From: Pseudodesulfovibrio mercurii
GTDB taxonomy: Bacteria > Desulfobacterota > Desulfovibrionia > Desulfovibrionales > Desulfovibrionaceae
Direction of reading: 5' to 3'
Assembly: GCF_000189295.2 (NCBI RefSeq)
Contig: NC_016803.1
Span: forward strand, 1,560,001 to 1,592,000
Length of the DNA: 32,000 nucleotides
Shown here: piece by piece, positions 1 through 32,000 of the stretch
Numbering within the stretch: position 1 is the stretch's first letter
Layout of the letters: every line of letters begins with the position of its first letter
Position numbers and translations under genes: made by a program
Notes under the pieces: model-generated
Seen by the model: only the letters and a program-made list of their open reading frames with translations
What the model was told of the DNA's origin: nothing
Database searches by the model: none

Positions 1-402
1 CACGCCCCGGCGGCCGATGACCAGGGTGCCGTAGCCGCCCTCCTCGGCGATGGACAGGATCTCCAGGGCGATGTTCCGGCCGTGGCTGCAATCCTCCGCG
101 CCCTCGGGCCGGGCCGCACAGCTGTCGATGTACTGGCTGCAGACCTCCCCGGCGGACAGGCCGCCCGCCTCCAGTTCGGCCGCCGCCCGATCAAGGAAGT
201 CGCGCATGGCCTGCGAGTGCTCCCTGCACTGTCCGGACCAGCTGGTCTCGTCCGGGAACATGTCCCGCTCCGGCAGCCGCTCGATGTGCACCAGGAGCAC
301 GTCGTATCCCCGGCCGCCGTCCAGGATGGCCGCGGCGTAGCGCACGGCGCGCAGCGAATTCTCCGAACCGTCCACCGCGATGAGCACCTTCTTGAAATCC
401 AT
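1..402 (-). CDS. Universal stress protein (UspA family), N-terminal part only; the C-terminus runs off the left edge
   Basis: Absent from the ORF track because it has no stop in the window. Reverse-complement translation from ATG (402-400) reads MDFKKVLIAVDGSENSLRAVRYAAAILDGGRGYDVLLVHIE...ALEILSIAEEGGYGTLVIGRRGV, open to position 1 and in frame. The KxLIAVDGSENS opening and the VIGRRG segment are typical Usp-domain motifs. AAGGGGG lies about 6 nt upstream of the ATG. Confidence 0.7.
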   Translation of the reverse strand, partial: MDFKKVLIAVDGSENSLRAVRYAAAILDGGRGYDVLLVHIERLPERDMFPDETSWSGQCREHSQAMRDFLDRAAAELEAGGLSAGEVCSQYIDSCAARPEGAEDCSHGRNIALEILSIAEEGGYGTLVIGRRGV

Positions 403-446
403 GACCGCCCCCTTCGGGCTGAGGTTGATGGCGCGGGCCGCCCGGT

Positions 447-1406
447 TCAGCCGAGGAGCGCGCGGCACGGCCGAAGCTCGTCGAGCAGTTCCTCCACGGT
501 GTCGTAGAAGACCTCGGCCTGTTGCGAAAAATGCAGGAACACGTTGTTCAGGGCCGCCGGGATGTAGGGGAAGAGCTTGCGCAGGTTGACCACCCGGTTG
601 CGGATGACCAGGGAGTGGTCGCCCCGGTCCAGGCCGTTCAGGACCTCGGCGGAAAAGCCGCCCTGGTCCAGGTTGCCCAGGTTCCAGACCTGCTTGCCCG
701 CGCAGTAGATGAGGATGTTGCCCAGGCCGAAGATGTCCAGGCCGAACGGGTTCTCGTGGAAGTCGAAGGTGTAGTCGAAGTCGATCCAGCGGTAGGCGCC
801 CGTGCCGTACTCGATGAACAGGTGGTCACGCCGGATGTCGCCGTGCTTTTCGCCTTGGGCGTGCAGGGAGGCGATGGCCTCGCAGGCCCCCATGAAGTTG
901 TCGAGGATGGCCGGGAAGTGCTCGTGGAAATAGGTCTCGTGGTCCGCCTTGACGGCGTAGACGTACTTGCCGATCTCCCGGCCCTGGACGATGTCCAGGA
1001 TGCGCACCGGGTTGTCATGGTCGTCCCGACGGGTCACGCCGTGCATGAAGCGATGGTCGTCGGCCACCAGGTCCAGGATACGCGACTCCTTTTCCGGGCT
1101 GCGGTAGCACAGGACCTCGAAGTCCCCGACGTTGAGGGGGAAGCGCTCGAAAAAGACCAGCTTGAGAATCTTGGGCTGGCCGCTCTCCAGCTCCCGGCAG
1201 CGCTTGACCCAGTACTTGGGGTCCTCCATGCCGAAGCGCCGCTCGCTCTCGTCCTTGAGCACGAGATAGTGCGACCCCGCCAGCTCGATGACGTCACCGT
1301 GGTTGATGTCCATGAACTGGGTGGTGTCCGTGAACACCTTGCCGCAGCGCCGGACATCGAATTCCGGCATGTACCGTTCCACAAGCTCCCTGACCGCGTC
1401 CGACAT
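447..1406 (-). CDS. Protein-kinase-like fold protein of unknown specificity
   Basis: 319-aa ORF with normal amino-acid composition, unlike its antisense partner 522-1514. It has a catalytic-loop-like HGDIRRDH followed about 20 residues later by WIDFDY (DFG-like). Candidate VAIK-type lysine in KILKLVF. Sits 44 nt upstream of the usp gene on the same strand. Confidence 0.55.
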   Translation of the reverse strand: MSDAVRELVERYMPEFDVRRCGKVFTDTTQFMDINHGDVIELAGSHYLVLKDESERRFGMEDPKYWVKRCRELESGQPKILKLVFFERFPLNVGDFEVLCYRSPEKESRILDLVADDHRFMHGVTRRDDHDNPVRILDIVQGREIGKYVYAVKADHETYFHEHFPAILDNFMGACEAIASLHAQGEKHGDIRRDHLFIEYGTGAYRWIDFDYTFDFHENPFGLDIFGLGNILIYCAGKQVWNLGNLDQGGFSAEVLNGLDRGDHSLVIRNRVVNLRKLFPYIPAALNNVFLHFSQQAEVFYDTVEELLDELRPCRALLG

Positions 1407-1547
1407 GGCGACCCCCGCTTGACCGGTTCCCGAGAGAGTTCCCTACTCTTGCAGGATATTCGGCCGGGCGGGATATGGCAAGTATTCATTCCGGCGCGGC
1501 CGGAACTCCTGTAGCGGCGGTACGGACCGGCGGTGCGGACCGGGCGG

Positions 1548-2390
1548 CTAGCGCCCGGCCAATCTGGACTTCAGGGTCTGGGGGTAGTCGGTGATGATGG
1601 CGAAGCAGCCCGCGTCGAGCAGGGACAGGGCGCGGTCCATATGGTTGACCGTGTACGGCGAGACGCGGATGCCCGCTTCGGCCAGGCGGCGGACCGTGTC
1701 CTCGTCCAGGATGGCCTCGTCCGGATGGTAGCCCACGGCGCCCAGGTCGCGCAGGTACCCCTCGATGTCCTCGGGGTGGCGCTCCTCCACCAGGGCGGCC
1801 ACGGGGATCTCCGGGGCCAGGCGGCGCATCTCGGCCAGGTAGTCGTGGTTGAAGGAGGAGATCAGGACGAGGTCCTCGGCCCTGGCCTCGCGGACCTTGC
1901 GCAGGACTTGGGAGACGATGGACAGGTCGCCCGGAGCGTGGATCAGGTCCTTGATCTCCAGGTTCATGGGGAAGTCGTTGCGCCGGATGAAGGCCAGGGT
2001 CTCCTCCAGGGTGGGGATGCGCTGGCCGCGCATGCGCCCGAGGTCGGCCTCGCGCACCTCGCCGCGCGCGATGGTCCCGTAGGGGTCCTGGGCGGCGAAC
2101 CAGGTCCCGGCGTCCAGGGAGCGCAGCTCCTCCAGGGTGAAGGCGTGCACGGGCCACGGCGCGCGCTCGCAGAACTCGGGCCGGGCGGAGACGTCCGTGG
2201 TCCGGCCCAGGTCGTCGTCGTGAAAGACCACAAGCTCGCCGTCGCTGGTGCGTTGCACGTCCATCTCCCAGAAATCCGCGCCCAGCACCAGGGCCAGCTC
2301 GGCGGCCAGCATGGTGTTTTCAGGGGCCAGGGAACGCACGCCGCGATGGGCGCAGACATAGCCGCTCTTCGGCAGGTGATCGAAGAACAT
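1548..2390 (-). CDS. Glycerophosphodiester phosphodiesterase (GDPD / UgpQ-like, cytoplasmic)
   Basis: Trimmed from track ORF 1548-3104 to the ATG at 2390-2388 (MFFDHLPKSGYVCAHRGVRSLAPENT...). Carries the GDPD signatures HRG..APENT and EMDVQRTSDGELVVFHD. The start overlaps the stop of the upstream permease (ATGA at 2388-2392). No signal peptide. Confidence 0.85.
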   Translation of the reverse strand: MFFDHLPKSGYVCAHRGVRSLAPENTMLAAELALVLGADFWEMDVQRTSDGELVVFHDDDLGRTTDVSARPEFCERAPWPVHAFTLEELRSLDAGTWFAAQDPYGTIARGEVREADLGRMRGQRIPTLEETLAFIRRNDFPMNLEIKDLIHAPGDLSIVSQVLRKVREARAEDLVLISSFNHDYLAEMRRLAPEIPVAALVEERHPEDIEGYLRDLGAVGYHPDEAILDEDTVRRLAEAGIRVSPYTVNHMDRALSLLDAGCFAIITDYPQTLKSRLAGR

Positions 2391-3244
2391 CAGTCCGTCT
2401 TCCTGTTGAAATAGAAGTTGACCAGGGCGAGCAGGGAGGTGCCCACGATGAGCATCAGCGAGACCGCGTTGATGACCGGGGTGGAGCCGTCGCGCACCTG
2501 GAGATAGAGGTTGATGGGCAGGGTCGGTTCCGAGCCCACGAGGAAAAGCGTGGTGTTGAAGTTCTCGAAGCTCATCAGGAAGGCCACGGCCCCGGCCCCG
2601 ACGATGGCGGGCCGCAGGAACTTGAGCGTGATGTGGCGGATGACCCCGAAGGGGGTGGCCCCGAGGTTCAGGGCGGCCTCCTCCAGGGAGACGTCGAACT
2701 TGCGTAGCCGGGCCGAGACCACCAGGGTGACGAAGGTCGAGATGAACGAGAACTGGCCGAGGACGACCAGCCAGAAGCTCGGCCGGAACACGTCGAAGTC
2801 CAGGCCGAAGGTCTCGTCGAAGAAGGTGCCCGCCGTGTTGGCCGCGAGCAGCTGCGAGATGCCCAGGATCACGCCGGGGATGACCAGCGGGGCGAGCATG
2901 AGCAGATAGAGCAGCCCCTTGAAGCGGAAGTGCTCCTTCTCGAACAGGAAGCTCGCGCAGGTGCCGACCACCACGCTCAGGATGGAGACGAAGAAGGCGG
3001 TCTCGAAGCTGGTCAGGATGGCCCGCAGATTCTGCTGGTCGTGGAACAGGCCGACCCGGTCCGGGCCGTCGGCCAGGAACCAGTCCAGGCTGAACCCCTG
3101 CCACGGCAGGGACGGGAAGTCCGAGTTGTTGAAGGCCAGCACGCAGGTGACCACCAGCGGCGCGAAGAGAAAGACGAAATAGAGGACGATGAACCCGTTG
3201 AAGGCCCAGTCATACCCCTTGGAGCGCGGCAGGGAGCGGATCAC
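2390..3244 (-). CDS. ABC transporter permease (PotC/PotI-like)
   Basis: Trimmed from ORF 2390-4045 to the GTG at 3244-3242 (VIRSLPRSKGYDWAFNGFIVLYF...), which overlaps the upstream TGA (GTGA) and is preceded by GGAGG. Multiple hydrophobic helices. EAA-type loop LEEAALNLGATPFGVIRHITL. Confidence 0.85.
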   Translation of the reverse strand: MIRSLPRSKGYDWAFNGFIVLYFVFLFAPLVVTCVLAFNNSDFPSLPWQGFSLDWFLADGPDRVGLFHDQQNLRAILTSFETAFFVSILSVVVGTCASFLFEKEHFRFKGLLYLLMLAPLVIPGVILGISQLLAANTAGTFFDETFGLDFDVFRPSFWLVVLGQFSFISTFVTLVVSARLRKFDVSLEEAALNLGATPFGVIRHITLKFLRPAIVGAGAVAFLMSFENFNTTLFLVGSEPTLPINLYLQVRDGSTPVINAVSLMLIVGTSLLALVNFYFNRKTD

Positions 3245-4095
3245 GAGGCCACCTCCCCGAGCTTCTGGCCCGACAGCTTGAGCCCCGCCCAGATGATCAG
3301 GGAGCTTAGGACCAGGAGCAGGAAGCCGAAGGCCGAGCCCTGGTTCCAGTTGAAGCTGGCGATGAACTGGTTGTAGATCTGCTCGGTGAACCACAGGGAG
3401 TTCTTGCCGCCCATGAGGTTCGGGGTCAGGTAGTTGCCCAGCGTGAGCATGAAGACCACGATGGCCCCGGAGGTGATGCCCGGCTTGCAGTGCGGGATGA
3501 TGATGGTCCGCCAGATGGCGGTCTTGCGCGCCCCCAGGTCGTGGGCCGCCTCGATGAGGCTGTCGTCCAGGCTGTCCATGACCGAGACCAGCGGGACGAT
3601 CATGAAGAGCATGGAGGTGTAGACCAGCCCCATGATCATGGTGGCGTCGTTGTAGAGCATCTCCACGGGCTTGTGCAGCAGGCCGATTTTGACCAGGAAG
3701 AAATTGAGCACCCCGGACTCGCGCAGCAGGATCATCCAGCCGTAGATGCGCACCAGCTCGCTGACCCAGAACGGCAGGAGGATGAGGATCATCAGCGCGC
3801 CCTGAACCCTGGGCCGGGCCAGCTTGGAGATGTAGAAGGCCACGGGCATGGCCAGGACGCAGGTGATGGCCGTGGTCACGACCGCATAGAGCGCGGTCCG
3901 CACGAAGGTCAGCCAGTACACGGGCTCGGTGAAGAAATTCAGGTAGTTCTGCGCCGTCCAGACCATGTCGCCGTAGTCGTTCTCGCCCCGGAAGCTCATG
4001 ATCAGCAGGTCGATGTGCGGCAGGATGATGAGCAGCAGAAGCCACATGAGCACCGGGGCCAGGAAAATCCAGAAGGCGAGGCGCGACCGGGCCAC
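3241..4095 (-). CDS. ABC transporter permease (PotB/PotH-like)
   Basis: 284-aa ORF with GTG start at 4095 and GGAGGA 8 nt upstream. EAA loop LIEAAHDLGARKTAIWRTIIIP. Six predicted helices. Confidence 0.85.
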   Translation of the reverse strand: MARSRLAFWIFLAPVLMWLLLLIILPHIDLLIMSFRGENDYGDMVWTAQNYLNFFTEPVYWLTFVRTALYAVVTTAITCVLAMPVAFYISKLARPRVQGALMILILLPFWVSELVRIYGWMILLRESGVLNFFLVKIGLLHKPVEMLYNDATMIMGLVYTSMLFMIVPLVSVMDSLDDSLIEAAHDLGARKTAIWRTIIIPHCKPGITSGAIVVFMLTLGNYLTPNLMGGKNSLWFTEQIYNQFIASFNWNQGSAFGFLLLVLSSLIIWAGLKLSGQKLGEVAS

Positions 4096-4099
4096 GGCG

Positions 4100-5185
4100 C
4101 TAGTCCTCCGCCCGGAAGCAGATGCCCGACTCCGGGTGCCAGCCCACGCAGACCGTGTCGCCGGGCCGGATATGGTCGAACCTGCGGTTCTGGGGCAGGG
4201 TGACGATCAGTTCCCGGTCCTCCCCGGTGACCGTGAGCAGGCGGCTGTTGGCCCCGTCGAAGAGGATGGACCGGACGGTCACGTCGAAGAGGTTCAGGCC
4301 GGTGCACTCCCTGGGCTCGATGCGCATGGCCTCGGGCCGGAGGAAGAGGTCCACCCGGGAACTGCCCGCGCAGGAGCGGTGGGCGCGGGTGTGGAAGGCG
4401 TAGCCCTCGTCCGTGGTGATGAGCACCTCGCCGTTGTCCAGGGTCCGGGTGACGGACCCGCGCCAGCGGTTGTTGTCGCCCACGAACTCGGCCACGAACG
4501 GGGTCTCGGGAGAGCCGTAGAGCTCCTGGGGCGTGCCCACCTGCTCGAACCGGCCGTTGTGCATGACCGCCACGTGGTCGGACATGACCAACGCCTCGGA
4601 CTGGTCGTGGGTGATGTAGACGAAGGTCGTGCCCACCTTGGCCTGGAGCTTCTTGAGCTCCACCTTCATCTGCTCGCGCAGCTTCAGGTCCAGCGCGCCC
4701 AGCGGCTCGTCCAGGAGAAGCACCGAGGGCTCCAGGACCAGGCAGCGGGCGATGGCCACGCGCTGCTTCTGGCCGCCGGACAGCTGGTCCACGCGCTTGG
4801 GGCCGAAGCCGGGCAGCCCGACCCGCTCCAGGATGGCCTCGGTCCGCCGACGCACCTCGGCCGAGGCCGTGCCGCGCCGCTTCAGGCCGAAGGCCACGTT
4901 CTCGGCCACGTCCATCATGGGGAACAGGGCCAGGTGCTGGAAGACCAGGTTCACGGGCCGCCGGTTGGGCGGCACGCCGAGCATGTCGCGGCCGCGGATC
5001 TCGATGGTCCCGGAGGTGGGGTTCTCGAACCCGGCGATCATGCGCAGGAGCGTGGTCTTGCCGCAGCCGGACGGGCCGAGGATGGAAAAGAAGGAACCGT
5101 CGGGCACGTCGAAGGAGACGTCGTCCACGGCGGTGAATTCGCCGAAGCGCTTCACCAGGGCTCGGACAGAGAGATCATTGGTCAT
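4100..5185 (-). CDS. ABC transporter ATP-binding protein (PotA-like, with C-terminal TOBE-like regulatory domain)
   Basis: Walker A GPSGCGKTT, signature LSGGQKQR, Walker B LLLLDEP, H-loop ITHDQ, plus a C-terminal extension of about 120 aa. I chose the ATG at 5185 (MTNDLSV...). The track start at 5194 is a TTG. Neither has a strong SD. Confidence 0.9.
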   Translation of the reverse strand: MTNDLSVRALVKRFGEFTAVDDVSFDVPDGSFFSILGPSGCGKTTLLRMIAGFENPTSGTIEIRGRDMLGVPPNRRPVNLVFQHLALFPMMDVAENVAFGLKRRGTASAEVRRRTEAILERVGLPGFGPKRVDQLSGGQKQRVAIARCLVLEPSVLLLDEPLGALDLKLREQMKVELKKLQAKVGTTFVYITHDQSEALVMSDHVAVMHNGRFEQVGTPQELYGSPETPFVAEFVGDNNRWRGSVTRTLDNGEVLITTDEGYAFHTRAHRSCAGSSRVDLFLRPEAMRIEPRECTGLNLFDVTVRSILFDGANSRLLTVTGEDRELIVTLPQNRRFDHIRPGDTVCVGWHPESGICFRAED

Positions 5186-5213
5186 AGGCGTCAACCGGTT
5201 GTGTACGGAATGA

Positions 5214-5240
5214 GGCGGGGAGCCTCGCCGGCTCCCCGCC
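5214..5240 (-). promoter_or_regulatory. Perfect 11-bp GC-rich stem-loop between the binding-protein gene and the ATPase gene
   Basis: GGCGGGGAGCC-tcgcc-GGCTCCCCGCC, read directly. Lies 29 nt after the binding-protein stop. No clear U-tract follows, so it is more likely an intercistronic attenuator or mRNA-stabilising hairpin than a full terminator. Confidence 0.5.
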
Positions 5241-5268
5241 CCGTGCTGTCGTCATGCACCCGGCCAGA

Positions 5269-6330
5269 TTAGTTGGCGGCCTTGATCTTGTCCAGGACTT
5301 TGCCTTCCAGGCTCTCGAGCTGGGCCGGGACCGGCGGATACCACTTGATGTTGTCGATGGCTTCCTGCGGGAAGGAGCGGCTGAAGTTGGCGGCCACGGC
5401 CTCGTCCGTGTACTTGAGCGCGTCCTTGGAGGCGGTGGCGCACTTCTCCTGGGAGGTGAAGTAGCCGCTGTTCTCGGGCTTCATCATGAAGTTGATCCAC
5501 TTGTAGGCCGCGGCCGGGTTTTCGGCCTTGGCCGGGATGGCGAAGGTGTCGATCCAGCCCAGGGCGCCCTCCTTGGGGGCCTTGAAGTCGATGGCCGGGT
5601 TCTCGGCGTGCAGCTTCCACCCGCCCGCGTCCCAGGCCATGGCCACGAAGACCTCGCCGGAGCGCATGGACTCGATGAGCGCGTCGCCGTTGGCCCAGTA
5701 GTTCTGGACGATGGGCTTGCCCGCGATGAGCACCTCGGCGACCTTGTCGAGCATGGCCTTGTAGCCGTTCACGTCGCCGTACAGGGCGAACGGGTCATAC
5801 CCCAGGGCGAAGCCCATGGCGATCAGGGTGGGCCGCTTCAGGCGGTAGCTGACCCGGCCGTTGAACCTGGGATCGATCAGGGCCTTGTAGGAGTCCACGC
5901 CCGAGGCCTTGTCGCTGTTGACCACCAAGCCGGAGGTGCCCCAGCAGAACGGCACCGCGTAGGACTTGCCGTCCACCAGGGTGTTCTTCTTGACCGCGTC
6001 GAGCATGGACGGGATGAACAGGGGGGCGTCGATCTTGGCGTAATCCATGGGCTGGTAGATCTTGAACTTTTCCTGGACCGAGGAGATGCGGTCCTGGGAG
6101 GGCTGGGCCAGGTCGAAGCCCGCGCCGCGCGTGGCGCGCAGCTTGGCGATCATCTCCTCGTTGTTGGAGTAGGTCACCTCGACCTTGATGCCGGTCTCCT
6201 GCTCGAACTGTTCCACGAGCTTCTGGGGGGCATACCCCTTCCAGGTCAGAAGTTTGAGGGTCTCGGCCCGCGCCGTCCCGGCGAAGGCGAACATTGCCAG
6301 CATGAATACCACGAAAATCCGTTTCATCAT
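5269..6330 (-). CDS. ABC transporter periplasmic substrate-binding protein (PotD/PotF family)
   Basis: Start trimmed to the ATGATG at 6330/6327, preceded by GGAGA. Signal peptide MMKRIFVVFMLAMFAFAGTARA. Size and the ...LLTWKGY...NYWANGD... pattern are typical of polyamine/aminoethylphosphonate-type binding proteins. Confidence 0.85.
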   Translation of the reverse strand: MMKRIFVVFMLAMFAFAGTARAETLKLLTWKGYAPQKLVEQFEQETGIKVEVTYSNNEEMIAKLRATRGAGFDLAQPSQDRISSVQEKFKIYQPMDYAKIDAPLFIPSMLDAVKKNTLVDGKSYAVPFCWGTSGLVVNSDKASGVDSYKALIDPRFNGRVSYRLKRPTLIAMGFALGYDPFALYGDVNGYKAMLDKVAEVLIAGKPIVQNYWANGDALIESMRSGEVFVAMAWDAGGWKLHAENPAIDFKAPKEGALGWIDTFAIPAKAENPAAAYKWINFMMKPENSGYFTSQEKCATASKDALKYTDEAVAANFSRSFPQEAIDNIKWYPPVPAQLESLEGKVLDKIKAAN

Positions 6331-6416
6331 CGTCTCCGTTTGCACGTGTTGGGTTGATTCAAACGTTTGTTACAGCCATCCGGCCCGTTGCGCAATATCG
6401 GTGTGTTACAAACGCA

Positions 6417-7259
6417 TTAACTTATCGTCTTCGTTGCGGTCCGGGCCGCTCCGGCGAGGGTTTCCGCGTCCCCGCCCGGAGCCAGGGCCAGGGCGTCGTC
6501 CACCTTGAGGTCCACGCCGGACAGCCCGCGCCGGAAGGCCTCGCGCATGAGCGCGCACAGGGTCCGGGCCGCCCGCGCGTAGTCCAGCCCGGCGGGCCGG
6601 ATGTTGGAGATGCAGTTGCGCGCCTCGTCCGTGGTGGCGGGCGCGGGCCCGTAGGTCATGTACACGCCCATGCTGTCCGGGGCACTCAGCCCCGGCCGCT
6701 CGCCGATGACGACCACGGCCATGCGCGCCCTGAGGGCCAGGGCCACCCGGTCGCCCAGGGCCACCCTGCCCTGCTCCACGAAACAGAGCGGGCCCATGCG
6801 CAGGCCGAGACCGTCGAGCAGGGGGCGCAGTTCGTCCCGGAAGGGACGGAAATTCCGTTCGATGGCCGTGGACGACAGCCCGGCCGAGACCAGGAAGGCC
6901 ACGTCGCACCCCTTGCCCGCCCGTGCCGTGAGCATGGCCTCGCTCTCCGGGGCGAGCAGCCGCCCCAGGTCGGGCCGCCGCAGGAAGGTCGCCCGGTCCG
7001 GGGCCCGGCTCATGACCTCCAGGTATTCGATCCCCCCGAAGGCGGCCTCGCGGTCCAGGACCTGGTGCACGGCGTCCCGCGCCCTGGCGTGGTCCAGCTG
7101 GAAGGCGAGCACGTCGCGGGTGCGCAGGCCGACCCCGGCCCGGCCGAGCGCGATGCGCGCGTCGGTCCAGGCGCGCAGCCCGGCCCAGAAGTCCTCGGGC
7201 ACCAGATCGGCGGCGGCCAGGTCGCCGCCGGAAAAATCGGATTCAGGAGGACAGGCCAC
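6417..7259 (-). CDS. eutC: Ethanolamine ammonia-lyase small (light) subunit
   Basis: 280 aa with GTG start at 7259 and AAGGAG 7 nt upstream. Overlaps the end of eutB by 17 nt. Conserved blocks RIALGRAG...RT, FLRRPDLGR, VVVIGERPGL and CISNIR match remembered E. coli EutC. The N-terminus is short, so there is no long microcompartment-targeting extension. Confidence 0.9.
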   Translation of the reverse strand: MACPPESDFSGGDLAAADLVPEDFWAGLRAWTDARIALGRAGVGLRTRDVLAFQLDHARARDAVHQVLDREAAFGGIEYLEVMSRAPDRATFLRRPDLGRLLAPESEAMLTARAGKGCDVAFLVSAGLSSTAIERNFRPFRDELRPLLDGLGLRMGPLCFVEQGRVALGDRVALALRARMAVVVIGERPGLSAPDSMGVYMTYGPAPATTDEARNCISNIRPAGLDYARAARTLCALMREAFRRGLSGVDLKVDDALALAPGGDAETLAGAARTATKTIS

Positions 7260-8631
7260 GGAGCCGCTCCTTGTCGGGGATGCGCAGGGCGCTCTTCGGA
7301 GCCCTCAGCGCGCCGTGCTCGAAGATGCCGGTGCGCTCGAGCCAGGCCGCGAACTCCGGGGCCGGAGCCAGGCCGAGCTGGCGGCGGAGGTACAGGGCGT
7401 CGTGGAAGGAGGTGGACTGGTAGTTGAGCATGATGTCGTCCGCGCCCGGCACGCCCATGATGTAGTTGCACCCGGCCACGCCGAGCAGGGTCAGCAGGCT
7501 GTCCATGGAGTCCTGGTCCGCCTCGGCGTGGTTGGTGTGGCAGACGTCCATGCCCATGGGCAGGCCGAGCAGCTTGCCGCAGAAGTGGTCCTCCAGCCCG
7601 GCCCGGACGATCTGCTTTTCGTCGTAGAGGTACTCCGGGCCGATGAACCCGACCACGGAGTTGACCAGGAACGGGTCGTAGCGCCGGGCCAGGCCGTAGG
7701 CCCGCGCCTCCAGGGTCTGCTGGTCCACCCCGTGATGCGCCCCGGCGGACAGGGCCGAGCCCTGGCCGGTCTCGAAATACATGACGTTGTCGCCGACCGT
7801 GCCGCGCTTCAGCGACCACCCGGCCTCCAGCCCCTCCCGCAGGAGGTCCGGGGTCACGCCGAAGCTCCTGTTCACGCCCTCGGTGCCGCCGACGGACTGG
7901 AAGACCAGGTCCACGGGCGCGCCCCGCTCCACGGCCGCGATGGTGTTGGTCACGTGGGTCAGCACGCAGGTCTGGGTGGGGATGTCGTACTCCCGGCGCA
8001 ACCGGTCCAGGAGCTCCAGGAGCCGGACGGCCGAGGCCGTGCTGTCCGAGGCCGGGTTGACGCCGATGCAGGCGTCGCCGCTGCCGTACATGAGCCCGTC
8101 GAAGACCGAGGCCGCGATGCCCGCCGGGTCGTCGGCCGGGTGGTTGGGCTGGAGCCGCGCGGCCAGGGTGCCGGGCAGCCCCACGGTGGTGCGAAAGCGC
8201 GTGACCACGCGGACCTTTGAGGCCACGTGGATGAGGTCCTGGACGCGCATAAGCTTGGACACGGCCGCGACCATCTCGGGCATGAGGCCGGGGGCCAAAG
8301 CCTTGAGCGCGTCGCCGTCGGCCCCGGCAGTGAGCAGCCAGTCGCGGAACGCCCCCACGGTCAGCCCGGCCACGGGCGAAAGGGCCTCGCGGTCCAGGGT
8401 ATCCACGATGAGCCTGGTCACGGCGTCGTCCTCGTAGGGGACGACCAGGTCCTCGAGAAAGGCGGACAGCGGGACCTCGGCCAGGCAGAGCCGGGCCACG
8501 GCCCGCTCATGCGCCGAGCGCGCCCCGATGCCGGCCAGTTCGTCCCCGGACTTGGGGGCCGAGGCAGCGGCCAGCAGGCTGCGCAGGTCCGCGTATTCGT
8601 GGGTCACGCTGTCGAGGGTTACGGCATACAT
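7243..8631 (-). CDS. eutB: Ethanolamine ammonia-lyase large (heavy) subunit
   Basis: Trimmed from ORF 7243-8886 to the ATG at 8631 (MYAVTLDSVTHEY...), giving 462 aa. Long identical runs to remembered E. coli EutB: ARLQPN, GDACIGVNP, YFETGQGSALSAGA, GLARRYDPFLVNSVVGFIGPEYLYD.KQI.RAGLEDHF.GKL, NYIMG.P..DDIMLNYQ.T.FHD. Confidence 0.95.
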   Translation of the reverse strand: MYAVTLDSVTHEYADLRSLLAAASAPKSGDELAGIGARSAHERAVARLCLAEVPLSAFLEDLVVPYEDDAVTRLIVDTLDREALSPVAGLTVGAFRDWLLTAGADGDALKALAPGLMPEMVAAVSKLMRVQDLIHVASKVRVVTRFRTTVGLPGTLAARLQPNHPADDPAGIAASVFDGLMYGSGDACIGVNPASDSTASAVRLLELLDRLRREYDIPTQTCVLTHVTNTIAAVERGAPVDLVFQSVGGTEGVNRSFGVTPDLLREGLEAGWSLKRGTVGDNVMYFETGQGSALSAGAHHGVDQQTLEARAYGLARRYDPFLVNSVVGFIGPEYLYDEKQIVRAGLEDHFCGKLLGLPMGMDVCHTNHAEADQDSMDSLLTLLGVAGCNYIMGVPGADDIMLNYQSTSFHDALYLRRQLGLAPAPEFAAWLERTGIFEHGALRAPKSALRIPDKERLRGLSS

Positions 8632-8689
8632 GGCGGCCTGGGGTTCGGGGTTGCACGGGATCGCTTCCGGGACGAACGACTCGATTCCG

Positions 8690-8705
8690 TGCGAAAATCG
8701 TTCCA
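8690..8705 (-). promoter_or_regulatory. Sigma-54 (-24/-12)-like promoter upstream of eutB
   Basis: The minus strand reads TGGAACGATTTTCGCA against consensus TGGCACG-N4-TTGCW. GG and GC have the correct 10-nt separation and there are two mismatches. About 60 nt upstream of the eutB ATG. No enhancer-binding protein gene is present in the window. Confidence 0.35.
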
Positions 8706-8904
8706 GCCCGGTCCCCGGCCACGGGACCGCGCGCCGGGGCTCCCCGACCATACCCGGCCGGGTGCCCCGGGACAAGGCGTCGCCCGGACAAAGACCGCTC
8801 CGGCCGCGTTCCTTCGTCGTCCCCGGCCGGGCCGGACCGTCTACAACAATGTCACACGGACGCGGTTCAAATGCCCAAAACGGCAAAACCGGCGGGGAGC
8901 CGGT

Positions 8905-9318
8905 TCACTCCTGGTCCGGCAGTCCGTCGAGGACCGGCACCGCGTCCAGGTCGTGGTCCCAGTCGGCCCGGCGGGCGGAGAAGATATGGCCGTCGGGCCG
9001 GACCGGCACGGCCGTGTCCATGCTCCCGGCGGGCACGACCAGGAGCGCGCCGTCCATCTGGAGGTTCGGCAGGGCCGAGCCGCAGACCGTGCAGAAGCTT
9101 TTGACGTGCCCGCCGCCCTCGAAGTCGAAGGTCCGCACCAGGCCCTCGCCGCACAGCCAGCGCAGCCGGGCCGTGGACGAGAACAGGTTGGCCGCGTGGG
9201 CCGAGCCCGTGTCCTTACGGCAGCGCTCGCAGTGGCACAGGAAGAACTGTTCGAACGCCCCGTCCACCTCGAATTTCACGGCCCCGCACAGGCAGCCGCC
9301 CGCATGTCTTCCGGTCAT
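8905..9318 (-). CDS. GFA-family (CENP-V/GFA domain) zinc-binding protein
   Basis: Trimmed to the ATG at 9318 (MTGRHAGGCLCGAVKFEV...), giving 137 aa. Cys pattern CxCG...CHCxxC...C..CGS is typical of the glutathione-dependent formaldehyde-activating enzyme fold. The start overlaps the upstream stop (ATGA at 9315-9318). Confidence 0.75.
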   Translation of the reverse strand: MTGRHAGGCLCGAVKFEVDGAFEQFFLCHCERCRKDTGSAHAANLFSSTARLRWLCGEGLVRTFDFEGGGHVKSFCTVCGSALPNLQMDGALLVVPAGSMDTAVPVRPDGHIFSARRADWDHDLDAVPVLDGLPDQE

Positions 9319-10706
9319 GCGCACTCCTTGCTTTGCCCGCCCGCGAGGGGAGGATGCGTCGTCGGTCGGCCCCGTCGCCGGGGAAGGTCCAGGCAGGCCA
9401 GGGCGCAACGGGCGAACAGCTCCACCCCGGGGGCCAGGCAGGCCTCGTCGAAATCGAAACGGGGGTTGTGGTGCCCGGCGGCCAGGTCGCTGCCGAGCAT
9501 GAGGTACGCCCCCAGGCCGCCCTGGGCCTGGACCGCGTCGAGCATCAGGGCGAAGTCCTCGCTGGCGCGCATGTCTGCCCGGTCGCGGATGTCGGTGAAG
9601 CGGCCCATGGCCTCGGCCGCGCGGCGCACCACGGCCGCCGCCTCCGGGTCGCTCCGGCCGCCCGGTGACCGACCCTGGACCGTGATCTCGTGGTCCACGC
9701 CGTACATCATGGCCGCCCCGGCGACCACCTCCCGCGCCCGCTCGAAGACGAACCGGTCGATCTCGGTGGTCCGGCCGCGCGTTTCGGCCTCGATCACCGC
9801 CCCGGCCGGGATGACGTTGCGCCCCTGGCCCGCGTGCAGCGTGCCCACGGTGATCCGCGAGGTCCCCTGGCCGTGGCGCGGAATGGCGTGCAGGTTCAGG
9901 GCCGCGTTGGCCGCGGCCAGCAGGGCGTTGCGCCCCTGCTCCGGGGCCGCCCCGGCATGGGCCGCCACCCCGGTAAAAGCAACGTCGAACTTGGTGGTGG
10001 CCAGGAACCCCTCCACGCCGCAGACCAGCTGCCCGGTCCGGGGGGCGCGCAGGCCGATATGCCCGCCCAGGAGGTAGTCCACGCCGTCGAGCACGCCCGC
10101 GTCGACCATGGGCCCGGCCCCGCGCACGCCCTCCTCGCCGGGCTGGAAGATCAGCCGGACCGTGCCGTGCAGCCGGTCCCGGAGCTCGGCCAGCAGTTCG
10201 GCCACACCCAGCCCTATGGCCGTGTGCCCGTCGTGGCCGCAGGCGTGCATGGCCCCCGCGTTGACCGAGGCGAACCCCACGCGGTGGGGCCGGTGGCCGT
10301 TGTCGCGGGCCTCGTCCAGATCGTTGGCGTCCATGTCGAAGCGCAGGGCCACCACCGGGCCGGGGCCGCAGTCGAGTTCCCCCACGACCCCGGTCAGGCC
10401 GTCAGCCATGCGTGCGATGAGGTCCGGATCGCCGCCCTGGGCCACGGCCCGGTCCATGTGGACCGCCAGCTCCCGGGCCGGGGGCGCGCCGAACATGGAC
10501 TCGCGGCGCACCGCGTCCCCGCCCAGGCGCACCGCGTACCCGGCCTCGGCCAGGGCCCGCGCCACCAGGGAGGCGGTCCGGAACTCGGTCCAGGCCGTCT
10601 CGGGATACCGGTGCAGGTCCCGCCGCCGGGCGATGAGCCCGTCCTTCATCCCGGCCGCCATCCCGGCCGCCAGCCGTACATTTTCCATGGTCGCGTGATC
10701 CGTCAT
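9315..10706 (-). CDS. M20-family amidohydrolase (M20D; AbgA/hippurate-hydrolase/aminoacylase-like)
   Basis: Trimmed to the ATG at 10706 (MTDHATMENV...) with GGGAGGAAG upstream, giving 463 aa. Motifs HRYPE, MHACGHDGH and FQPGEEG are typical of M20D amidohydrolases. Confidence 0.8.
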   Translation of the reverse strand: MTDHATMENVRLAAGMAAGMKDGLIARRRDLHRYPETAWTEFRTASLVARALAEAGYAVRLGGDAVRRESMFGAPPARELAVHMDRAVAQGGDPDLIARMADGLTGVVGELDCGPGPVVALRFDMDANDLDEARDNGHRPHRVGFASVNAGAMHACGHDGHTAIGLGVAELLAELRDRLHGTVRLIFQPGEEGVRGAGPMVDAGVLDGVDYLLGGHIGLRAPRTGQLVCGVEGFLATTKFDVAFTGVAAHAGAAPEQGRNALLAAANAALNLHAIPRHGQGTSRITVGTLHAGQGRNVIPAGAVIEAETRGRTTEIDRFVFERAREVVAGAAMMYGVDHEITVQGRSPGGRSDPEAAAVVRRAAEAMGRFTDIRDRADMRASEDFALMLDAVQAQGGLGAYLMLGSDLAAGHHNPRFDFDEACLAPGVELFARCALACLDLPRRRGRPTTHPPLAGGQSKECA

Positions 10707-10792
10707 GTGCTTCCTCCCGGACGTCCCCCTGTTGTGGACCAACGGGCGGCCAAATGCAAAGGGCAAGGAGGCCCCGTCCCCGGCCCGGACGC

Positions 10793-10823
10793 AAAACGGC
10801 CCGGAAGGTCATCCTTCCGGGCC
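10793..10823 (-). terminator. Rho-independent terminator after the His-rich gene
   Basis: The minus strand reads GGCCCGGAAGG-atga-CCTTCCGGGCC followed by GTTTTGCG. This is a perfect 11-bp GC-rich stem, 38 nt after the stop at 10861. Confidence 0.6.
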
Positions 10824-10860
10824 GTCGGTTTCGTCCGCGCCGGGCCGTCGCGCCCGTTGC

Positions 10861-11157
10861 CTAATCGTGGCTGTGGCCGTGCCCGTCGCCGCCGTCGTGG
10901 GCGTGGCCCTCGTCGTGGCTGTGGGTGCCGTGGCCGTGCTTGTGCTCGCCCTCGACCCCGTGCTCATGCCCGTGCTCATGCTCATGGCTGTGCACGTGGC
11001 AGTGTTCATGGGTATGGGTGGTGCCATCCTCGTGGGTGTGCTCGTGCACGTGAGCGTGTTCGTGCTCATGTTCGTGCATATGCCCGCCCTTGTCACCGTG
11101 GGCGTGCTTGTGGGCCACCTTGTCCTTGCCGGTGTTGCAACCGCAGTCCTTGCACAT
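10861..11157 (-). CDS. Histidine-rich metal-binding protein with HypB-like N-terminal MCxxCGC motif and no GTPase domain
   Basis: Trimmed from ORF 10861-11286 to the ATG at 11157, with AAGGAGGA 5 nt upstream. The 98-aa product is MCKDCGCNTGKDKVAHKHAHGDKGGHMHEHEHEHAHVHEH...GHGHSHD. By my count 32 of 98 residues are His, mostly at alternating positions. It has its own terminator (10793-10823). Confidence 0.8.
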   Translation of the reverse strand: MCKDCGCNTGKDKVAHKHAHGDKGGHMHEHEHEHAHVHEHTHEDGTTHTHEHCHVHSHEHEHGHEHGVEGEHKHGHGTHSHDEGHAHDGGDGHGHSHD

Positions 11158-11349
11158 GGCGTCCTCCTTCGGGGCTGAATCATAGCCCTCTGAATAAAGT
11201 ATGTATTCGATTCCCGCCGAAGACAAGCCCCGCAACAAAATTCCCTTCGTGCCCGGACCCGGGGACCGGTCCCGGCCGGGTGGCACGGCTTGGCACGAAC
11301 GCCGCGGCCGTGCCCCCCGCGGCGCACGTTCCGCCGCCCGATGCCCGGA

Positions 11350-12582
11350 TCAGTCCAGACCCGCCACGTAGTCCATGATGGCCTGGGCCGAACGTTTGGA
11401 GCGGCTCACGGCCTCGGCCACGGTCTTGGCCCCGGTGACCACGTCGCCCGAGGCGAACACGCCCTCGCGGGTGGTCCGGCCGTCCTCGTCGGTGATGATC
11501 AGGCCGGTCTTGCCCACCTCCAGGCCCACCAGGTTGGAGCGCGGGGCCTGGCTGACCGCGATGAAGGTCGAGTCGGCCTCGAACAGGAACTCCGAGCCCT
11601 CCACGGGCTCCACGCGGTTGCGGCCGTCCTCGCCCTCCACGACCCGCGTTTCCACGCAGATCACGCCCTGTTCGGTCAGTTCCTCGGGGGAGGTGTGGAA
11701 GCGGAAGCGGACCCCGTCCACCTTGGCGTACTCGTATTCGTATTTGGTGGCGGTCATGTCCGCCTCGCCCCGGCGGTAGAGCACGGTGACCTCGCGGACG
11801 CCCTTGCGCAGGGCGGTCCGGGCCACGTCCATGGCCACGTTGCCCGCGCCGATGACCGCGACCCTCGGTCCCAGGTTGTAGACGCCGGGATTCTGGAGAT
11901 AGTGGATGGCGTAATGCACGTTGCCCAGGGTCTCGCCCTTGAGGCGCAGCGGCTTGGGGTTCCAGACCCCGGTGCCGATGAAGATCGCACGGTAGTCGTC
12001 GCGGAACAGGTCGTCGATGCCGATGACCGGCCCGATGAGCGTGTTGGGCCGGATCTTCACGCCCAGGCCCAGGAGCTTTTCCTTGAGCTTCTCGAGGATG
12101 TCCTTGGGCAGGCGGAAGTCCGGGATGCCATACTGGAGCACCCCGCCGATCCTCTCCTTGGACTCGAACAGGGTCACGTCGAACCCCTGGCGGGCCAGGA
12201 TGATGGCCACGGTGATCCCGGCCGGGCCGGACCCGATGATGGCGATGCGCTTGCTGTTGTTGCCGTTTGCCGGGCGCTCGGGCTGGAACTGCTCCAGGTA
12301 GTAGCGGGAGATGTACTGTTCGATGCTGCTGACCTGGACCGGCGCGCCCTTTCTGCCCAGGACGCAGTGTCCCTCGCAGAACCGTTCGTGCGGGCAGATC
12401 AGCGAACAGACCGCGGTCAGGGGGTTGTTGTCGAACAACAGCGCGCCCGCCTTGCGCATGTCGCCCGCGAGCAGGGCCTCGACCATGAGGTTGGCCGGGG
12501 TGGAGACGGGACAGCCCTTGCTGCACAACGGCTTCTTGCACTGGAGGCAGCGCGCCGCCTCTTCGATGATGTGTTTGCCCAT
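11350..12582 (-). CDS. GltD/NfnB/SudA-like FAD- and NAD(P)-dependent oxidoreductase with N-terminal Fe-S cluster motifs
   Basis: Trimmed to the ATG at 12582 (MGKHIIEEAARCLQCKKPLCSKGCP...) with AGGAAGGA upstream, giving 410 aa. Cys motifs CLQCKKPLCSKGCP and CSLICPHERFCEGHC. Two Rossmann motifs, IAIIGSGPAG and VAVIGAGNVAMD. GDV..G near the C-terminus. Confidence 0.85.
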   Translation of the reverse strand: MGKHIIEEAARCLQCKKPLCSKGCPVSTPANLMVEALLAGDMRKAGALLFDNNPLTAVCSLICPHERFCEGHCVLGRKGAPVQVSSIEQYISRYYLEQFQPERPANGNNSKRIAIIGSGPAGITVAIILARQGFDVTLFESKERIGGVLQYGIPDFRLPKDILEKLKEKLLGLGVKIRPNTLIGPVIGIDDLFRDDYRAIFIGTGVWNPKPLRLKGETLGNVHYAIHYLQNPGVYNLGPRVAVIGAGNVAMDVARTALRKGVREVTVLYRRGEADMTATKYEYEYAKVDGVRFRFHTSPEELTEQGVICVETRVVEGEDGRNRVEPVEGSEFLFEADSTFIAVSQAPRSNLVGLEVGKTGLIITDEDGRTTREGVFASGDVVTGAKTVAEAVSRSKRSAQAIMDYVAGLD

Positions 12583-12992
12583 TCCTGTTCCTTCCTGGTT
12601 GTCGATATGACCCGGCACGCCGGACAGACAGATGGTCCTACAGGAACTCCGGAAAACGCGCAATTCCCGCATGTCCGTTAGACCGCCGGGTCATTCTGAT
12701 CCGGCGGTACCCCCGAAACGGGGCACATGACCCCAGGAGTCCCGCCGAGCGGCGGCCAAAAGCGGTCGATTCACCCCGGTTGTCCCGGTCCGGCACGGTT
12801 CGCCAACATCTTTGATTTACGTAATATTCCCGACCATACCGGGAGAAAACGCCCCGCCTTCGCCGCCGGACCGTGCGGCTGGTCCCGGAATTGCCGGGCG
12901 AACCCATTCGGCGCCACCCTTTGCCGGAAAGGAAGGCCGCCCGACCATGGCGCCGCCGTCCGGGGCAGTTCCGCCCCCTTCCGCTGATGAGA

Positions 12993-13023
12993 ATACATCG
13001 ATCAATAGAATGCTCCGATGTAT
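12993..13023. repeat. 8-bp inverted repeat ATACATCG-N15-CGATGTAT in an AT-rich island upstream of the receptor promoter
   Basis: Read directly: arms at 12993-13000 and 13016-13023. The island stands out against the GC-rich surroundings. Confidence 0.4.
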
Positions 13024-13037
13024 ATTGGTATGTTCAA

Positions 13038-13077
13038 TCGAGCATAATAATTGACATGTCCTGTCGAGCATAATAAT
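13038..13077 (+). promoter_or_regulatory. Two identical 14-bp direct repeats (TCGAGCATAATAAT) with 26-bp period, bracketing a candidate sigma-70 promoter for the receptor operon
   Basis: Repeats at 13038-13051 and 13064-13077. A perfect TTGACA at 13051-13056 lies between them. AATAAT (13072-13077, 15-nt spacing) lies inside repeat 2. This would give a leader of about 140 nt before the ATG at 13225. Confidence 0.4.
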
Positions 13078-13224
13078 AGAACCTTCTGTCTGGGATGTTC
13101 TGCTATTCCACCGTTCGCAACGCTGCTGCTGGATGCGGCACGGTCGCGTTCCGCGAGGTCATGGGGGGCCGCGCGGTTATCCCGGACACGCGGCCGGTCT
13201 GCCCATGCTCATGAGGAAACCGGA

Positions 13225-15195
13225 ATGAAATGCTCTCGACTGCTGCTGCTCATCGGACTGTTCGTCGCGCTCTGCGCCACGCCGTCCCTCGCCCAGGACG
13301 GGGACGGCAAAACCCAGGACAAGGCCGAGTACACCCTCGGTGAAGTCGTTGTCAGCGACTCGTCCAGCGTCCTGGAGAAATCGACCACGGTGACGGAGAT
13401 CACCGGAGAGGAACTGAAGAACGCCGGGGCCCTGACCCTGGCCGACGCCTTCAAGATGGTGCCCGGCGTGACCACCCGCACCGCGGCCGACGGCACCTGC
13501 CGCATCGACATCCGCGGCATGCGCACCCGGAACATCAAGCTGCTGCTCAACGGCATCCCGTTCCAGTCCGTGCTGGACGGCCAGTTCGACCCGGACGCCA
13601 TCCCGGTGGAGAACATCGCCCGCATCAAGATCACCCGCGGCGCGTCCTCGGTGCTCTACGGCAACGACGGCAACGCGGGCGTCATCGACATCATCACCAA
13701 GAAGGGTACCAAGGATTTTAAGGGAACGGCCGGCGCCATGGCCGGCCAGGGCGATCTCTACAAGCTCCAGACCACCATCGCGGGCGGCATGGACAAGCTG
13801 GACTACTACATGGGGGCCAGCTACCTGACGCGCAACGGCTACCCGGTCTCCTCGGACTTCGACAATACCCTTTACCAGGACTCGGACCTGCGCAAAAACA
13901 GCGACCGCGAACACGTCAACGTGCTCGGCAACATGACCTACCAGGCCAGCGACAGCACCAGCTTCGGCGCGGTCCTCAACCTGTTCGAGGGTGAGTACGG
14001 CAAGCCGCCGTCCACCATCAAGGGCAGCGCCACCGACCCGTTCGCCAAGACGCCCAAGTACGAGCGCGTCCTGGACTACAGCGGCGCGGACGCGCAACTG
14101 GCCATGAACCACGAGTTCAACAAGACCGTGGACACCCGGTTGATGATCTACGCCAGCCGCGAGTACAACGAGACCTCGCGCTACGACGACGACAACTACG
14201 ACACCCAGACCAAGAAGGGCTCGTTCCACAGCAAGTCCACGTCCACCACCCTGGGCCTGAACAACCAGTGGGGCTACAACACCGACTCCTTCGGCCGGTT
14301 CGTCCTGGGCCTCATCGGCGAGCGCCAGAACTGGAGCGAGAACGGCTTCACCCGGATCAACAACACCACGTCCGGGCCGCTCGACGCCGACGAGACCCTG
14401 AGCAACTACGTCGTCGCCCTCCAGGACGACGTGTCGCCGCTCAATGACCTCCAGGTCTCCCTCGGCCTCAGCCTCAACGGCCAGGCCCGGAGCTACAAGA
14501 CGTTGAACACCTACTCCTACGTGCTGGCGGCCAATTACCAGCTCTTCGAGGGCACCAACATCAAGGCCTCCCAGGCCCGCAAGATCCGCAACCCCTCGAT
14601 CCAGAACCTGTATGACTCCGTCGCGGGCAACGCCGATCTGACCAACGAGATCAACTGGCTGTACGAGGTGGGCATCTCCCAGGCCCTGCCCCTGGCCTCC
14701 ACCCTGGACTTCACCGTGTTCCGGAACGATTCCGAGAACTACATCGAAAAAGTGGGCGACGTTTACCAGAACCACGACAAGTACCTCTTCCAGGGCTTCG
14801 AGACCACCCTGTCCTCCCGCCTGGCGGAAGGACTGTCCACCCAGTTGGGCTACACCTACCTGGACAGCCAGAACCTCTCGGACGACGCCCAGACGCACAA
14901 GCTGCAATACCGGCCGCGCCACAAGATCACCGCCCAAGGCACCTGGGTGGCCCCCACGAAGACCACGATCTTCGCCGGGTGGCGCTTCTTCTCCGACCAG
15001 TGGACCATCGAAGGGTCCGAGACCAAGCACATGCCCGACTACGGGCTGGTGGACATCAAGATCAGCCAGGCGTTCACGGACGCCCTGTCAGTCTACGTCG
15101 GCGCGGACAACCTGTTCGACGTGGACTACGAAGAGTCCTACGGCTTCGCCCGGCCCGGGCGCGTCGTCTACACGGGGCTGGACTACACGTTCTAG
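13225..15195 (+). CDS. TonB-dependent outer-membrane receptor (small, BtuB/CirA size class)
   Basis: Trimmed from ORF 13051-15195 to the ATG at 13225 with GAGGAA 5 nt upstream, giving 656 aa. Signal peptide MKCSRLLLLIGLFVALCATPSLA. TonB-box-like GEVVVS. Plug motifs IDIRGM and VLYGNDGNAGVIDIITKKG. Barrel end GRVVYTGLDYTF with terminal Phe. Confidence 0.9.
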   Translation: MKCSRLLLLIGLFVALCATPSLAQDGDGKTQDKAEYTLGEVVVSDSSSVLEKSTTVTEITGEELKNAGALTLADAFKMVPGVTTRTAADGTCRIDIRGMRTRNIKLLLNGIPFQSVLDGQFDPDAIPVENIARIKITRGASSVLYGNDGNAGVIDIITKKGTKDFKGTAGAMAGQGDLYKLQTTIAGGMDKLDYYMGASYLTRNGYPVSSDFDNTLYQDSDLRKNSDREHVNVLGNMTYQASDSTSFGAVLNLFEGEYGKPPSTIKGSATDPFAKTPKYERVLDYSGADAQLAMNHEFNKTVDTRLMIYASREYNETSRYDDDNYDTQTKKGSFHSKSTSTTLGLNNQWGYNTDSFGRFVLGLIGERQNWSENGFTRINNTTSGPLDADETLSNYVVALQDDVSPLNDLQVSLGLSLNGQARSYKTLNTYSYVLAANYQLFEGTNIKASQARKIRNPSIQNLYDSVAGNADLTNEINWLYEVGISQALPLASTLDFTVFRNDSENYIEKVGDVYQNHDKYLFQGFETTLSSRLAEGLSTQLGYTYLDSQNLSDDAQTHKLQYRPRHKITAQGTWVAPTKTTIFAGWRFFSDQWTIEGSETKHMPDYGLVDIKISQAFTDALSVYVGADNLFDVDYEESYGFARPGRVVYTGLDYTF

Positions 15196-15220
15196 CCCGC
15201 CGGGGAGCGTCCAGGAGCAT

Positions 15221-16564
15221 ATGTCGGCACATCTGCGCCTGCGGGAACTGAGCATACGGTTCAACGACCGAACACCGCCGGTCCTCACCGGAGTCAATCT
15301 CTCGGTGGGGGCCGGCGAATGCCATTGCATCGTCGGTCCCACCGGAAGCGGCAAGTCCAGCCTCCTGCTGGCCGCCGCGGGCCTGCTCCCCCCCGAGGCC
15401 CTGAACGGGGCGATGGAGCGCACCGGACGGGCCGGCACCGTGTTCCAGAATCCCGGCACCCAGATCCTCTTCGACCACGTGGGTCCTGAGACCGCCTTCG
15501 CCCTGGAGAACGCGGGCGTCGATCCCGCCGCCATGCCGGACAAGGTCGCCCGCGCCCTGGCCGAGGCGGATCTGCCCGTGCCCACCCACACCCCGACCTC
15601 CAGCCTGTCCATGGGACGCCAGTACCGCCTGGTCCTGGCCGGGGCCCTGGTCACGGAACCGGGGCTGCTCCTGCTCGACGAGCCCTGCGCCCAGCTCGAC
15701 CCGGACGGCTGCCGCGCCGTGGCCGGGGTGGTGGACGCCGTCCTGAAGCGGGGCGGCGGCGTGCTCCTGTGCGAGCACCGGCCCGATCCCCTGGCGGCGC
15801 ACATCACCCACTGGTGGCGCATCGAGGACCACGGGCTGCGCCCGTCCGAGCCGGTCCTCGCCCCGGCCCCGCCGCCGCGCGCGGCGAACCGGCCGACCGA
15901 CGGGACCGGACCGGCCCTGCTGGAGGTCTGGGACCTGTCCCTCCGGCGGGGGGACCACCAGGTCTTTTCCGGCCTCGACCTGACCATCCGGCCGGGCGAG
16001 GCCGTGCACGTGGAGGGCGGCAACGGCAGCGGCAAGTCCACCCTGACCCGCATCCTGGCCGGGTTCCTGGCCCCGGACGCGGGCACCGCGACCCTGTTCG
16101 ACCAGCCCGTGGCCCCGGCCCGGCTGCGCGGCCGGGTGGGCCTGGTCCTGCAAAGCCCTTCCAGCCAGCTCTTCGAGGACACGGTCCTGCGCGAGCTGGC
16201 CTACGCGGCCCGGCGCAAGGGACTGGACGACCCCGAGGGCCGGGCCCGGTGCGCGGCCAAGGCGCTGGGCATCAGCGACCTGCTGGACCGCGCCCCGTTC
16301 CTGCTCAGCTACGGCCAGCAGCGGCTGACCGCCCTGGGGGCGTGCCTGACCCAGGAGCCGGACCTGCTCCTGCTGGACGACCCCTTCGCCGGGCTGGACC
16401 GGGAGGCCCGCGAGCGGGTCCACGGCGTGCTCGACGCGGAGCGCGCCCGGCGCGGCATGGCCGTGCTGGTCACGGGTCACAACCCGACCTCTTCCCTTCG
16501 TTTCGCCGATTTCTATACCCGCGAGCTGCGGATTTCAGGGGGCCGTCTTGAACCCGTGGCCTGA
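15221..16564 (+). CDS. Fused double ABC ATPase (EcfA/CbiO-like A-A fusion)
   Basis: 447 aa with AGGAG upstream. NBD1 has GPTGSGKSS, LSMGRQ, LLLLDEP and CEH. NBD2 has GGNGSGKST, LSYGQQ, LLLLDDP and TGH. It is followed by an EcfT-like gene rather than a type I/II permease. Confidence 0.8.
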   Translation: MSAHLRLRELSIRFNDRTPPVLTGVNLSVGAGECHCIVGPTGSGKSSLLLAAAGLLPPEALNGAMERTGRAGTVFQNPGTQILFDHVGPETAFALENAGVDPAAMPDKVARALAEADLPVPTHTPTSSLSMGRQYRLVLAGALVTEPGLLLLDEPCAQLDPDGCRAVAGVVDAVLKRGGGVLLCEHRPDPLAAHITHWWRIEDHGLRPSEPVLAPAPPPRAANRPTDGTGPALLEVWDLSLRRGDHQVFSGLDLTIRPGEAVHVEGGNGSGKSTLTRILAGFLAPDAGTATLFDQPVAPARLRGRVGLVLQSPSSQLFEDTVLRELAYAARRKGLDDPEGRARCAAKALGISDLLDRAPFLLSYGQQRLTALGACLTQEPDLLLLDDPFAGLDREARERVHGVLDAERARRGMAVLVTGHNPTSSLRFADFYTRELRISGGRLEPVA

Positions 16565-17249
16565 ACCGTCCGCGCGCCCGGCCCGCTTCAGGCCCCCGGC
16601 CTGGCTCATGCTCATCCTCTGCCCGGTGCTGTCGCTCCTGGCCGTGGTCTGGCACGGACCGTGGTCCATGCCGGTCCTGGCCGTGATCGAGGGCGGGCTG
16701 CTGCTGATCTCGCGGCCCGGCCCGCGCCGTCTGCTGCGCCTGGCCATGGCCTGCTTCTGGCAGATCGCGGTGGTCACGGGGCTGTACTGCCTGCGCTTCG
16801 GCCCAGGCGAGTGGCGCGGCGGACTGGACGTGTCCCTGCGCCTGATCCTGGTCTTCGTGCCGGGCATGCTGACCGTCCGCCTGGTGCCCCCGGCCGCCCT
16901 GGAACGGATCCTCAAGCGCATCCTGCCCGGCAACCTGCCCTTCGTGGCCGCCTGCTGCCTGCGCTTCTTCCCCCTGCTCATCGAACGCGTGCGCGTCATC
17001 CACGAGGCCCAGGTCCTACGCGGGGCGCGGGTGCTGCCGCGCGAATTGCTCAACCCGCGCAACTGGCCCGACGCCGTGTCCTGCATCGGCCTGCCCGCCG
17101 TGCTGCAAAGCATCGAGCTGGCCACGGAGATCGCGGACAGCGCCAAGGCCAGGGGGTTCTCCATGCGCGGCAACCGCACGGCCTGGCCCCTTGACGAAGC
17201 ACAACGCCACGCGGAGGCCGAGGCCGCCGCAGAGGAGTCCCTCCCTTGA
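16548..17249 (+). CDS. ECF transporter T component (EcfT/CbiQ-like)
   Basis: 233 aa with TTG start at 16548 after AGGGGG; an alternative ATG lies at 16608. Overlaps the ATPase gene by 17 nt. Five or so hydrophobic helices. Two Ala-Arg-Gly-type coupling motifs (AQVLRGAR and SAKARGFS), characteristic of T components. Confidence 0.7.
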   Translation: MNPWPEPSARPARFRPPAWLMLILCPVLSLLAVVWHGPWSMPVLAVIEGGLLLISRPGPRRLLRLAMACFWQIAVVTGLYCLRFGPGEWRGGLDVSLRLILVFVPGMLTVRLVPPAALERILKRILPGNLPFVAACCLRFFPLLIERVRVIHEAQVLRGARVLPRELLNPRNWPDAVSCIGLPAVLQSIELATEIADSAKARGFSMRGNRTAWPLDEAQRHAEAEAAAEESLP

Positions 17250-17812
17250 CCGACAACGCCCCTTACAACGGTCCCTCCACCGCCCTGCGGGACACCCTGC
17301 TCATGGGCTTCTGCGCCCTGTTCCTGCTGGCCACCAAGATGGTCCTGCGCCTGAACCTGGGCATTCCGGGCCACGCCATGTTCTTCACCATCTTCTTCCT
17401 GATCCTGCCCAGGGCGGTGACCGGGCTGAAGTTCGCGGCCACGGCCACGGGTCTGGCGGCGGGCCTGGCCTCGGTGCTGCTCGGCATGGGCAAGGGCGGC
17501 CCCCTGCTGCTGCTCAAGTTCCTGTTCCCGTCCCTGTGCGTGGACCTGGCCTTCCTGTTCTTTCCCGGCCTGGGCGGCTCGCTGCTCTTCTGCGCCCTGG
17601 TCGGATTCATCGCGGCCGCCACCCGCATCATCGGCGTGGCGGTCACGGACTGGCTGGTGGGCATGGACCCCGAGATCATCATGGCCCACGCCTTCCTCAA
17701 GACCCTCGGCGGCGCCCTGTTCGGGGCGCTGGGCGGCCTGGCCGTCGCACCCATCATCCGTAAACTCAAGGCACGGGGCCTTCTCCCCGCGACCCCACAA
17801 CCAAGAGGCTGA
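17246..17812 (+). CDS. Small six-helix integral membrane protein; candidate ECF substrate-capture (S) component of unknown family
   Basis: 188 aa. The TTG start at 17246 overlaps the upstream TGA (TTGA) and AGAGGAG lies 8 nt upstream. I count six hydrophobic segments. Size and position after A and T genes fit an S component. It lacks the CbiM/NikM MHIxxG N-terminus. Confidence 0.5.
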   Translation: MTDNAPYNGPSTALRDTLLMGFCALFLLATKMVLRLNLGIPGHAMFFTIFFLILPRAVTGLKFAATATGLAAGLASVLLGMGKGGPLLLLKFLFPSLCVDLAFLFFPGLGGSLLFCALVGFIAAATRIIGVAVTDWLVGMDPEIIMAHAFLKTLGGALFGALGGLAVAPIIRKLKARGLLPATPQPRG

Positions 17813-17813
17813 C

Positions 17814-18548
17814 ATGCGCTACTATCTCTGCATCGACGACACCGACAACCTGGAGACCAAGGGCACCGGCTGGCTGGCCGAACAGGCCTGCAACGAGATG
17901 AAGGACCTGGGGCTGGGCTCGTTCTCGGCCATCAGCCGCCACCAGCTCTTCGTCCACGAGGACGTGCCCTACACCTCGCACAACAGCTCCATGTGCATGG
18001 AGATGGAGGAGTGCGGCGACCCCGAGGCGGTCATCCGCTACATGCAGGCCTTCCTCGAACGCAACGGCGCGCCCGGCTCCGACCCCGGCCTGTGTCTGGT
18101 CCCCGAGACCCTGTCCGGCGAGGCCAGGGAGCGGCTCATCCGCTTCGGCAACGACGCCAAGTGCACGGTGCTGAACAAGGGACTGGCCTACGGCTTGGCC
18201 GGTGAGCTGGGCGTGCACCTGTCCGAGCACGGCGGCACGGGCGACGGCGTGGTCGGCGCCCTGGCGGGCGTGGGCTTGCGCATGGGCGGCCAGGACGGCC
18301 GCTACCGGAGCTGGATGCACCTGGGGCCCGACGGCACGGTCATGCCCGCGGGCGAGGTCGCCCGGCTGTGCGGGGCCCATCACGTCCAGGACGAGGCGGA
18401 CGCGGTCCTGGCCGACGAGACCCCGGTCCTGCTCCAGGAGCAGATCAAGCTCATCCGCCGCCACGGCCAGGCCGTGCTCCTGGCCCGCCCCGACAACGGG
18501 AACGGGACCATGCGCCTGCTGCACAAGAAGGAATTGAAGATTTACTGA
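17814..18548 (+). CDS. Soluble protein with TiaS N-terminal kinase-domain-like motifs (IDDTD...T18); function unknown
   Basis: 244 aa with ATG at 17814 and AAGAGG upstream, 2 nt after the previous stop. The N-terminus MRYYLCIDDTDNLETKGTGWL and the later GTGDGVVGALAGVG resemble remembered archaeal TiaS (MRVWVGIDDTDSSRGMCTTYL ... GRGLIGALAAVG). No signal peptide or transmembrane segment. Confidence 0.45.
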   Translation: MRYYLCIDDTDNLETKGTGWLAEQACNEMKDLGLGSFSAISRHQLFVHEDVPYTSHNSSMCMEMEECGDPEAVIRYMQAFLERNGAPGSDPGLCLVPETLSGEARERLIRFGNDAKCTVLNKGLAYGLAGELGVHLSEHGGTGDGVVGALAGVGLRMGGQDGRYRSWMHLGPDGTVMPAGEVARLCGAHHVQDEADAVLADETPVLLQEQIKLIRRHGQAVLLARPDNGNGTMRLLHKKELKIY

Positions 18549-18589
18549 GTCAACGGCCGCAGCCCGGCCCCAGCCCGCAAGGATGTGCC

Positions 18590-19426
18590 ATGAAGACCCG
18601 CCTCCGCCTGTTCGCCGCTCTGTTCCTCCTGCTCCCGCTCTGCGCGGGAGTCCTGGCCGAGCGCCCCGCCCACGCTGGGGACGAGGCTATCCCGGCCGCA
18701 CGGACGCGGGTGGAGGATTCGGCGCGCCGTGCCGGGACCGCCGGGGTCCGGGCCGAGAAATGGGCCGCCGAGCGCGAAGGCCTGCTCGACGAGGCCCGCC
18801 AGCTGCTTTACGACACCGAGGCGGACCGTTTCGCCGTGGCCCGGCAGGAGGCGTACATCGCCCGCGAACGGGCGGACATCAAGGAGCTCGGGGAACGCAC
18901 GGACGCGGCCCTGGCCACCCGGCGCGATCTGGACCGGGTCATGGAGACCCTCTACGCGGCCCTGGTCCGGGCGCGTGACCGGGACCTGCCCTTTGCCGAG
19001 GACGAGCGGAGGGCCAGGCTGGCCGCCCTGCGCCGGACCCTGGACGACCCCGACGCCCCGTCCGGCGAAAAGCTCGGCCGTCTGCTGGAGGCCCTGCGCA
19101 TGGAGGCGGGCTACAGCCTCGACGTGGAGGCCGAGGACGCGGTCATGCAGGTGCGCGGCGCGCCCATGGCCGTGACCGTGCTGCGCGCGGGCAGGCTGGC
19201 CCTGCTGCGCATGCCCGCCTCGGGCGCGTGGGTCGAACGGTTCGAACCGGCCTCGGCCGAGTGGGTCGAACTGCCCGGAGCCGACGGCCGCGAGCTGGTC
19301 AAGGCGGTGCAGATAGCCCGCAAGCAGCGCATCGCGGAGCTGATCTACCTGCCCGTGGGCCACGGAGCCCAGCCGACCGAATCGCAGTCCGCCGCCCAAA
19401 CCGCACAGACCGGGGAGGCGCAATGA
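18590..19426 (+). CDS. Periplasmic coiled-coil protein, DUF3450/TtpB-like first gene of a TonB2-type cluster
   Basis: Trimmed from ORF 18368-19426 to the ATG at 18590 with AAGGA upstream, giving 278 aa. Signal peptide MKTRLRLFAALFLLLPLCAGVLA. The central region is charged and heptad-like. The assignment rests on position and size immediately before a TtpC-like gene. Confidence 0.6.
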   Translation: MKTRLRLFAALFLLLPLCAGVLAERPAHAGDEAIPAARTRVEDSARRAGTAGVRAEKWAAEREGLLDEARQLLYDTEADRFAVARQEAYIARERADIKELGERTDAALATRRDLDRVMETLYAALVRARDRDLPFAEDERRARLAALRRTLDDPDAPSGEKLGRLLEALRMEAGYSLDVEAEDAVMQVRGAPMAVTVLRAGRLALLRMPASGAWVERFEPASAEWVELPGADGRELVKAVQIARKQRIAELIYLPVGHGAQPTESQSAAQTAQTGEAQ

Positions 19427-20868
19427 TCCGCCTTGCCCGCCGCCCGATTGTTTTTCCGATCCTCCGCCTGCGGCTCTGCCCGGCCCTGTGGCTGCTCCTC
19501 TGTCTCGCCGTGGCCGTTCCGGTCCTGGCCCGAACGGCTCGCGCGGCGGACGACGCCACAGCCCGCCTGGACGGCCTGGCCCGGGACATGACGGCCCGGA
19601 CCGGGGCCGTGAACAAACTCCTCGACCTGGACCGCGATCAACTCCGCACAAAGGTGGCCGCCCTGCGCAAGGCCCGCGACGCAGAGCGGGCCCGGCTGGA
19701 CAAGGCCGTGGCCGAACTGGCCCGGCTGCGCGGCGAGCGCGCGGAGCTGGCCGCCCGATACGACGCCGTGGCCGGGGAGATGCGCGCGGTGGAGGACGCG
19801 GTCCGGTCCAACGCGGCCCAGGCCCGCACCCTGCTCGCGGCGAGCGCCCTGACCTCCCTGGTTCCGGACCGCCTGGCCCCCCTGGACCGCGTGGCCCGGT
19901 CCCGCGACTTTCCCGGCCTCCCGACCATCACCGGTCTGGGAGGGCTGCTCCTGGACGAGATCCGCTCCGGAGCCACCGCCGAGACGCGGCCGGGGACCTT
20001 CCTCGGCCCGGACGGCCGGACGCGGACCGGCGGCCTGCTGCGCGCGGGCAGCCTGTTTCTCGGAGCCCGCGACGAGGACGGCCGGACCTGCCTGCTGACT
20101 CCCGGCTCCACGCCGCCGCAGGCCGTGGCCGCCACGCCCGGCGAGGCGGAAAAGGCCATGGCCGCCTGGGCCGACGGCGCGGGGCAGGTCCTGCCCGTGG
20201 ACCCGTCCCACGGCGCGGCCCTGTCCCTGCTTCAGGCCCGGCGCACCCTGGACGACTGGGTCCAGGGCGGCGGCCTGCTCCTGTGGCCCATCCTGGTCAT
20301 CGGCCTGGCCGCCCTGCTGGTGGTCTTCTACAAGGGCGCGCGCCTGTTCCTGGCCCGGCCCTGCCCCAGGGATTTCGCTCTGCGGTTGCGCACGGCCTGG
20401 GACGCGGACGGCCCGTCCGGTCTGACCCGGCTGCTGAAATCCCTGCCGCGCACCCCGGCGGCGCGGGTCCTGCTCTGGGCCGCTCCCGACGCCGACCCGG
20501 AGCTCCGGGACAAACGGCTCCAGGAGGGGTTCCTGGCCGAGCTGCACCGGCTGGAAAGCGGGCTGGGCTTCATCGCGGTCATGGCCGCCGTGGCCCCGCT
20601 CCTCGGCCTGCTCGGCACGGTCACGGGCATGATCGACTCCTTCCAGGCCGTGACCGTGTTCGGCACGGCCAACCCCCGGATCATGTCCAGCGGCATCAGC
20701 GAGGCGCTGATCACCACCCAGGCAGGCCTCGGCGTGGCCATCCCGGCCATGCTCCTGCACCAGTTCCTCAAGCAGCGAGTCCAGGGGCTGGCCTCGGACA
20801 TGGAGCAGCAGTGCGCGGCCTTCCAGGCCCTGCTCGCCGCGAACCCGGACAAGGACGGCGCGGCATGA
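19423..20868 (+). CDS. MotA/TolQ/ExbB-family proton-channel protein with a long N-terminal periplasmic coiled-coil domain (TtpC-like)
   Basis: Trimmed to the ATG at 19423, which forms an ATGA overlap and has GGGGAGG upstream, giving 481 aa. N-terminal signal/anchor, then a soluble region of about 250 aa. The C-terminus carries the family signature APLLGLLGTVTGMIDSF...GISEALITTQAGL. Confidence 0.8.
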   Translation: MIRLARRPIVFPILRLRLCPALWLLLCLAVAVPVLARTARAADDATARLDGLARDMTARTGAVNKLLDLDRDQLRTKVAALRKARDAERARLDKAVAELARLRGERAELAARYDAVAGEMRAVEDAVRSNAAQARTLLAASALTSLVPDRLAPLDRVARSRDFPGLPTITGLGGLLLDEIRSGATAETRPGTFLGPDGRTRTGGLLRAGSLFLGARDEDGRTCLLTPGSTPPQAVAATPGEAEKAMAAWADGAGQVLPVDPSHGAALSLLQARRTLDDWVQGGGLLLWPILVIGLAALLVVFYKGARLFLARPCPRDFALRLRTAWDADGPSGLTRLLKSLPRTPAARVLLWAAPDADPELRDKRLQEGFLAELHRLESGLGFIAVMAAVAPLLGLLGTVTGMIDSFQAVTVFGTANPRIMSSGISEALITTQAGLGVAIPAMLLHQFLKQRVQGLASDMEQQCAAFQALLAANPDKDGAA

Positions 20869-21410
20869 CCGGCCTGCTGCGGACCGTGCTCGACTTCGTC
20901 CACGCGGGCGGCGCGACCATGGCGCCCCTGCTGCTGTGCTGCCTGGCCATGTGGTATCTCATCCTGCGCGCCTGGCTCGACCTCCTGCCCGCATCGGCGG
21001 GCGGCCTGCGGGCCGAGCTGGAACAGACCTTCGCCCGGCTCTGCCCCGGCCCCGGTCCGGGGGACGCCGACCTGGCCGACGCCCTGGCCGAGGGCGTGCG
21101 CGCCCGTACCCGGCGCAGGCTCTCCCTGGCCGCCGTGTTCGCGGCCGCCGCCCCCCTGCTCGGCCTGCTCGGCACGGTCACGGGCATGATCGAGACCTTC
21201 GACGGCGTGGCCCGCTTCGGCTCGGCCTCGCCCCAGGTCCTGTCCTCGGGCATCAGCCAGGCCATGATCTCCACCCAGACCGGCCTGGTGGTGGCCGTGC
21301 CCGGCCTCATCGCCGTGTATTTCCTGCGCCGCCGCGCCCTGCGCCTGCACATCCGCCCGGAACGCGCACGCCCCGCCGTCCACGCCGTGACCGGAGGCGT
21401 CGCGCCATGA
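20865..21410 (+). CDS. exbB: ExbB-type proton-channel protein (short form)
   Basis: ATG at 20865 (ATGA overlap), 181 aa. Signature APLLGLLGTVTGMIETF...GISQAMISTQTGL. Confidence 0.85.
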   Translation: MTGLLRTVLDFVHAGGATMAPLLLCCLAMWYLILRAWLDLLPASAGGLRAELEQTFARLCPGPGPGDADLADALAEGVRARTRRRLSLAAVFAAAAPLLGLLGTVTGMIETFDGVARFGSASPQVLSSGISQAMISTQTGLVVAVPGLIAVYFLRRRALRLHIRPERARPAVHAVTGGVAP

Positions 21411-21844
21411 GAATCCTGCGCCGCGCCCAACGCGACGAGTCCGTGGACATCAACGTCGCCCCCATGGTGGACATGATCTTCATCCTGCTCATCTTCTTCC
21501 TGGCCACGGCCAGCTTCGTGCGCGAGAGCGGTGTGGACGTGCAGCGGCCTGCGGCGGCCAGCGCCGAGACCTCGGCGGACGAGGCCCTGATTATCGGGGT
21601 CACCGCCCAGGGCGCGCTGTCCATCGAGGGCGAGCGGCTGGACATCCGGGCCCTGCGCCCGCGCATGGAGCGGTTCGTGGCCGAACGCCCGGGCGGGCCC
21701 GTGGTCGTGGTCGCGGACCGGGACTGCCCCACGGGCATCACCGTGCGCGTGCTCGACGCCTGCCGTCTGGCCGGGGTGCGCTCGGTCAGCCTGGGGGCGC
21801 GGGCCGTGAAGGACGGATACGCTCCGGCCGGGGCGGCCCCATGA
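21407..21844 (+). CDS. exbD: ExbD/TolR-family biopolymer transport protein
   Basis: ATG at 21407 (ATGA overlap, GGAGG upstream), 145 aa. INVAPMVDMIFILLIFFL membrane anchor, typical of ExbD. Confidence 0.9.
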   Translation: MRILRRAQRDESVDINVAPMVDMIFILLIFFLATASFVRESGVDVQRPAAASAETSADEALIIGVTAQGALSIEGERLDIRALRPRMERFVAERPGGPVVVVADRDCPTGITVRVLDACRLAGVRSVSLGARAVKDGYAPAGAAP

Positions 21845-22485
21845 CCATGGGCAAGCCGCTGATCGCCCTGACGGGCGCGACGGCCGTGACCCTGGCCTTC
21901 TGCCTGCTCATCCCCCTGCTCGGCACGGTGCGCCACGCGGACGCCCCCATACTCCGGGACGACCCCGTGCCCGTGGCGGCCATGCCGCCCGAGACAAGAC
22001 ATCCGACCGAGGCGGGCGCGCCGGGCAGCATGGCCCGCGCCCTGCCGAGCGCGCCCCGGACACCGGCCGCGCCCCTGACCCTGCCAGCCTTGCAGGGACC
22101 GTCCGACATGCCCCTCCCGGCCCTGGAAGGGGAGCCCGAGTCCCTGGGATTGTCCATGAACGCGCCCGAGGGGCCTGGAGCCGTGCCCGCCGGGCCGGGC
22201 GACCCCGTCTTCGACCAGCCGCCGCGCGTGCTGACCCGGCTGGACCCGTACTATCCGGCGTCCGCCCGGCGCACCGGCACCCAGGGCCACGTCCTGGTCC
22301 GGGCCCTGGTGGACGAATACGGCCGGGTGACCGAGACCGAGGTGGTCGAGTCCGAACCGGCGGGCGTGTTCGACGAGGCGGCCCTCAAGGCCGTGCGCGG
22401 CTGGACCTTTGCCCCGGCCCGGCGCCGGGGAGAGCCCGTGGCCGTGCGCATCGACATCCCCATACGCTTCAGGCTGGACCGATGA
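21841..22485 (+). CDS. tonB: TonB energy transducer
   Basis: 214 aa (ATGA overlap). N-terminal anchor, Pro-rich linker, and a C-terminal domain YPASARRTGTQGHVLVRALVDEYGRV...AALKAVRGWTFAPA. Confidence 0.85.
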   Translation: MTMGKPLIALTGATAVTLAFCLLIPLLGTVRHADAPILRDDPVPVAAMPPETRHPTEAGAPGSMARALPSAPRTPAAPLTLPALQGPSDMPLPALEGEPESLGLSMNAPEGPGAVPAGPGDPVFDQPPRVLTRLDPYYPASARRTGTQGHVLVRALVDEYGRVTETEVVESEPAGVFDEAALKAVRGWTFAPARRRGEPVAVRIDIPIRFRLDR

Positions 22486-23804
22486 CCCGCCCCCGCCGCC
22501 ACGCCGCCCTCACGCCTTTCGCCCTGGCCCTGGTCCTGTGCCTGGGCCTCGCCCTGGGCCTGCCCGGTCCGGCCCGGGCGGGCCGCGCGCGGGACGACCG
22601 CCTGGGCCCGGCACAGTATGCCGCCGTGACCGAGGCGCGGGAGCTGATGGAACAGGGCGACCCGGCCGGAGCGGCGCAGCGGCTCCTGCCCGTGGCCGAC
22701 GAGGCGCGCCCGCCCCTGGTGGTCCTCGACCACCTGGCCTGGGCCCAGGAGCGGGCCGGTGCCCATGACGCGGCCCTGGTCACCTACCGCAGGGCCGCCG
22801 GTCTCTACCCGAACGACCCCGGCACGGCGCGCAACCTGGGCATCCTGCTGTTCAACCGCCAGCGGTTCGCCGAGGCGGCCCCGGCCCTGGAACGGGCCTA
22901 CGGCCTGCAACCCGAGGAGGGGCGCGAGCCCACCCTGCTGGCCATGGCCGGATCGGCCCAGGCCCGCATGCACCGCTTCCCCCAGGCCCTTGGCCTGCTG
23001 GACCGCGCCGAGACCACCGAGCCCGCCGCGCCCGTGTCCTGGACCGCCATGTCCGCCTACTGCTGCCTGCGACTGGACAGAACGGACGCGGCCCTGGCCC
23101 GCTGCCGCGCCTGCGCCCGACGCCATCCCCGCGACCCGGCGGCCTGGTCCCTGCTCGGCCGGGTCCTGGCCCGCCACGGCGACCCGCTCGCGGCCGCGTC
23201 CGCCCTGGAGACCGCCCGCGCCCTGCGCCCCGACGGCCGGGCCGCGCCGGACGAATACCGTGAGCTGGCCGCCCTGTACGCCCTGGGCCACGCCCACGCC
23301 GAGGCGGCCCGCTGCCTGGCCGCCGCCGACGAGCCCGGCACAACCCTGCGCCGGGCCGAACTGCTCCGCCTGAACGGCCGGAACCGGGAGGCCCTGGAAG
23401 CCCTGGACCGGTTCGACCGGGAGCGGGCCGCAAACACCGCAACCGGCCCGACCGTCACCCCCGAGGACGTCCTGCGGGCCGCCCTGTTGCGCGGCCGCAT
23501 CCTCCGGGACCTGGGCCGCACCGGGGAGGCCGTGGACGGGCTGCTGGCGTCGGCGCGTCCCCCTGCCGCCGATCCGGGGCGGACCGTGCAGCGCCTGCGG
23601 GGAGCCCTCCTGCTCCTGGCCGGGGAGCTGCGCTGGGGCGAGGGCGACTGGACCGGCGCGGCGCGCATCTTCGACGACCTCGCCGCCGTGCCGGGCTACG
23701 CCGACACCGGCGCGTCCCTGGCCGAGGGCATGCGGGCCATGGTCCGCGAGGCCGCCCTAGCCCCGGCCCCGCTCTCCCCCTCGTCGTTGACAGCCGCGCC
23801 CTGA
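22482..23804 (+). CDS. Exported tetratricopeptide-repeat protein (TtpD-like last gene of the TonB2-type cluster)
   Basis: 440 aa (ATGA overlap). Signal peptide ...LALVLCLGLALGLPGPARA. Repeated Ala/Leu/Arg-rich helical pairs such as AEAAPALERAYGLQPEE and PLAAASALETARALRPD. Confidence 0.7.
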   Translation: MTRPRRHAALTPFALALVLCLGLALGLPGPARAGRARDDRLGPAQYAAVTEARELMEQGDPAGAAQRLLPVADEARPPLVVLDHLAWAQERAGAHDAALVTYRRAAGLYPNDPGTARNLGILLFNRQRFAEAAPALERAYGLQPEEGREPTLLAMAGSAQARMHRFPQALGLLDRAETTEPAAPVSWTAMSAYCCLRLDRTDAALARCRACARRHPRDPAAWSLLGRVLARHGDPLAAASALETARALRPDGRAAPDEYRELAALYALGHAHAEAARCLAAADEPGTTLRRAELLRLNGRNREALEALDRFDRERAANTATGPTVTPEDVLRAALLRGRILRDLGRTGEAVDGLLASARPPAADPGRTVQRLRGALLLLAGELRWGEGDWTGAARIFDDLAAVPGYADTGASLAEGMRAMVREAALAPAPLSPSSLTAAP

Positions 23805-23972
23805 CCGGTTCCTTTCCGCCCCGCCGCGAGACGGCGGATACGCCCGCATCCCGGCGCATATCACCGTTTCCCGCCCCGAGCCGCCAACATTCCCTTGACA
23901 ACGAGCCCTTTCCGGCCCGATGGATGAATTCTGCGGTTCCTCGTCGAAACCCATGGACAGTCGAGGTATGCC

Positions 23973-24812
23973 ATGGCCGCTCGTTCCCGATCCCGACCCG
24001 GCGGAAGACGCCATCCCGGACGCGTGGTTCACGGCGTCCCGCCCCTGTCCGCGCCGCCGCCCGCCGCACAGCTCGACGACCTGGCCGACACCGTGGCCAG
24101 GGAGCGCATGGAGCGCTTCGCCTCGGCCCTGCTTCCGGGGTTGCTGCTGGAGGGCGAAGGCGGTCCGGACGAGGGCTCCGGCCCCCGGATCAAGGACCTC
24201 TGCCTGGCCGTGCGCGACGCCTACGACCGGCTCGACGCCCTGTTCGCCGAGCTGACCCTGGACCCGCCCCTGGCCTGCAAGGCGGGGTGCGTCCACTGCT
24301 GCTGCAACCAGGTGGCCCTGACCGAACCCGAGGCCCTGTTCCTGGGCCAATATCTGCTGGAAACGCGCGACAGGGGGCGGCTCCTGGACCTGGAAACCCG
24401 GACGCGGGCCCTGGTCGAGGACCTCAAGGGCAAGAGCTGGCAGGACATCGGCATGATCCGGCACCGGCTACCCTGCCTGTTCCTGGAAAACGGCGGATGC
24501 TCGGTCTACCCCGCCCGTCCCCTGGCCTGCCGGGGCTGGAACTCGGTGGACGTGGGCCGCTGCGTGCAGAGCAACCTGTCGGAAAACGCCCTGACCATGA
24601 TCGAGAACCACCCCATCGTCCGGCGGCTGGCCGACGCCGTCCAGAACGGCCTGCTGCGCGGCGCCGCCGCCCTGAACCTCGAGGCGGGCTACCTGCTCAT
24701 GGCCCGCGCCGTGCTCCTCCTGCTCGAAGGCGGCGCGGAACGAGGAGTGCTCGACCGCACGGCCGACTGGTTGCGCGGCGCCCCGTTCTTCGGCCGCAAG
24801 CGGACATGGTGA
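23973..24812 (+). CDS. YkgJ-family Cys-cluster protein (putative Fe-S/Zn protein, UPF0153-like)
   Basis: 279 aa. The CKAGCVHCCCN motif (CxxCxxCC) plus the downstream CLFLENGGCSVYPARPLACRGW match the YkgJ/flagellin-N-methylase-type cysteine cluster. The start is uncertain (ATG 23973 after GAGG). Confidence 0.65.
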   Translation: MAARSRSRPGGRRHPGRVVHGVPPLSAPPPAAQLDDLADTVARERMERFASALLPGLLLEGEGGPDEGSGPRIKDLCLAVRDAYDRLDALFAELTLDPPLACKAGCVHCCCNQVALTEPEALFLGQYLLETRDRGRLLDLETRTRALVEDLKGKSWQDIGMIRHRLPCLFLENGGCSVYPARPLACRGWNSVDVGRCVQSNLSENALTMIENHPIVRRLADAVQNGLLRGAAALNLEAGYLLMARAVLLLLEGGAERGVLDRTADWLRGAPFFGRKRTW

Positions 24813-25102
24813 GCCCCGGCCCGAGGCCCCGCCACCGGGAACGCCGGGCCGGACCGGCGGCTGCACCGAATCGTCAACCGCCCCGGCCAAATCCATAAGA
24901 CTTTCTTCTGCGATCCACGCCCAGCGCCCCGGACGACCGCACAAGCCATAAGCAAGCGAAAACCGTTCGCCATCGGCAGCCAATTATTTATCAAAAATGG
25001 AAAGTATTGTCCCATTTTTGGCATTTTTCATCCGGCTTATTGCCGCAAAATGTAAATTCTGCCCATCGCGCGCCCTCAGCCAACGGTGTTGCTGATGTAG
25101 TC

Positions 25103-25117
25103 ATAAGTAAAACTTAT
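25103..25117. promoter_or_regulatory. Perfect dyad ATAAGT-aaa-ACTTAT (T-N11-A LysR-box format), about 200 nt upstream of the creatinase gene
   Basis: Read directly. Flanked symmetrically by CAACGGTG (25081-25088) and its complement CACCGTTG (25130-25137). The only LysR-family gene in the window is 30574-31485. Confidence 0.35.
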
Positions 25118-25323
25118 TTTACGGGCGCGCACCGTTGCACAGTCGCTCGGAACATCTCCGGAAAAGTAAAATACTACATGAATTAAATCAGTATGTTGTG
25201 ATTGCTTATGGCTTACAGTCGGCAAATCCGGCCCCGGTTCCGCGGGGTTCAGGCCTGCCCGTTGCAGAGAAGGGGGCAAACGCAGGCGCATCCGCCCGCA
25301 ACAAATACCTGGAGGAACCGAAA

Positions 25324-26532
25324 ATGGATATGGTCGATGTTTTGGAGATAAAGAACGGCAACAGGGTCAAGGGGACCTTTTCCAGCGCCGAGATGCAGCG
25401 CCGCATGGACTCCCTGCGGGCCTACATGGCCAGGGAGAGCGTGGACGCCATCCTCTTCACCTCCATACACAATATCAATTACTACAGTGACTTTCTCTAC
25501 ACCTCCTTCGGCCGGTTCTTCGGACTGACCGTCACCCAGACGAACTCCACGACCATCAGCGCCAACATCGACTACGGTCAGCCCTACCGGCGCAGCTTCG
25601 GCGAGAACATCGTCTACACGGACTGGAGCAAGGACAACTATTTCAAGGCGATCAAGAAGCTGCTGGCCGGAAGCAAGCGCATCGGCATCGAGTTCGACCA
25701 CATCTCCGTGCAGAACCGCAGCAAGCTCGACGCCATCTTCCCGGGCGCGGAATTCGTGGACATCAGCGAGGGCGTCATGCGCATGCGCATGATCAAGTCC
25801 CAGGAGGAGATCGACCTGATCACCATCGGGGCCAACGTGGCCGACATCGGCGGCGCGGCCTGCGCGGCGGCCGTGGGCGAGGGCGTGCCCGAGCACGAGG
25901 TGGCCCTGGCCTCCACCAACGCCATGGTCCGCGAGATCGCCCGCCGGGTGCCGCACGGCGAGCTGCGCGACACCTGGACCTGGTTCCAGTCCGGAATCAA
26001 CACCGACGGCGCGCACAACCCGGTGACCAGCCGCCGCATCCAGAAGGGCGACATCCTCAGCCTGAACTGCTTCCCCATGATCGCGGGCTACTACACCGCC
26101 CTGGAGCGCACCCTGTTCTTCGGCGAGCCCTCGCCCCGCGCCCTGGAACTGTGGGAGTTCAACTGCGCGGTCTACCGCAAGGGGCTGACCCTGATCAAAC
26201 CGGGCGTCCGCTGCTGCGACATCGCCGCCGAACTCAACGAGATGTATGCGGAAAAGGGCCTGCTGGCCAACCGGACCTTCGGCTACGGCCACTCCTTCGG
26301 CGTGCTCAGCCACTACTACGGCCGCGAGGCCGGGCTGGAGATCCGCGAGGACATCGAGACCGTGCTCGAACCGAACATGGTCATCTCCATGGAGCCCATG
26401 ATCACCATCTCCGAGGGCGAGGACGGCGCGGGCGGCTACCGCGAGCACGACATCCTGGTCGTGACCGAGGACGGCGCGCGCGACATCACCGGCTTCCCCA
26501 CGGGCCCGGAACACAACATCATCAAGGCCTAA
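25324..26532 (+). CDS. Creatinase (creatine amidinohydrolase, M24 family with creatinase N-domain)
   Basis: Trimmed from ORF 25135-26532 to the ATG at 25324 with GGAGGA 7 nt upstream, giving 402 aa. Long near-identical runs to remembered Pseudomonas putida creatinase: FTS.HNINYYSDFLY, IVYTDW..DNYF, MRMRMIKS.EE, DTWTWFQSGINTDGAHNPVT, KGDILSLNCFPMIAGYYTALERTLF, RTFGYGHSFG.LSHYYGREAGLE.REDI.TVLEP, GAGGYREHDIL. Confidence 0.9.
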   Translation: MDMVDVLEIKNGNRVKGTFSSAEMQRRMDSLRAYMARESVDAILFTSIHNINYYSDFLYTSFGRFFGLTVTQTNSTTISANIDYGQPYRRSFGENIVYTDWSKDNYFKAIKKLLAGSKRIGIEFDHISVQNRSKLDAIFPGAEFVDISEGVMRMRMIKSQEEIDLITIGANVADIGGAACAAAVGEGVPEHEVALASTNAMVREIARRVPHGELRDTWTWFQSGINTDGAHNPVTSRRIQKGDILSLNCFPMIAGYYTALERTLFFGEPSPRALELWEFNCAVYRKGLTLIKPGVRCCDIAAELNEMYAEKGLLANRTFGYGHSFGVLSHYYGREAGLEIREDIETVLEPNMVISMEPMITISEGEDGAGGYREHDILVVTEDGARDITGFPTGPEHNIIKA

Positions 26533-26550
26533 CCCGCCCGGAACACCGAA

Positions 26551-27453
26551 ATGAACGCCGCCCTGCCCGCCCTCGCAACCATCCTCATGTGGAGCTCCCT
26601 GGCCCTGCTCACGGACCGGATCTCGCACCTCCCGCCGCTCCTCTCGGTGGGACTGGTCCTGACCGTGTGCGGGCTGGCCGGAGCCGTGCGCCTGCGGCAC
26701 TGGAAGGTCTCGCCCGCCACGTGGCTCGTGGGCGTGGGCGGCATCTTCGGATACCACTTCCTGCTCTTCGCGGCCTTCGGGCGAGCCCCGGCCGTGGAGG
26801 CGAACATGATCCAGTACCTCTGGCCCCTGTTCATCGTCCTGTTCACGCCCCTGTTCCTGCCCGGCCACAGGCTGACGCCCGGCCACCTGCTCGGCGCGGC
26901 CCTCGGCCTGGCGGGCGCGGGGCTGATCGTCACCGGCGGACGGCTGGGGCTGCGCATGGAGTATCTGCCCGGCTACCTCTGCGCCCTGGGCGCGGCCGTG
27001 ATCTGGGCCTGCTACTCCCTCGGGACCAAGCGGCTGCCCCCCTTCCCGTCGTCGGCGGTGGGCGGCTTCTGCCTGGTCTCGGGGCTGCTGTCCCTGGCCC
27101 TGCACTTCGCCACCGACGGGCCGGGACCGGCGCCGTCGTCCGGGGACTGGCTGATCGTCCTGCTGCTCGGCTGCGGCCCCATGGGCGCGGCCTTCTACAC
27201 CTGGGACGCGGCCATGAAGCGGGGCGATCCGCGCATGATCGGAGCCCTGGCCTACCTGACCCCCATGCTGTCCACCCTGCTGCTCGTGGCCGTGAACGGC
27301 AGGCCGTTCACCGTCCTGCACGGGGCGGCGGTCGTGCTGGTCACGGGCGGGGCCGTGGTCGGGTCCCTGGACTCCCTGCGCCCGCTCTTCGCCAACCTCT
27401 GCGCCGGACGCCGCCGGGCGTGGGCCGGATCATCGGCCAGACCGAGGAAGTAA
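26551..27453 (+). CDS. DMT-superfamily (EamA-like) membrane transporter
   Basis: 300 aa with about ten hydrophobic helices in two similar halves. Gly/Ala/Leu-rich composition is typical of EamA-domain permeases. Confidence 0.75.
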   Translation: MNAALPALATILMWSSLALLTDRISHLPPLLSVGLVLTVCGLAGAVRLRHWKVSPATWLVGVGGIFGYHFLLFAAFGRAPAVEANMIQYLWPLFIVLFTPLFLPGHRLTPGHLLGAALGLAGAGLIVTGGRLGLRMEYLPGYLCALGAAVIWACYSLGTKRLPPFPSSAVGGFCLVSGLLSLALHFATDGPGPAPSSGDWLIVLLLGCGPMGAAFYTWDAAMKRGDPRMIGALAYLTPMLSTLLLVAVNGRPFTVLHGAAVVLVTGGAVVGSLDSLRPLFANLCAGRRRAWAGSSARPRK

Positions 27454-27507
27454 TCGACCTTTGCCAAGAACCCTATGAGAGAGAAACCGTTTTACAGGAG
27501 AGTTGTC

Positions 27508-28359
27508 ATGATTCGTGGATTCAAATTCGTTGCCCTCATGCTGGCATGCTTCTTGATGCTGGGCGTACAGGCCCAGGCCAAGGATCTGCTCAGCGAAGTC
27601 AAGGAACGCGGCGAACTGGTCGTCGCCACCGAAGCGCGCTTCGCCCCGTTCGAGATGCTCAAGGACGGGAAGATCGTCGGCTACAGCAAGGACCTGCTGG
27701 ACGAGATCATGAAGGATCTGCCCGGCGTCAAACTCAACCAGCTGGACCTCCCCTACCAGGGCATCCTGGCGGGCCTGGTCGCCAAGCGGTACGACTTCGT
27801 GTGCACCTCGCTGACCATCACCAAGGAACGGGCGGCCAAGTACGCCTTCACCCTGCCCTTCTCCACCGCCGCCCTGACCATCGTCAAGCGGGCCGGTGAC
27901 GACTCCATCAAGTCCGGCGAGGACATGGCCGGACGGATCATCGGCATCCAGGCGGGCGCCGCCCCCTACTTCACCGCCCTGAAGGACTACGAGAAGGAAG
28001 TCCTGATTCCCAAGTACGGCAAGGGCGTGGCCGAGCTCCAGGAGTTTATCTCCAGCGACGACGCCTACGCCGCCCTGGCCGGCAAGCGGGTGGACGCGGT
28101 CATCAACACCGTCCCGAACCTGGCCCCGCTGGTCAAGGAGCGCCCGGACGTCTTCGAGATCGTCATGCCGCCCTTCGGCCCGCCGACCTACTTCGCCTGG
28201 GCCGGACGCAAGGACGCGGAGAGCGCCTCCCTGGTCCAGTTCTTCAGCGACAGCATCCGCAAGCTGAACGAGAACGGCAAGATGGCCGAGCTCCAGAAGA
28301 AGTGGTTCGGGTTCACCATGGACGTGCCCATGGACAAGGTGCCGGAACCGGTCAACTAG
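27508..28359 (+). CDS. Periplasmic substrate-binding protein, polar amino acid ABC family (SBP family 3)
   Basis: Trimmed to the ATG at 27508 with AGGAG 7 nt upstream. Signal peptide MIRGFKFVALMLACFLMLGVQAQA. G.LVVATEA.FAPFE... and D.VINTVPN patterns are typical of HisJ/GlnH-like proteins. Confidence 0.85.
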   Translation: MIRGFKFVALMLACFLMLGVQAQAKDLLSEVKERGELVVATEARFAPFEMLKDGKIVGYSKDLLDEIMKDLPGVKLNQLDLPYQGILAGLVAKRYDFVCTSLTITKERAAKYAFTLPFSTAALTIVKRAGDDSIKSGEDMAGRIIGIQAGAAPYFTALKDYEKEVLIPKYGKGVAELQEFISSDDAYAALAGKRVDAVINTVPNLAPLVKERPDVFEIVMPPFGPPTYFAWAGRKDAESASLVQFFSDSIRKLNENGKMAELQKKWFGFTMDVPMDKVPEPVN

Positions 28360-28371
28360 CAGGCAACCGGC

Positions 28372-28403
28372 CTCCCCGGAGGGCAGCCCGCCCTCCGGGG
28401 GAG
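28372..28403 (+). promoter_or_regulatory. GC-rich stem-loop after the binding-protein gene
   Basis: CTCCCCGGAGGGC-agcc-GCCCTCCGGGGGAG, a 13-bp stem with one bulged G. Lies 13 nt after the stop at 28359. Only a weak T-run follows. Likely an intercistronic attenuator or stabiliser. Confidence 0.5.
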
Positions 28404-28435
28404 CCGCAACGTTTCAACGCGACGAAAGGCAAGGC

Positions 28436-29086
28436 ATGTTCGACTTCACCATCATATGGGGACACATCCCGGAGCTCATGGTCGGGGCCTGGCGGACGCT
28501 TTGGATATCCTTCGTGTCCATCATCATCGGCTTCGTCATCGGCCACCTGCTCTGCTTCGGCCGGTTCTCCGAGCACCGCCTGCTCAAGCGGTCCATCACG
28601 GCCTACGTGAGCTTCTTCCGGGGCACGCCCCTGCTGGTCCAGCTGGCCATCATCTTCTATTTCCTGCCCCTGTTCGGCATCTTCATCCCCTCTGTGGCCG
28701 CGGCCATCATCGCCCTGTCCATGAACACCGCCGCCTTCCAGTCGGAGATCCTGCGCGGCGGGTTCCAGTCCATGCCCCACGGGCAGATCGAGGCGGCCCG
28801 CGACTTGGGCCTGACCACCTGGCAGATCCGCCTGCACATCCAGATTCCGCAGGTCTTCCGGGCCACGCTCCCGGCCCTGGTCAACGAGTCCATCGACATC
28901 CTCAAGAACTCCGCGCTCATCTCGACCATCGCCGTGACCGACCTGATGCGCATCTCCCAGACCCTGGCCTCCACCACCTTCCGGCCCATCGAGTTCTTCC
29001 TGGCCGCCGGGGCCATGTATTTCGTCATGACCTACTCCATCAGCCACCTCGGCGTCGTGCTCGAGCGCAGGCTGAAAAGGACATAG
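28436..29086 (+). CDS. Amino acid ABC transporter permease (HisM/GlnP family)
   Basis: 216 aa. [10 protein letters not shown] and [21 protein letters not shown] motifs. Confidence 0.85.
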
Positions 29087-29094
29087 GCGGCACC

Positions 29095-29774
29095 ATGTTC
29101 GACGTCTCCATCATCCTCGAATACTACCCGCTCTTCCTCAAGGGGCTGGTCTACACCGTCCTGGTCTGCGCCGCGGGCATCCTCGGCGGGCTGGCCTGGG
29201 GGCTGGTCCTGTACGCCGCCGGGCGCGCGAACCTCAAGTTCCTGCGCGCGGCCTGCCGCCTCTACGTGAACATCTTCCGGGGGACCCCGCTCCTGGTCCA
29301 GCTCTTCCTGCTCTTCTACGGCGGCCCGCTCTTCGGCCTGCGCCTGTCGGCCATCGCCACGGGCATCCTCGGCCTGGCCGCCTACGGCGGGGCCTACTTC
29401 GCCGAGATCTACCGGGCCGGATTCCAGAGCATCCCCCCCGGACAGATCGAGGCGGCCCGCGACCTGGGCCTGTCCCGGTGGCAGATCGTCCGGCACATCC
29501 AGCTGCCCCAGATGCTCACCCTGATCCTGCCGCCCCTGACCAACCAGGCGATCATCATCGTCAAGGAATCGGCCATCCTGTCCATCATCACCGTGCCCGA
29601 GCTGACCACCGCGGCGGTCAAGGTCTCGACCACGACCTTCTCCATCGTCGAGCCCTACCTGCTCCTGGCCGCGGCCTACTGGCTCATCGTCCAGGGCATC
29701 TCCATGGGCGGCCGGGCCTGGGAGGCCCGGCAGATGGTCTATCTCGCCCGTCAACCTCAAGCCCCGGAAAAGCC

Positions 29775-29778
<4 letters not shown>
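29095..29778 (+). CDS. Amino acid ABC transporter permease (HisQ/GlnP family)
   Basis: Trimmed from ORF 28456-29778 to the ATG at 29095 ([17 protein letters not shown]...), giving 227 aa. [10 protein letters not shown] and [21 protein letters not shown] motifs. Confidence 0.85.
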
Positions 29779-30572
<794 letters not shown>

Positions 30573-30573
30573 T

Positions 30574-31485
30574 ATGGAAAAACTCAAGTCCCTGGACAGC
30601 CTGCGTTTCTTTTCCGCCGCCGCGCGCAACCTGAGCTTCACCGGCGCCGCCGCCGAGCTGGGCATCTCCCAGAGCGCGGTCAGCCAGCAGGTGGCCAAGC
30701 TGGAGGCCGGGATCGGCTTCAGGCTCTTCGAACGCCGCGCGCGGGGGCTGGCCCTGACCGACAAGGGGGCCCGGCTGTGGACCGCCGTGCGCGAAGGGCT
30801 GGGGCGCATCGAGCAGACCCTCCAGGAGCTCGACGACACGCGCCAGCTGGCCCAGATGACCGTGCGCGCCCTGCCGTCCTTCGCCGCCCGCTGGCTGCTG
30901 CCCAGGGTCATCAAGCTGCGCCAGTGGGCCCCGGAGCTGAACATCGTGGTCGATGCGGACCTGGCCCGGCCCGACTTCCTGCACGACGGGGTGGACGTGG
31001 CCTTCACCTACGGCAAGACCGACCACCCCGAATGGGACCAGAGCTTCCTGTTCCACGACGCCATCTTTCCGGTGTGCACGCCCGACTTCATGCGCGAGCA
31101 CGCCCTGAACACCCCCAGGGACCTGCGCGGGGGCTACCTGCTGCACGACTCCGTGCCCCAGGCCATCTACAGCACCAACTGGGACGCCTGGTTCGCGGCC
31201 CTGGGCATGTCCCTGCCCCAGGACGGCGCGGGACCGGCCTTCAGCACCCTGGCCATGGTCTGCGAGAGCGCCCTGGCCGGGCAGGGCGTGGCCCTGAGCC
31301 GCTATTCCCTGGTGGCCGACGACCTGGCCGCCGGGCGGCTGGTCCGGCCCTTCGAGCAGGTCACCCTGGAGGACGGCTTCTACCTGGCCTGCCCCAAGTC
31401 GAGCCTGAAGCGCGTGGCCATCCGCAAGTTCTACGAATGGGCCAAGGAACAGGCCGCGCTCTTCCGGGGAGGGATGGTCTTTTGA
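30574..31485 (+). CDS. LysR-family transcriptional regulator (GcvA-like subgroup)
   Basis: 303 aa. N-terminal wHTH FFSAAARNLSFTGAAAELGISQSAVSQQVAKLE. Starts 1 nt after the ATPase stop and is co-directional with the flanking genes. Confidence 0.9.
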   Translation: MEKLKSLDSLRFFSAAARNLSFTGAAAELGISQSAVSQQVAKLEAGIGFRLFERRARGLALTDKGARLWTAVREGLGRIEQTLQELDDTRQLAQMTVRALPSFAARWLLPRVIKLRQWAPELNIVVDADLARPDFLHDGVDVAFTYGKTDHPEWDQSFLFHDAIFPVCTPDFMREHALNTPRDLRGGYLLHDSVPQAIYSTNWDAWFAALGMSLPQDGAGPAFSTLAMVCESALAGQGVALSRYSLVADDLAAGRLVRPFEQVTLEDGFYLACPKSSLKRVAIRKFYEWAKEQAALFRGGMVF

Positions 31486-32000
31486 TCCGGCCCGTCGCCC
31501 GCCCGGAATCCGCCGCTCCCTCGGGCTGGAAGGCGGAGCTCGGCTTCGACTTCGCCCGGTCGGGCGGGCGGACCGTCCCGGCCCGCCGCCGCCATCGCGG
31601 GCCCCTGGCCATGCAGCGCCCCTTCTACCCGGAGCGCGACGTCTGCCACGTCTACGCCCTGCACCCGCCAGGCGGCGTGGTCGGCGGGGACCGGCTGCTG
31701 TTCGACGTGCGGGCCGAAAGCGGCGCGCACGGCCTGGTGACCACGCCCTCGGCGGGCAAGTTCTACCGCACGGCCGGTCCGGCGGCCGTCCAGGAACAGC
31801 GGCTGGCCGTGGCCCCCGGCGGGGCCCTGGACTGGCTGCCCCTCGAGACCATCGTCTACCCCGGTGCCGACGCCCGGCTCTCTACCAGGGTGGACCTGGC
31901 GGGCGACGCCGCCTTTTTCGGCTGGGAGGTGATCTGCCTCGGCCTGCCCGCGTCGAACGCCCCCTTCGACCGGGGGTTTTTCGTCCAGACCCTGGAGATA
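31482..32000 (+). CDS. ureD: Urease accessory protein UreD/UreH, N-terminal part; continues past the right edge
   Basis: Absent from the ORF track because it has no stop in the window. The frame is open from the TTG at 31482 (TTGA overlap with the LysR stop, GGGGAGGG 8 nt upstream) to 32000. Translation ...GWKAELGFDFARSGGRTV...GPLAMQRPFYPERDVCHVYALHPPGGVVGGD...PSAGKFYR...LDWLPLETIVYPGADARL matches remembered Klebsiella UreD blocks (QRPFYPE, HPPGG.VGGD, KFYRS, WLPQ). The exact start is uncertain. Confidence 0.8.
   Translation, partial: MIRPVARPESAAPSGWKAELGFDFARSGGRTVPARRRHRGPLAMQRPFYPERDVCHVYALHPPGGVVGGDRLLFDVRAESGAHGLVTTPSAGKFYRTAGPAAVQEQRLAVAPGGALDWLPLETIVYPGADARLSTRVDLAGDAAFFGWEVICLGLPASNAPFDRGFFVQTLEI

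What the first reader, a model, noticed from the sequence alone, without database searches (positions are those of the whole stretch)
13225..23804. Self-contained two-membrane uptake block: TonB-dependent receptor, ECF-type importer with no binding protein, TiaS-like enzyme and a six-gene TonB2-type energiser
The block holds eleven co-directional genes with gaps of at most about 40 nt and seven start/stop overlaps.

Gene content, in order:
- A 656-aa TonB-dependent receptor.
- One polypeptide carrying two ABC ATPase domains.
- A CbiQ/EcfT-like T component with two Ala-Arg-Gly motifs.
- A 188-aa six-helix protein with the size and position of an ECF S component, but without the CbiM/NikM MHIxxG N-terminus.
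- A soluble 244-aa TiaS-kinase-domain-like protein.
- DUF3450/TtpB-like, TtpC-like, ExbB, ExbD, TonB and TPR genes, in the order described for Vibrio TonB2 systems.

Why it is unusual:
- No periplasmic substrate-binding protein is encoded. TonB-dependent uptake is normally handed to a binding-protein-dependent ABC importer.
- Comparative genomics has predicted receptor association with CbiMNQO/NikMNQO metal ECF systems, but the S candidate here is not of that type.
- The embedded TiaS-like enzyme belongs to no ECF or TonB module I know.

The substrate is unknown. A metal, metallophore or cofactor precursor is plausible given the neighbouring His-rich protein gene.
Basis: partly seen in the sequence, partly recalled or inferred. 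Interest (0 to 1): 0.8.

Follow-up and report, generated by a model that had tools for sequence, protein, structure and literature searches.

The report
Predicted tungsten/molybdenum two-membrane uptake cassette
This is a real, conserved 11-gene cassette in a sulfate-reducing bacterium that joins an outer-membrane receptor with its own energiser, a binding-protein-free ECF importer and an uncharacterised ATP-enzyme-like protein; related genomes tie it to tungsten/molybdenum cofactor supply, a route that no paper found here describes.

Summary
Window 13225-23804 holds eleven co-directional genes with gaps of 41 nt or less and seven overlaps. The window is Pseudodesulfovibrio mercurii ND132; the TiaS-like gene is DND132_1416.

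- The ATPase pair is ECF-type.
- The T protein is CbiQ-like.
- The 188-aa protein models as an ECF S component. It is YkoE-like, and T-S fusions exist in its family.
- The 244-aa protein has the TiaS kinase (TCKD) fold.
- The last six genes are a TonB2-type set.

The core of receptor, A-A, T, S and TiaS-like gene recurs across phyla. The full 11-gene block recurs in three Pseudodesulfovibrio species with different flanks.

New here is a likely substrate class. The TiaS-like family (at least 6,540 clusters, all 'hypothetical') sits beside tungsten/molybdenum genes in 41 of 80 loci. Fifteen loci carry the Moco/Tuco riboswitch; the one examined in detail lacks the P3 stem (tungsten-type), and the others look alike. 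Four of these riboswitches precede this ECF-type cassette in Geobacter relatives. Other loci hold MolBC-A-like importers, TupA-like proteins, MOT1, molybdenum-storage homologues and MoeA/MoaA.

Best reading (0.6): a tungstate/molybdate, or W/Mo-complex, acquisition system. ND132 itself shows no riboswitch or Mo/W neighbour, and the TiaS-like protein's reaction is unknown.

The parts
13038..13079 (+). Candidate promoter/operator: direct repeat TCGAGCATAATAAT (13038-13051 and 13064-13077) flanking TTGACA (13051-13056).
   Evidence: Sequence read. The TTGAC box and a CATAAT-like box are conserved upstream of the receptor gene in four Pseudodesulfovibrio species. The strict sigma-70 scan did not call it. 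The regulator is unknown. No Rfam family matches here even at E<=10.
13225..15195 (+). TonB-dependent outer-membrane receptor, 656 aa.
   Evidence: Plug 1.8e-22 and barrel 1.9e-27. It is below the cut-off of every named NCBIfam receptor subfamily. The nearest solved structure is BtuB at only 2e-16. Orthologues of 34-44% identity lie beside the TiaS-like gene in 31 of 80 loci.
15221..16564 (+). Fused A-A ATPase of an ECF importer, 447 aa.
   Evidence: Two ABC_tran domains. Best NCBIfam models are ECF_ATPase_2 at 1e-63 and cbiO at 2.8e-63. Walker A at residues 39 and 266, Walker B at 149 and 382.
16548..17249 (+). ECF T component, 233 aa.
   Evidence: CbiQ at 1.8e-9, above the Pfam cut-off. LRG at 157-159 and ARG at 201-203. 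A-A-T fusions (L089, 710 aa) and T-S fusions exist elsewhere.
17246..17812 (+). New S component (S188), 188 aa, six transmembrane helices.
   Evidence: No Pfam or NCBIfam hit. AlphaFold pLDDT 88. Foldseek returns only ECF S components at TM 0.55-0.61. The family has 351 representatives, includes CbiQ-S fusions, and has distant members that hit PF09819. Invariant IPGH and GMGKGGP motifs fall in the loops between helices 1-2 and 3-4.
17814..18548 (+). TiaS-kinase-domain (TCKD)-like soluble protein with an extra C-terminal domain of about 85 aa, 244 aa (DND132_1416).
   Evidence: 100% identical to DND132_1416. The family profile hits TiaS over residues 1-156 at E 3e-5. Model pLDDT 85.8. Foldseek matches TiaS 4rvz/5xob/3amt at E about 1e-9 with rmsd 2.3-2.9 A. 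D8, D9, T10, D11 and T18 are conserved.
18590..19426 (+). DUF3450 (TtpB-like) protein, 278 aa.
   Evidence: PF11932 at 2.9e-45.
19423..20868 (+). TtpC-like long MotA/ExbB-family protein, 481 aa.
   Evidence: MotA_ExbB at residues 355-461, 2e-30, behind a long N-terminal extension.
20865..21410 (+). ExbB, 181 aa.
   Evidence: MotA_ExbB at 5.9e-23.
21407..21844 (+). ExbD, 145 aa.
   Evidence: PF02472 at 2.3e-29.
21841..22485 (+). TonB, 214 aa.
   Evidence: TonB_C at 7e-24; TIGR01352 scores above its cut-off.
22482..23804 (+). TPR protein (TtpD-like), 440 aa.
   Evidence: Several TPR families match, up to 4e-11.

Best explanation
The eleven genes are one transport unit that brings a tungsten/molybdenum species from outside the cell into the cytoplasm.

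Proposed steps:
1. The 656-aa TonB-dependent receptor carries the substrate across the outer membrane.
2. The cassette's own TtpB-TtpC-ExbB-ExbD-TonB-TPR (TonB2-type) complex supplies the energy for that step.
3. In the periplasm no soluble binding protein is used. The 188-aa S component binds the substrate in the inner membrane.
4. The T protein and the fused A-A ATPase drive uptake, as in group-I ECF importers such as YkoEDC.
5. In the cytoplasm the 244-aa TCKD-like protein spends ATP to trap, activate or hand over the imported species to the tungsten/molybdenum cofactor pathway.

The most likely substrate is tungstate (or molybdate) itself. A W/Mo complex is second.

Shown: gene content, fold assignments, conservation of the module, and its link to the W/Mo cofactor riboswitch and W/Mo genes in other genomes.
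Inferred: the substrate in ND132, the direction of transport, co-transcription, and any chemistry of the TCKD-like protein.
For: Architecture: (see parts).

Conservation:
- All five places fetched with distant S188 relatives as the starting point (six loci: L081, L082/L083, L087, L088, L089) carry receptor, A-A, T, TiaS-like gene and S.
- 14 of 80 loci fetched with the TiaS-like protein carry T and/or S188 relatives, the ECF-type class.
- The 11-gene block is intact in P. sediminis, P. cashew and P. methanolicus, with different flanks in the first two.

W/Mo link, riboswitch:
- The Moco/Tuco riboswitch RF01055 lies on the coding strand upstream of the TiaS-like operon in 15 of 80 loci.
- In Geomonas L036 and L046 it precedes, in order, the TiaS-like gene, A-A, T, S, TonB and the receptor. 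In Geobacter L063 it precedes the TiaS-like gene, a TupA-like gene, A-A and T. L035 is cut short by the end of its contig.
- The L036 copy lacks the P3 stem. The other aligned copies have the same short junction. The P3-less form is the tungsten-cofactor type according to Regulski 2008 and the E. limosum study.

W/Mo link, other ECF-type cassettes:
- MoeA lies directly upstream in L062.
- MoaA and MOSC lie upstream in L080.
- An HTH_17+PBP_like regulator lies upstream in L081. I recall this domain pair as the TaoR/TupR tungstate-regulator type; the regulator TupR and the PF12727 domain are mentioned, separately.
- A TupA-like PBP_like_2 gene lies upstream in L087.

W/Mo link, other contexts:
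- In 36 loci the TiaS-like gene follows a FecCD permease, an ATPase and a Peripla_BP_2 binding protein. That binding protein's best solved relative is MolA (HI_1472), the molybdate/tungstate-binding protein, at 2.4e-25.
- The same receptor family pairs with either importer type.
- 15 loci carry a molybdenum-storage-protein beta homologue (3e-64 to 2ogx_B) and 9 carry MFS_MOT1.
- In all, 41 of 80 loci carry at least one W/Mo marker.

The invariant motifs IPGH and GMGKGGP lie in S188 loops 1 and 3. I recall these to be the loops that line the substrate site in S components, and I infer that they suit an anion.
Against: - ND132 itself has no riboswitch upstream of the cassette, even at E<=10. It has no Mo/W gene anywhere in the 32-kb window. 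The substrate is therefore assigned by orthology alone.
- 39 of 80 TiaS-like loci show no W/Mo marker within 9 kb, and only 6 of the 14 ECF-type loci do.
- No paper in the searched library describes a TonB-dependent receptor or an ECF importer that carries an oxyanion. By established knowledge both families usually carry organic chelates or vitamins.
- The one experimental paper that saw Tuco riboswitches before FecCD-type transporters read them as iron importers.
- MolA's measured affinity is low, about 100 uM.
- In D. caledoniensis the TiaS-like gene stays at the same locus while the receptor, ECF and TonB2 genes are absent. Its function therefore does not depend on this transporter.
- Nothing here shows what the TCKD-like protein does.
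Confidence: 0.6

Rival explanations
1. The cassette salvages an organic pterin of the cofactor pathway from anoxic surroundings: molybdopterin, a dephosphorylated or oxidised Moco/Tuco derivative, or a precursor. The TCKD-like protein would be the salvage kinase that re-phosphorylates and traps it, as vitamin kinases do for other ECF substrates.
For: - By established knowledge, ECF importers and BtuB-sized receptors typically carry vitamins and cofactors. A cofactor-sensing riboswitch before a cofactor importer is the pattern seen for B12 and thiamine.
- The riboswitch here senses the finished pterin cofactor.
- After TiaS, the next structural neighbours of the TCKD-like model are HPPK enzymes, which are pterin pyrophosphokinases, at E about 3e-3.
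- The ATP-site residues and Thr18 are conserved.
- S188's nearest structure is YkoE, which I recall as a vitamin-precursor S component.
Against: - The alternative importer in the same gene context has a MolA-like binding protein, which binds the bare oxyanions.
- The TiaS-like gene also sits beside oxyanion-specific systems: TupA-like proteins, a ModB-like permease, MOT1, and a storage-protein homologue for polyoxometalates.
- The HPPK similarity is weak (TM 0.26-0.30) and could reflect a common alpha/beta sandwich.
- I know of no report of Moco uptake by bacteria.
Confidence: 0.15
2. The cassette imports iron, as a chelate or haem. Its tie to the tungsten cofactor riboswitch in other species only co-ordinates iron supply with iron-rich tungstoenzymes.
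For: - The E. limosum study describes Tuco riboswitches before two 'Fe ABC-type' transporters. One of the two operons rose under W limitation, and cell iron was higher on lactate than on glucose.
- Receptor, FecCD and Peripla_BP_2 families are best known for iron complexes.
- A Fur-family gene lies near three loci, and a Shr-like haem-binding domain protein follows some Firmicute operons.
Against: - The anchor gene also neighbours W/Mo-specific proteins that have no iron role: MoSto-like, MOT1, TupA-like, MoeA, MoaA/MoaC, and a PBP_like-domain regulator.
- The binding protein's best solved relative is MolA, ahead of all siderophore binders.
- No siderophore or haem-processing gene is in the block.
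- Whether the E. limosum operons contain the TiaS-like gene could not be established.
Confidence: 0.12
3. The cassette imports a corrinoid/B12, or nickel or cobalt, as first suggested by its CbiQ/CbiO-like parts, the BtuB-like receptor and the nearby eutBC and His-rich genes.
For: - The receptor's best named models and structures are BtuB, though far below their cut-offs.
- T and A-A hit the CbiQ and cbiO models.
- B12-dependent eutBC and a His-rich protein lie upstream.
Against: - No cobalamin riboswitch was found in the window or in any of the 29 related loci scanned against Rfam.
- S188 is not CbiM/NikM-like and no CbiN is present.
- The eutBC and His-rich flank is absent beside the cassette in P. 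sediminis and P. cashew.
- No B12 or Ni/Co gene recurs among the conserved neighbours.
Confidence: 0.05

Closest known systems
Group-I ECF importers with a fused A-A ATPase, e.g. Bacillus subtilis YkoEDC (thiamine-precursor uptake)
   Same: Dedicated operon with a fused double ATPase, a CbiQ-type T and a six-helix S of about 190 aa, and no soluble binding protein. YkoE (5edl) is the best structural match of S188. Distant S188 relatives hit PF09819, which I recall to be the YkoE family.
   Different: S188 itself matches no Pfam or NCBIfam model. The module is coupled to an outer-membrane receptor, a TonB system and a TCKD-like protein. Its regulatory and gene context is W/Mo, not thiamine.
MolBC-A (HI1470-72) of Haemophilus influenzae, a type II ABC importer for molybdate/tungstate
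   Same: The importer that replaces the ECF module beside the same TiaS-like gene and receptor family in 36 loci is FecCD plus ATPase plus a binding protein whose best solved relative is MolA. It is precedent for W/Mo oxyanions using a 'siderophore-type' importer.
   Different: The window has no FecCD permease or binding protein. The Haemophilus mol cluster as listed (modA, molABC, modD-salX-cysU) contains no TiaS-like gene or receptor.
BtuB with BtuM or ECF-CbrT (B12 uptake without BtuF), and predicted receptor-NikMNQO/CbiMNQO pairs
   Same: A TonB-dependent receptor hands its substrate to an S-component-type inner-membrane protein without a periplasmic binding protein. BtuM paper PMC6072759 is listed; the rest is from my own knowledge.
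   Different: Different S family, different substrate class, and no cytoplasmic TCKD-like partner.
Vibrio TonB2 systems (TtpB-TtpC-ExbB2-ExbD2-TonB2-TtpD)
   Same: The same six protein types in the same order: DUF3450, a long MotA/ExbB-family protein, ExbB, ExbD, TonB, TPR. The Vibrio order is from my own knowledge of the literature.
   Different: Here the set is fused into one overlapping gene string with a single receptor and importer. It is found in a deltaproteobacterial anaerobe. Function was not tested.
TiaS (archaeal tRNA-Ile2 agmatidine synthetase), TCKD kinase domain
   Same: Residues 1-160 share the TCKD fold (rmsd 2.3-2.9 A). They keep the DDTD motif and the Thr at the position of TiaS Thr18.
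   Different: None of the matches extends beyond the TCKD part of TiaS, so no counterpart of its downstream domains was detected. An unrelated C-terminal domain of about 85 aa is present instead. The protein is bacterial, sits next to transporters, and carries many family-specific invariant His, Cys and Arg residues. It is not a TiaS.
TupABC, ModABC and WtpABC, the classical tungstate/molybdate ABC importers
   Same: The predicted substrate and the Tuco/Moco riboswitch control seen in relatives.
   Different: Those are type I importers that depend on a binding protein and have no outer-membrane step. In some loci TupA-like and ModB-like genes sit next to the TiaS-like gene.

Membership tests
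ECF (energy-coupling factor) importer, group I | ATPase(s) of the EcfA/CbiO type | tested here: met
   Best NCBIfam models are ECF_ATPase_2 at 1.1e-63, cbiO at 2.8e-63 (212.8 bits against a cut-off of 211.8) and ECF_ATPase_1 at 7.9e-60. Two Walker A and two Walker B motifs are present.
ECF (energy-coupling factor) importer, group I | T component (CbiQ/EcfT) with two x-Arg-Gly coupling motifs | tested here: met
   PF02361 at 1.8e-9, 38 bits against a cut-off of 25. LRG at 157-159 and ARG at 201-203, 44 residues apart.
ECF (energy-coupling factor) importer, group I | Small six-helix S component encoded with A and T | tested here: met
   Model pLDDT 88. Only S components match, at TM 0.55-0.61. 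T-S fusions exist and distant relatives hit PF09819. S is adjacent to T in every locus. Sequence membership of a named S family is not met.
ECF (energy-coupling factor) importer, group I | No extracytoplasmic solute-binding protein | tested here: met
   None of the eleven products has a binding-protein domain.
ECF (energy-coupling factor) importer, group I | Physical A-A/T/S complex and ATP-driven uptake | not testable with these tools
   Needs complex modelling or biochemistry.
CbiMNQO/NikMNQO metal ECF systems | CbiM/NikM-type S with an N-terminal metal-binding motif, plus CbiN/NikN | tested here: not met
   S188 has no CbiM hit. Its N-terminus, MTDNAPYNG..., is unconserved. There is no CbiN-like gene.
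TonB-dependent receptor | Plug domain plus 22-strand barrel domain | tested here: met
   PF07715 at 1.8e-22 and PF00593 at 1.9e-27.
TonB-dependent receptor | TonB box near the mature N-terminus | tested here: inconclusive
   The sequence has E-Y-T-L-G-E-V-V-V-S after the signal peptide, which resembles a TonB box by eye. No model was applied.
TonB2-type energiser (Vibrio TtpB-TtpC-ExbB-ExbD-TonB-TtpD) | Six genes of these types in this order | tested here: met
   DUF3450, a 481-aa MotA_ExbB protein, ExbB, ExbD, TonB_C and TPR lie in that order with 4-nt overlaps. The Vibrio reference order is recalled and was not re-checked here.
TiaS (tRNA-Ile2 agmatidine synthetase) | TCKD kinase domain | tested here: met
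   Profile E 3.4e-5 over residues 1-156. Foldseek E 1.6e-9.
TiaS (tRNA-Ile2 agmatidine synthetase) | Downstream ferredoxin-like, OB and zinc-ribbon domains; length of about 420 aa | tested here: not met
   The protein is 244 aa. The alignments stop at about residue 160. The NCBIfam TiaS score is 16 bits against a cut-off of 600. The TiaS domain list is from my own knowledge.
Moco/Tuco riboswitch (RF01055) regulon | Riboswitch in the 5' leader of the operon | tested here: not met
   Not met in the window. Met for related ECF-type cassettes in L036, L046, L063 and L035, and for 11 other TiaS-like loci. Membership for ND132 is therefore by orthology only.
MolBC-A type II molybdate/tungstate importer | FecCD permease plus MolA-like Peripla_BP_2 binding protein | tested here: not met
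   Absent from the window. Present in 36 related loci.

The most novel reading that the evidence does not exclude
Tungstate/molybdate, an inorganic oxyanion, is taken up by a dedicated TonB-dependent receptor and by an ECF importer whose new S component binds the anion directly. The TCKD-like protein family (at least 6,540 sequence clusters, hits in about 600 species-representative genomes) would catalyse a so far unknown ATP-dependent step between W/Mo import and cofactor assembly, for example activation, trapping, or W-versus-Mo selection. As far as my searches show, these would be the first oxyanion ECF transporter, the first W/Mo outer-membrane transporter of this type, and a new enzyme of W/Mo cofactor metabolism.
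Probability: 0.35. Interest if true: 0.85.

Novelty: new variant of a known kind. Interest (0 to 1): 0.72.

Why it matters
Tungsten and molybdenum enzymes (formate dehydrogenases, aldehyde oxidoreductases, benzoyl-CoA reductases) drive carbon and energy flow in sulfate reducers, syntrophs, Geobacter relatives and gut anaerobes. These metals are scarce in sulfidic habitats.

Known uptake routes (Mod, Tup, Wtp) stop at the inner membrane and need a binding protein. No paper in the searched library describes an energised outer-membrane route or an ECF route.

If this cassette is what it appears to be, three things follow:
- It adds a high-affinity two-membrane path for W/Mo.
- It assigns a role to two large families that today are annotated only as hypothetical proteins.
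- It offers a different reading of the 'iron transporters' found behind tungsten-cofactor riboswitches.

It is directly testable in genetically tractable hosts (ND132, Geobacter/Geomonas). ND132 is also a model for mercury methylation, so its trace-metal uptake is of practical interest.

Tried and rejected
1. Cobalamin or other riboswitch control. Rfam at gathering level on the whole window gave nothing. At E<=10 on 12400-13400 it gave only chance-level matches. No cobalamin riboswitch was found in 29 related loci.

2. A custom covariance model of the riboswitch, run on the window plus 80 loci, found no hit in the window.

3. Sigma-70 and terminator scans over the block called no promoter, and terminator-like sites were at the chance level.

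4. The His-rich neighbour as a substrate clue was rejected. It is not conserved with the cassette.

5. The eutBC neighbour as a B12 clue was rejected for the same reason.

6. Literature:
- No paper mentions DND132_1412 to DND132_1417.
- No paper links ECF importers, or TiaS-like proteins, with W/Mo.
- The Geobacter bemidjiensis and Geotalea daltonii papers discuss other transporters.
- The Desulfovibrio vulgaris fitness paper covers tupABC and tupR only.
- Tirado-Lee 2011 and Rajeev 2019 are not held.

7. Link to the E. limosum 'fetABC' operons. No supplements are held. A Firmicute-seeded protein search listed no Eubacterium among its best 120. This stays unresolved.

8. The H. influenzae mol cluster has no TiaS-like gene in its published gene list.

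9. I did not obtain a model of the C-terminal domain of the TiaS-like protein on its own. The whole-protein fold search matched only the TCKD part.

Full report
**1. What is in the window**

The 244-aa product of 17814-18548 is 100% identical to DND132_1416 of Pseudodesulfovibrio mercurii (Desulfovibrio desulfuricans ND132). The genome is about 70% GC, so I fixed the genes by third-position GC and by homology.

Eleven + strand genes run from 13225 to 23804. The junctions are 25, -17, -4, 1, 41, -4, -4, -4, -4 and -4 nt. Terminator-like hairpins inside the block are no more frequent than in shuffled sequence.

Pfam and NCBIfam give:
- Plug plus barrel for the 656-aa receptor.
- Two ABC_tran domains in the 447-aa protein, with ECF_ATPase_2, cbiO and ECF_ATPase_1 as the best models.
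- CbiQ for the 233-aa protein.
- Nothing for the 188-aa membrane protein.
- Only faint TiaS and methanogenesis-marker-11 hits for the 244-aa protein.
- DUF3450, a 481-aa MotA/ExbB-family protein, ExbB, ExbD, TonB_C and TPR for the last six genes.

Two details differ. T carries LRG plus ARG rather than two ARG motifs. The His-rich gene (10861-11286, - strand) is a separate unit.

**2. The two unassigned proteins**

*The 188-aa protein (S188).* An AlphaFold model built on 21 homologues is confident (pLDDT 88, pTM 0.84) and shows six long helices. Against the PDB, the only matches with TM above 0.33 are ECF S components: YkoE 5edl (E 1e-3, TM 0.59), ThiT, RibU, the S chains of 4hzu and 4huq, and FolT.

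An exhaustive profile search finds 351 representatives of the family. Some are fusions of a CbiQ-type T domain with an S188 domain. Distant members reach Pfam PF09819, which I recall to be the YkoE-type S family; one of them scores above the cut-off. An A-A-T fusion also exists (L089).

*The 244-aa protein (TiaS-like).* A profile of 15 homologues hits the TiaS kinase domain at E 3e-5 over residues 1-156. The model (pLDDT 85.8) superposes on TiaS structures at E about 1e-9 and rmsd 2.3-2.9 A. The DDTD motif and the Thr aligned with TiaS Thr18 are conserved. The last 85 residues or so form a separate, mostly beta domain with no match. No counterpart of the TiaS domains that follow the TCKD was detected, so it is not a TiaS. 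The next structural neighbours, far weaker, are pterin pyrophosphokinases (HPPK).

**3. Is the cassette conserved?**

The TiaS-like family is large. It has 2,561 clusters at E<=1e-3 from the ND132 query, 6,540 at E<=1e-20 from a Firmicute query, and 598 confirmed hits in species-representative genomes. Every source name shown is either 'hypothetical protein' or an automatic label such as TiaS.

I fetched the best 80 loci, called ORFs, clustered them and mapped the window proteins onto them. Three contexts recur:
- (a) Receptor, A-A, T, S and the TiaS-like gene, as in the window. 14 loci carry T and/or S188 relatives (one, L076, through a separate ECF-like set). Gene order varies, and no receptor was detected beside the module in Ferrimonas.
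- (b) The same receptor family directly upstream of the TiaS-like gene.
- (c) FecCD permease, ATPase, Peripla_BP_2 binding protein and the TiaS-like gene, in 36 loci including many Firmicutes.

I then started from distant S188 relatives instead. All five places fetched (Ca. Abyssobacteria, Desulfatiglans, Poribacteria and two metagenome contigs) carry receptor, A-A, T, TiaS-like gene and S.

The full 11-gene block is intact in P. sediminis, P. cashew and P. methanolicus, with 48-90% identity per protein. In the first two it sits between different flanking genes. In Desulfovibrio caledoniensis the left flank is the same as in ND132, but the receptor, ECF and TonB2 genes are missing and only the TiaS-like gene remains.

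TonB systems are frequent neighbours. The six-gene TonB2-type set recurs in L010 and L011.

**4. What the surroundings say about the substrate**

*Riboswitch.* Rfam scans of related loci gave one recurring hit: the Moco/Tuco riboswitch RF01055, on the coding strand, upstream of the TiaS-like operon. A covariance model built from 11 copies raised this to 16 copies in 15 of 80 loci.

Nine of these loci are Firmicute operons of type (c). Four are Geobacter-group operons of the ECF type:
- In Geomonas L036 and L046 the order is riboswitch, TiaS-like gene, A-A, T, S, TonB, a fibronectin-III protein, then the receptor.
- In L063 the order is riboswitch, TiaS-like gene, TupA-like gene, A-A, T.
- L035 ends at the contig edge.

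The L036 copy lacks the P3 stem, and the others share the same short junction. P3-less copies are the tungsten-cofactor type (Regulski 2008; E. limosum study).

For scale, published counts are five such riboswitches in the E. limosum genome and up to 15 in S. wolfei. By my rough estimate, about one would be expected by chance in 1.3 Mb of unrelated loci.

*Neighbouring genes.* Conserved neighbours include:
- A homologue of molybdenum storage protein beta (3e-64 to 2ogx_B), in 15 loci.
- MFS_MOT1 molybdate transporters, in 9 loci.
- TupA-like PBP_like_2 proteins and a ModB-like permease.
- MoeA, including a MoeA-PBP_like fusion.
- MoaA, MoaC, MOSC and MoeB/ThiF.

ECF-type cassettes in particular have MoeA (L062), MoaA plus MOSC (L080), an HTH_17+PBP_like regulator (L081) or a TupA-like gene (L087) immediately upstream. 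I recall the HTH_17+PBP_like pair as the TaoR/TupR tungstate-regulator type. The Desulfovibrio vulgaris fitness paper mentions the regulator TupR (citing Rajeev 2019) and, separately, the PF12727 domain on a MoeA.

The type (c) binding protein's best solved relative is MolA (HI_1472), the molybdate/tungstate-binding partner of MolBC (2.4e-25).

In all, 41 of 80 loci carry at least one W/Mo marker. No cobalamin riboswitch and no Ni/Co or siderophore gene recurs.

**5. Mechanism proposed**

- Outer membrane: the receptor, energised by the cassette's own TonB2-type complex.
- Inner membrane: S188 captures the substrate without a soluble binding protein, and T plus A-A drive uptake, as in group-I ECF systems.
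- Cytoplasm: the TCKD-like protein, whose ATP-site residues are conserved, performs an ATP-dependent step on the imported species.

The same receptor family and the same TCKD-like gene pair with either a MolBC-A-like or an ECF-type importer, and the TCKD-like gene also sits beside Tup-like, MOT1 and storage genes. The common denominator is therefore the W/Mo oxyanion pool, and I rank tungstate/molybdate first. The invariant IPGH and GMGKGGP motifs of S188 lie in loops 1 and 3. I recall these to be the loops that line the substrate site in S components, and I infer that they would suit an anion.

Shown: parts, folds, conservation and associations. Inferred: substrate, direction, co-transcription and the enzyme's chemistry.

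**6. Weak points**

- ND132 has no riboswitch and no W/Mo gene in the 32-kb window. Its upstream region offers only a conserved TTGAC box and a TCGAGCATAATAAT direct repeat of unknown meaning.
- Half of the loci show no W/Mo marker.
- Oxyanion transport by a TonB-dependent receptor or an ECF importer has no precedent in the papers I could search.
- The only experimental paper that saw Tuco riboswitches before FecCD-type transporters called them iron importers. I could not establish whether those operons include the TiaS-like gene.

Rivals kept open:
- Salvage of a pterin cofactor form, with the TCKD-like protein as the kinase (0.15).
- Iron uptake co-regulated with tungstoenzymes (0.12).
- Corrinoid or Ni/Co uptake (0.05).

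**7. Comparison and novelty**

- In architecture the inner-membrane part works like YkoEDC-type group-I ECF importers and meets their defining features, except sequence membership of a named S family.
- It is not a CbiMNQO/NikMNQO system.
- The energiser matches the Vibrio TonB2 gene set in content and order. The Vibrio reference is from my own knowledge.
- The TCKD-like protein shares only the kinase domain with TiaS.
- Handing a TonB-dependent substrate to an S-type protein has precedents (BtuB with BtuM). The present combination, its TCKD-like partner and its W/Mo context are not described in any paper I could find.

I class it as a new variant of a known kind. It has a good chance (0.35) of representing a new route and a new enzyme in tungsten/molybdenum metabolism.

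**8. Verdict**

The finding is real and its interpretation is supported. Follow-up adds a specific, testable substrate hypothesis and shows that the module is widespread. Interest 0.72.

Noticed in passing
window 10861-11286 (- strand; Met at about 11157): Small His-rich protein (MCKDCGC...HEHEHEHAHVHEHTHEDGTTHTHEH...), with no Pfam family. It is also present at the same position in P. methanolicus and D. caledoniensis, but not beside the cassette in P. sediminis or P. cashew. It is probably a Ni/Zn/Co-binding protein unrelated to the cassette.
   Followed up: partly
window 13038-13079: Direct repeat TCGAGCATAATAAT (twice, 26 nt apart) flanks a TTGACA box about 150 nt upstream of the receptor start. 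The TTGAC and CATAAT-like boxes are conserved in four Pseudodesulfovibrio species. P. sediminis has the palindrome ATTATGCCTAATTAGGCATAAT there. This is a candidate operator for an unknown regulator.
   Followed up: partly
L001 8013-12721 (Desulfovibrio caledoniensis): Same left flank as the window (eutBC, M20 peptidase, His-rich gene, GltD-like oxidoreductase). The TiaS-like gene then follows directly, with a sodium:solute symporter after it. The receptor, ECF and TonB2 genes are absent. This is an insertion/deletion of ten genes that spares the TiaS-like gene.
   Followed up: partly
L025 6598-7143, L034 3640-4395, L058 5994-6893; L040 10801-12060; L036 6409-7758 and 9937-11370: Surface-type Ig-like proteins travel with the system. 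A Big_5 protein is the first gene after the riboswitch in Firmicute operons. An SLH plus Shr-like_HID protein follows some of those operons. Fibronectin-III proteins flank the receptor in Geomonas. They may be extracellular capture proteins.
   Followed up: no
L022 8637-9467 and 14 other loci: A single gene homologous to molybdenum storage protein beta (3e-64 to Azotobacter MosB) lies next to the TiaS-like gene, often divergently and with a MerR or PadR regulator. This suggests a functional pair in anaerobes that lack the two-subunit Azotobacter system.
   Followed up: partly
L072 4022-4153 (+) and 8808-8938 (-): Two Moco/Tuco-type riboswitch copies lie within 5 kb in a Syntrophomonas contig. 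One is directly upstream of the TiaS-like gene. The other is on the opposite strand, near a storage-protein homologue.
   Followed up: no
window 6417-8886 (- strand): Ethanolamine ammonia-lyase genes eutB and eutC (B12-dependent) lie upstream, followed by a GFA-family gene and an M20 peptidase gene. They are unrelated to the cassette, judging by the lack of conserved linkage.
   Followed up: partly
P0281, P0299, P0306 (proteins of 359-406 aa); L089 5863-7995: Natural fusions exist of T with S188-type S components, and of A-A with T. They are useful as evidence of a physical complex and as targets for structure work.
   Followed up: partly

Follow-up and report, generated by a model that had tools for sequence, protein, structure and literature searches.

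DND132_1416 (positions 17814-18548), the gene analyzed here, starts with ATG and encodes a TCKD-like protein of 244 amino acids, TCKD being the Thr18-Cyt34 kinase domain of TiaS. Positions are those of the window, the whole stretch of 32,000 nucleotides of Pseudodesulfovibrio mercurii ND132 DNA that was analyzed, and all features described lie on its forward strand. The promoter region of the operon (13038-13077) carries TTGACA as its -35 element (13052-13057) and two exact copies of TCGAGCATAATAAT, at 13038-13051 and 13064-13077, the second spanning the likely -10 element. This repeat occurs twice where 0.03 occurrences are expected by chance, and the core TTGACATGT-N6-GAGCATAATA is kept upstream of the orthologous gene in locus L001.

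Behind this promoter lies a gene (13225-15195) for a TonB-dependent outer-membrane receptor with Plug and beta-barrel domains (Pfam PF07715/PF00593), likely starting at ATG 13225 with a signal peptide that begins MKCSRLLLL; among its NCBIfam matches, which all stay far under the cutoff, are those to siderophore, BtuB and haem families. It is followed by a fused ECF-type A-A' ATPase with two ABC domains (15221-16564; Pfam ABC_tran twice, NCBIfam ECF_ATPase_1/2 and cbiO), whose orthologues in ECF-type loci are 35-44% identical, and by an ECF T component of the CbiQ family, the transmembrane scaffold (16548-17249; Pfam PF02361, E = 1.8e-9), with orthologues in L004, L039, L046, L059, L072 and other loci. 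The next gene (17246-17812) encodes a hydrophobic protein of 188 amino acids that belongs to no described family and had no match in Pfam, NCBIfam or the PDB sequences. We regard it as a putative ECF S component for substrate capture; its orthologues in ECF-type loci, among them L037 and L046, the Geomonas operons under riboswitch control, are 41-54% identical. The stop codon of this gene ends at 17812, leaving a gap of 1 nt to DND132_1416 and not the 2 nt reported in the initial annotation.

Downstream, a TonB2-type energizing module opens with a DUF3450 protein (18590-19426; Pfam PF11932, E = 2.9e-45), continues with a large ExbB-like proton-channel protein (19423-20868; MotA_ExbB, E = 2e-30), a short second ExbB-like protein (20865-21410; MotA_ExbB, E = 5.9e-23), ExbD (21407-21844; ExbD, E = 2.3e-29) and TonB (21841-22485; TonB_C, E = 7e-24), and ends with a TPR protein (22482-23804; multiple TPR families of Pfam). 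Gene annotation thus confirmed the earlier description of an ECF importer upstream and a TonB2 system downstream.

No riboswitch was found in the 32-kb window with Rfam and two custom covariance models. The Desulfovibrio ModE/TunR-type box CGGTCACG-N14-CGTGACCG was matched at two places only, each with 3 mismatches and remote from the operon, which is no more than chance would give, and an E. coli ModE-like box at 13016-13040 was discarded after inspection by eye, only one half of it matching. The other genes of the 32 kb were considered as molybdenum or tungsten enzymes and none was recognized; the window holds no independently recognizable Mo/W gene.

Relationship to the TiaS kinase domain

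Searched alone, DND132_1416 had no match in Pfam and only a chance match among the PDB sequences, so that profiles were needed to see its homology to TiaS. A profile built from 34 homologues retrieved the TiaS entries 3AU7/4RVZ/3AMT from the PDB sequences (E~2e-5), with residues 1-157 aligned to 1-153. Pfam PF22641 (TiaS_TCKD) was matched by 27 of the 34 homologues (best 1.1e-6), and NCBIfam TiaS and methanogenesis marker 11 by all 34. Pairwise alignment with the Archaeoglobus fulgidus TiaS gave 28% identity over 160 residues (E = 8e-8). The first 30 residues align to TiaS without gaps in both the profile and the pairwise alignment, and so do DDTD, T18 and the GxxGALAxVG loop. In the N-terminus of DND132_1416, MRYYLCIDDTDNLETKGTGWL, the residues D8, D9, T10, D11 and T18 coincide with those of the A. 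fulgidus protein, as the initial annotation had noted for TiaS. The Gly-rich segment that it had also pointed out, G140-G-T-G-D-G-V-V-G-A-L-A-G-V-G154, aligns to KKGRGLIGALAAVGA of TiaS. When the AF2 model (pLDDT 89.8) was compared with the PDB by Foldseek, the best nine matches were all TiaS (top E = 4.8e-9, 158 columns, 2.4 A), with the first non-TiaS match at E = 4.6e-3. The profile and structure comparisons proposed in the initial annotation therefore both return TiaS. We have next to no doubt that DND132_1416 is a TCKD homologue; the similarity is far above chance and confirms a genuine stand-alone relative of the kinase domain. The similarity itself is already in databases, the UniRef cluster of DND132_1416 being labeled TiaS and PF22641 matching many members, while the biological role seems to be unreported.

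Residues 1-157 make up the TiaS-type kinase fold, and the C-terminal 87 residues (158-244) a small alpha/beta domain specific to the family. This domain is predicted confidently (pLDDT 84.5) and has no structural match in the PDB (best E = 0.57); a molbindin/TOBE fold and the FLD/OB domain of TiaS were considered for it and rejected. No CxxC motif is present in DND132_1416, in agreement with the earlier observation that its 244 amino acids hold no Cys-rich zinc ribbon. Since DND132_1416 contains nothing like the tRNA-binding domains of TiaS, which the structure search did not find, a role in tRNA modification is unlikely, as had been supposed. The automatic UniRef name and the TCKD homology would suggest a genuine tRNA(Ile2) agmatidine synthetase, but this is scarcely conceivable for a protein of 244 rather than 420 amino acids in which FLD, OB domain and zinc ribbon are absent, whose hosts are bacteria and whose genes lie in a metal-uptake context. 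Its score against the NCBIfam TiaS profile NF040849 is 16 bits, compared with a cutoff of 600, and covers only profile positions 1-153 of 422.

Clustered at 50% identity, the family falls into about 340 groups, and it occurs in at least 557 genomes. Among 123 representatives, 30-45% identical to the query, DDTD, T18 and the Gly-rich loop show 96-100% conservation; by residue, it was 100% for D8, T10, D11, N57 and G148, 99% for D9 and T54, 98% for R42 and 78% for C94. T18, reportedly the residue that is autophosphorylated in TiaS, was conserved in 96% and replaced by Ser otherwise; the Asp cluster and T18 thus proved to be conserved among homologues, as the initial annotation had asked to see. 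In two fusions, the TCKD-like module is joined to an FAD/[2Fe-2S] oxidoreductase.

Gene neighborhoods of the bacterial family

The homologue neighborhoods, whose survey had also been suggested, were explored in 80 loci and genomes and point to tungsten/molybdenum (W/Mo) uptake and storage operons; the gene content of high-GC loci (L001, L002, Geomonas) was read from tblastn and Pfam. An importer part of some kind was present in 73 of the 80 loci, and the importers that accompany the TCKD-like gene are of three kinds: a MolA-like type-II ABC importer, the ECF type also seen in the window and, thirdly, a dedicated TonB-dependent receptor. Orthologues of the receptor (34-44% identity) adjoin the gene in 31/80 loci. 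The gene is not an ECF-specific accessory: ECF T/S components adjoin it in only about 10 of the 80 loci, with FecCD-type importers in most, and it also occurs with TonB-dependent receptors. Some loci have no importer at all and encode a storage protein or permease only. In the closest relative, the TCKD-like gene is alone under the same promoter, and it stays under that promoter where the importer block is absent.

The link to W/Mo came from several neighbors. In 39/80 loci, a neighboring gene encodes a Peripla_BP_2 protein, together with FecCD and ATPase genes, and the best PDB match of this adjacent binding protein is MolA/HI_1472 (E = 7.7e-29). MolA-type binding proteins have chelate binders among their relatives. 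A neighbor with the amino-acid kinase fold matches MosB/MosA (E = 3e-55) in 11 loci, and MOT1, TupA-like and MoaE genes are further neighbors, MoaE being in the same operon in L057. Strict Mo/W markers are found in 30 of the 80 loci, or 52 when MolA-like proteins are counted; no Mo/W marker was seen near the full-length loci L001 and L048. In Clostridial loci, a conserved divergent gene block (clusters c29-c35) was considered as Moco biosynthesis and rejected, its products being HutI-like, TrpS-like, TetR-like and similar housekeeping proteins.

Riboswitches were present as well. Rfam RF01055 (Moco riboswitch) was found in three of seven distant loci, and a refined covariance model gave 16 matches in 15 of the 80 loci, all ahead of the operon on the strand of the TCKD-like gene and sometimes directly before it. 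All are P3-less ("Tuco-type"), a class that correlates with tungsten-cofactor genes (PMC2408646), a bioinformatic correlation from 2008 in which ligand specificity was not demonstrated. In Geomonas/Geobacter, the riboswitch lies 100-200 nt before the TCKD-like gene, and in the Geomonas loci L037 and L046 it is followed downstream by ECF genes and a receptor orthologous to those of the window, with S components 46-47% identical. From this orthology in sequence, we infer a W/Mo role for the ND132 locus.

The initial annotation had recognized an uptake locus, which stands, and had left the imported substrate open; W/Mo emerges as the theme because of the riboswitch in 15/80 loci and the MolA-like, MosAB-like, MOT1, TupA-like and MoaE neighbors. 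A tie of the TCKD-like family to W/Mo homeostasis is highly probable, and the TCKD superfamily would accordingly have a third branch, which is bacterial and dedicated to W/Mo acquisition. In Firmicutes, the operons additionally code for Ig-like proteins and Shr-like HID/SLH proteins anchored in the cell wall, and these surface proteins hint at a ligand larger than the free oxyanion.

Candidate roles of the TCKD-like protein

The W/Mo uptake and storage operons of the family point to an undescribed ATP-dependent metal-handling step. The TCKD superfamily processes ATP with release of PPi (PMC13397572), and autophosphorylation of TiaS is stated in the title of Terasaka et al. 2011 as cited in PMC11938285. 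Judged by its sequence, the TCKD-like protein is probably an ATP-using enzyme, and the conserved TCKD motifs make an ATP-dependent activation of the imported substrate a reasonable expectation. On balance, we favor a model where DND132_1416 represents a large bacterial TCKD family acting as the cytoplasmic component of W/Mo acquisition loci, in ATP-dependent activation or trapping of the oxyanion; its placement in the cytoplasm follows from the lack of a signal peptide. Both the retention of ATP chemistry and the identity of the acceptor are what we infer here, and that the acceptor is the oxyanion itself is doubtful.

In ND132, the TCKD-like gene is co-transcribed with the TonB-dependent receptor, the ECF importer with its novel S component and the TonB2-type energizer. 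The oxyanion, tungstate and/or molybdate either free or in a small complex, would cross the outer membrane via the receptor and the inner membrane via the ECF importer, whose place is taken in other species by one of the MolBC-A type. The cytoplasmic TCKD-like protein may then bind ATP at a conserved site formed by DDTD, T18, R42, T54-N57 and the Gly-loop and, as in TiaS, cleave it, release PPi and transfer a phosphoryl (or adenylyl) group, T18 being a residue that may accept the phosphate. The oxyanion, activated or trapped in this way, would then be delivered for MoeA-type insertion during cofactor synthesis or for storage of the MosAB type. What counts against this proposal is the high lability to be expected of phospho- or adenylyl-tungstate. 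Going further, one might tentatively envisage a hitherto unknown activation of tungstate/molybdate by ATP-dependent phosphorylation or adenylylation right after import, committing the metal to cofactor or storage and perhaps aiding discrimination between W and Mo; the operons would then be the first TonB-dependent and the first ECF-type routes for these oxyanions, and the archaeal relative of the TCKD-like protein, methanogenesis marker 11, would likewise serve the W/Mo formylmethanofuran dehydrogenases.

The same proteins can be read in other ways. It is unlikely that the TCKD fold was re-used in a non-catalytic tungstate/molybdate-binding protein, a cytoplasmic chaperone, buffer or selectivity filter on which ATP acts allosterically at most. 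Such a protein would fit loci in which, despite the lack of an ABC importer, the gene is paired with a MosAB-like storage protein or a MOT1 permease, and the family invariants are rich in Ser/Thr/His/Arg/Asn (R42-H43-Q44, T54-S55-H56-N57-S58), as in oxyanion sites; a protein without enzymatic activity could hold a metal/oxyanion site made up of H43, Q44, S55, H56 and S58, with C94 (78%). However, the C-terminal domain does not have the molbindin/TOBE fold, and nucleotide chemistry is hard to avoid because the most conserved positions, DDTD, T18 (Ser being the only substitute) and the Gly-rich loop, are the ATP motifs common to the ATP-processing TiaS domain. An enzyme acting on a pterin or cofactor, be it by phosphorylation/adenylylation of molybdopterin (MogA/MoaB-like, for a tungsten cofactor) or by re-activation of a salvaged pterin related to Moco/Tuco, is improbable even if the riboswitch senses the finished cofactor and bulky cofactors are the usual load of TonB-dependent receptors and of type-II ABC and ECF importers. 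The surface capture proteins of the Firmicute operons, the phosphorylation of a pyrimidine ring carbonyl by TiaS, MoaE in the L057 operon and weak Foldseek echoes of the pterin pyrophosphokinase HPPK (E~1e-2) would agree with it. Yet the similarity to HPPK falls short of significance, MolA, the nearest relative of the binding protein, binds an oxyanion, and the TupA-like, MOT1 and MosAB-like neighbors all handle free oxyanion; it also counts against a pterin enzyme that no Moco-salvage pathway is known from bacteria.

The conservation of T18, with Ser in its place otherwise, the autophosphorylation of TiaS and the translational coupling of the TCKD-like gene to importer genes would all suit a regulatory autokinase, with phosphorylated T18 as a readout of ATP or metal status through which the importer or storage protein is gated at the post-translational level. 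This role is quite improbable: no partner domain is conserved, and a common docking target is unlikely because one and the same protein is found with importers of three different mechanisms and also with storage proteins and MFS permeases. It is very unlikely that the protein processes, in the cytoplasm, an organic iron or cobalt ligand such as a siderophore, haem or corrinoid that enters through a generic TonB/ABC system, although the substrate left open in the initial annotation would allow this. Such ligands are the classical cargo of FecCD/Peripla_BP_2 importers and TonB-dependent receptors, and the siderophore, BtuB and haem matches of the receptor, Shr-like HID domains in some loci and the two oxidoreductase fusions would be in line with it, but the other neighbors (MosAB, MOT1, TupA-like, MoaE, MolA-like) are Mo/W-specific, and Rfam found no cobalamin riboswitch in eight sources, the Moco class, in 15 loci, being the only one.

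Literature and comparison with known systems

In the literature found, the TiaS kinase fold occurs in one archaeal tRNA-modifying enzyme only, and a 2026 survey still calls the TCKD superfamily archaea-only. We found no paper that describes the TCKD-like family, mentions the ND132 locus tags or connects TiaS-like proteins with Mo/W; a 2024 metallostasis review contains nothing on such a system, and PMC13119186 was set aside as it concerns CbiMNQO and a B12 riboswitch. A large bacterial TCKD branch recruited to a different process extends the fold beyond the archaeal tRNA enzyme, and a conserved cytoplasmic protein bearing an ATP site under Tuco-type riboswitch control is a testable candidate for a missing W/Mo step. 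This bears on the acquisition of scarce W/Mo, on the shielding of ATP sulfurylase from free molybdate in sulfate reducers and on the loading of cofactors with W or Mo. The hosts drive carbon cycling in anaerobic settings, syntrophy, the reduction of metals and the methylation of mercury, and they need W/Mo formate dehydrogenases and aldehyde oxidoreductases. The analysis also flags uncharacterized partners: the TonB-dependent receptor family, the ECF S component and the Gram-positive surface proteins.

MolBC-A of Haemophilus influenzae (HI1470/71/72), a type-II ABC importer of molybdate/tungstate, has its MolA-like counterpart beside the TCKD-like gene in 39/80 loci. The ND132 window has an ECF importer in place of the type-II ABC, and the TCKD-like loci, unlike MolBC-A, have extra surface proteins or TonB-dependent receptors; a TCKD-like partner of MolBC-A is not known to have been described. 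MosA/MosB of Azotobacter vinelandii, the loading of which is ATP-dependent, has a homologue beside the TCKD-like gene in 11 loci. Its amino-acid kinase fold differs, and in these loci it is a single gene instead of an alpha/beta pair; it is absent from the window. ATP-derived activation around molybdate/tungstate is familiar from adenylylation by MogA/MoaB and insertion by MoeA in Moco synthesis and from the 'molybdolysis' of ATP sulfurylase, precedents for the step suggested here but a functional analogy only, these enzymes having unrelated folds and no sequence or structure similarity that we could find.

Methanogenesis marker protein 11 (TIGR03280) is matched in its C-terminal half (137-282 of 292) by all 34 homologues (best E = 3e-14), slightly better than TiaS is matched by them. 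DND132_1416 itself scores 19.9 bits against a cutoff of 255.8. Marker 11 has an extra N-terminal part of about 135 residues and is found in methanogens only, with no established function. TiaS (3AMT, 3AMU, 3AU7, 4RVZ, 5XOB, 3U02) has the fold in common over about 158 residues (2.4 A), together with the N-terminal IDDTD, the T18 position, R42, PY-T-x-x-N, (N/D)PG and GxxGALAxVG. Where TiaS has ferredoxin-like, OB and zinc-ribbon domains, DND132_1416 has its unique C-terminal domain, and the bacterial family has invariants of its own (H43, Q44, S55, H56 and S58). TiaS is an archaeal enzyme of translation, and the TCKD-like family belongs to bacterial W/Mo uptake operons.

Similarity of DND132_1416 to the TiaS kinase domain

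The ORF at 17814-18548 (+) of the window is DND132_1416 of Pseudodesulfovibrio mercurii ND132, which begins 1 nt beyond the preceding gene's stop and encodes a cytoplasmic protein of 244 aa with no signal peptide. Four independent tests agree that this protein is a homologue of the Thr18-Cyt34 kinase domain (TCKD) of the archaeal tRNA(Ile2) agmatidine synthetase TiaS, bearing out the proposal of the initial annotation. The query alone had no Pfam match and only weak matches in NCBIfam, to methanogenesis marker 11 (TIGR03280; E=3e-4) and TiaS (E=3e-3). With a profile of 34 homologues, the chains of the TiaS crystal structures were matched at E~2e-5, residues 1-157 aligning with TiaS residues 1-153, exactly the TCKD, and direct pairwise comparison with TiaS gave E=8e-8 and 28% identity over 160 residues. 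The nine best PDB matches of a confident AlphaFold model (pLDDT 89.8, pTM 0.86) were all TiaS (top match E=4.8e-9, 158 columns, 2.4 A), with the next structure at E=4.6e-3. The NCBIfam TiaS and marker 11 models were both touched by all 34 homologues, and Pfam TiaS_TCKD by 27 of them.

The first 30 residues align with TiaS without gaps, so D8, D9, T10, D11 and T18 fall on the same TiaS residues; further on, G145-x-x-G-A-L-A-x-V-G154 aligns with GLIGALAAVG. Loss of the DDTD and T18 residues had been named beforehand as grounds for rejecting the homology. They proved decisively conserved among 123 representatives that share just 30-45% identity with the query: D8, T10, D11 and also G148 at 100%, D9 at 99% and T18 at 96%, with Ser at every exception. 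The bacterial family differs from TiaS in having the extra invariants R42-H43-Q44 and Y53-T54-S55-H56-N57-S58.

Operon and genomic neighborhood

The operon, whose gene content is as first read, has its promoter at about 13038-13077 (+), followed by a TonB-dependent receptor (13225-15195, +), a fused ECF A-A' ATPase (15221-16564, +), a CbiQ-type T component (16548-17249, +) and a hydrophobic 188-aa putative S component without known family (17246-17812, +). DND132_1416 lies between the latter and a DUF3450 gene, after which come two ExbB, ExbD, TonB and a TPR protein. Long antisense ORFs, such as 17766-18524 (-), are compositional artefacts overlapping real genes; they misled simple longest-ORF calling in the high-GC window and in L001, a locus of 'Desulfovibrio caledoniensis'. 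The putative S component had no match in Pfam, NCBIfam or PDB sequences and is 41-54% identical to S components of other TCKD-type loci, riboswitch-controlled Geomonas operons included. The ECF importer to which it would belong could be the first one for tungstate/molybdate or for a related compound.

The promoter carries TTGACA at 13052 as its -35 box, flanked within 13038-13077 (+) by two copies, one on each side, of the 14-nt exact direct repeat TCGAGCATAATAAT. Its core, TTGACATGT-N6-GAGCATAATA, is kept (9870-9905) before the orthologous gene in L001, which comes from the closest other genome (protein 81% identical). There the TCKD-like gene directly follows the promoter and the 4.7-kb receptor and ECF block is absent, so the gene is constant and the importer block varies. 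In both genomes a gene for a GltD-like NAD(P)H Fe-S flavoprotein (Pyr_redox_2 and Fer4_20; window 11350-12672, -; L001 8502-9818, -) is divergent from the operon promoter. Two rare natural fusions, P0165 (826 aa; L081 1769-4249, directly 3' of a Peripla_BP_2 binding-protein gene) and P0227 (922 aa), join a TCKD-like protein to an FAD-dependent oxidoreductase (DAO) and a BFD-like [2Fe-2S] domain, a hint of an associated redox step. Divergent flavoprotein and fusions may reflect a redox partner, or coincidence.

All neighboring ORFs in 80 fetched loci were clustered without prior labels. Some importer part was present in 73 of the 80 loci, the gene being near a contig end in four of the other seven. 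The commonest partner was an ABC ATPase (56/80), followed by a Peripla_BP_2 binding protein (39/80), a FecCD permease (35/80) and a TonB-dependent receptor orthologous to that of the window (31/80). ECF T/S components of the window type occurred in about 10 of the 80, and the gene is thus not ECF-specific. The best solved relative of the neighboring binding protein is MolA/HI_1472 (E=7.7e-29), which binds molybdate/tungstate for the MolBC-A importer, and an amino-acid-kinase-fold neighbor in 11 loci is a homologue of the molybdenum-storage protein MosB/MosA (E=3e-55). MOT1 molybdate permeases, TupA-like proteins and MoaE are further Mo/W-specific neighbors; a strict Mo/W marker was found in 30/80 loci, or 52/80 with MolA-like proteins included. 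In loci that lack an adjacent ABC/ECF importer, the TCKD-like gene is paired with MosAB-like and/or MOT1 genes. The Desulfobacterales order is (TupA-like), receptor, TCKD-like, FecCD, ATPase, binding protein. In Petroclostridium (L062, 11142-13929, +), the TCKD-like gene is followed immediately by two genes for type-2 encapsulin shell proteins, which are SrpI-like and carry a cNMP-binding domain.

Moco riboswitches and the imported substrate

Rfam placed the Moco riboswitch RF01055 in three of seven phylogenetically distant loci. A covariance model built from these matches, refined once and run on the 80 loci, gave 16 matches in 15 loci and no other match in 1.3 Mb, all on the strand of the TCKD-like gene and all but one upstream of it, which establishes riboswitch control in relatives. 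All 16 lack the P3 hairpin, and the P3-less class is correlated with tungsten-cofactor metabolism (Regulski et al. 2008, PMC2408646). In Geomonas/Geobacter the riboswitch lies 100-200 nt 5' of the TCKD-like gene, and in two Geomonas loci (L037, L046) this gene is followed by ECF A-A', T and S components and a receptor orthologous to those of the window (S component 46-47% identical). The imported substrate, left open by the initial annotation, is narrowed to W/Mo by the riboswitches and Mo/W-specific neighbors of homologous loci. At the window's own locus no riboswitch, Desulfovibrio ModE/TunR-type box or second Mo/W gene was found, so that its W/Mo assignment rests on orthology to the Geomonas operons.

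The Firmicutes order is riboswitch, Big_5/LPXTG surface protein, FecCD, ATPase, binding protein, TCKD-like, with a Shr-like HID/SLH protein and MOT1 as optional 3' genes. The surface proteins of these operons under the P3-less riboswitch (L040, 6183-6980 and 10801-12060; L065, L053, L035, L055, L066), cell-wall-anchored Big_5/LPXTG or Shr-like HID and SLH, resemble haem-capture systems and suggest surface capture of some W/Mo species. A compact riboswitch-controlled operon (L057, 5010-10744, +) encodes MoaE, two TupA-like binding proteins, an ATPase, a MosB-like protein and the TCKD-like protein, which links the family also to the classical tungstate (Tup-type) importer. Elsewhere a second P3-less Moco-type riboswitch (L078, 10793-10903, +) lies immediately 3' of the TCKD-like gene and 5' of a further five-gene + strand cluster, giving tandem riboswitch-controlled units at one locus.

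Possible reactions and place in the TCKD superfamily

The reaction of the TCKD-like protein, for which we infer ATP chemistry, is the chief uncertainty. TiaS chemistry, reportedly also the subject of work by Terasaka et al. and by Osawa et al. (2011), comprises PPi-releasing ATP cleavage and phosphoryl transfer (PMC11938285, PMC13397572), and both would be retained, with T18 as a possible phospho-acceptor. The target would be the incoming oxyanion, which may be activated or trapped and then passed to MoeA-type insertion or MosAB-type storage. If molybdate were sequestered immediately in sulfate reducers, this would also avert its futile adenylylation by ATP sulfurylase.

That the protein is an oxyanion chaperone without catalysis appears unlikely. 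Action on a pterin or salvaged cofactor, which the bulky-cargo importer types and surface capture proteins would favor, is less probable still, and a regulatory autokinase is quite improbable. Judged by the commonest partners in isolation, the cargo would seem to be siderophore-, haem- or B12-like, but the riboswitches and Mo/W neighbors say otherwise, and processing of an organic Fe/Co ligand is very doubtful. True TiaS has next to no probability: the protein reaches 16 bits where the cutoff is 600 and lacks the ferredoxin-like, OB and zinc-ribbon domains, so the call against tRNA modification was right. Identity with marker 11 is likewise ruled out (19.9 against 255.8 bits). ATP-dependent handling of the oxyanion is our preferred reading.

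The family comprises 2,561 proteins in a word-indexed search, 338 clusters at 50% identity (E<=1e-30) and at least 557 genome matches, from Desulfobacterota, Clostridia, Bacilli, Geobacterales, Kiritimatiellales and some Gammaproteobacteria. Several members are already named 'TiaS' in UniRef, so the resemblance was visible in databases. According to a 2026 survey of NTP-processing folds, the TiaS superfamily is confined to archaea (PMC13397572), and our literature search found no paper on the bacterial family; the fold is a known one, the biological role new, and no literature on it was found. The C-terminal 87 residues form a confidently modeled small alpha/beta domain (pLDDT 84.5) for which no PDB relative was found. 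Within the TCKD superfamily, the family is best seen as a third branch, which is bacterial. The C-terminal half of marker 11, a methanogen marker of unknown function, is also TCKD-like, and its match to the bacterial family is slightly closer than that of TiaS. Since methanogens need the W/Mo formylmethanofuran dehydrogenase, a metal-handling role shared by marker 11 and the bacterial family is conceivable.

Follow-up and report, generated by a model that had tools for sequence, protein, structure and literature searches.

A probable nitrogen-scavenging unit: a putative mobile creatine cassette directly upstream of urease genes

The creA-PP_3666 operon of Pseudomonas putida KT2440 and its regulator CahR have been described by Hinkel et al. 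(bioRxiv 10.1101/2021.11.02.466972; Microbiology 2022). This system resembles the locus considered here, which occupies positions 25324-32000 of the window (the whole analysed stretch of 32,000 nucleotides from Pseudodesulfovibrio mercurii), in its orthologous creatinase, in creatine as the presumed nitrogen source, in a transporter co-transcribed with creA and in a dedicated regulator adjoining. In KT2440, however, the regulator is of the GATase1-AraC type (GATR) and one MFS protein serves as the transporter, whereas the window encodes a LysR-type regulator and an ABC system together with a DMT protein. KT2440 also differs in having no urease linkage and in oxidising sarcosine via SoxBDAG, for which the window holds no such genes. 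The same study (10.1101/2021.11.02.466972) mentions cahR/creA transposons of Acinetobacter that also carry urease genes, and an independent case is found in Moraxella osloensis (L011/L016), where the order is creA-MFS-EamA-ureDABCEFG. Like the window, both link creatinase and transporters to urease, in their case as a complete operon on one strand, and follow the same creatine-urea-ammonia logic, but they have a divergent GATR regulator and an MFS importer and neither the ABC system nor the LysR gene. The M. osloensis EamA protein appears to belong to a different subfamily, since the window's EamA has no tblastn match in L011. An earlier note on this DNA knew of no described creatinase-urease operon of this form; these two cases are precedents for the linkage of creatinase with urease as such.

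A further relative is an IS5-flanked creatinase island on an IncFIB plasmid of Klebsiella pneumoniae (NZ_CP045194.1), of which the creatinase alone has been noted (PMC5820359). It shares with the window an M24 creatinase (66% identity), a LysR protein (40%), a binding protein (60%), two permeases, an ATPase (61%) and a DMT transporter, all of them carrying generic annotation, and has ATTAG-N5-CT[AT]AT boxes upstream of both operons. Its layout, in contrast, is divergent, with creatinase and LysR genes on one strand and the ABC and DMT genes on the other; the island is plasmid-borne and urease does not adjoin it. A conserved sigma-54-like element is absent at the matching position, with one loose match about 155 nt 5' of the binding-protein gene.

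Two further groups of systems share parts of the regulatory logic. Work by Nakada and Itoh on gbuA/gbuR and gpuPAR of P. aeruginosa is said to have revealed LysR-type regulators that control urea-releasing ureohydrolases, with a transporter gene linked. Guanidino acids reportedly are the urea source there, and LysR-type control with a linked transporter is as in the window, but the enzymes are said to be of the arginase family and not M24, with a divergent regulator, and to lack both such an ABC importer and a link to urease. AtzR/atzDEF of Pseudomonas sp. ADP and Nac/ureDABCEFG of Klebsiella aerogenes place LysR-type regulators within sigma-54/NtrC nitrogen control and, as in the window, concern the release of ammonia from nitrogen-rich compounds, urease included. 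In these systems the LysR gene has a sigma-54 promoter and its product acts on sigma-70 targets, whereas in the window a sigma-54-like element precedes the operon and the LysR gene stands last. The chemistry of creatine breakdown is textbook knowledge; the transporter-and-regulator version of the creatine set found here has not been described before.

The locus consists of eight co-directional genes on the + strand, read as ORFs, with gaps of -4 to 76 nt:

25324-26532, + strand: creatinase gene, ATG to TAA, 402 aa
26551-27453, + strand: EamA/DMT transporter gene, 18-nt gap after the creatinase gene
27508-28359, + strand: binding-protein gene, 54-nt gap after the EamA/DMT gene, signal-peptide-like N-terminus
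28436-29086, + strand: permease 1 gene, 76-nt gap after the binding-protein gene
29095-29778, + strand: permease 2 gene, 8-nt gap after permease 1, start corrected to the ATG at 29095
29775-30572, + strand: ATPase gene, 4-nt ATGA overlap with the permease 2 stop
30574-31485, + strand: LysR gene, 1-nt gap after the ATPase gene
31468-31473, + strand: GGAGGG Shine-Dalgarno sequence for ureD, read directly within the 3' end of the LysR gene, 8 nt 5' of the TTG
31482-32000, + strand: ureD, TTG start, open to the window end and hence partial

Each product matches the Pfam domain or domains expected for its call, so that coordinates and domains agree on the string of eight genes with short gaps or overlaps that had been claimed earlier.

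The 25324-26532 product consists of Creatinase_N (PF01321) and Peptidase_M24 (PF00557) domains and matches (phmmer, residues 2-402) three solved creatinases in the PDB (7yto, E 2.5e-176; 1chm, 1.2e-169; 1kp0, 1.7e-167), the next PDB matches being prolidases at only 1e-23. Its identity with P. putida creatinase (the 1chm sequence) amounts to 64%, and in the alignment with 1chm the protein keeps Phe62, Arg64, His232, Glu262, Arg335 and Glu358 (P. putida numbering). We take His232 to be catalytic and the other five residues to be substrate-binding, as Coll et al. 1990 reportedly assigned them. The creatinases of the two closest cassette relatives, L082 and L084, keep all six as well. Two more distant M24 proteins failed this residue test, that of L086 with His232 changed to Phe and Arg335 to Leu, and that of L088 with Glu262 changed to Ala. 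The window's M24 enzyme can thus be regarded as an orthologue of characterised creatinases, predicted to hydrolyse creatine, and the initial creatinase call withstood the homology and active-site check proposed with it.

The four genes downstream of the DMT gene encode an ABC importer of the polar amino acid (PAAT) type: a periplasmic family 3 binding protein (27508-28359; SBP_bac_3, PF00497), two HEQRo-type permeases (BPD_transp_1, two matches to PF00528; TIGR01726 over its cut-off) and one ATPase (ABC_tran, PF00005). No NCBIfam model matches the binding protein at its cut-off and no curated family names it, so that the ligand is not given by homology to a substrate-specific equivalog. Binding-protein orthologues share 60-86% identity across cassettes, and a creatinase and/or an agmatinase-like ureohydrolase is encoded near binding-protein relatives in about 42 of 80 metagenome loci (near-duplicates counted), within the ABC operon itself in about a dozen of the 80. 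This recurrent linkage to urea-releasing hydrolases fits an importer of creatine or guanidino compounds, as had been proposed, and makes the 27508-28359 product a candidate creatine/guanidino-acid binding protein. The ligand may also be broader than creatine or differ from it, because binding proteins 73-74% identical to the window's occur in the L091 and L172 cassettes, which have an agmatinase-like hydrolase and no creatinase.

The DMT protein matches EamA (PF00892) in two stretches, scores 256 bits against the YddG model NF050091, under the cut-off of 300, and aligns with PDB 5i20 at E 2.7e-60. Homologues are seen only where the locus also encodes an M24 creatinase, mostly directly beside its gene (adjoining in L004, L006, L007, L017, L057, L081/82, L084, L094, L099 and L103/104). 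The protein can be classed as a probable YddG-type exporter homologue and is a candidate sarcosine exporter, with both direction and substrate predicted. The window ORFs scanned contain no domain of a sarcosine oxidase or dehydrogenase, in line with what the first inspection had indicated. Sarcosine oxidase requires oxygen and the host is probably a Desulfovibrionaceae-like anaerobe, which is consistent with creatine being used for its nitrogen only.

The LysR product carries HTH_1 and LysR_substrate domains, matches GcvA in the PDB (8y6u, E 1.1e-51) and scores 265 bits against the GcvA model NF008352, under its cut-off of 288; it is predicted to be a GcvA-like LTTR without being a GcvA equivalog. 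Its orthologue group (60-86% identity) follows the gene for the ABC ATPase in all contexts read, and the 1-nt gap between the two genes recurs in 9 of 10 distinct cassette contexts, loci without nearby urease included. The position of the LysR gene within a co-directional string, earlier called atypical, is therefore a fixed trait of the cassette lineage. In Desulfogranum marinum (L082, locus GC 0.47) the same seven genes follow one another in the same order and with the same 1-nt gap, their products being 72-82% identical to the window's (creatinase 82%, binding protein 82%, LysR 78%), and L084 agrees with the window in gene order and gap. The same kinds of genes occur rearranged in Stutzerimonas, Vibrio and Aliagarivorans and, partly covered, in Aeromonadaceae and Psychromonas MAGs. 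Binding-protein matches are present in 275 Klebsiella plasmid records, and the one record inspected carries the same kinds of genes. To judge from these comparisons, the seven genes from creatinase to LysR are a conserved cassette that moves horizontally.

Several elements precede the creatinase gene:

24890-24899 and 24943-24955, + strand: two direct copies of a CCATAAG half-site-like motif (repeat search, families D3 and D6)
25103-25117, + strand: palindrome ATAAGTAAAACTTAT, ATAAG-N5-CTTAT (T-N11-A dyad), 221 nt 5' of the creatinase ATG
25202-25214, + strand: inverted half-site copy TTGCTTATGGCTT, about 50 nt 5' of the sigma-54-like element
25252-25266, + strand: sigma-54-type -24/-12-like element GGCCTGCCCGTTGCA, GG-N10-GC, 72 nt 5' of the creatinase ATG

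The copies at 24943-24955 and 25202-25214 form a perfect 13-nt inverted repeat (100% complementary; family I1). ATAAG-N5-CTTAT has a single match in the window, where 0.00 are expected, and this match lies upstream of creatinase and not of ureD. The exact palindrome is present in 6 of 171 fetched loci, five of these sites lying in the regulatory region of the cassette or its LysR gene, and relative to the first gene its position is -221 to -237 in the window as well as in L082, L084, L086 (one mismatch), L091 and L172. It accompanies LysR orthologues in both architectures, the LysR-terminal one and the divergent one, in which LysR stands beside creatinase and binding-protein genes with the box lying between. 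The palindrome is hence a candidate operator of the cassette's LysR protein. The sequence AGGCCTGCCCGTTGCA at 25251-25266 agrees with TGGCAC-N5-TTGCW at 9 of 12 consensus positions, and each of the seven cassettes whose 5' region could be read has GG-N8-TTGC[AT] at -63 to -77 relative to the start of its first gene. Seven cassettes have both such an element and a T-N11-A palindrome 5' of the first gene. In the window itself the loose sigma-54 motif shows no enrichment, so that the weight of the sigma-54-like element lies in its positional conservation, which points to a possible sigma-54-type promoter. Sigma-54 promoters require an enhancer-binding ATPase, which a LysR protein is not, and since the window ORFs scanned include no recognisable gene for such an ATPase, the model of this promoter is not complete.

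The window holds the first 173 codons of ureD, and ureABC would lie past its end. The ureD product matches Pfam UreD (PF01774) at E 6.4e-37 over profile positions 1-116 of 201. Its TTG at 31482 overlaps the LysR TGA (31483-85) as TTGA and is the only start candidate there, because no other in-frame ATG, GTG or TTG occurs before the conserved block at the UreD N-terminus; folding prediction gives no stable hairpin for this junction (z = 0.82). In L083, the closest relative with a readable context (LysR 83%, UreD 74%), the same TTGA junction is followed by ureABCEFG. The LysR-terminal cassette was recovered in ten distinct contexts, and in six of them a urease operon lies within 10 kb, in three different arrangements. 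In four of the ten, the window included, ureD is directly 3' of LysR, and the other three of these (L083, L174 and L091) run on into ureDABCEFG, truncated within the final ureG at a contig end in one of them, so that the proposed link to urease recurs. A convergent urt-ure cluster ends 30 nt past LysR in L086/87, and in L088-90 urtABCDE-ureD lies 9 kb downstream of the cassette on the same strand. The readable flanks of the remaining four contexts, the shortest about 2.7 kb, contain no urease gene; the cassette thus works without physical linkage, and the adjacency could partly reflect the landing place.

Taken together, these features probably represent a nitrogen-scavenging unit in which a mobile seven-gene creatine cassette lies directly upstream of a urease operon. 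The binding protein and ABC importer would take up creatine, possibly guanidinoacetate as well, and creatinase would split creatine into sarcosine and urea. Transcription may start at the sigma-54-type promoter about 50 nt 5' of the creatinase ATG, be modulated by the cassette's LysR protein bound at ATAAG-N5-CTTAT, and cross the seven genes into ureD and the urease genes, as the TTGA overlap and the lack of a terminator suggest. Urease would then convert urea into two ammonia, so that two of the three creatine nitrogens would be recovered, and sarcosine might leave via the DMT protein or be used elsewhere. The creatine-to-urea-to-ammonia reading is well supported at the level of predicted functions: in a host that carries the cassette in front of urease genes, creatine nitrogen can probably become ammonia.

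It is conceivable, if unlikely, that two independent units abut, the cassette having landed 5' of a pre-existing urease operon with its own promoter, so that the lysR/ureD overlap would be meaningless. The mobility of the cassette is clear from its 72-82% identity despite genome GC contents of 47% and about 70% and from the IS5 elements that flank its genes on the Klebsiella plasmid; moreover, urease is missing nearby in the four contexts noted above and lies within 10 kb in only 2 of 80 general creatinase loci. Three urease arrangements in relatives down to 62% LysR identity, however, make repeated landing by chance improbable. The 4-nt stop/start overlap with its Shine-Dalgarno sequence and without a hairpin also speaks against mere abutment, as does the GC3 of the window cassette (0.92-0.95), which is like that of host genes and indicates an old junction. 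Likewise, a box-like element and TGGCAC-N5-TTGAT precede urtA in L088, spaced as in the cassette promoters.

Less probable still is that the physiological substrate of both the M24 enzyme and the importer is another guanidino compound (guanidinoacetate, guanidinopropionate or guanidinobutyrate) or an agmatine-like one. The agmatinase-like ureohydrolases beside close importer and LysR relatives in L091 and L172, the residues considered catalytic that are lost in L086 and L088, and the lack of a curated family model naming the binding protein would fit such a substrate, but the window enzyme's similarity to P. putida creatinase and to the three solved structures, and the six residues kept there and in L082 and L084, favour creatine. 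Nac and UreR are urease regulators, and a LysR protein acting mainly in their manner, its place after the ABC genes being incidental, would explain why its gene lies immediately 5' of ureD and overlaps it, and why LysR is followed directly by ureD in four contexts. This role is nevertheless highly improbable, given that the orthologue keeps its 1-nt distance from the ATPase gene in 9 of 10 contexts, also without urease, that divergent-type LysR genes lie beside creatinase and binding-protein genes with the box in between, and that the window's only exact copy of the box lies 5' of creatinase.

All eight open reading frames of the co-directional string that an earlier note had described from position 25324 to the window end were present on the + strand. 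The coordinates proposed for them stood as well, apart from the start of permease 2, which was corrected to the ATG at 29095. The encoded proteins carry the Pfam domains Creatinase_N and Peptidase_M24 (the enzyme), EamA (the DMT transporter), SBP_bac_3, two BPD_transp_1 and ABC_tran (the ABC importer) and HTH_1 with LysR_substrate (the regulator). The eighth gene, cut by the window end, matched Pfam UreD with an E-value of 6.4e-37 over profile positions 1-116 of 201. The first seven genes are referred to here as the cassette.

Junctions within the gene string (+ strand, 5' to 3')
creatinase / DMT transporter: 18-nt gap
DMT transporter / binding protein: 54-nt gap
binding protein / permease 1: 76-nt gap
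permease 1 / permease 2: 8-nt gap
permease 2 / ATPase: 4-nt ATGA overlap
ATPase / LysR: 1-nt gap
LysR / ureD: 4-nt TTGA overlap

The last junction reads GGGGAGGGATGGTCTTTTGATCC, in which the LysR stop TGA (31483-85) overlaps the ureD start TTG (31482-84). A GGAGGG motif lies 8 nt upstream of this TTG, and no alternative in-frame start was found between it and the conserved UreD N-terminal block. A hairpin at 31459-31473, flagged as a possible terminator before ureD, was rejected, as its stability was no better than that of shuffled sequence (z = 0.82). Exact-sequence look-ups with the creatinase and LysR proteins, meant to reach past the window end, retrieved no record.

The 402-aa enzyme gave full-length matches to the three solved creatinases 7yto, 1chm and 1kp0 (E 1e-167 to 1e-176), whereas the next matches were prolidases at 1e-23 and the ectoine hydrolase DoeA at 1e-6. 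It is 64% identical to the Pseudomonas putida 1chm sequence and conserves Phe62, Arg64, His232, Glu262, Arg335 and Glu358, which we take, from structural work of 1990, to be key creatinase residues. The E-value gap, the identity and the six kept residues therefore identify it clearly as a creatinase and not as an Xaa-Pro peptidase or ectoine hydrolase, the relatives that the note had proposed as a comparison. The M24 'creatinases' of two other loci, L086 (5651-6889) and L088 (5634-6893), are just 59-61% identical to the window enzyme and no longer have all the residues that true creatinases keep, with His232 replaced by Phe and Arg335 by Leu in L086 and Glu262 by Ala in L088. An agmatinase-like hydrolase always adjoins these genes, and the two proteins may be paralogues acting on a different guanidino substrate.

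With the window LysR protein as query, the orthologues formed a clearly delimited group (60-86% identity), after which the matches fell to 51% and then 44%. In every contig read among the carriers of these orthologues, the ABC importer unit ended with the LysR gene, which in nine of ten contexts started 1 nt 3' of the ATPase stop. The co-directional position of the regulator, previously regarded as atypical, is thus constant within one cassette lineage, while sister lineages have the classical divergent layout. The exact gene order of the window (creatinase-EamA-binding protein-permease-permease-ATPase-LysR) recurs in Desulfogranum marinum (L081/L082) and in the metagenome contig L084, whose proteins are 68-85% identical to those of the window (creatinase 80-83%, binding protein 82-85%). 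The GC content of these loci is 46-47%, compared to about 66% for the window cassette. The GC3 of the latter (0.92-0.95) equals that of the host genes, which shows that the transfer is not recent; a GC dip to 0.58 at 25-26 kb, considered as a sign of such a transfer, was traced mostly to the AT-rich leader.

Two further layouts were found. In the first, LysR, creatinase and EamA genes share one strand and the ABC genes are divergent. It is carried by Stutzerimonas stutzeri (without an EamA match), Vibrio and Aliagarivorans and partly by Aeromonadaceae and Psychromonas MAGs; the binding proteins of this layout are 59-64% and its LysR proteins 39-44% identical to those of the window. In the second, found on a Klebsiella pneumoniae IncFIB plasmid (L177, NZ_CP045194.1 59778-66173), creatinase and LysR genes are divergent from binding protein-permease-permease-ATPase-DMT, IS5 copies lie on the flanks and all genes are annotated generically. 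The binding protein was matched at about 60% identity in 275 Klebsiella plasmid records, of which one plasmid was inspected. The cassette family is modular, with creatinase and agmatinase-like hydrolases swapping at its 5' end, and ranges from sulfate reducers to clinical plasmids.

The linkage to urease was compared across the ten distinct contexts of the lineage in which the cassette ends in the LysR gene, window included.

Urease genes near cassettes ending in LysR (L handles denote other genome or metagenome loci)
window: ureD directly 3' of LysR, same strand
L083: ureDABCEFG directly 3' of LysR; TTGA junction as in the window
L174: ureDABCEFG directly 3' of LysR; ureG cut by the contig end
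L091: ureDABCEFG directly 3' of LysR after a 30-nt spacer; cassette without creatinase
L086, L087, L092: convergent ureGFECBAD-urtEDCBA cluster, ending 30 nt past LysR
L088-L090: aminotransferase and Fe-type alcohol dehydrogenase genes, then urtABCDE-ureD about 9 kb downstream, same strand
L081/L082, L084/L085, L093, L172/L173: urease gene not found in the flank read (shortest about 2.7 kb)

Urease thus lies within 10 kb in six of the ten contexts, in three geometries and at LysR identities from 83% down to 62%. Among 80 species-level creatinase loci, the same distance holds in just two, both from Moraxella osloensis. That urease recurs in differing arrangements speaks for selection on proximity and against one chance landing, and the four contexts with no urease nearby indicate that proximity is not required. 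In two lineages, genes for a class-III aminotransferase and an Fe-type alcohol dehydrogenase are found together with cassette and urease (L088:11309-13785 and L091:17124-19744), which suggests further metabolism of the amine left once urea leaves the guanidino compound.

The conversion of creatine by creatinase and urease is textbook chemistry. To our knowledge, bacterial creatine uptake and regulation have been characterised only for MFS/CahR in Pseudomonas and CreT/AmtR in Corynebacterium. In the P. putida locus CahR, a GATR regulator, goes with an MFS transporter, and in the Corynebacterium locus AmtR goes with the MFS transporter CreT, whereas the window has an ABC importer, a DMT transporter and a LysR regulator. 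A literature search for a creatinase module with these three parts found no description. The linkage of creatinase with urease is not itself new, as some Acinetobacter creA transposons are mentioned in passing to include urease genes (Hinkel et al., bioRxiv 10.1101/2021.11.02.466972). A creatinase gene on Klebsiella plasmids has also been mentioned, without the module (PMC5820359). The Moraxella osloensis string (L011:8845-19461, CP069437.1), in which a GATR gene is divergent from creA-MFS-EamA-ureD-ureA-ureBC(fused)-ureE-ureF-ureG, uses transporter and regulator parts different from those of the window and shows the same linkage, arrived at independently.

No curated model named the binding protein of the window in a family-model search, and in the PDB it is related to generic Gln/Arg/His-binding proteins. 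To survey its genomic company, metagenome contigs were scanned with an eleven-orthologue alignment, and the 80 loci returned were analyzed by tblastn. Relatives at least 60% identical are accompanied by creatinase, LysR and EamA genes. In about 35 of the 80 loci an agmatinase-like ureohydrolase gene is close by, at binding-protein identities down to 46%, and in about a dozen it sits inside the ABC operon, between the binding-protein and permease genes. Since creatinase and ureohydrolase both split urea off a guanidino group, the importer family is best read as guanidino-compound importers. Cassettes with an agmatinase-like enzyme alone (L091, L172) encode binding proteins 73-74% identical to that of the window, so the window importer may accept guanidinoacetate besides creatine. 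The order binding protein-hydrolase-permease-permease-ATPase is frequent (L105-L108, L119, L133-L145 and others), and these operons look like an uncharacterised family for uptake and hydrolysis of guanidino compounds. The DMT transporter is a YddG homologue (5i20, E 2.7e-60) that scores 256 bits against NF050091 (cut-off 300). Its homologues were detected only in creatinase-encoding loci, usually adjoining that gene, and never in ureohydrolase-only loci, which would fit a function connected with creatine or with the product specific to it, sarcosine.

The 511-nt leader (24813-25323, GC 0.55) contains one exact copy of ATAAG-N5-CTTAT at 25103-25117 (0.00 expected). This box is a candidate operator for the cassette regulator, with the T-N11-A pattern that LysR operators typically show. 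Six exact copies occur in the 171 fetched loci (2.4 Mb). Four of these precede the first cassette gene by 230-237 nt (L081, L082, L084 and L091, the first two being one organism), and one is in a LysR/binding-protein intergenic region (L108). L172, from outside this set, has the box at -226, and in L086 a copy with one mismatch lies at -229. Divergent-type loci, the Klebsiella plasmid included, carry ATTAG-N5-CT[AT]AT between the LysR gene and its candidate targets.

A second element, GG-N8-TTGC[AT], is shared by all seven cassettes whose 5' end could be read, and precedes the first start codon by 63-77 nt. The window copy, AGGCCTGCCCGTTGCA (25251-25266), has the spacing of a sigma-54 -24/-12 promoter. 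The sequence scanned contains 0.19 sites per kb per strand that match at least 9 of 12 sigma-54 consensus positions, and the loose motif is not enriched over the whole window; the evidence is therefore its positional conservation across otherwise unalignable leaders. A scan of 24500-32000 found no sigma-70-like promoter. A riboswitch, for guanidine or another ligand, was also considered for the long leader and rejected, as Rfam gave no match in the whole window at gathering thresholds or in 24800-25400 at E <= 1. Sigma-54 promoters depend on an enhancer-binding activator, typically NtrC for nitrogen-scavenging genes, and the predicted promoter would agree with the earlier view of creatine as a nitrogen source. 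The box lies 149-164 nt upstream of the sigma-54-like GG, an enhancer-like distance that is unusual for a LysR site. The urtA leader of L088 contains a box-like ATAAGCGATACTTCT with TGGCAC-N5-TTGAT 168 nt downstream (one mismatch per element, one lineage), which hints that this urea transporter and urease operon has the regulatory architecture of the cassette. A perfect 13-nt inverted repeat (24943-24955 / 25202-25214, AAGCCATAAGCAA / TTGCTTATGGCTT) brackets the box in the window. Together with further CCATAAG-like copies (24890 and 25099), it may provide additional half-sites for the regulator.

As judged from sequence, the predicted creatine-to-urea-to-ammonia module first proposed is the best supported of the readings. 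The wider reading, that the cassette belongs to an undescribed modular operon family turning guanidino compounds into urea and ammonia in anaerobic Desulfobacterota and other bacteria, is offered tentatively, as possible rather than probable. If true, it would provide the first dedicated ABC importer for creatine or guanidinoacetate, paired with urea-releasing hydrolases that can replace one another (creatinase, diverged M24 paralogues and agmatinase-like enzymes), sarcosine disposal via a YddG-type exporter, a GcvA-like LysR regulator encoded last that works on a sigma-54 promoter from an enhancer-like position about 150-165 nt upstream, and expression that reads on into urease. Animals are the origin of abundant nitrogen in the form of creatine and related guanidino compounds, for example in urine, in meat and in the dissolved organic nitrogen of sea and sediment. 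For their use, the cassette points to a different and widespread set of importer and regulator, the 275 Klebsiella records included, to creatine use in a probably strictly anaerobic sulfate reducer, and to urea production being fused with urea hydrolysis physically and probably also in transcription. Hundreds of genes now labelled "amino acid ABC transporter" or "M24 metallopeptidase" could be given a corrected annotation. Beyond the original finding, the modularity and spread of the cassette and the conserved box with its sigma-54-like promoter are of greater interest.

A probably anaerobic, sulfate-reducing host, with a Desulfobulbales bacterium as closest cassette donor or relative, would fit both the absence of O2-dependent sarcosine oxidase genes and a nitrogen-only use of creatine with export of sarcosine. 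The YkgJ-like gene just upstream (23973-24812), for a cysteine-cluster protein, has full-length matches at 45-65% identity, and all named homologues belong to Desulfovibrionaceae (Desulfovibrio, Pseudodesulfovibrio, Oceanidesulfovibrio and Maridesulfovibrio); two relatives (L175, L176) shared no synteny around it. This gene gave the one usable lead to the host lineage, as the named matches of EutB, about 70% identical, were spread over several phyla. The GC content of the window, about 70%, would be unusually high for this family. Further upstream, a cluster at 13051-22485 encodes a TonB-dependent receptor, a fused two-domain ECF-type CbiO ATPase (TIGR01166 cbiO, 212.8 bits, cut-off 211.8), CbiQ, three ORFs without family, a long ExbB with ExbD and TonB, and a TPR protein. 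No riboswitch was found at this cluster, which may be a candidate nickel/cobalt uptake system serving urease. The - strand at 3241-12672 encodes the EutBC ethanolamine ammonia-lyase, an M20 amidohydrolase, a GltD-like Fe-S flavoprotein and a polyamine-type ABC system (SBP_bac_8, TOBE ATPase, permease), and the neighbourhood looks enriched in nitrogen-scavenging functions.
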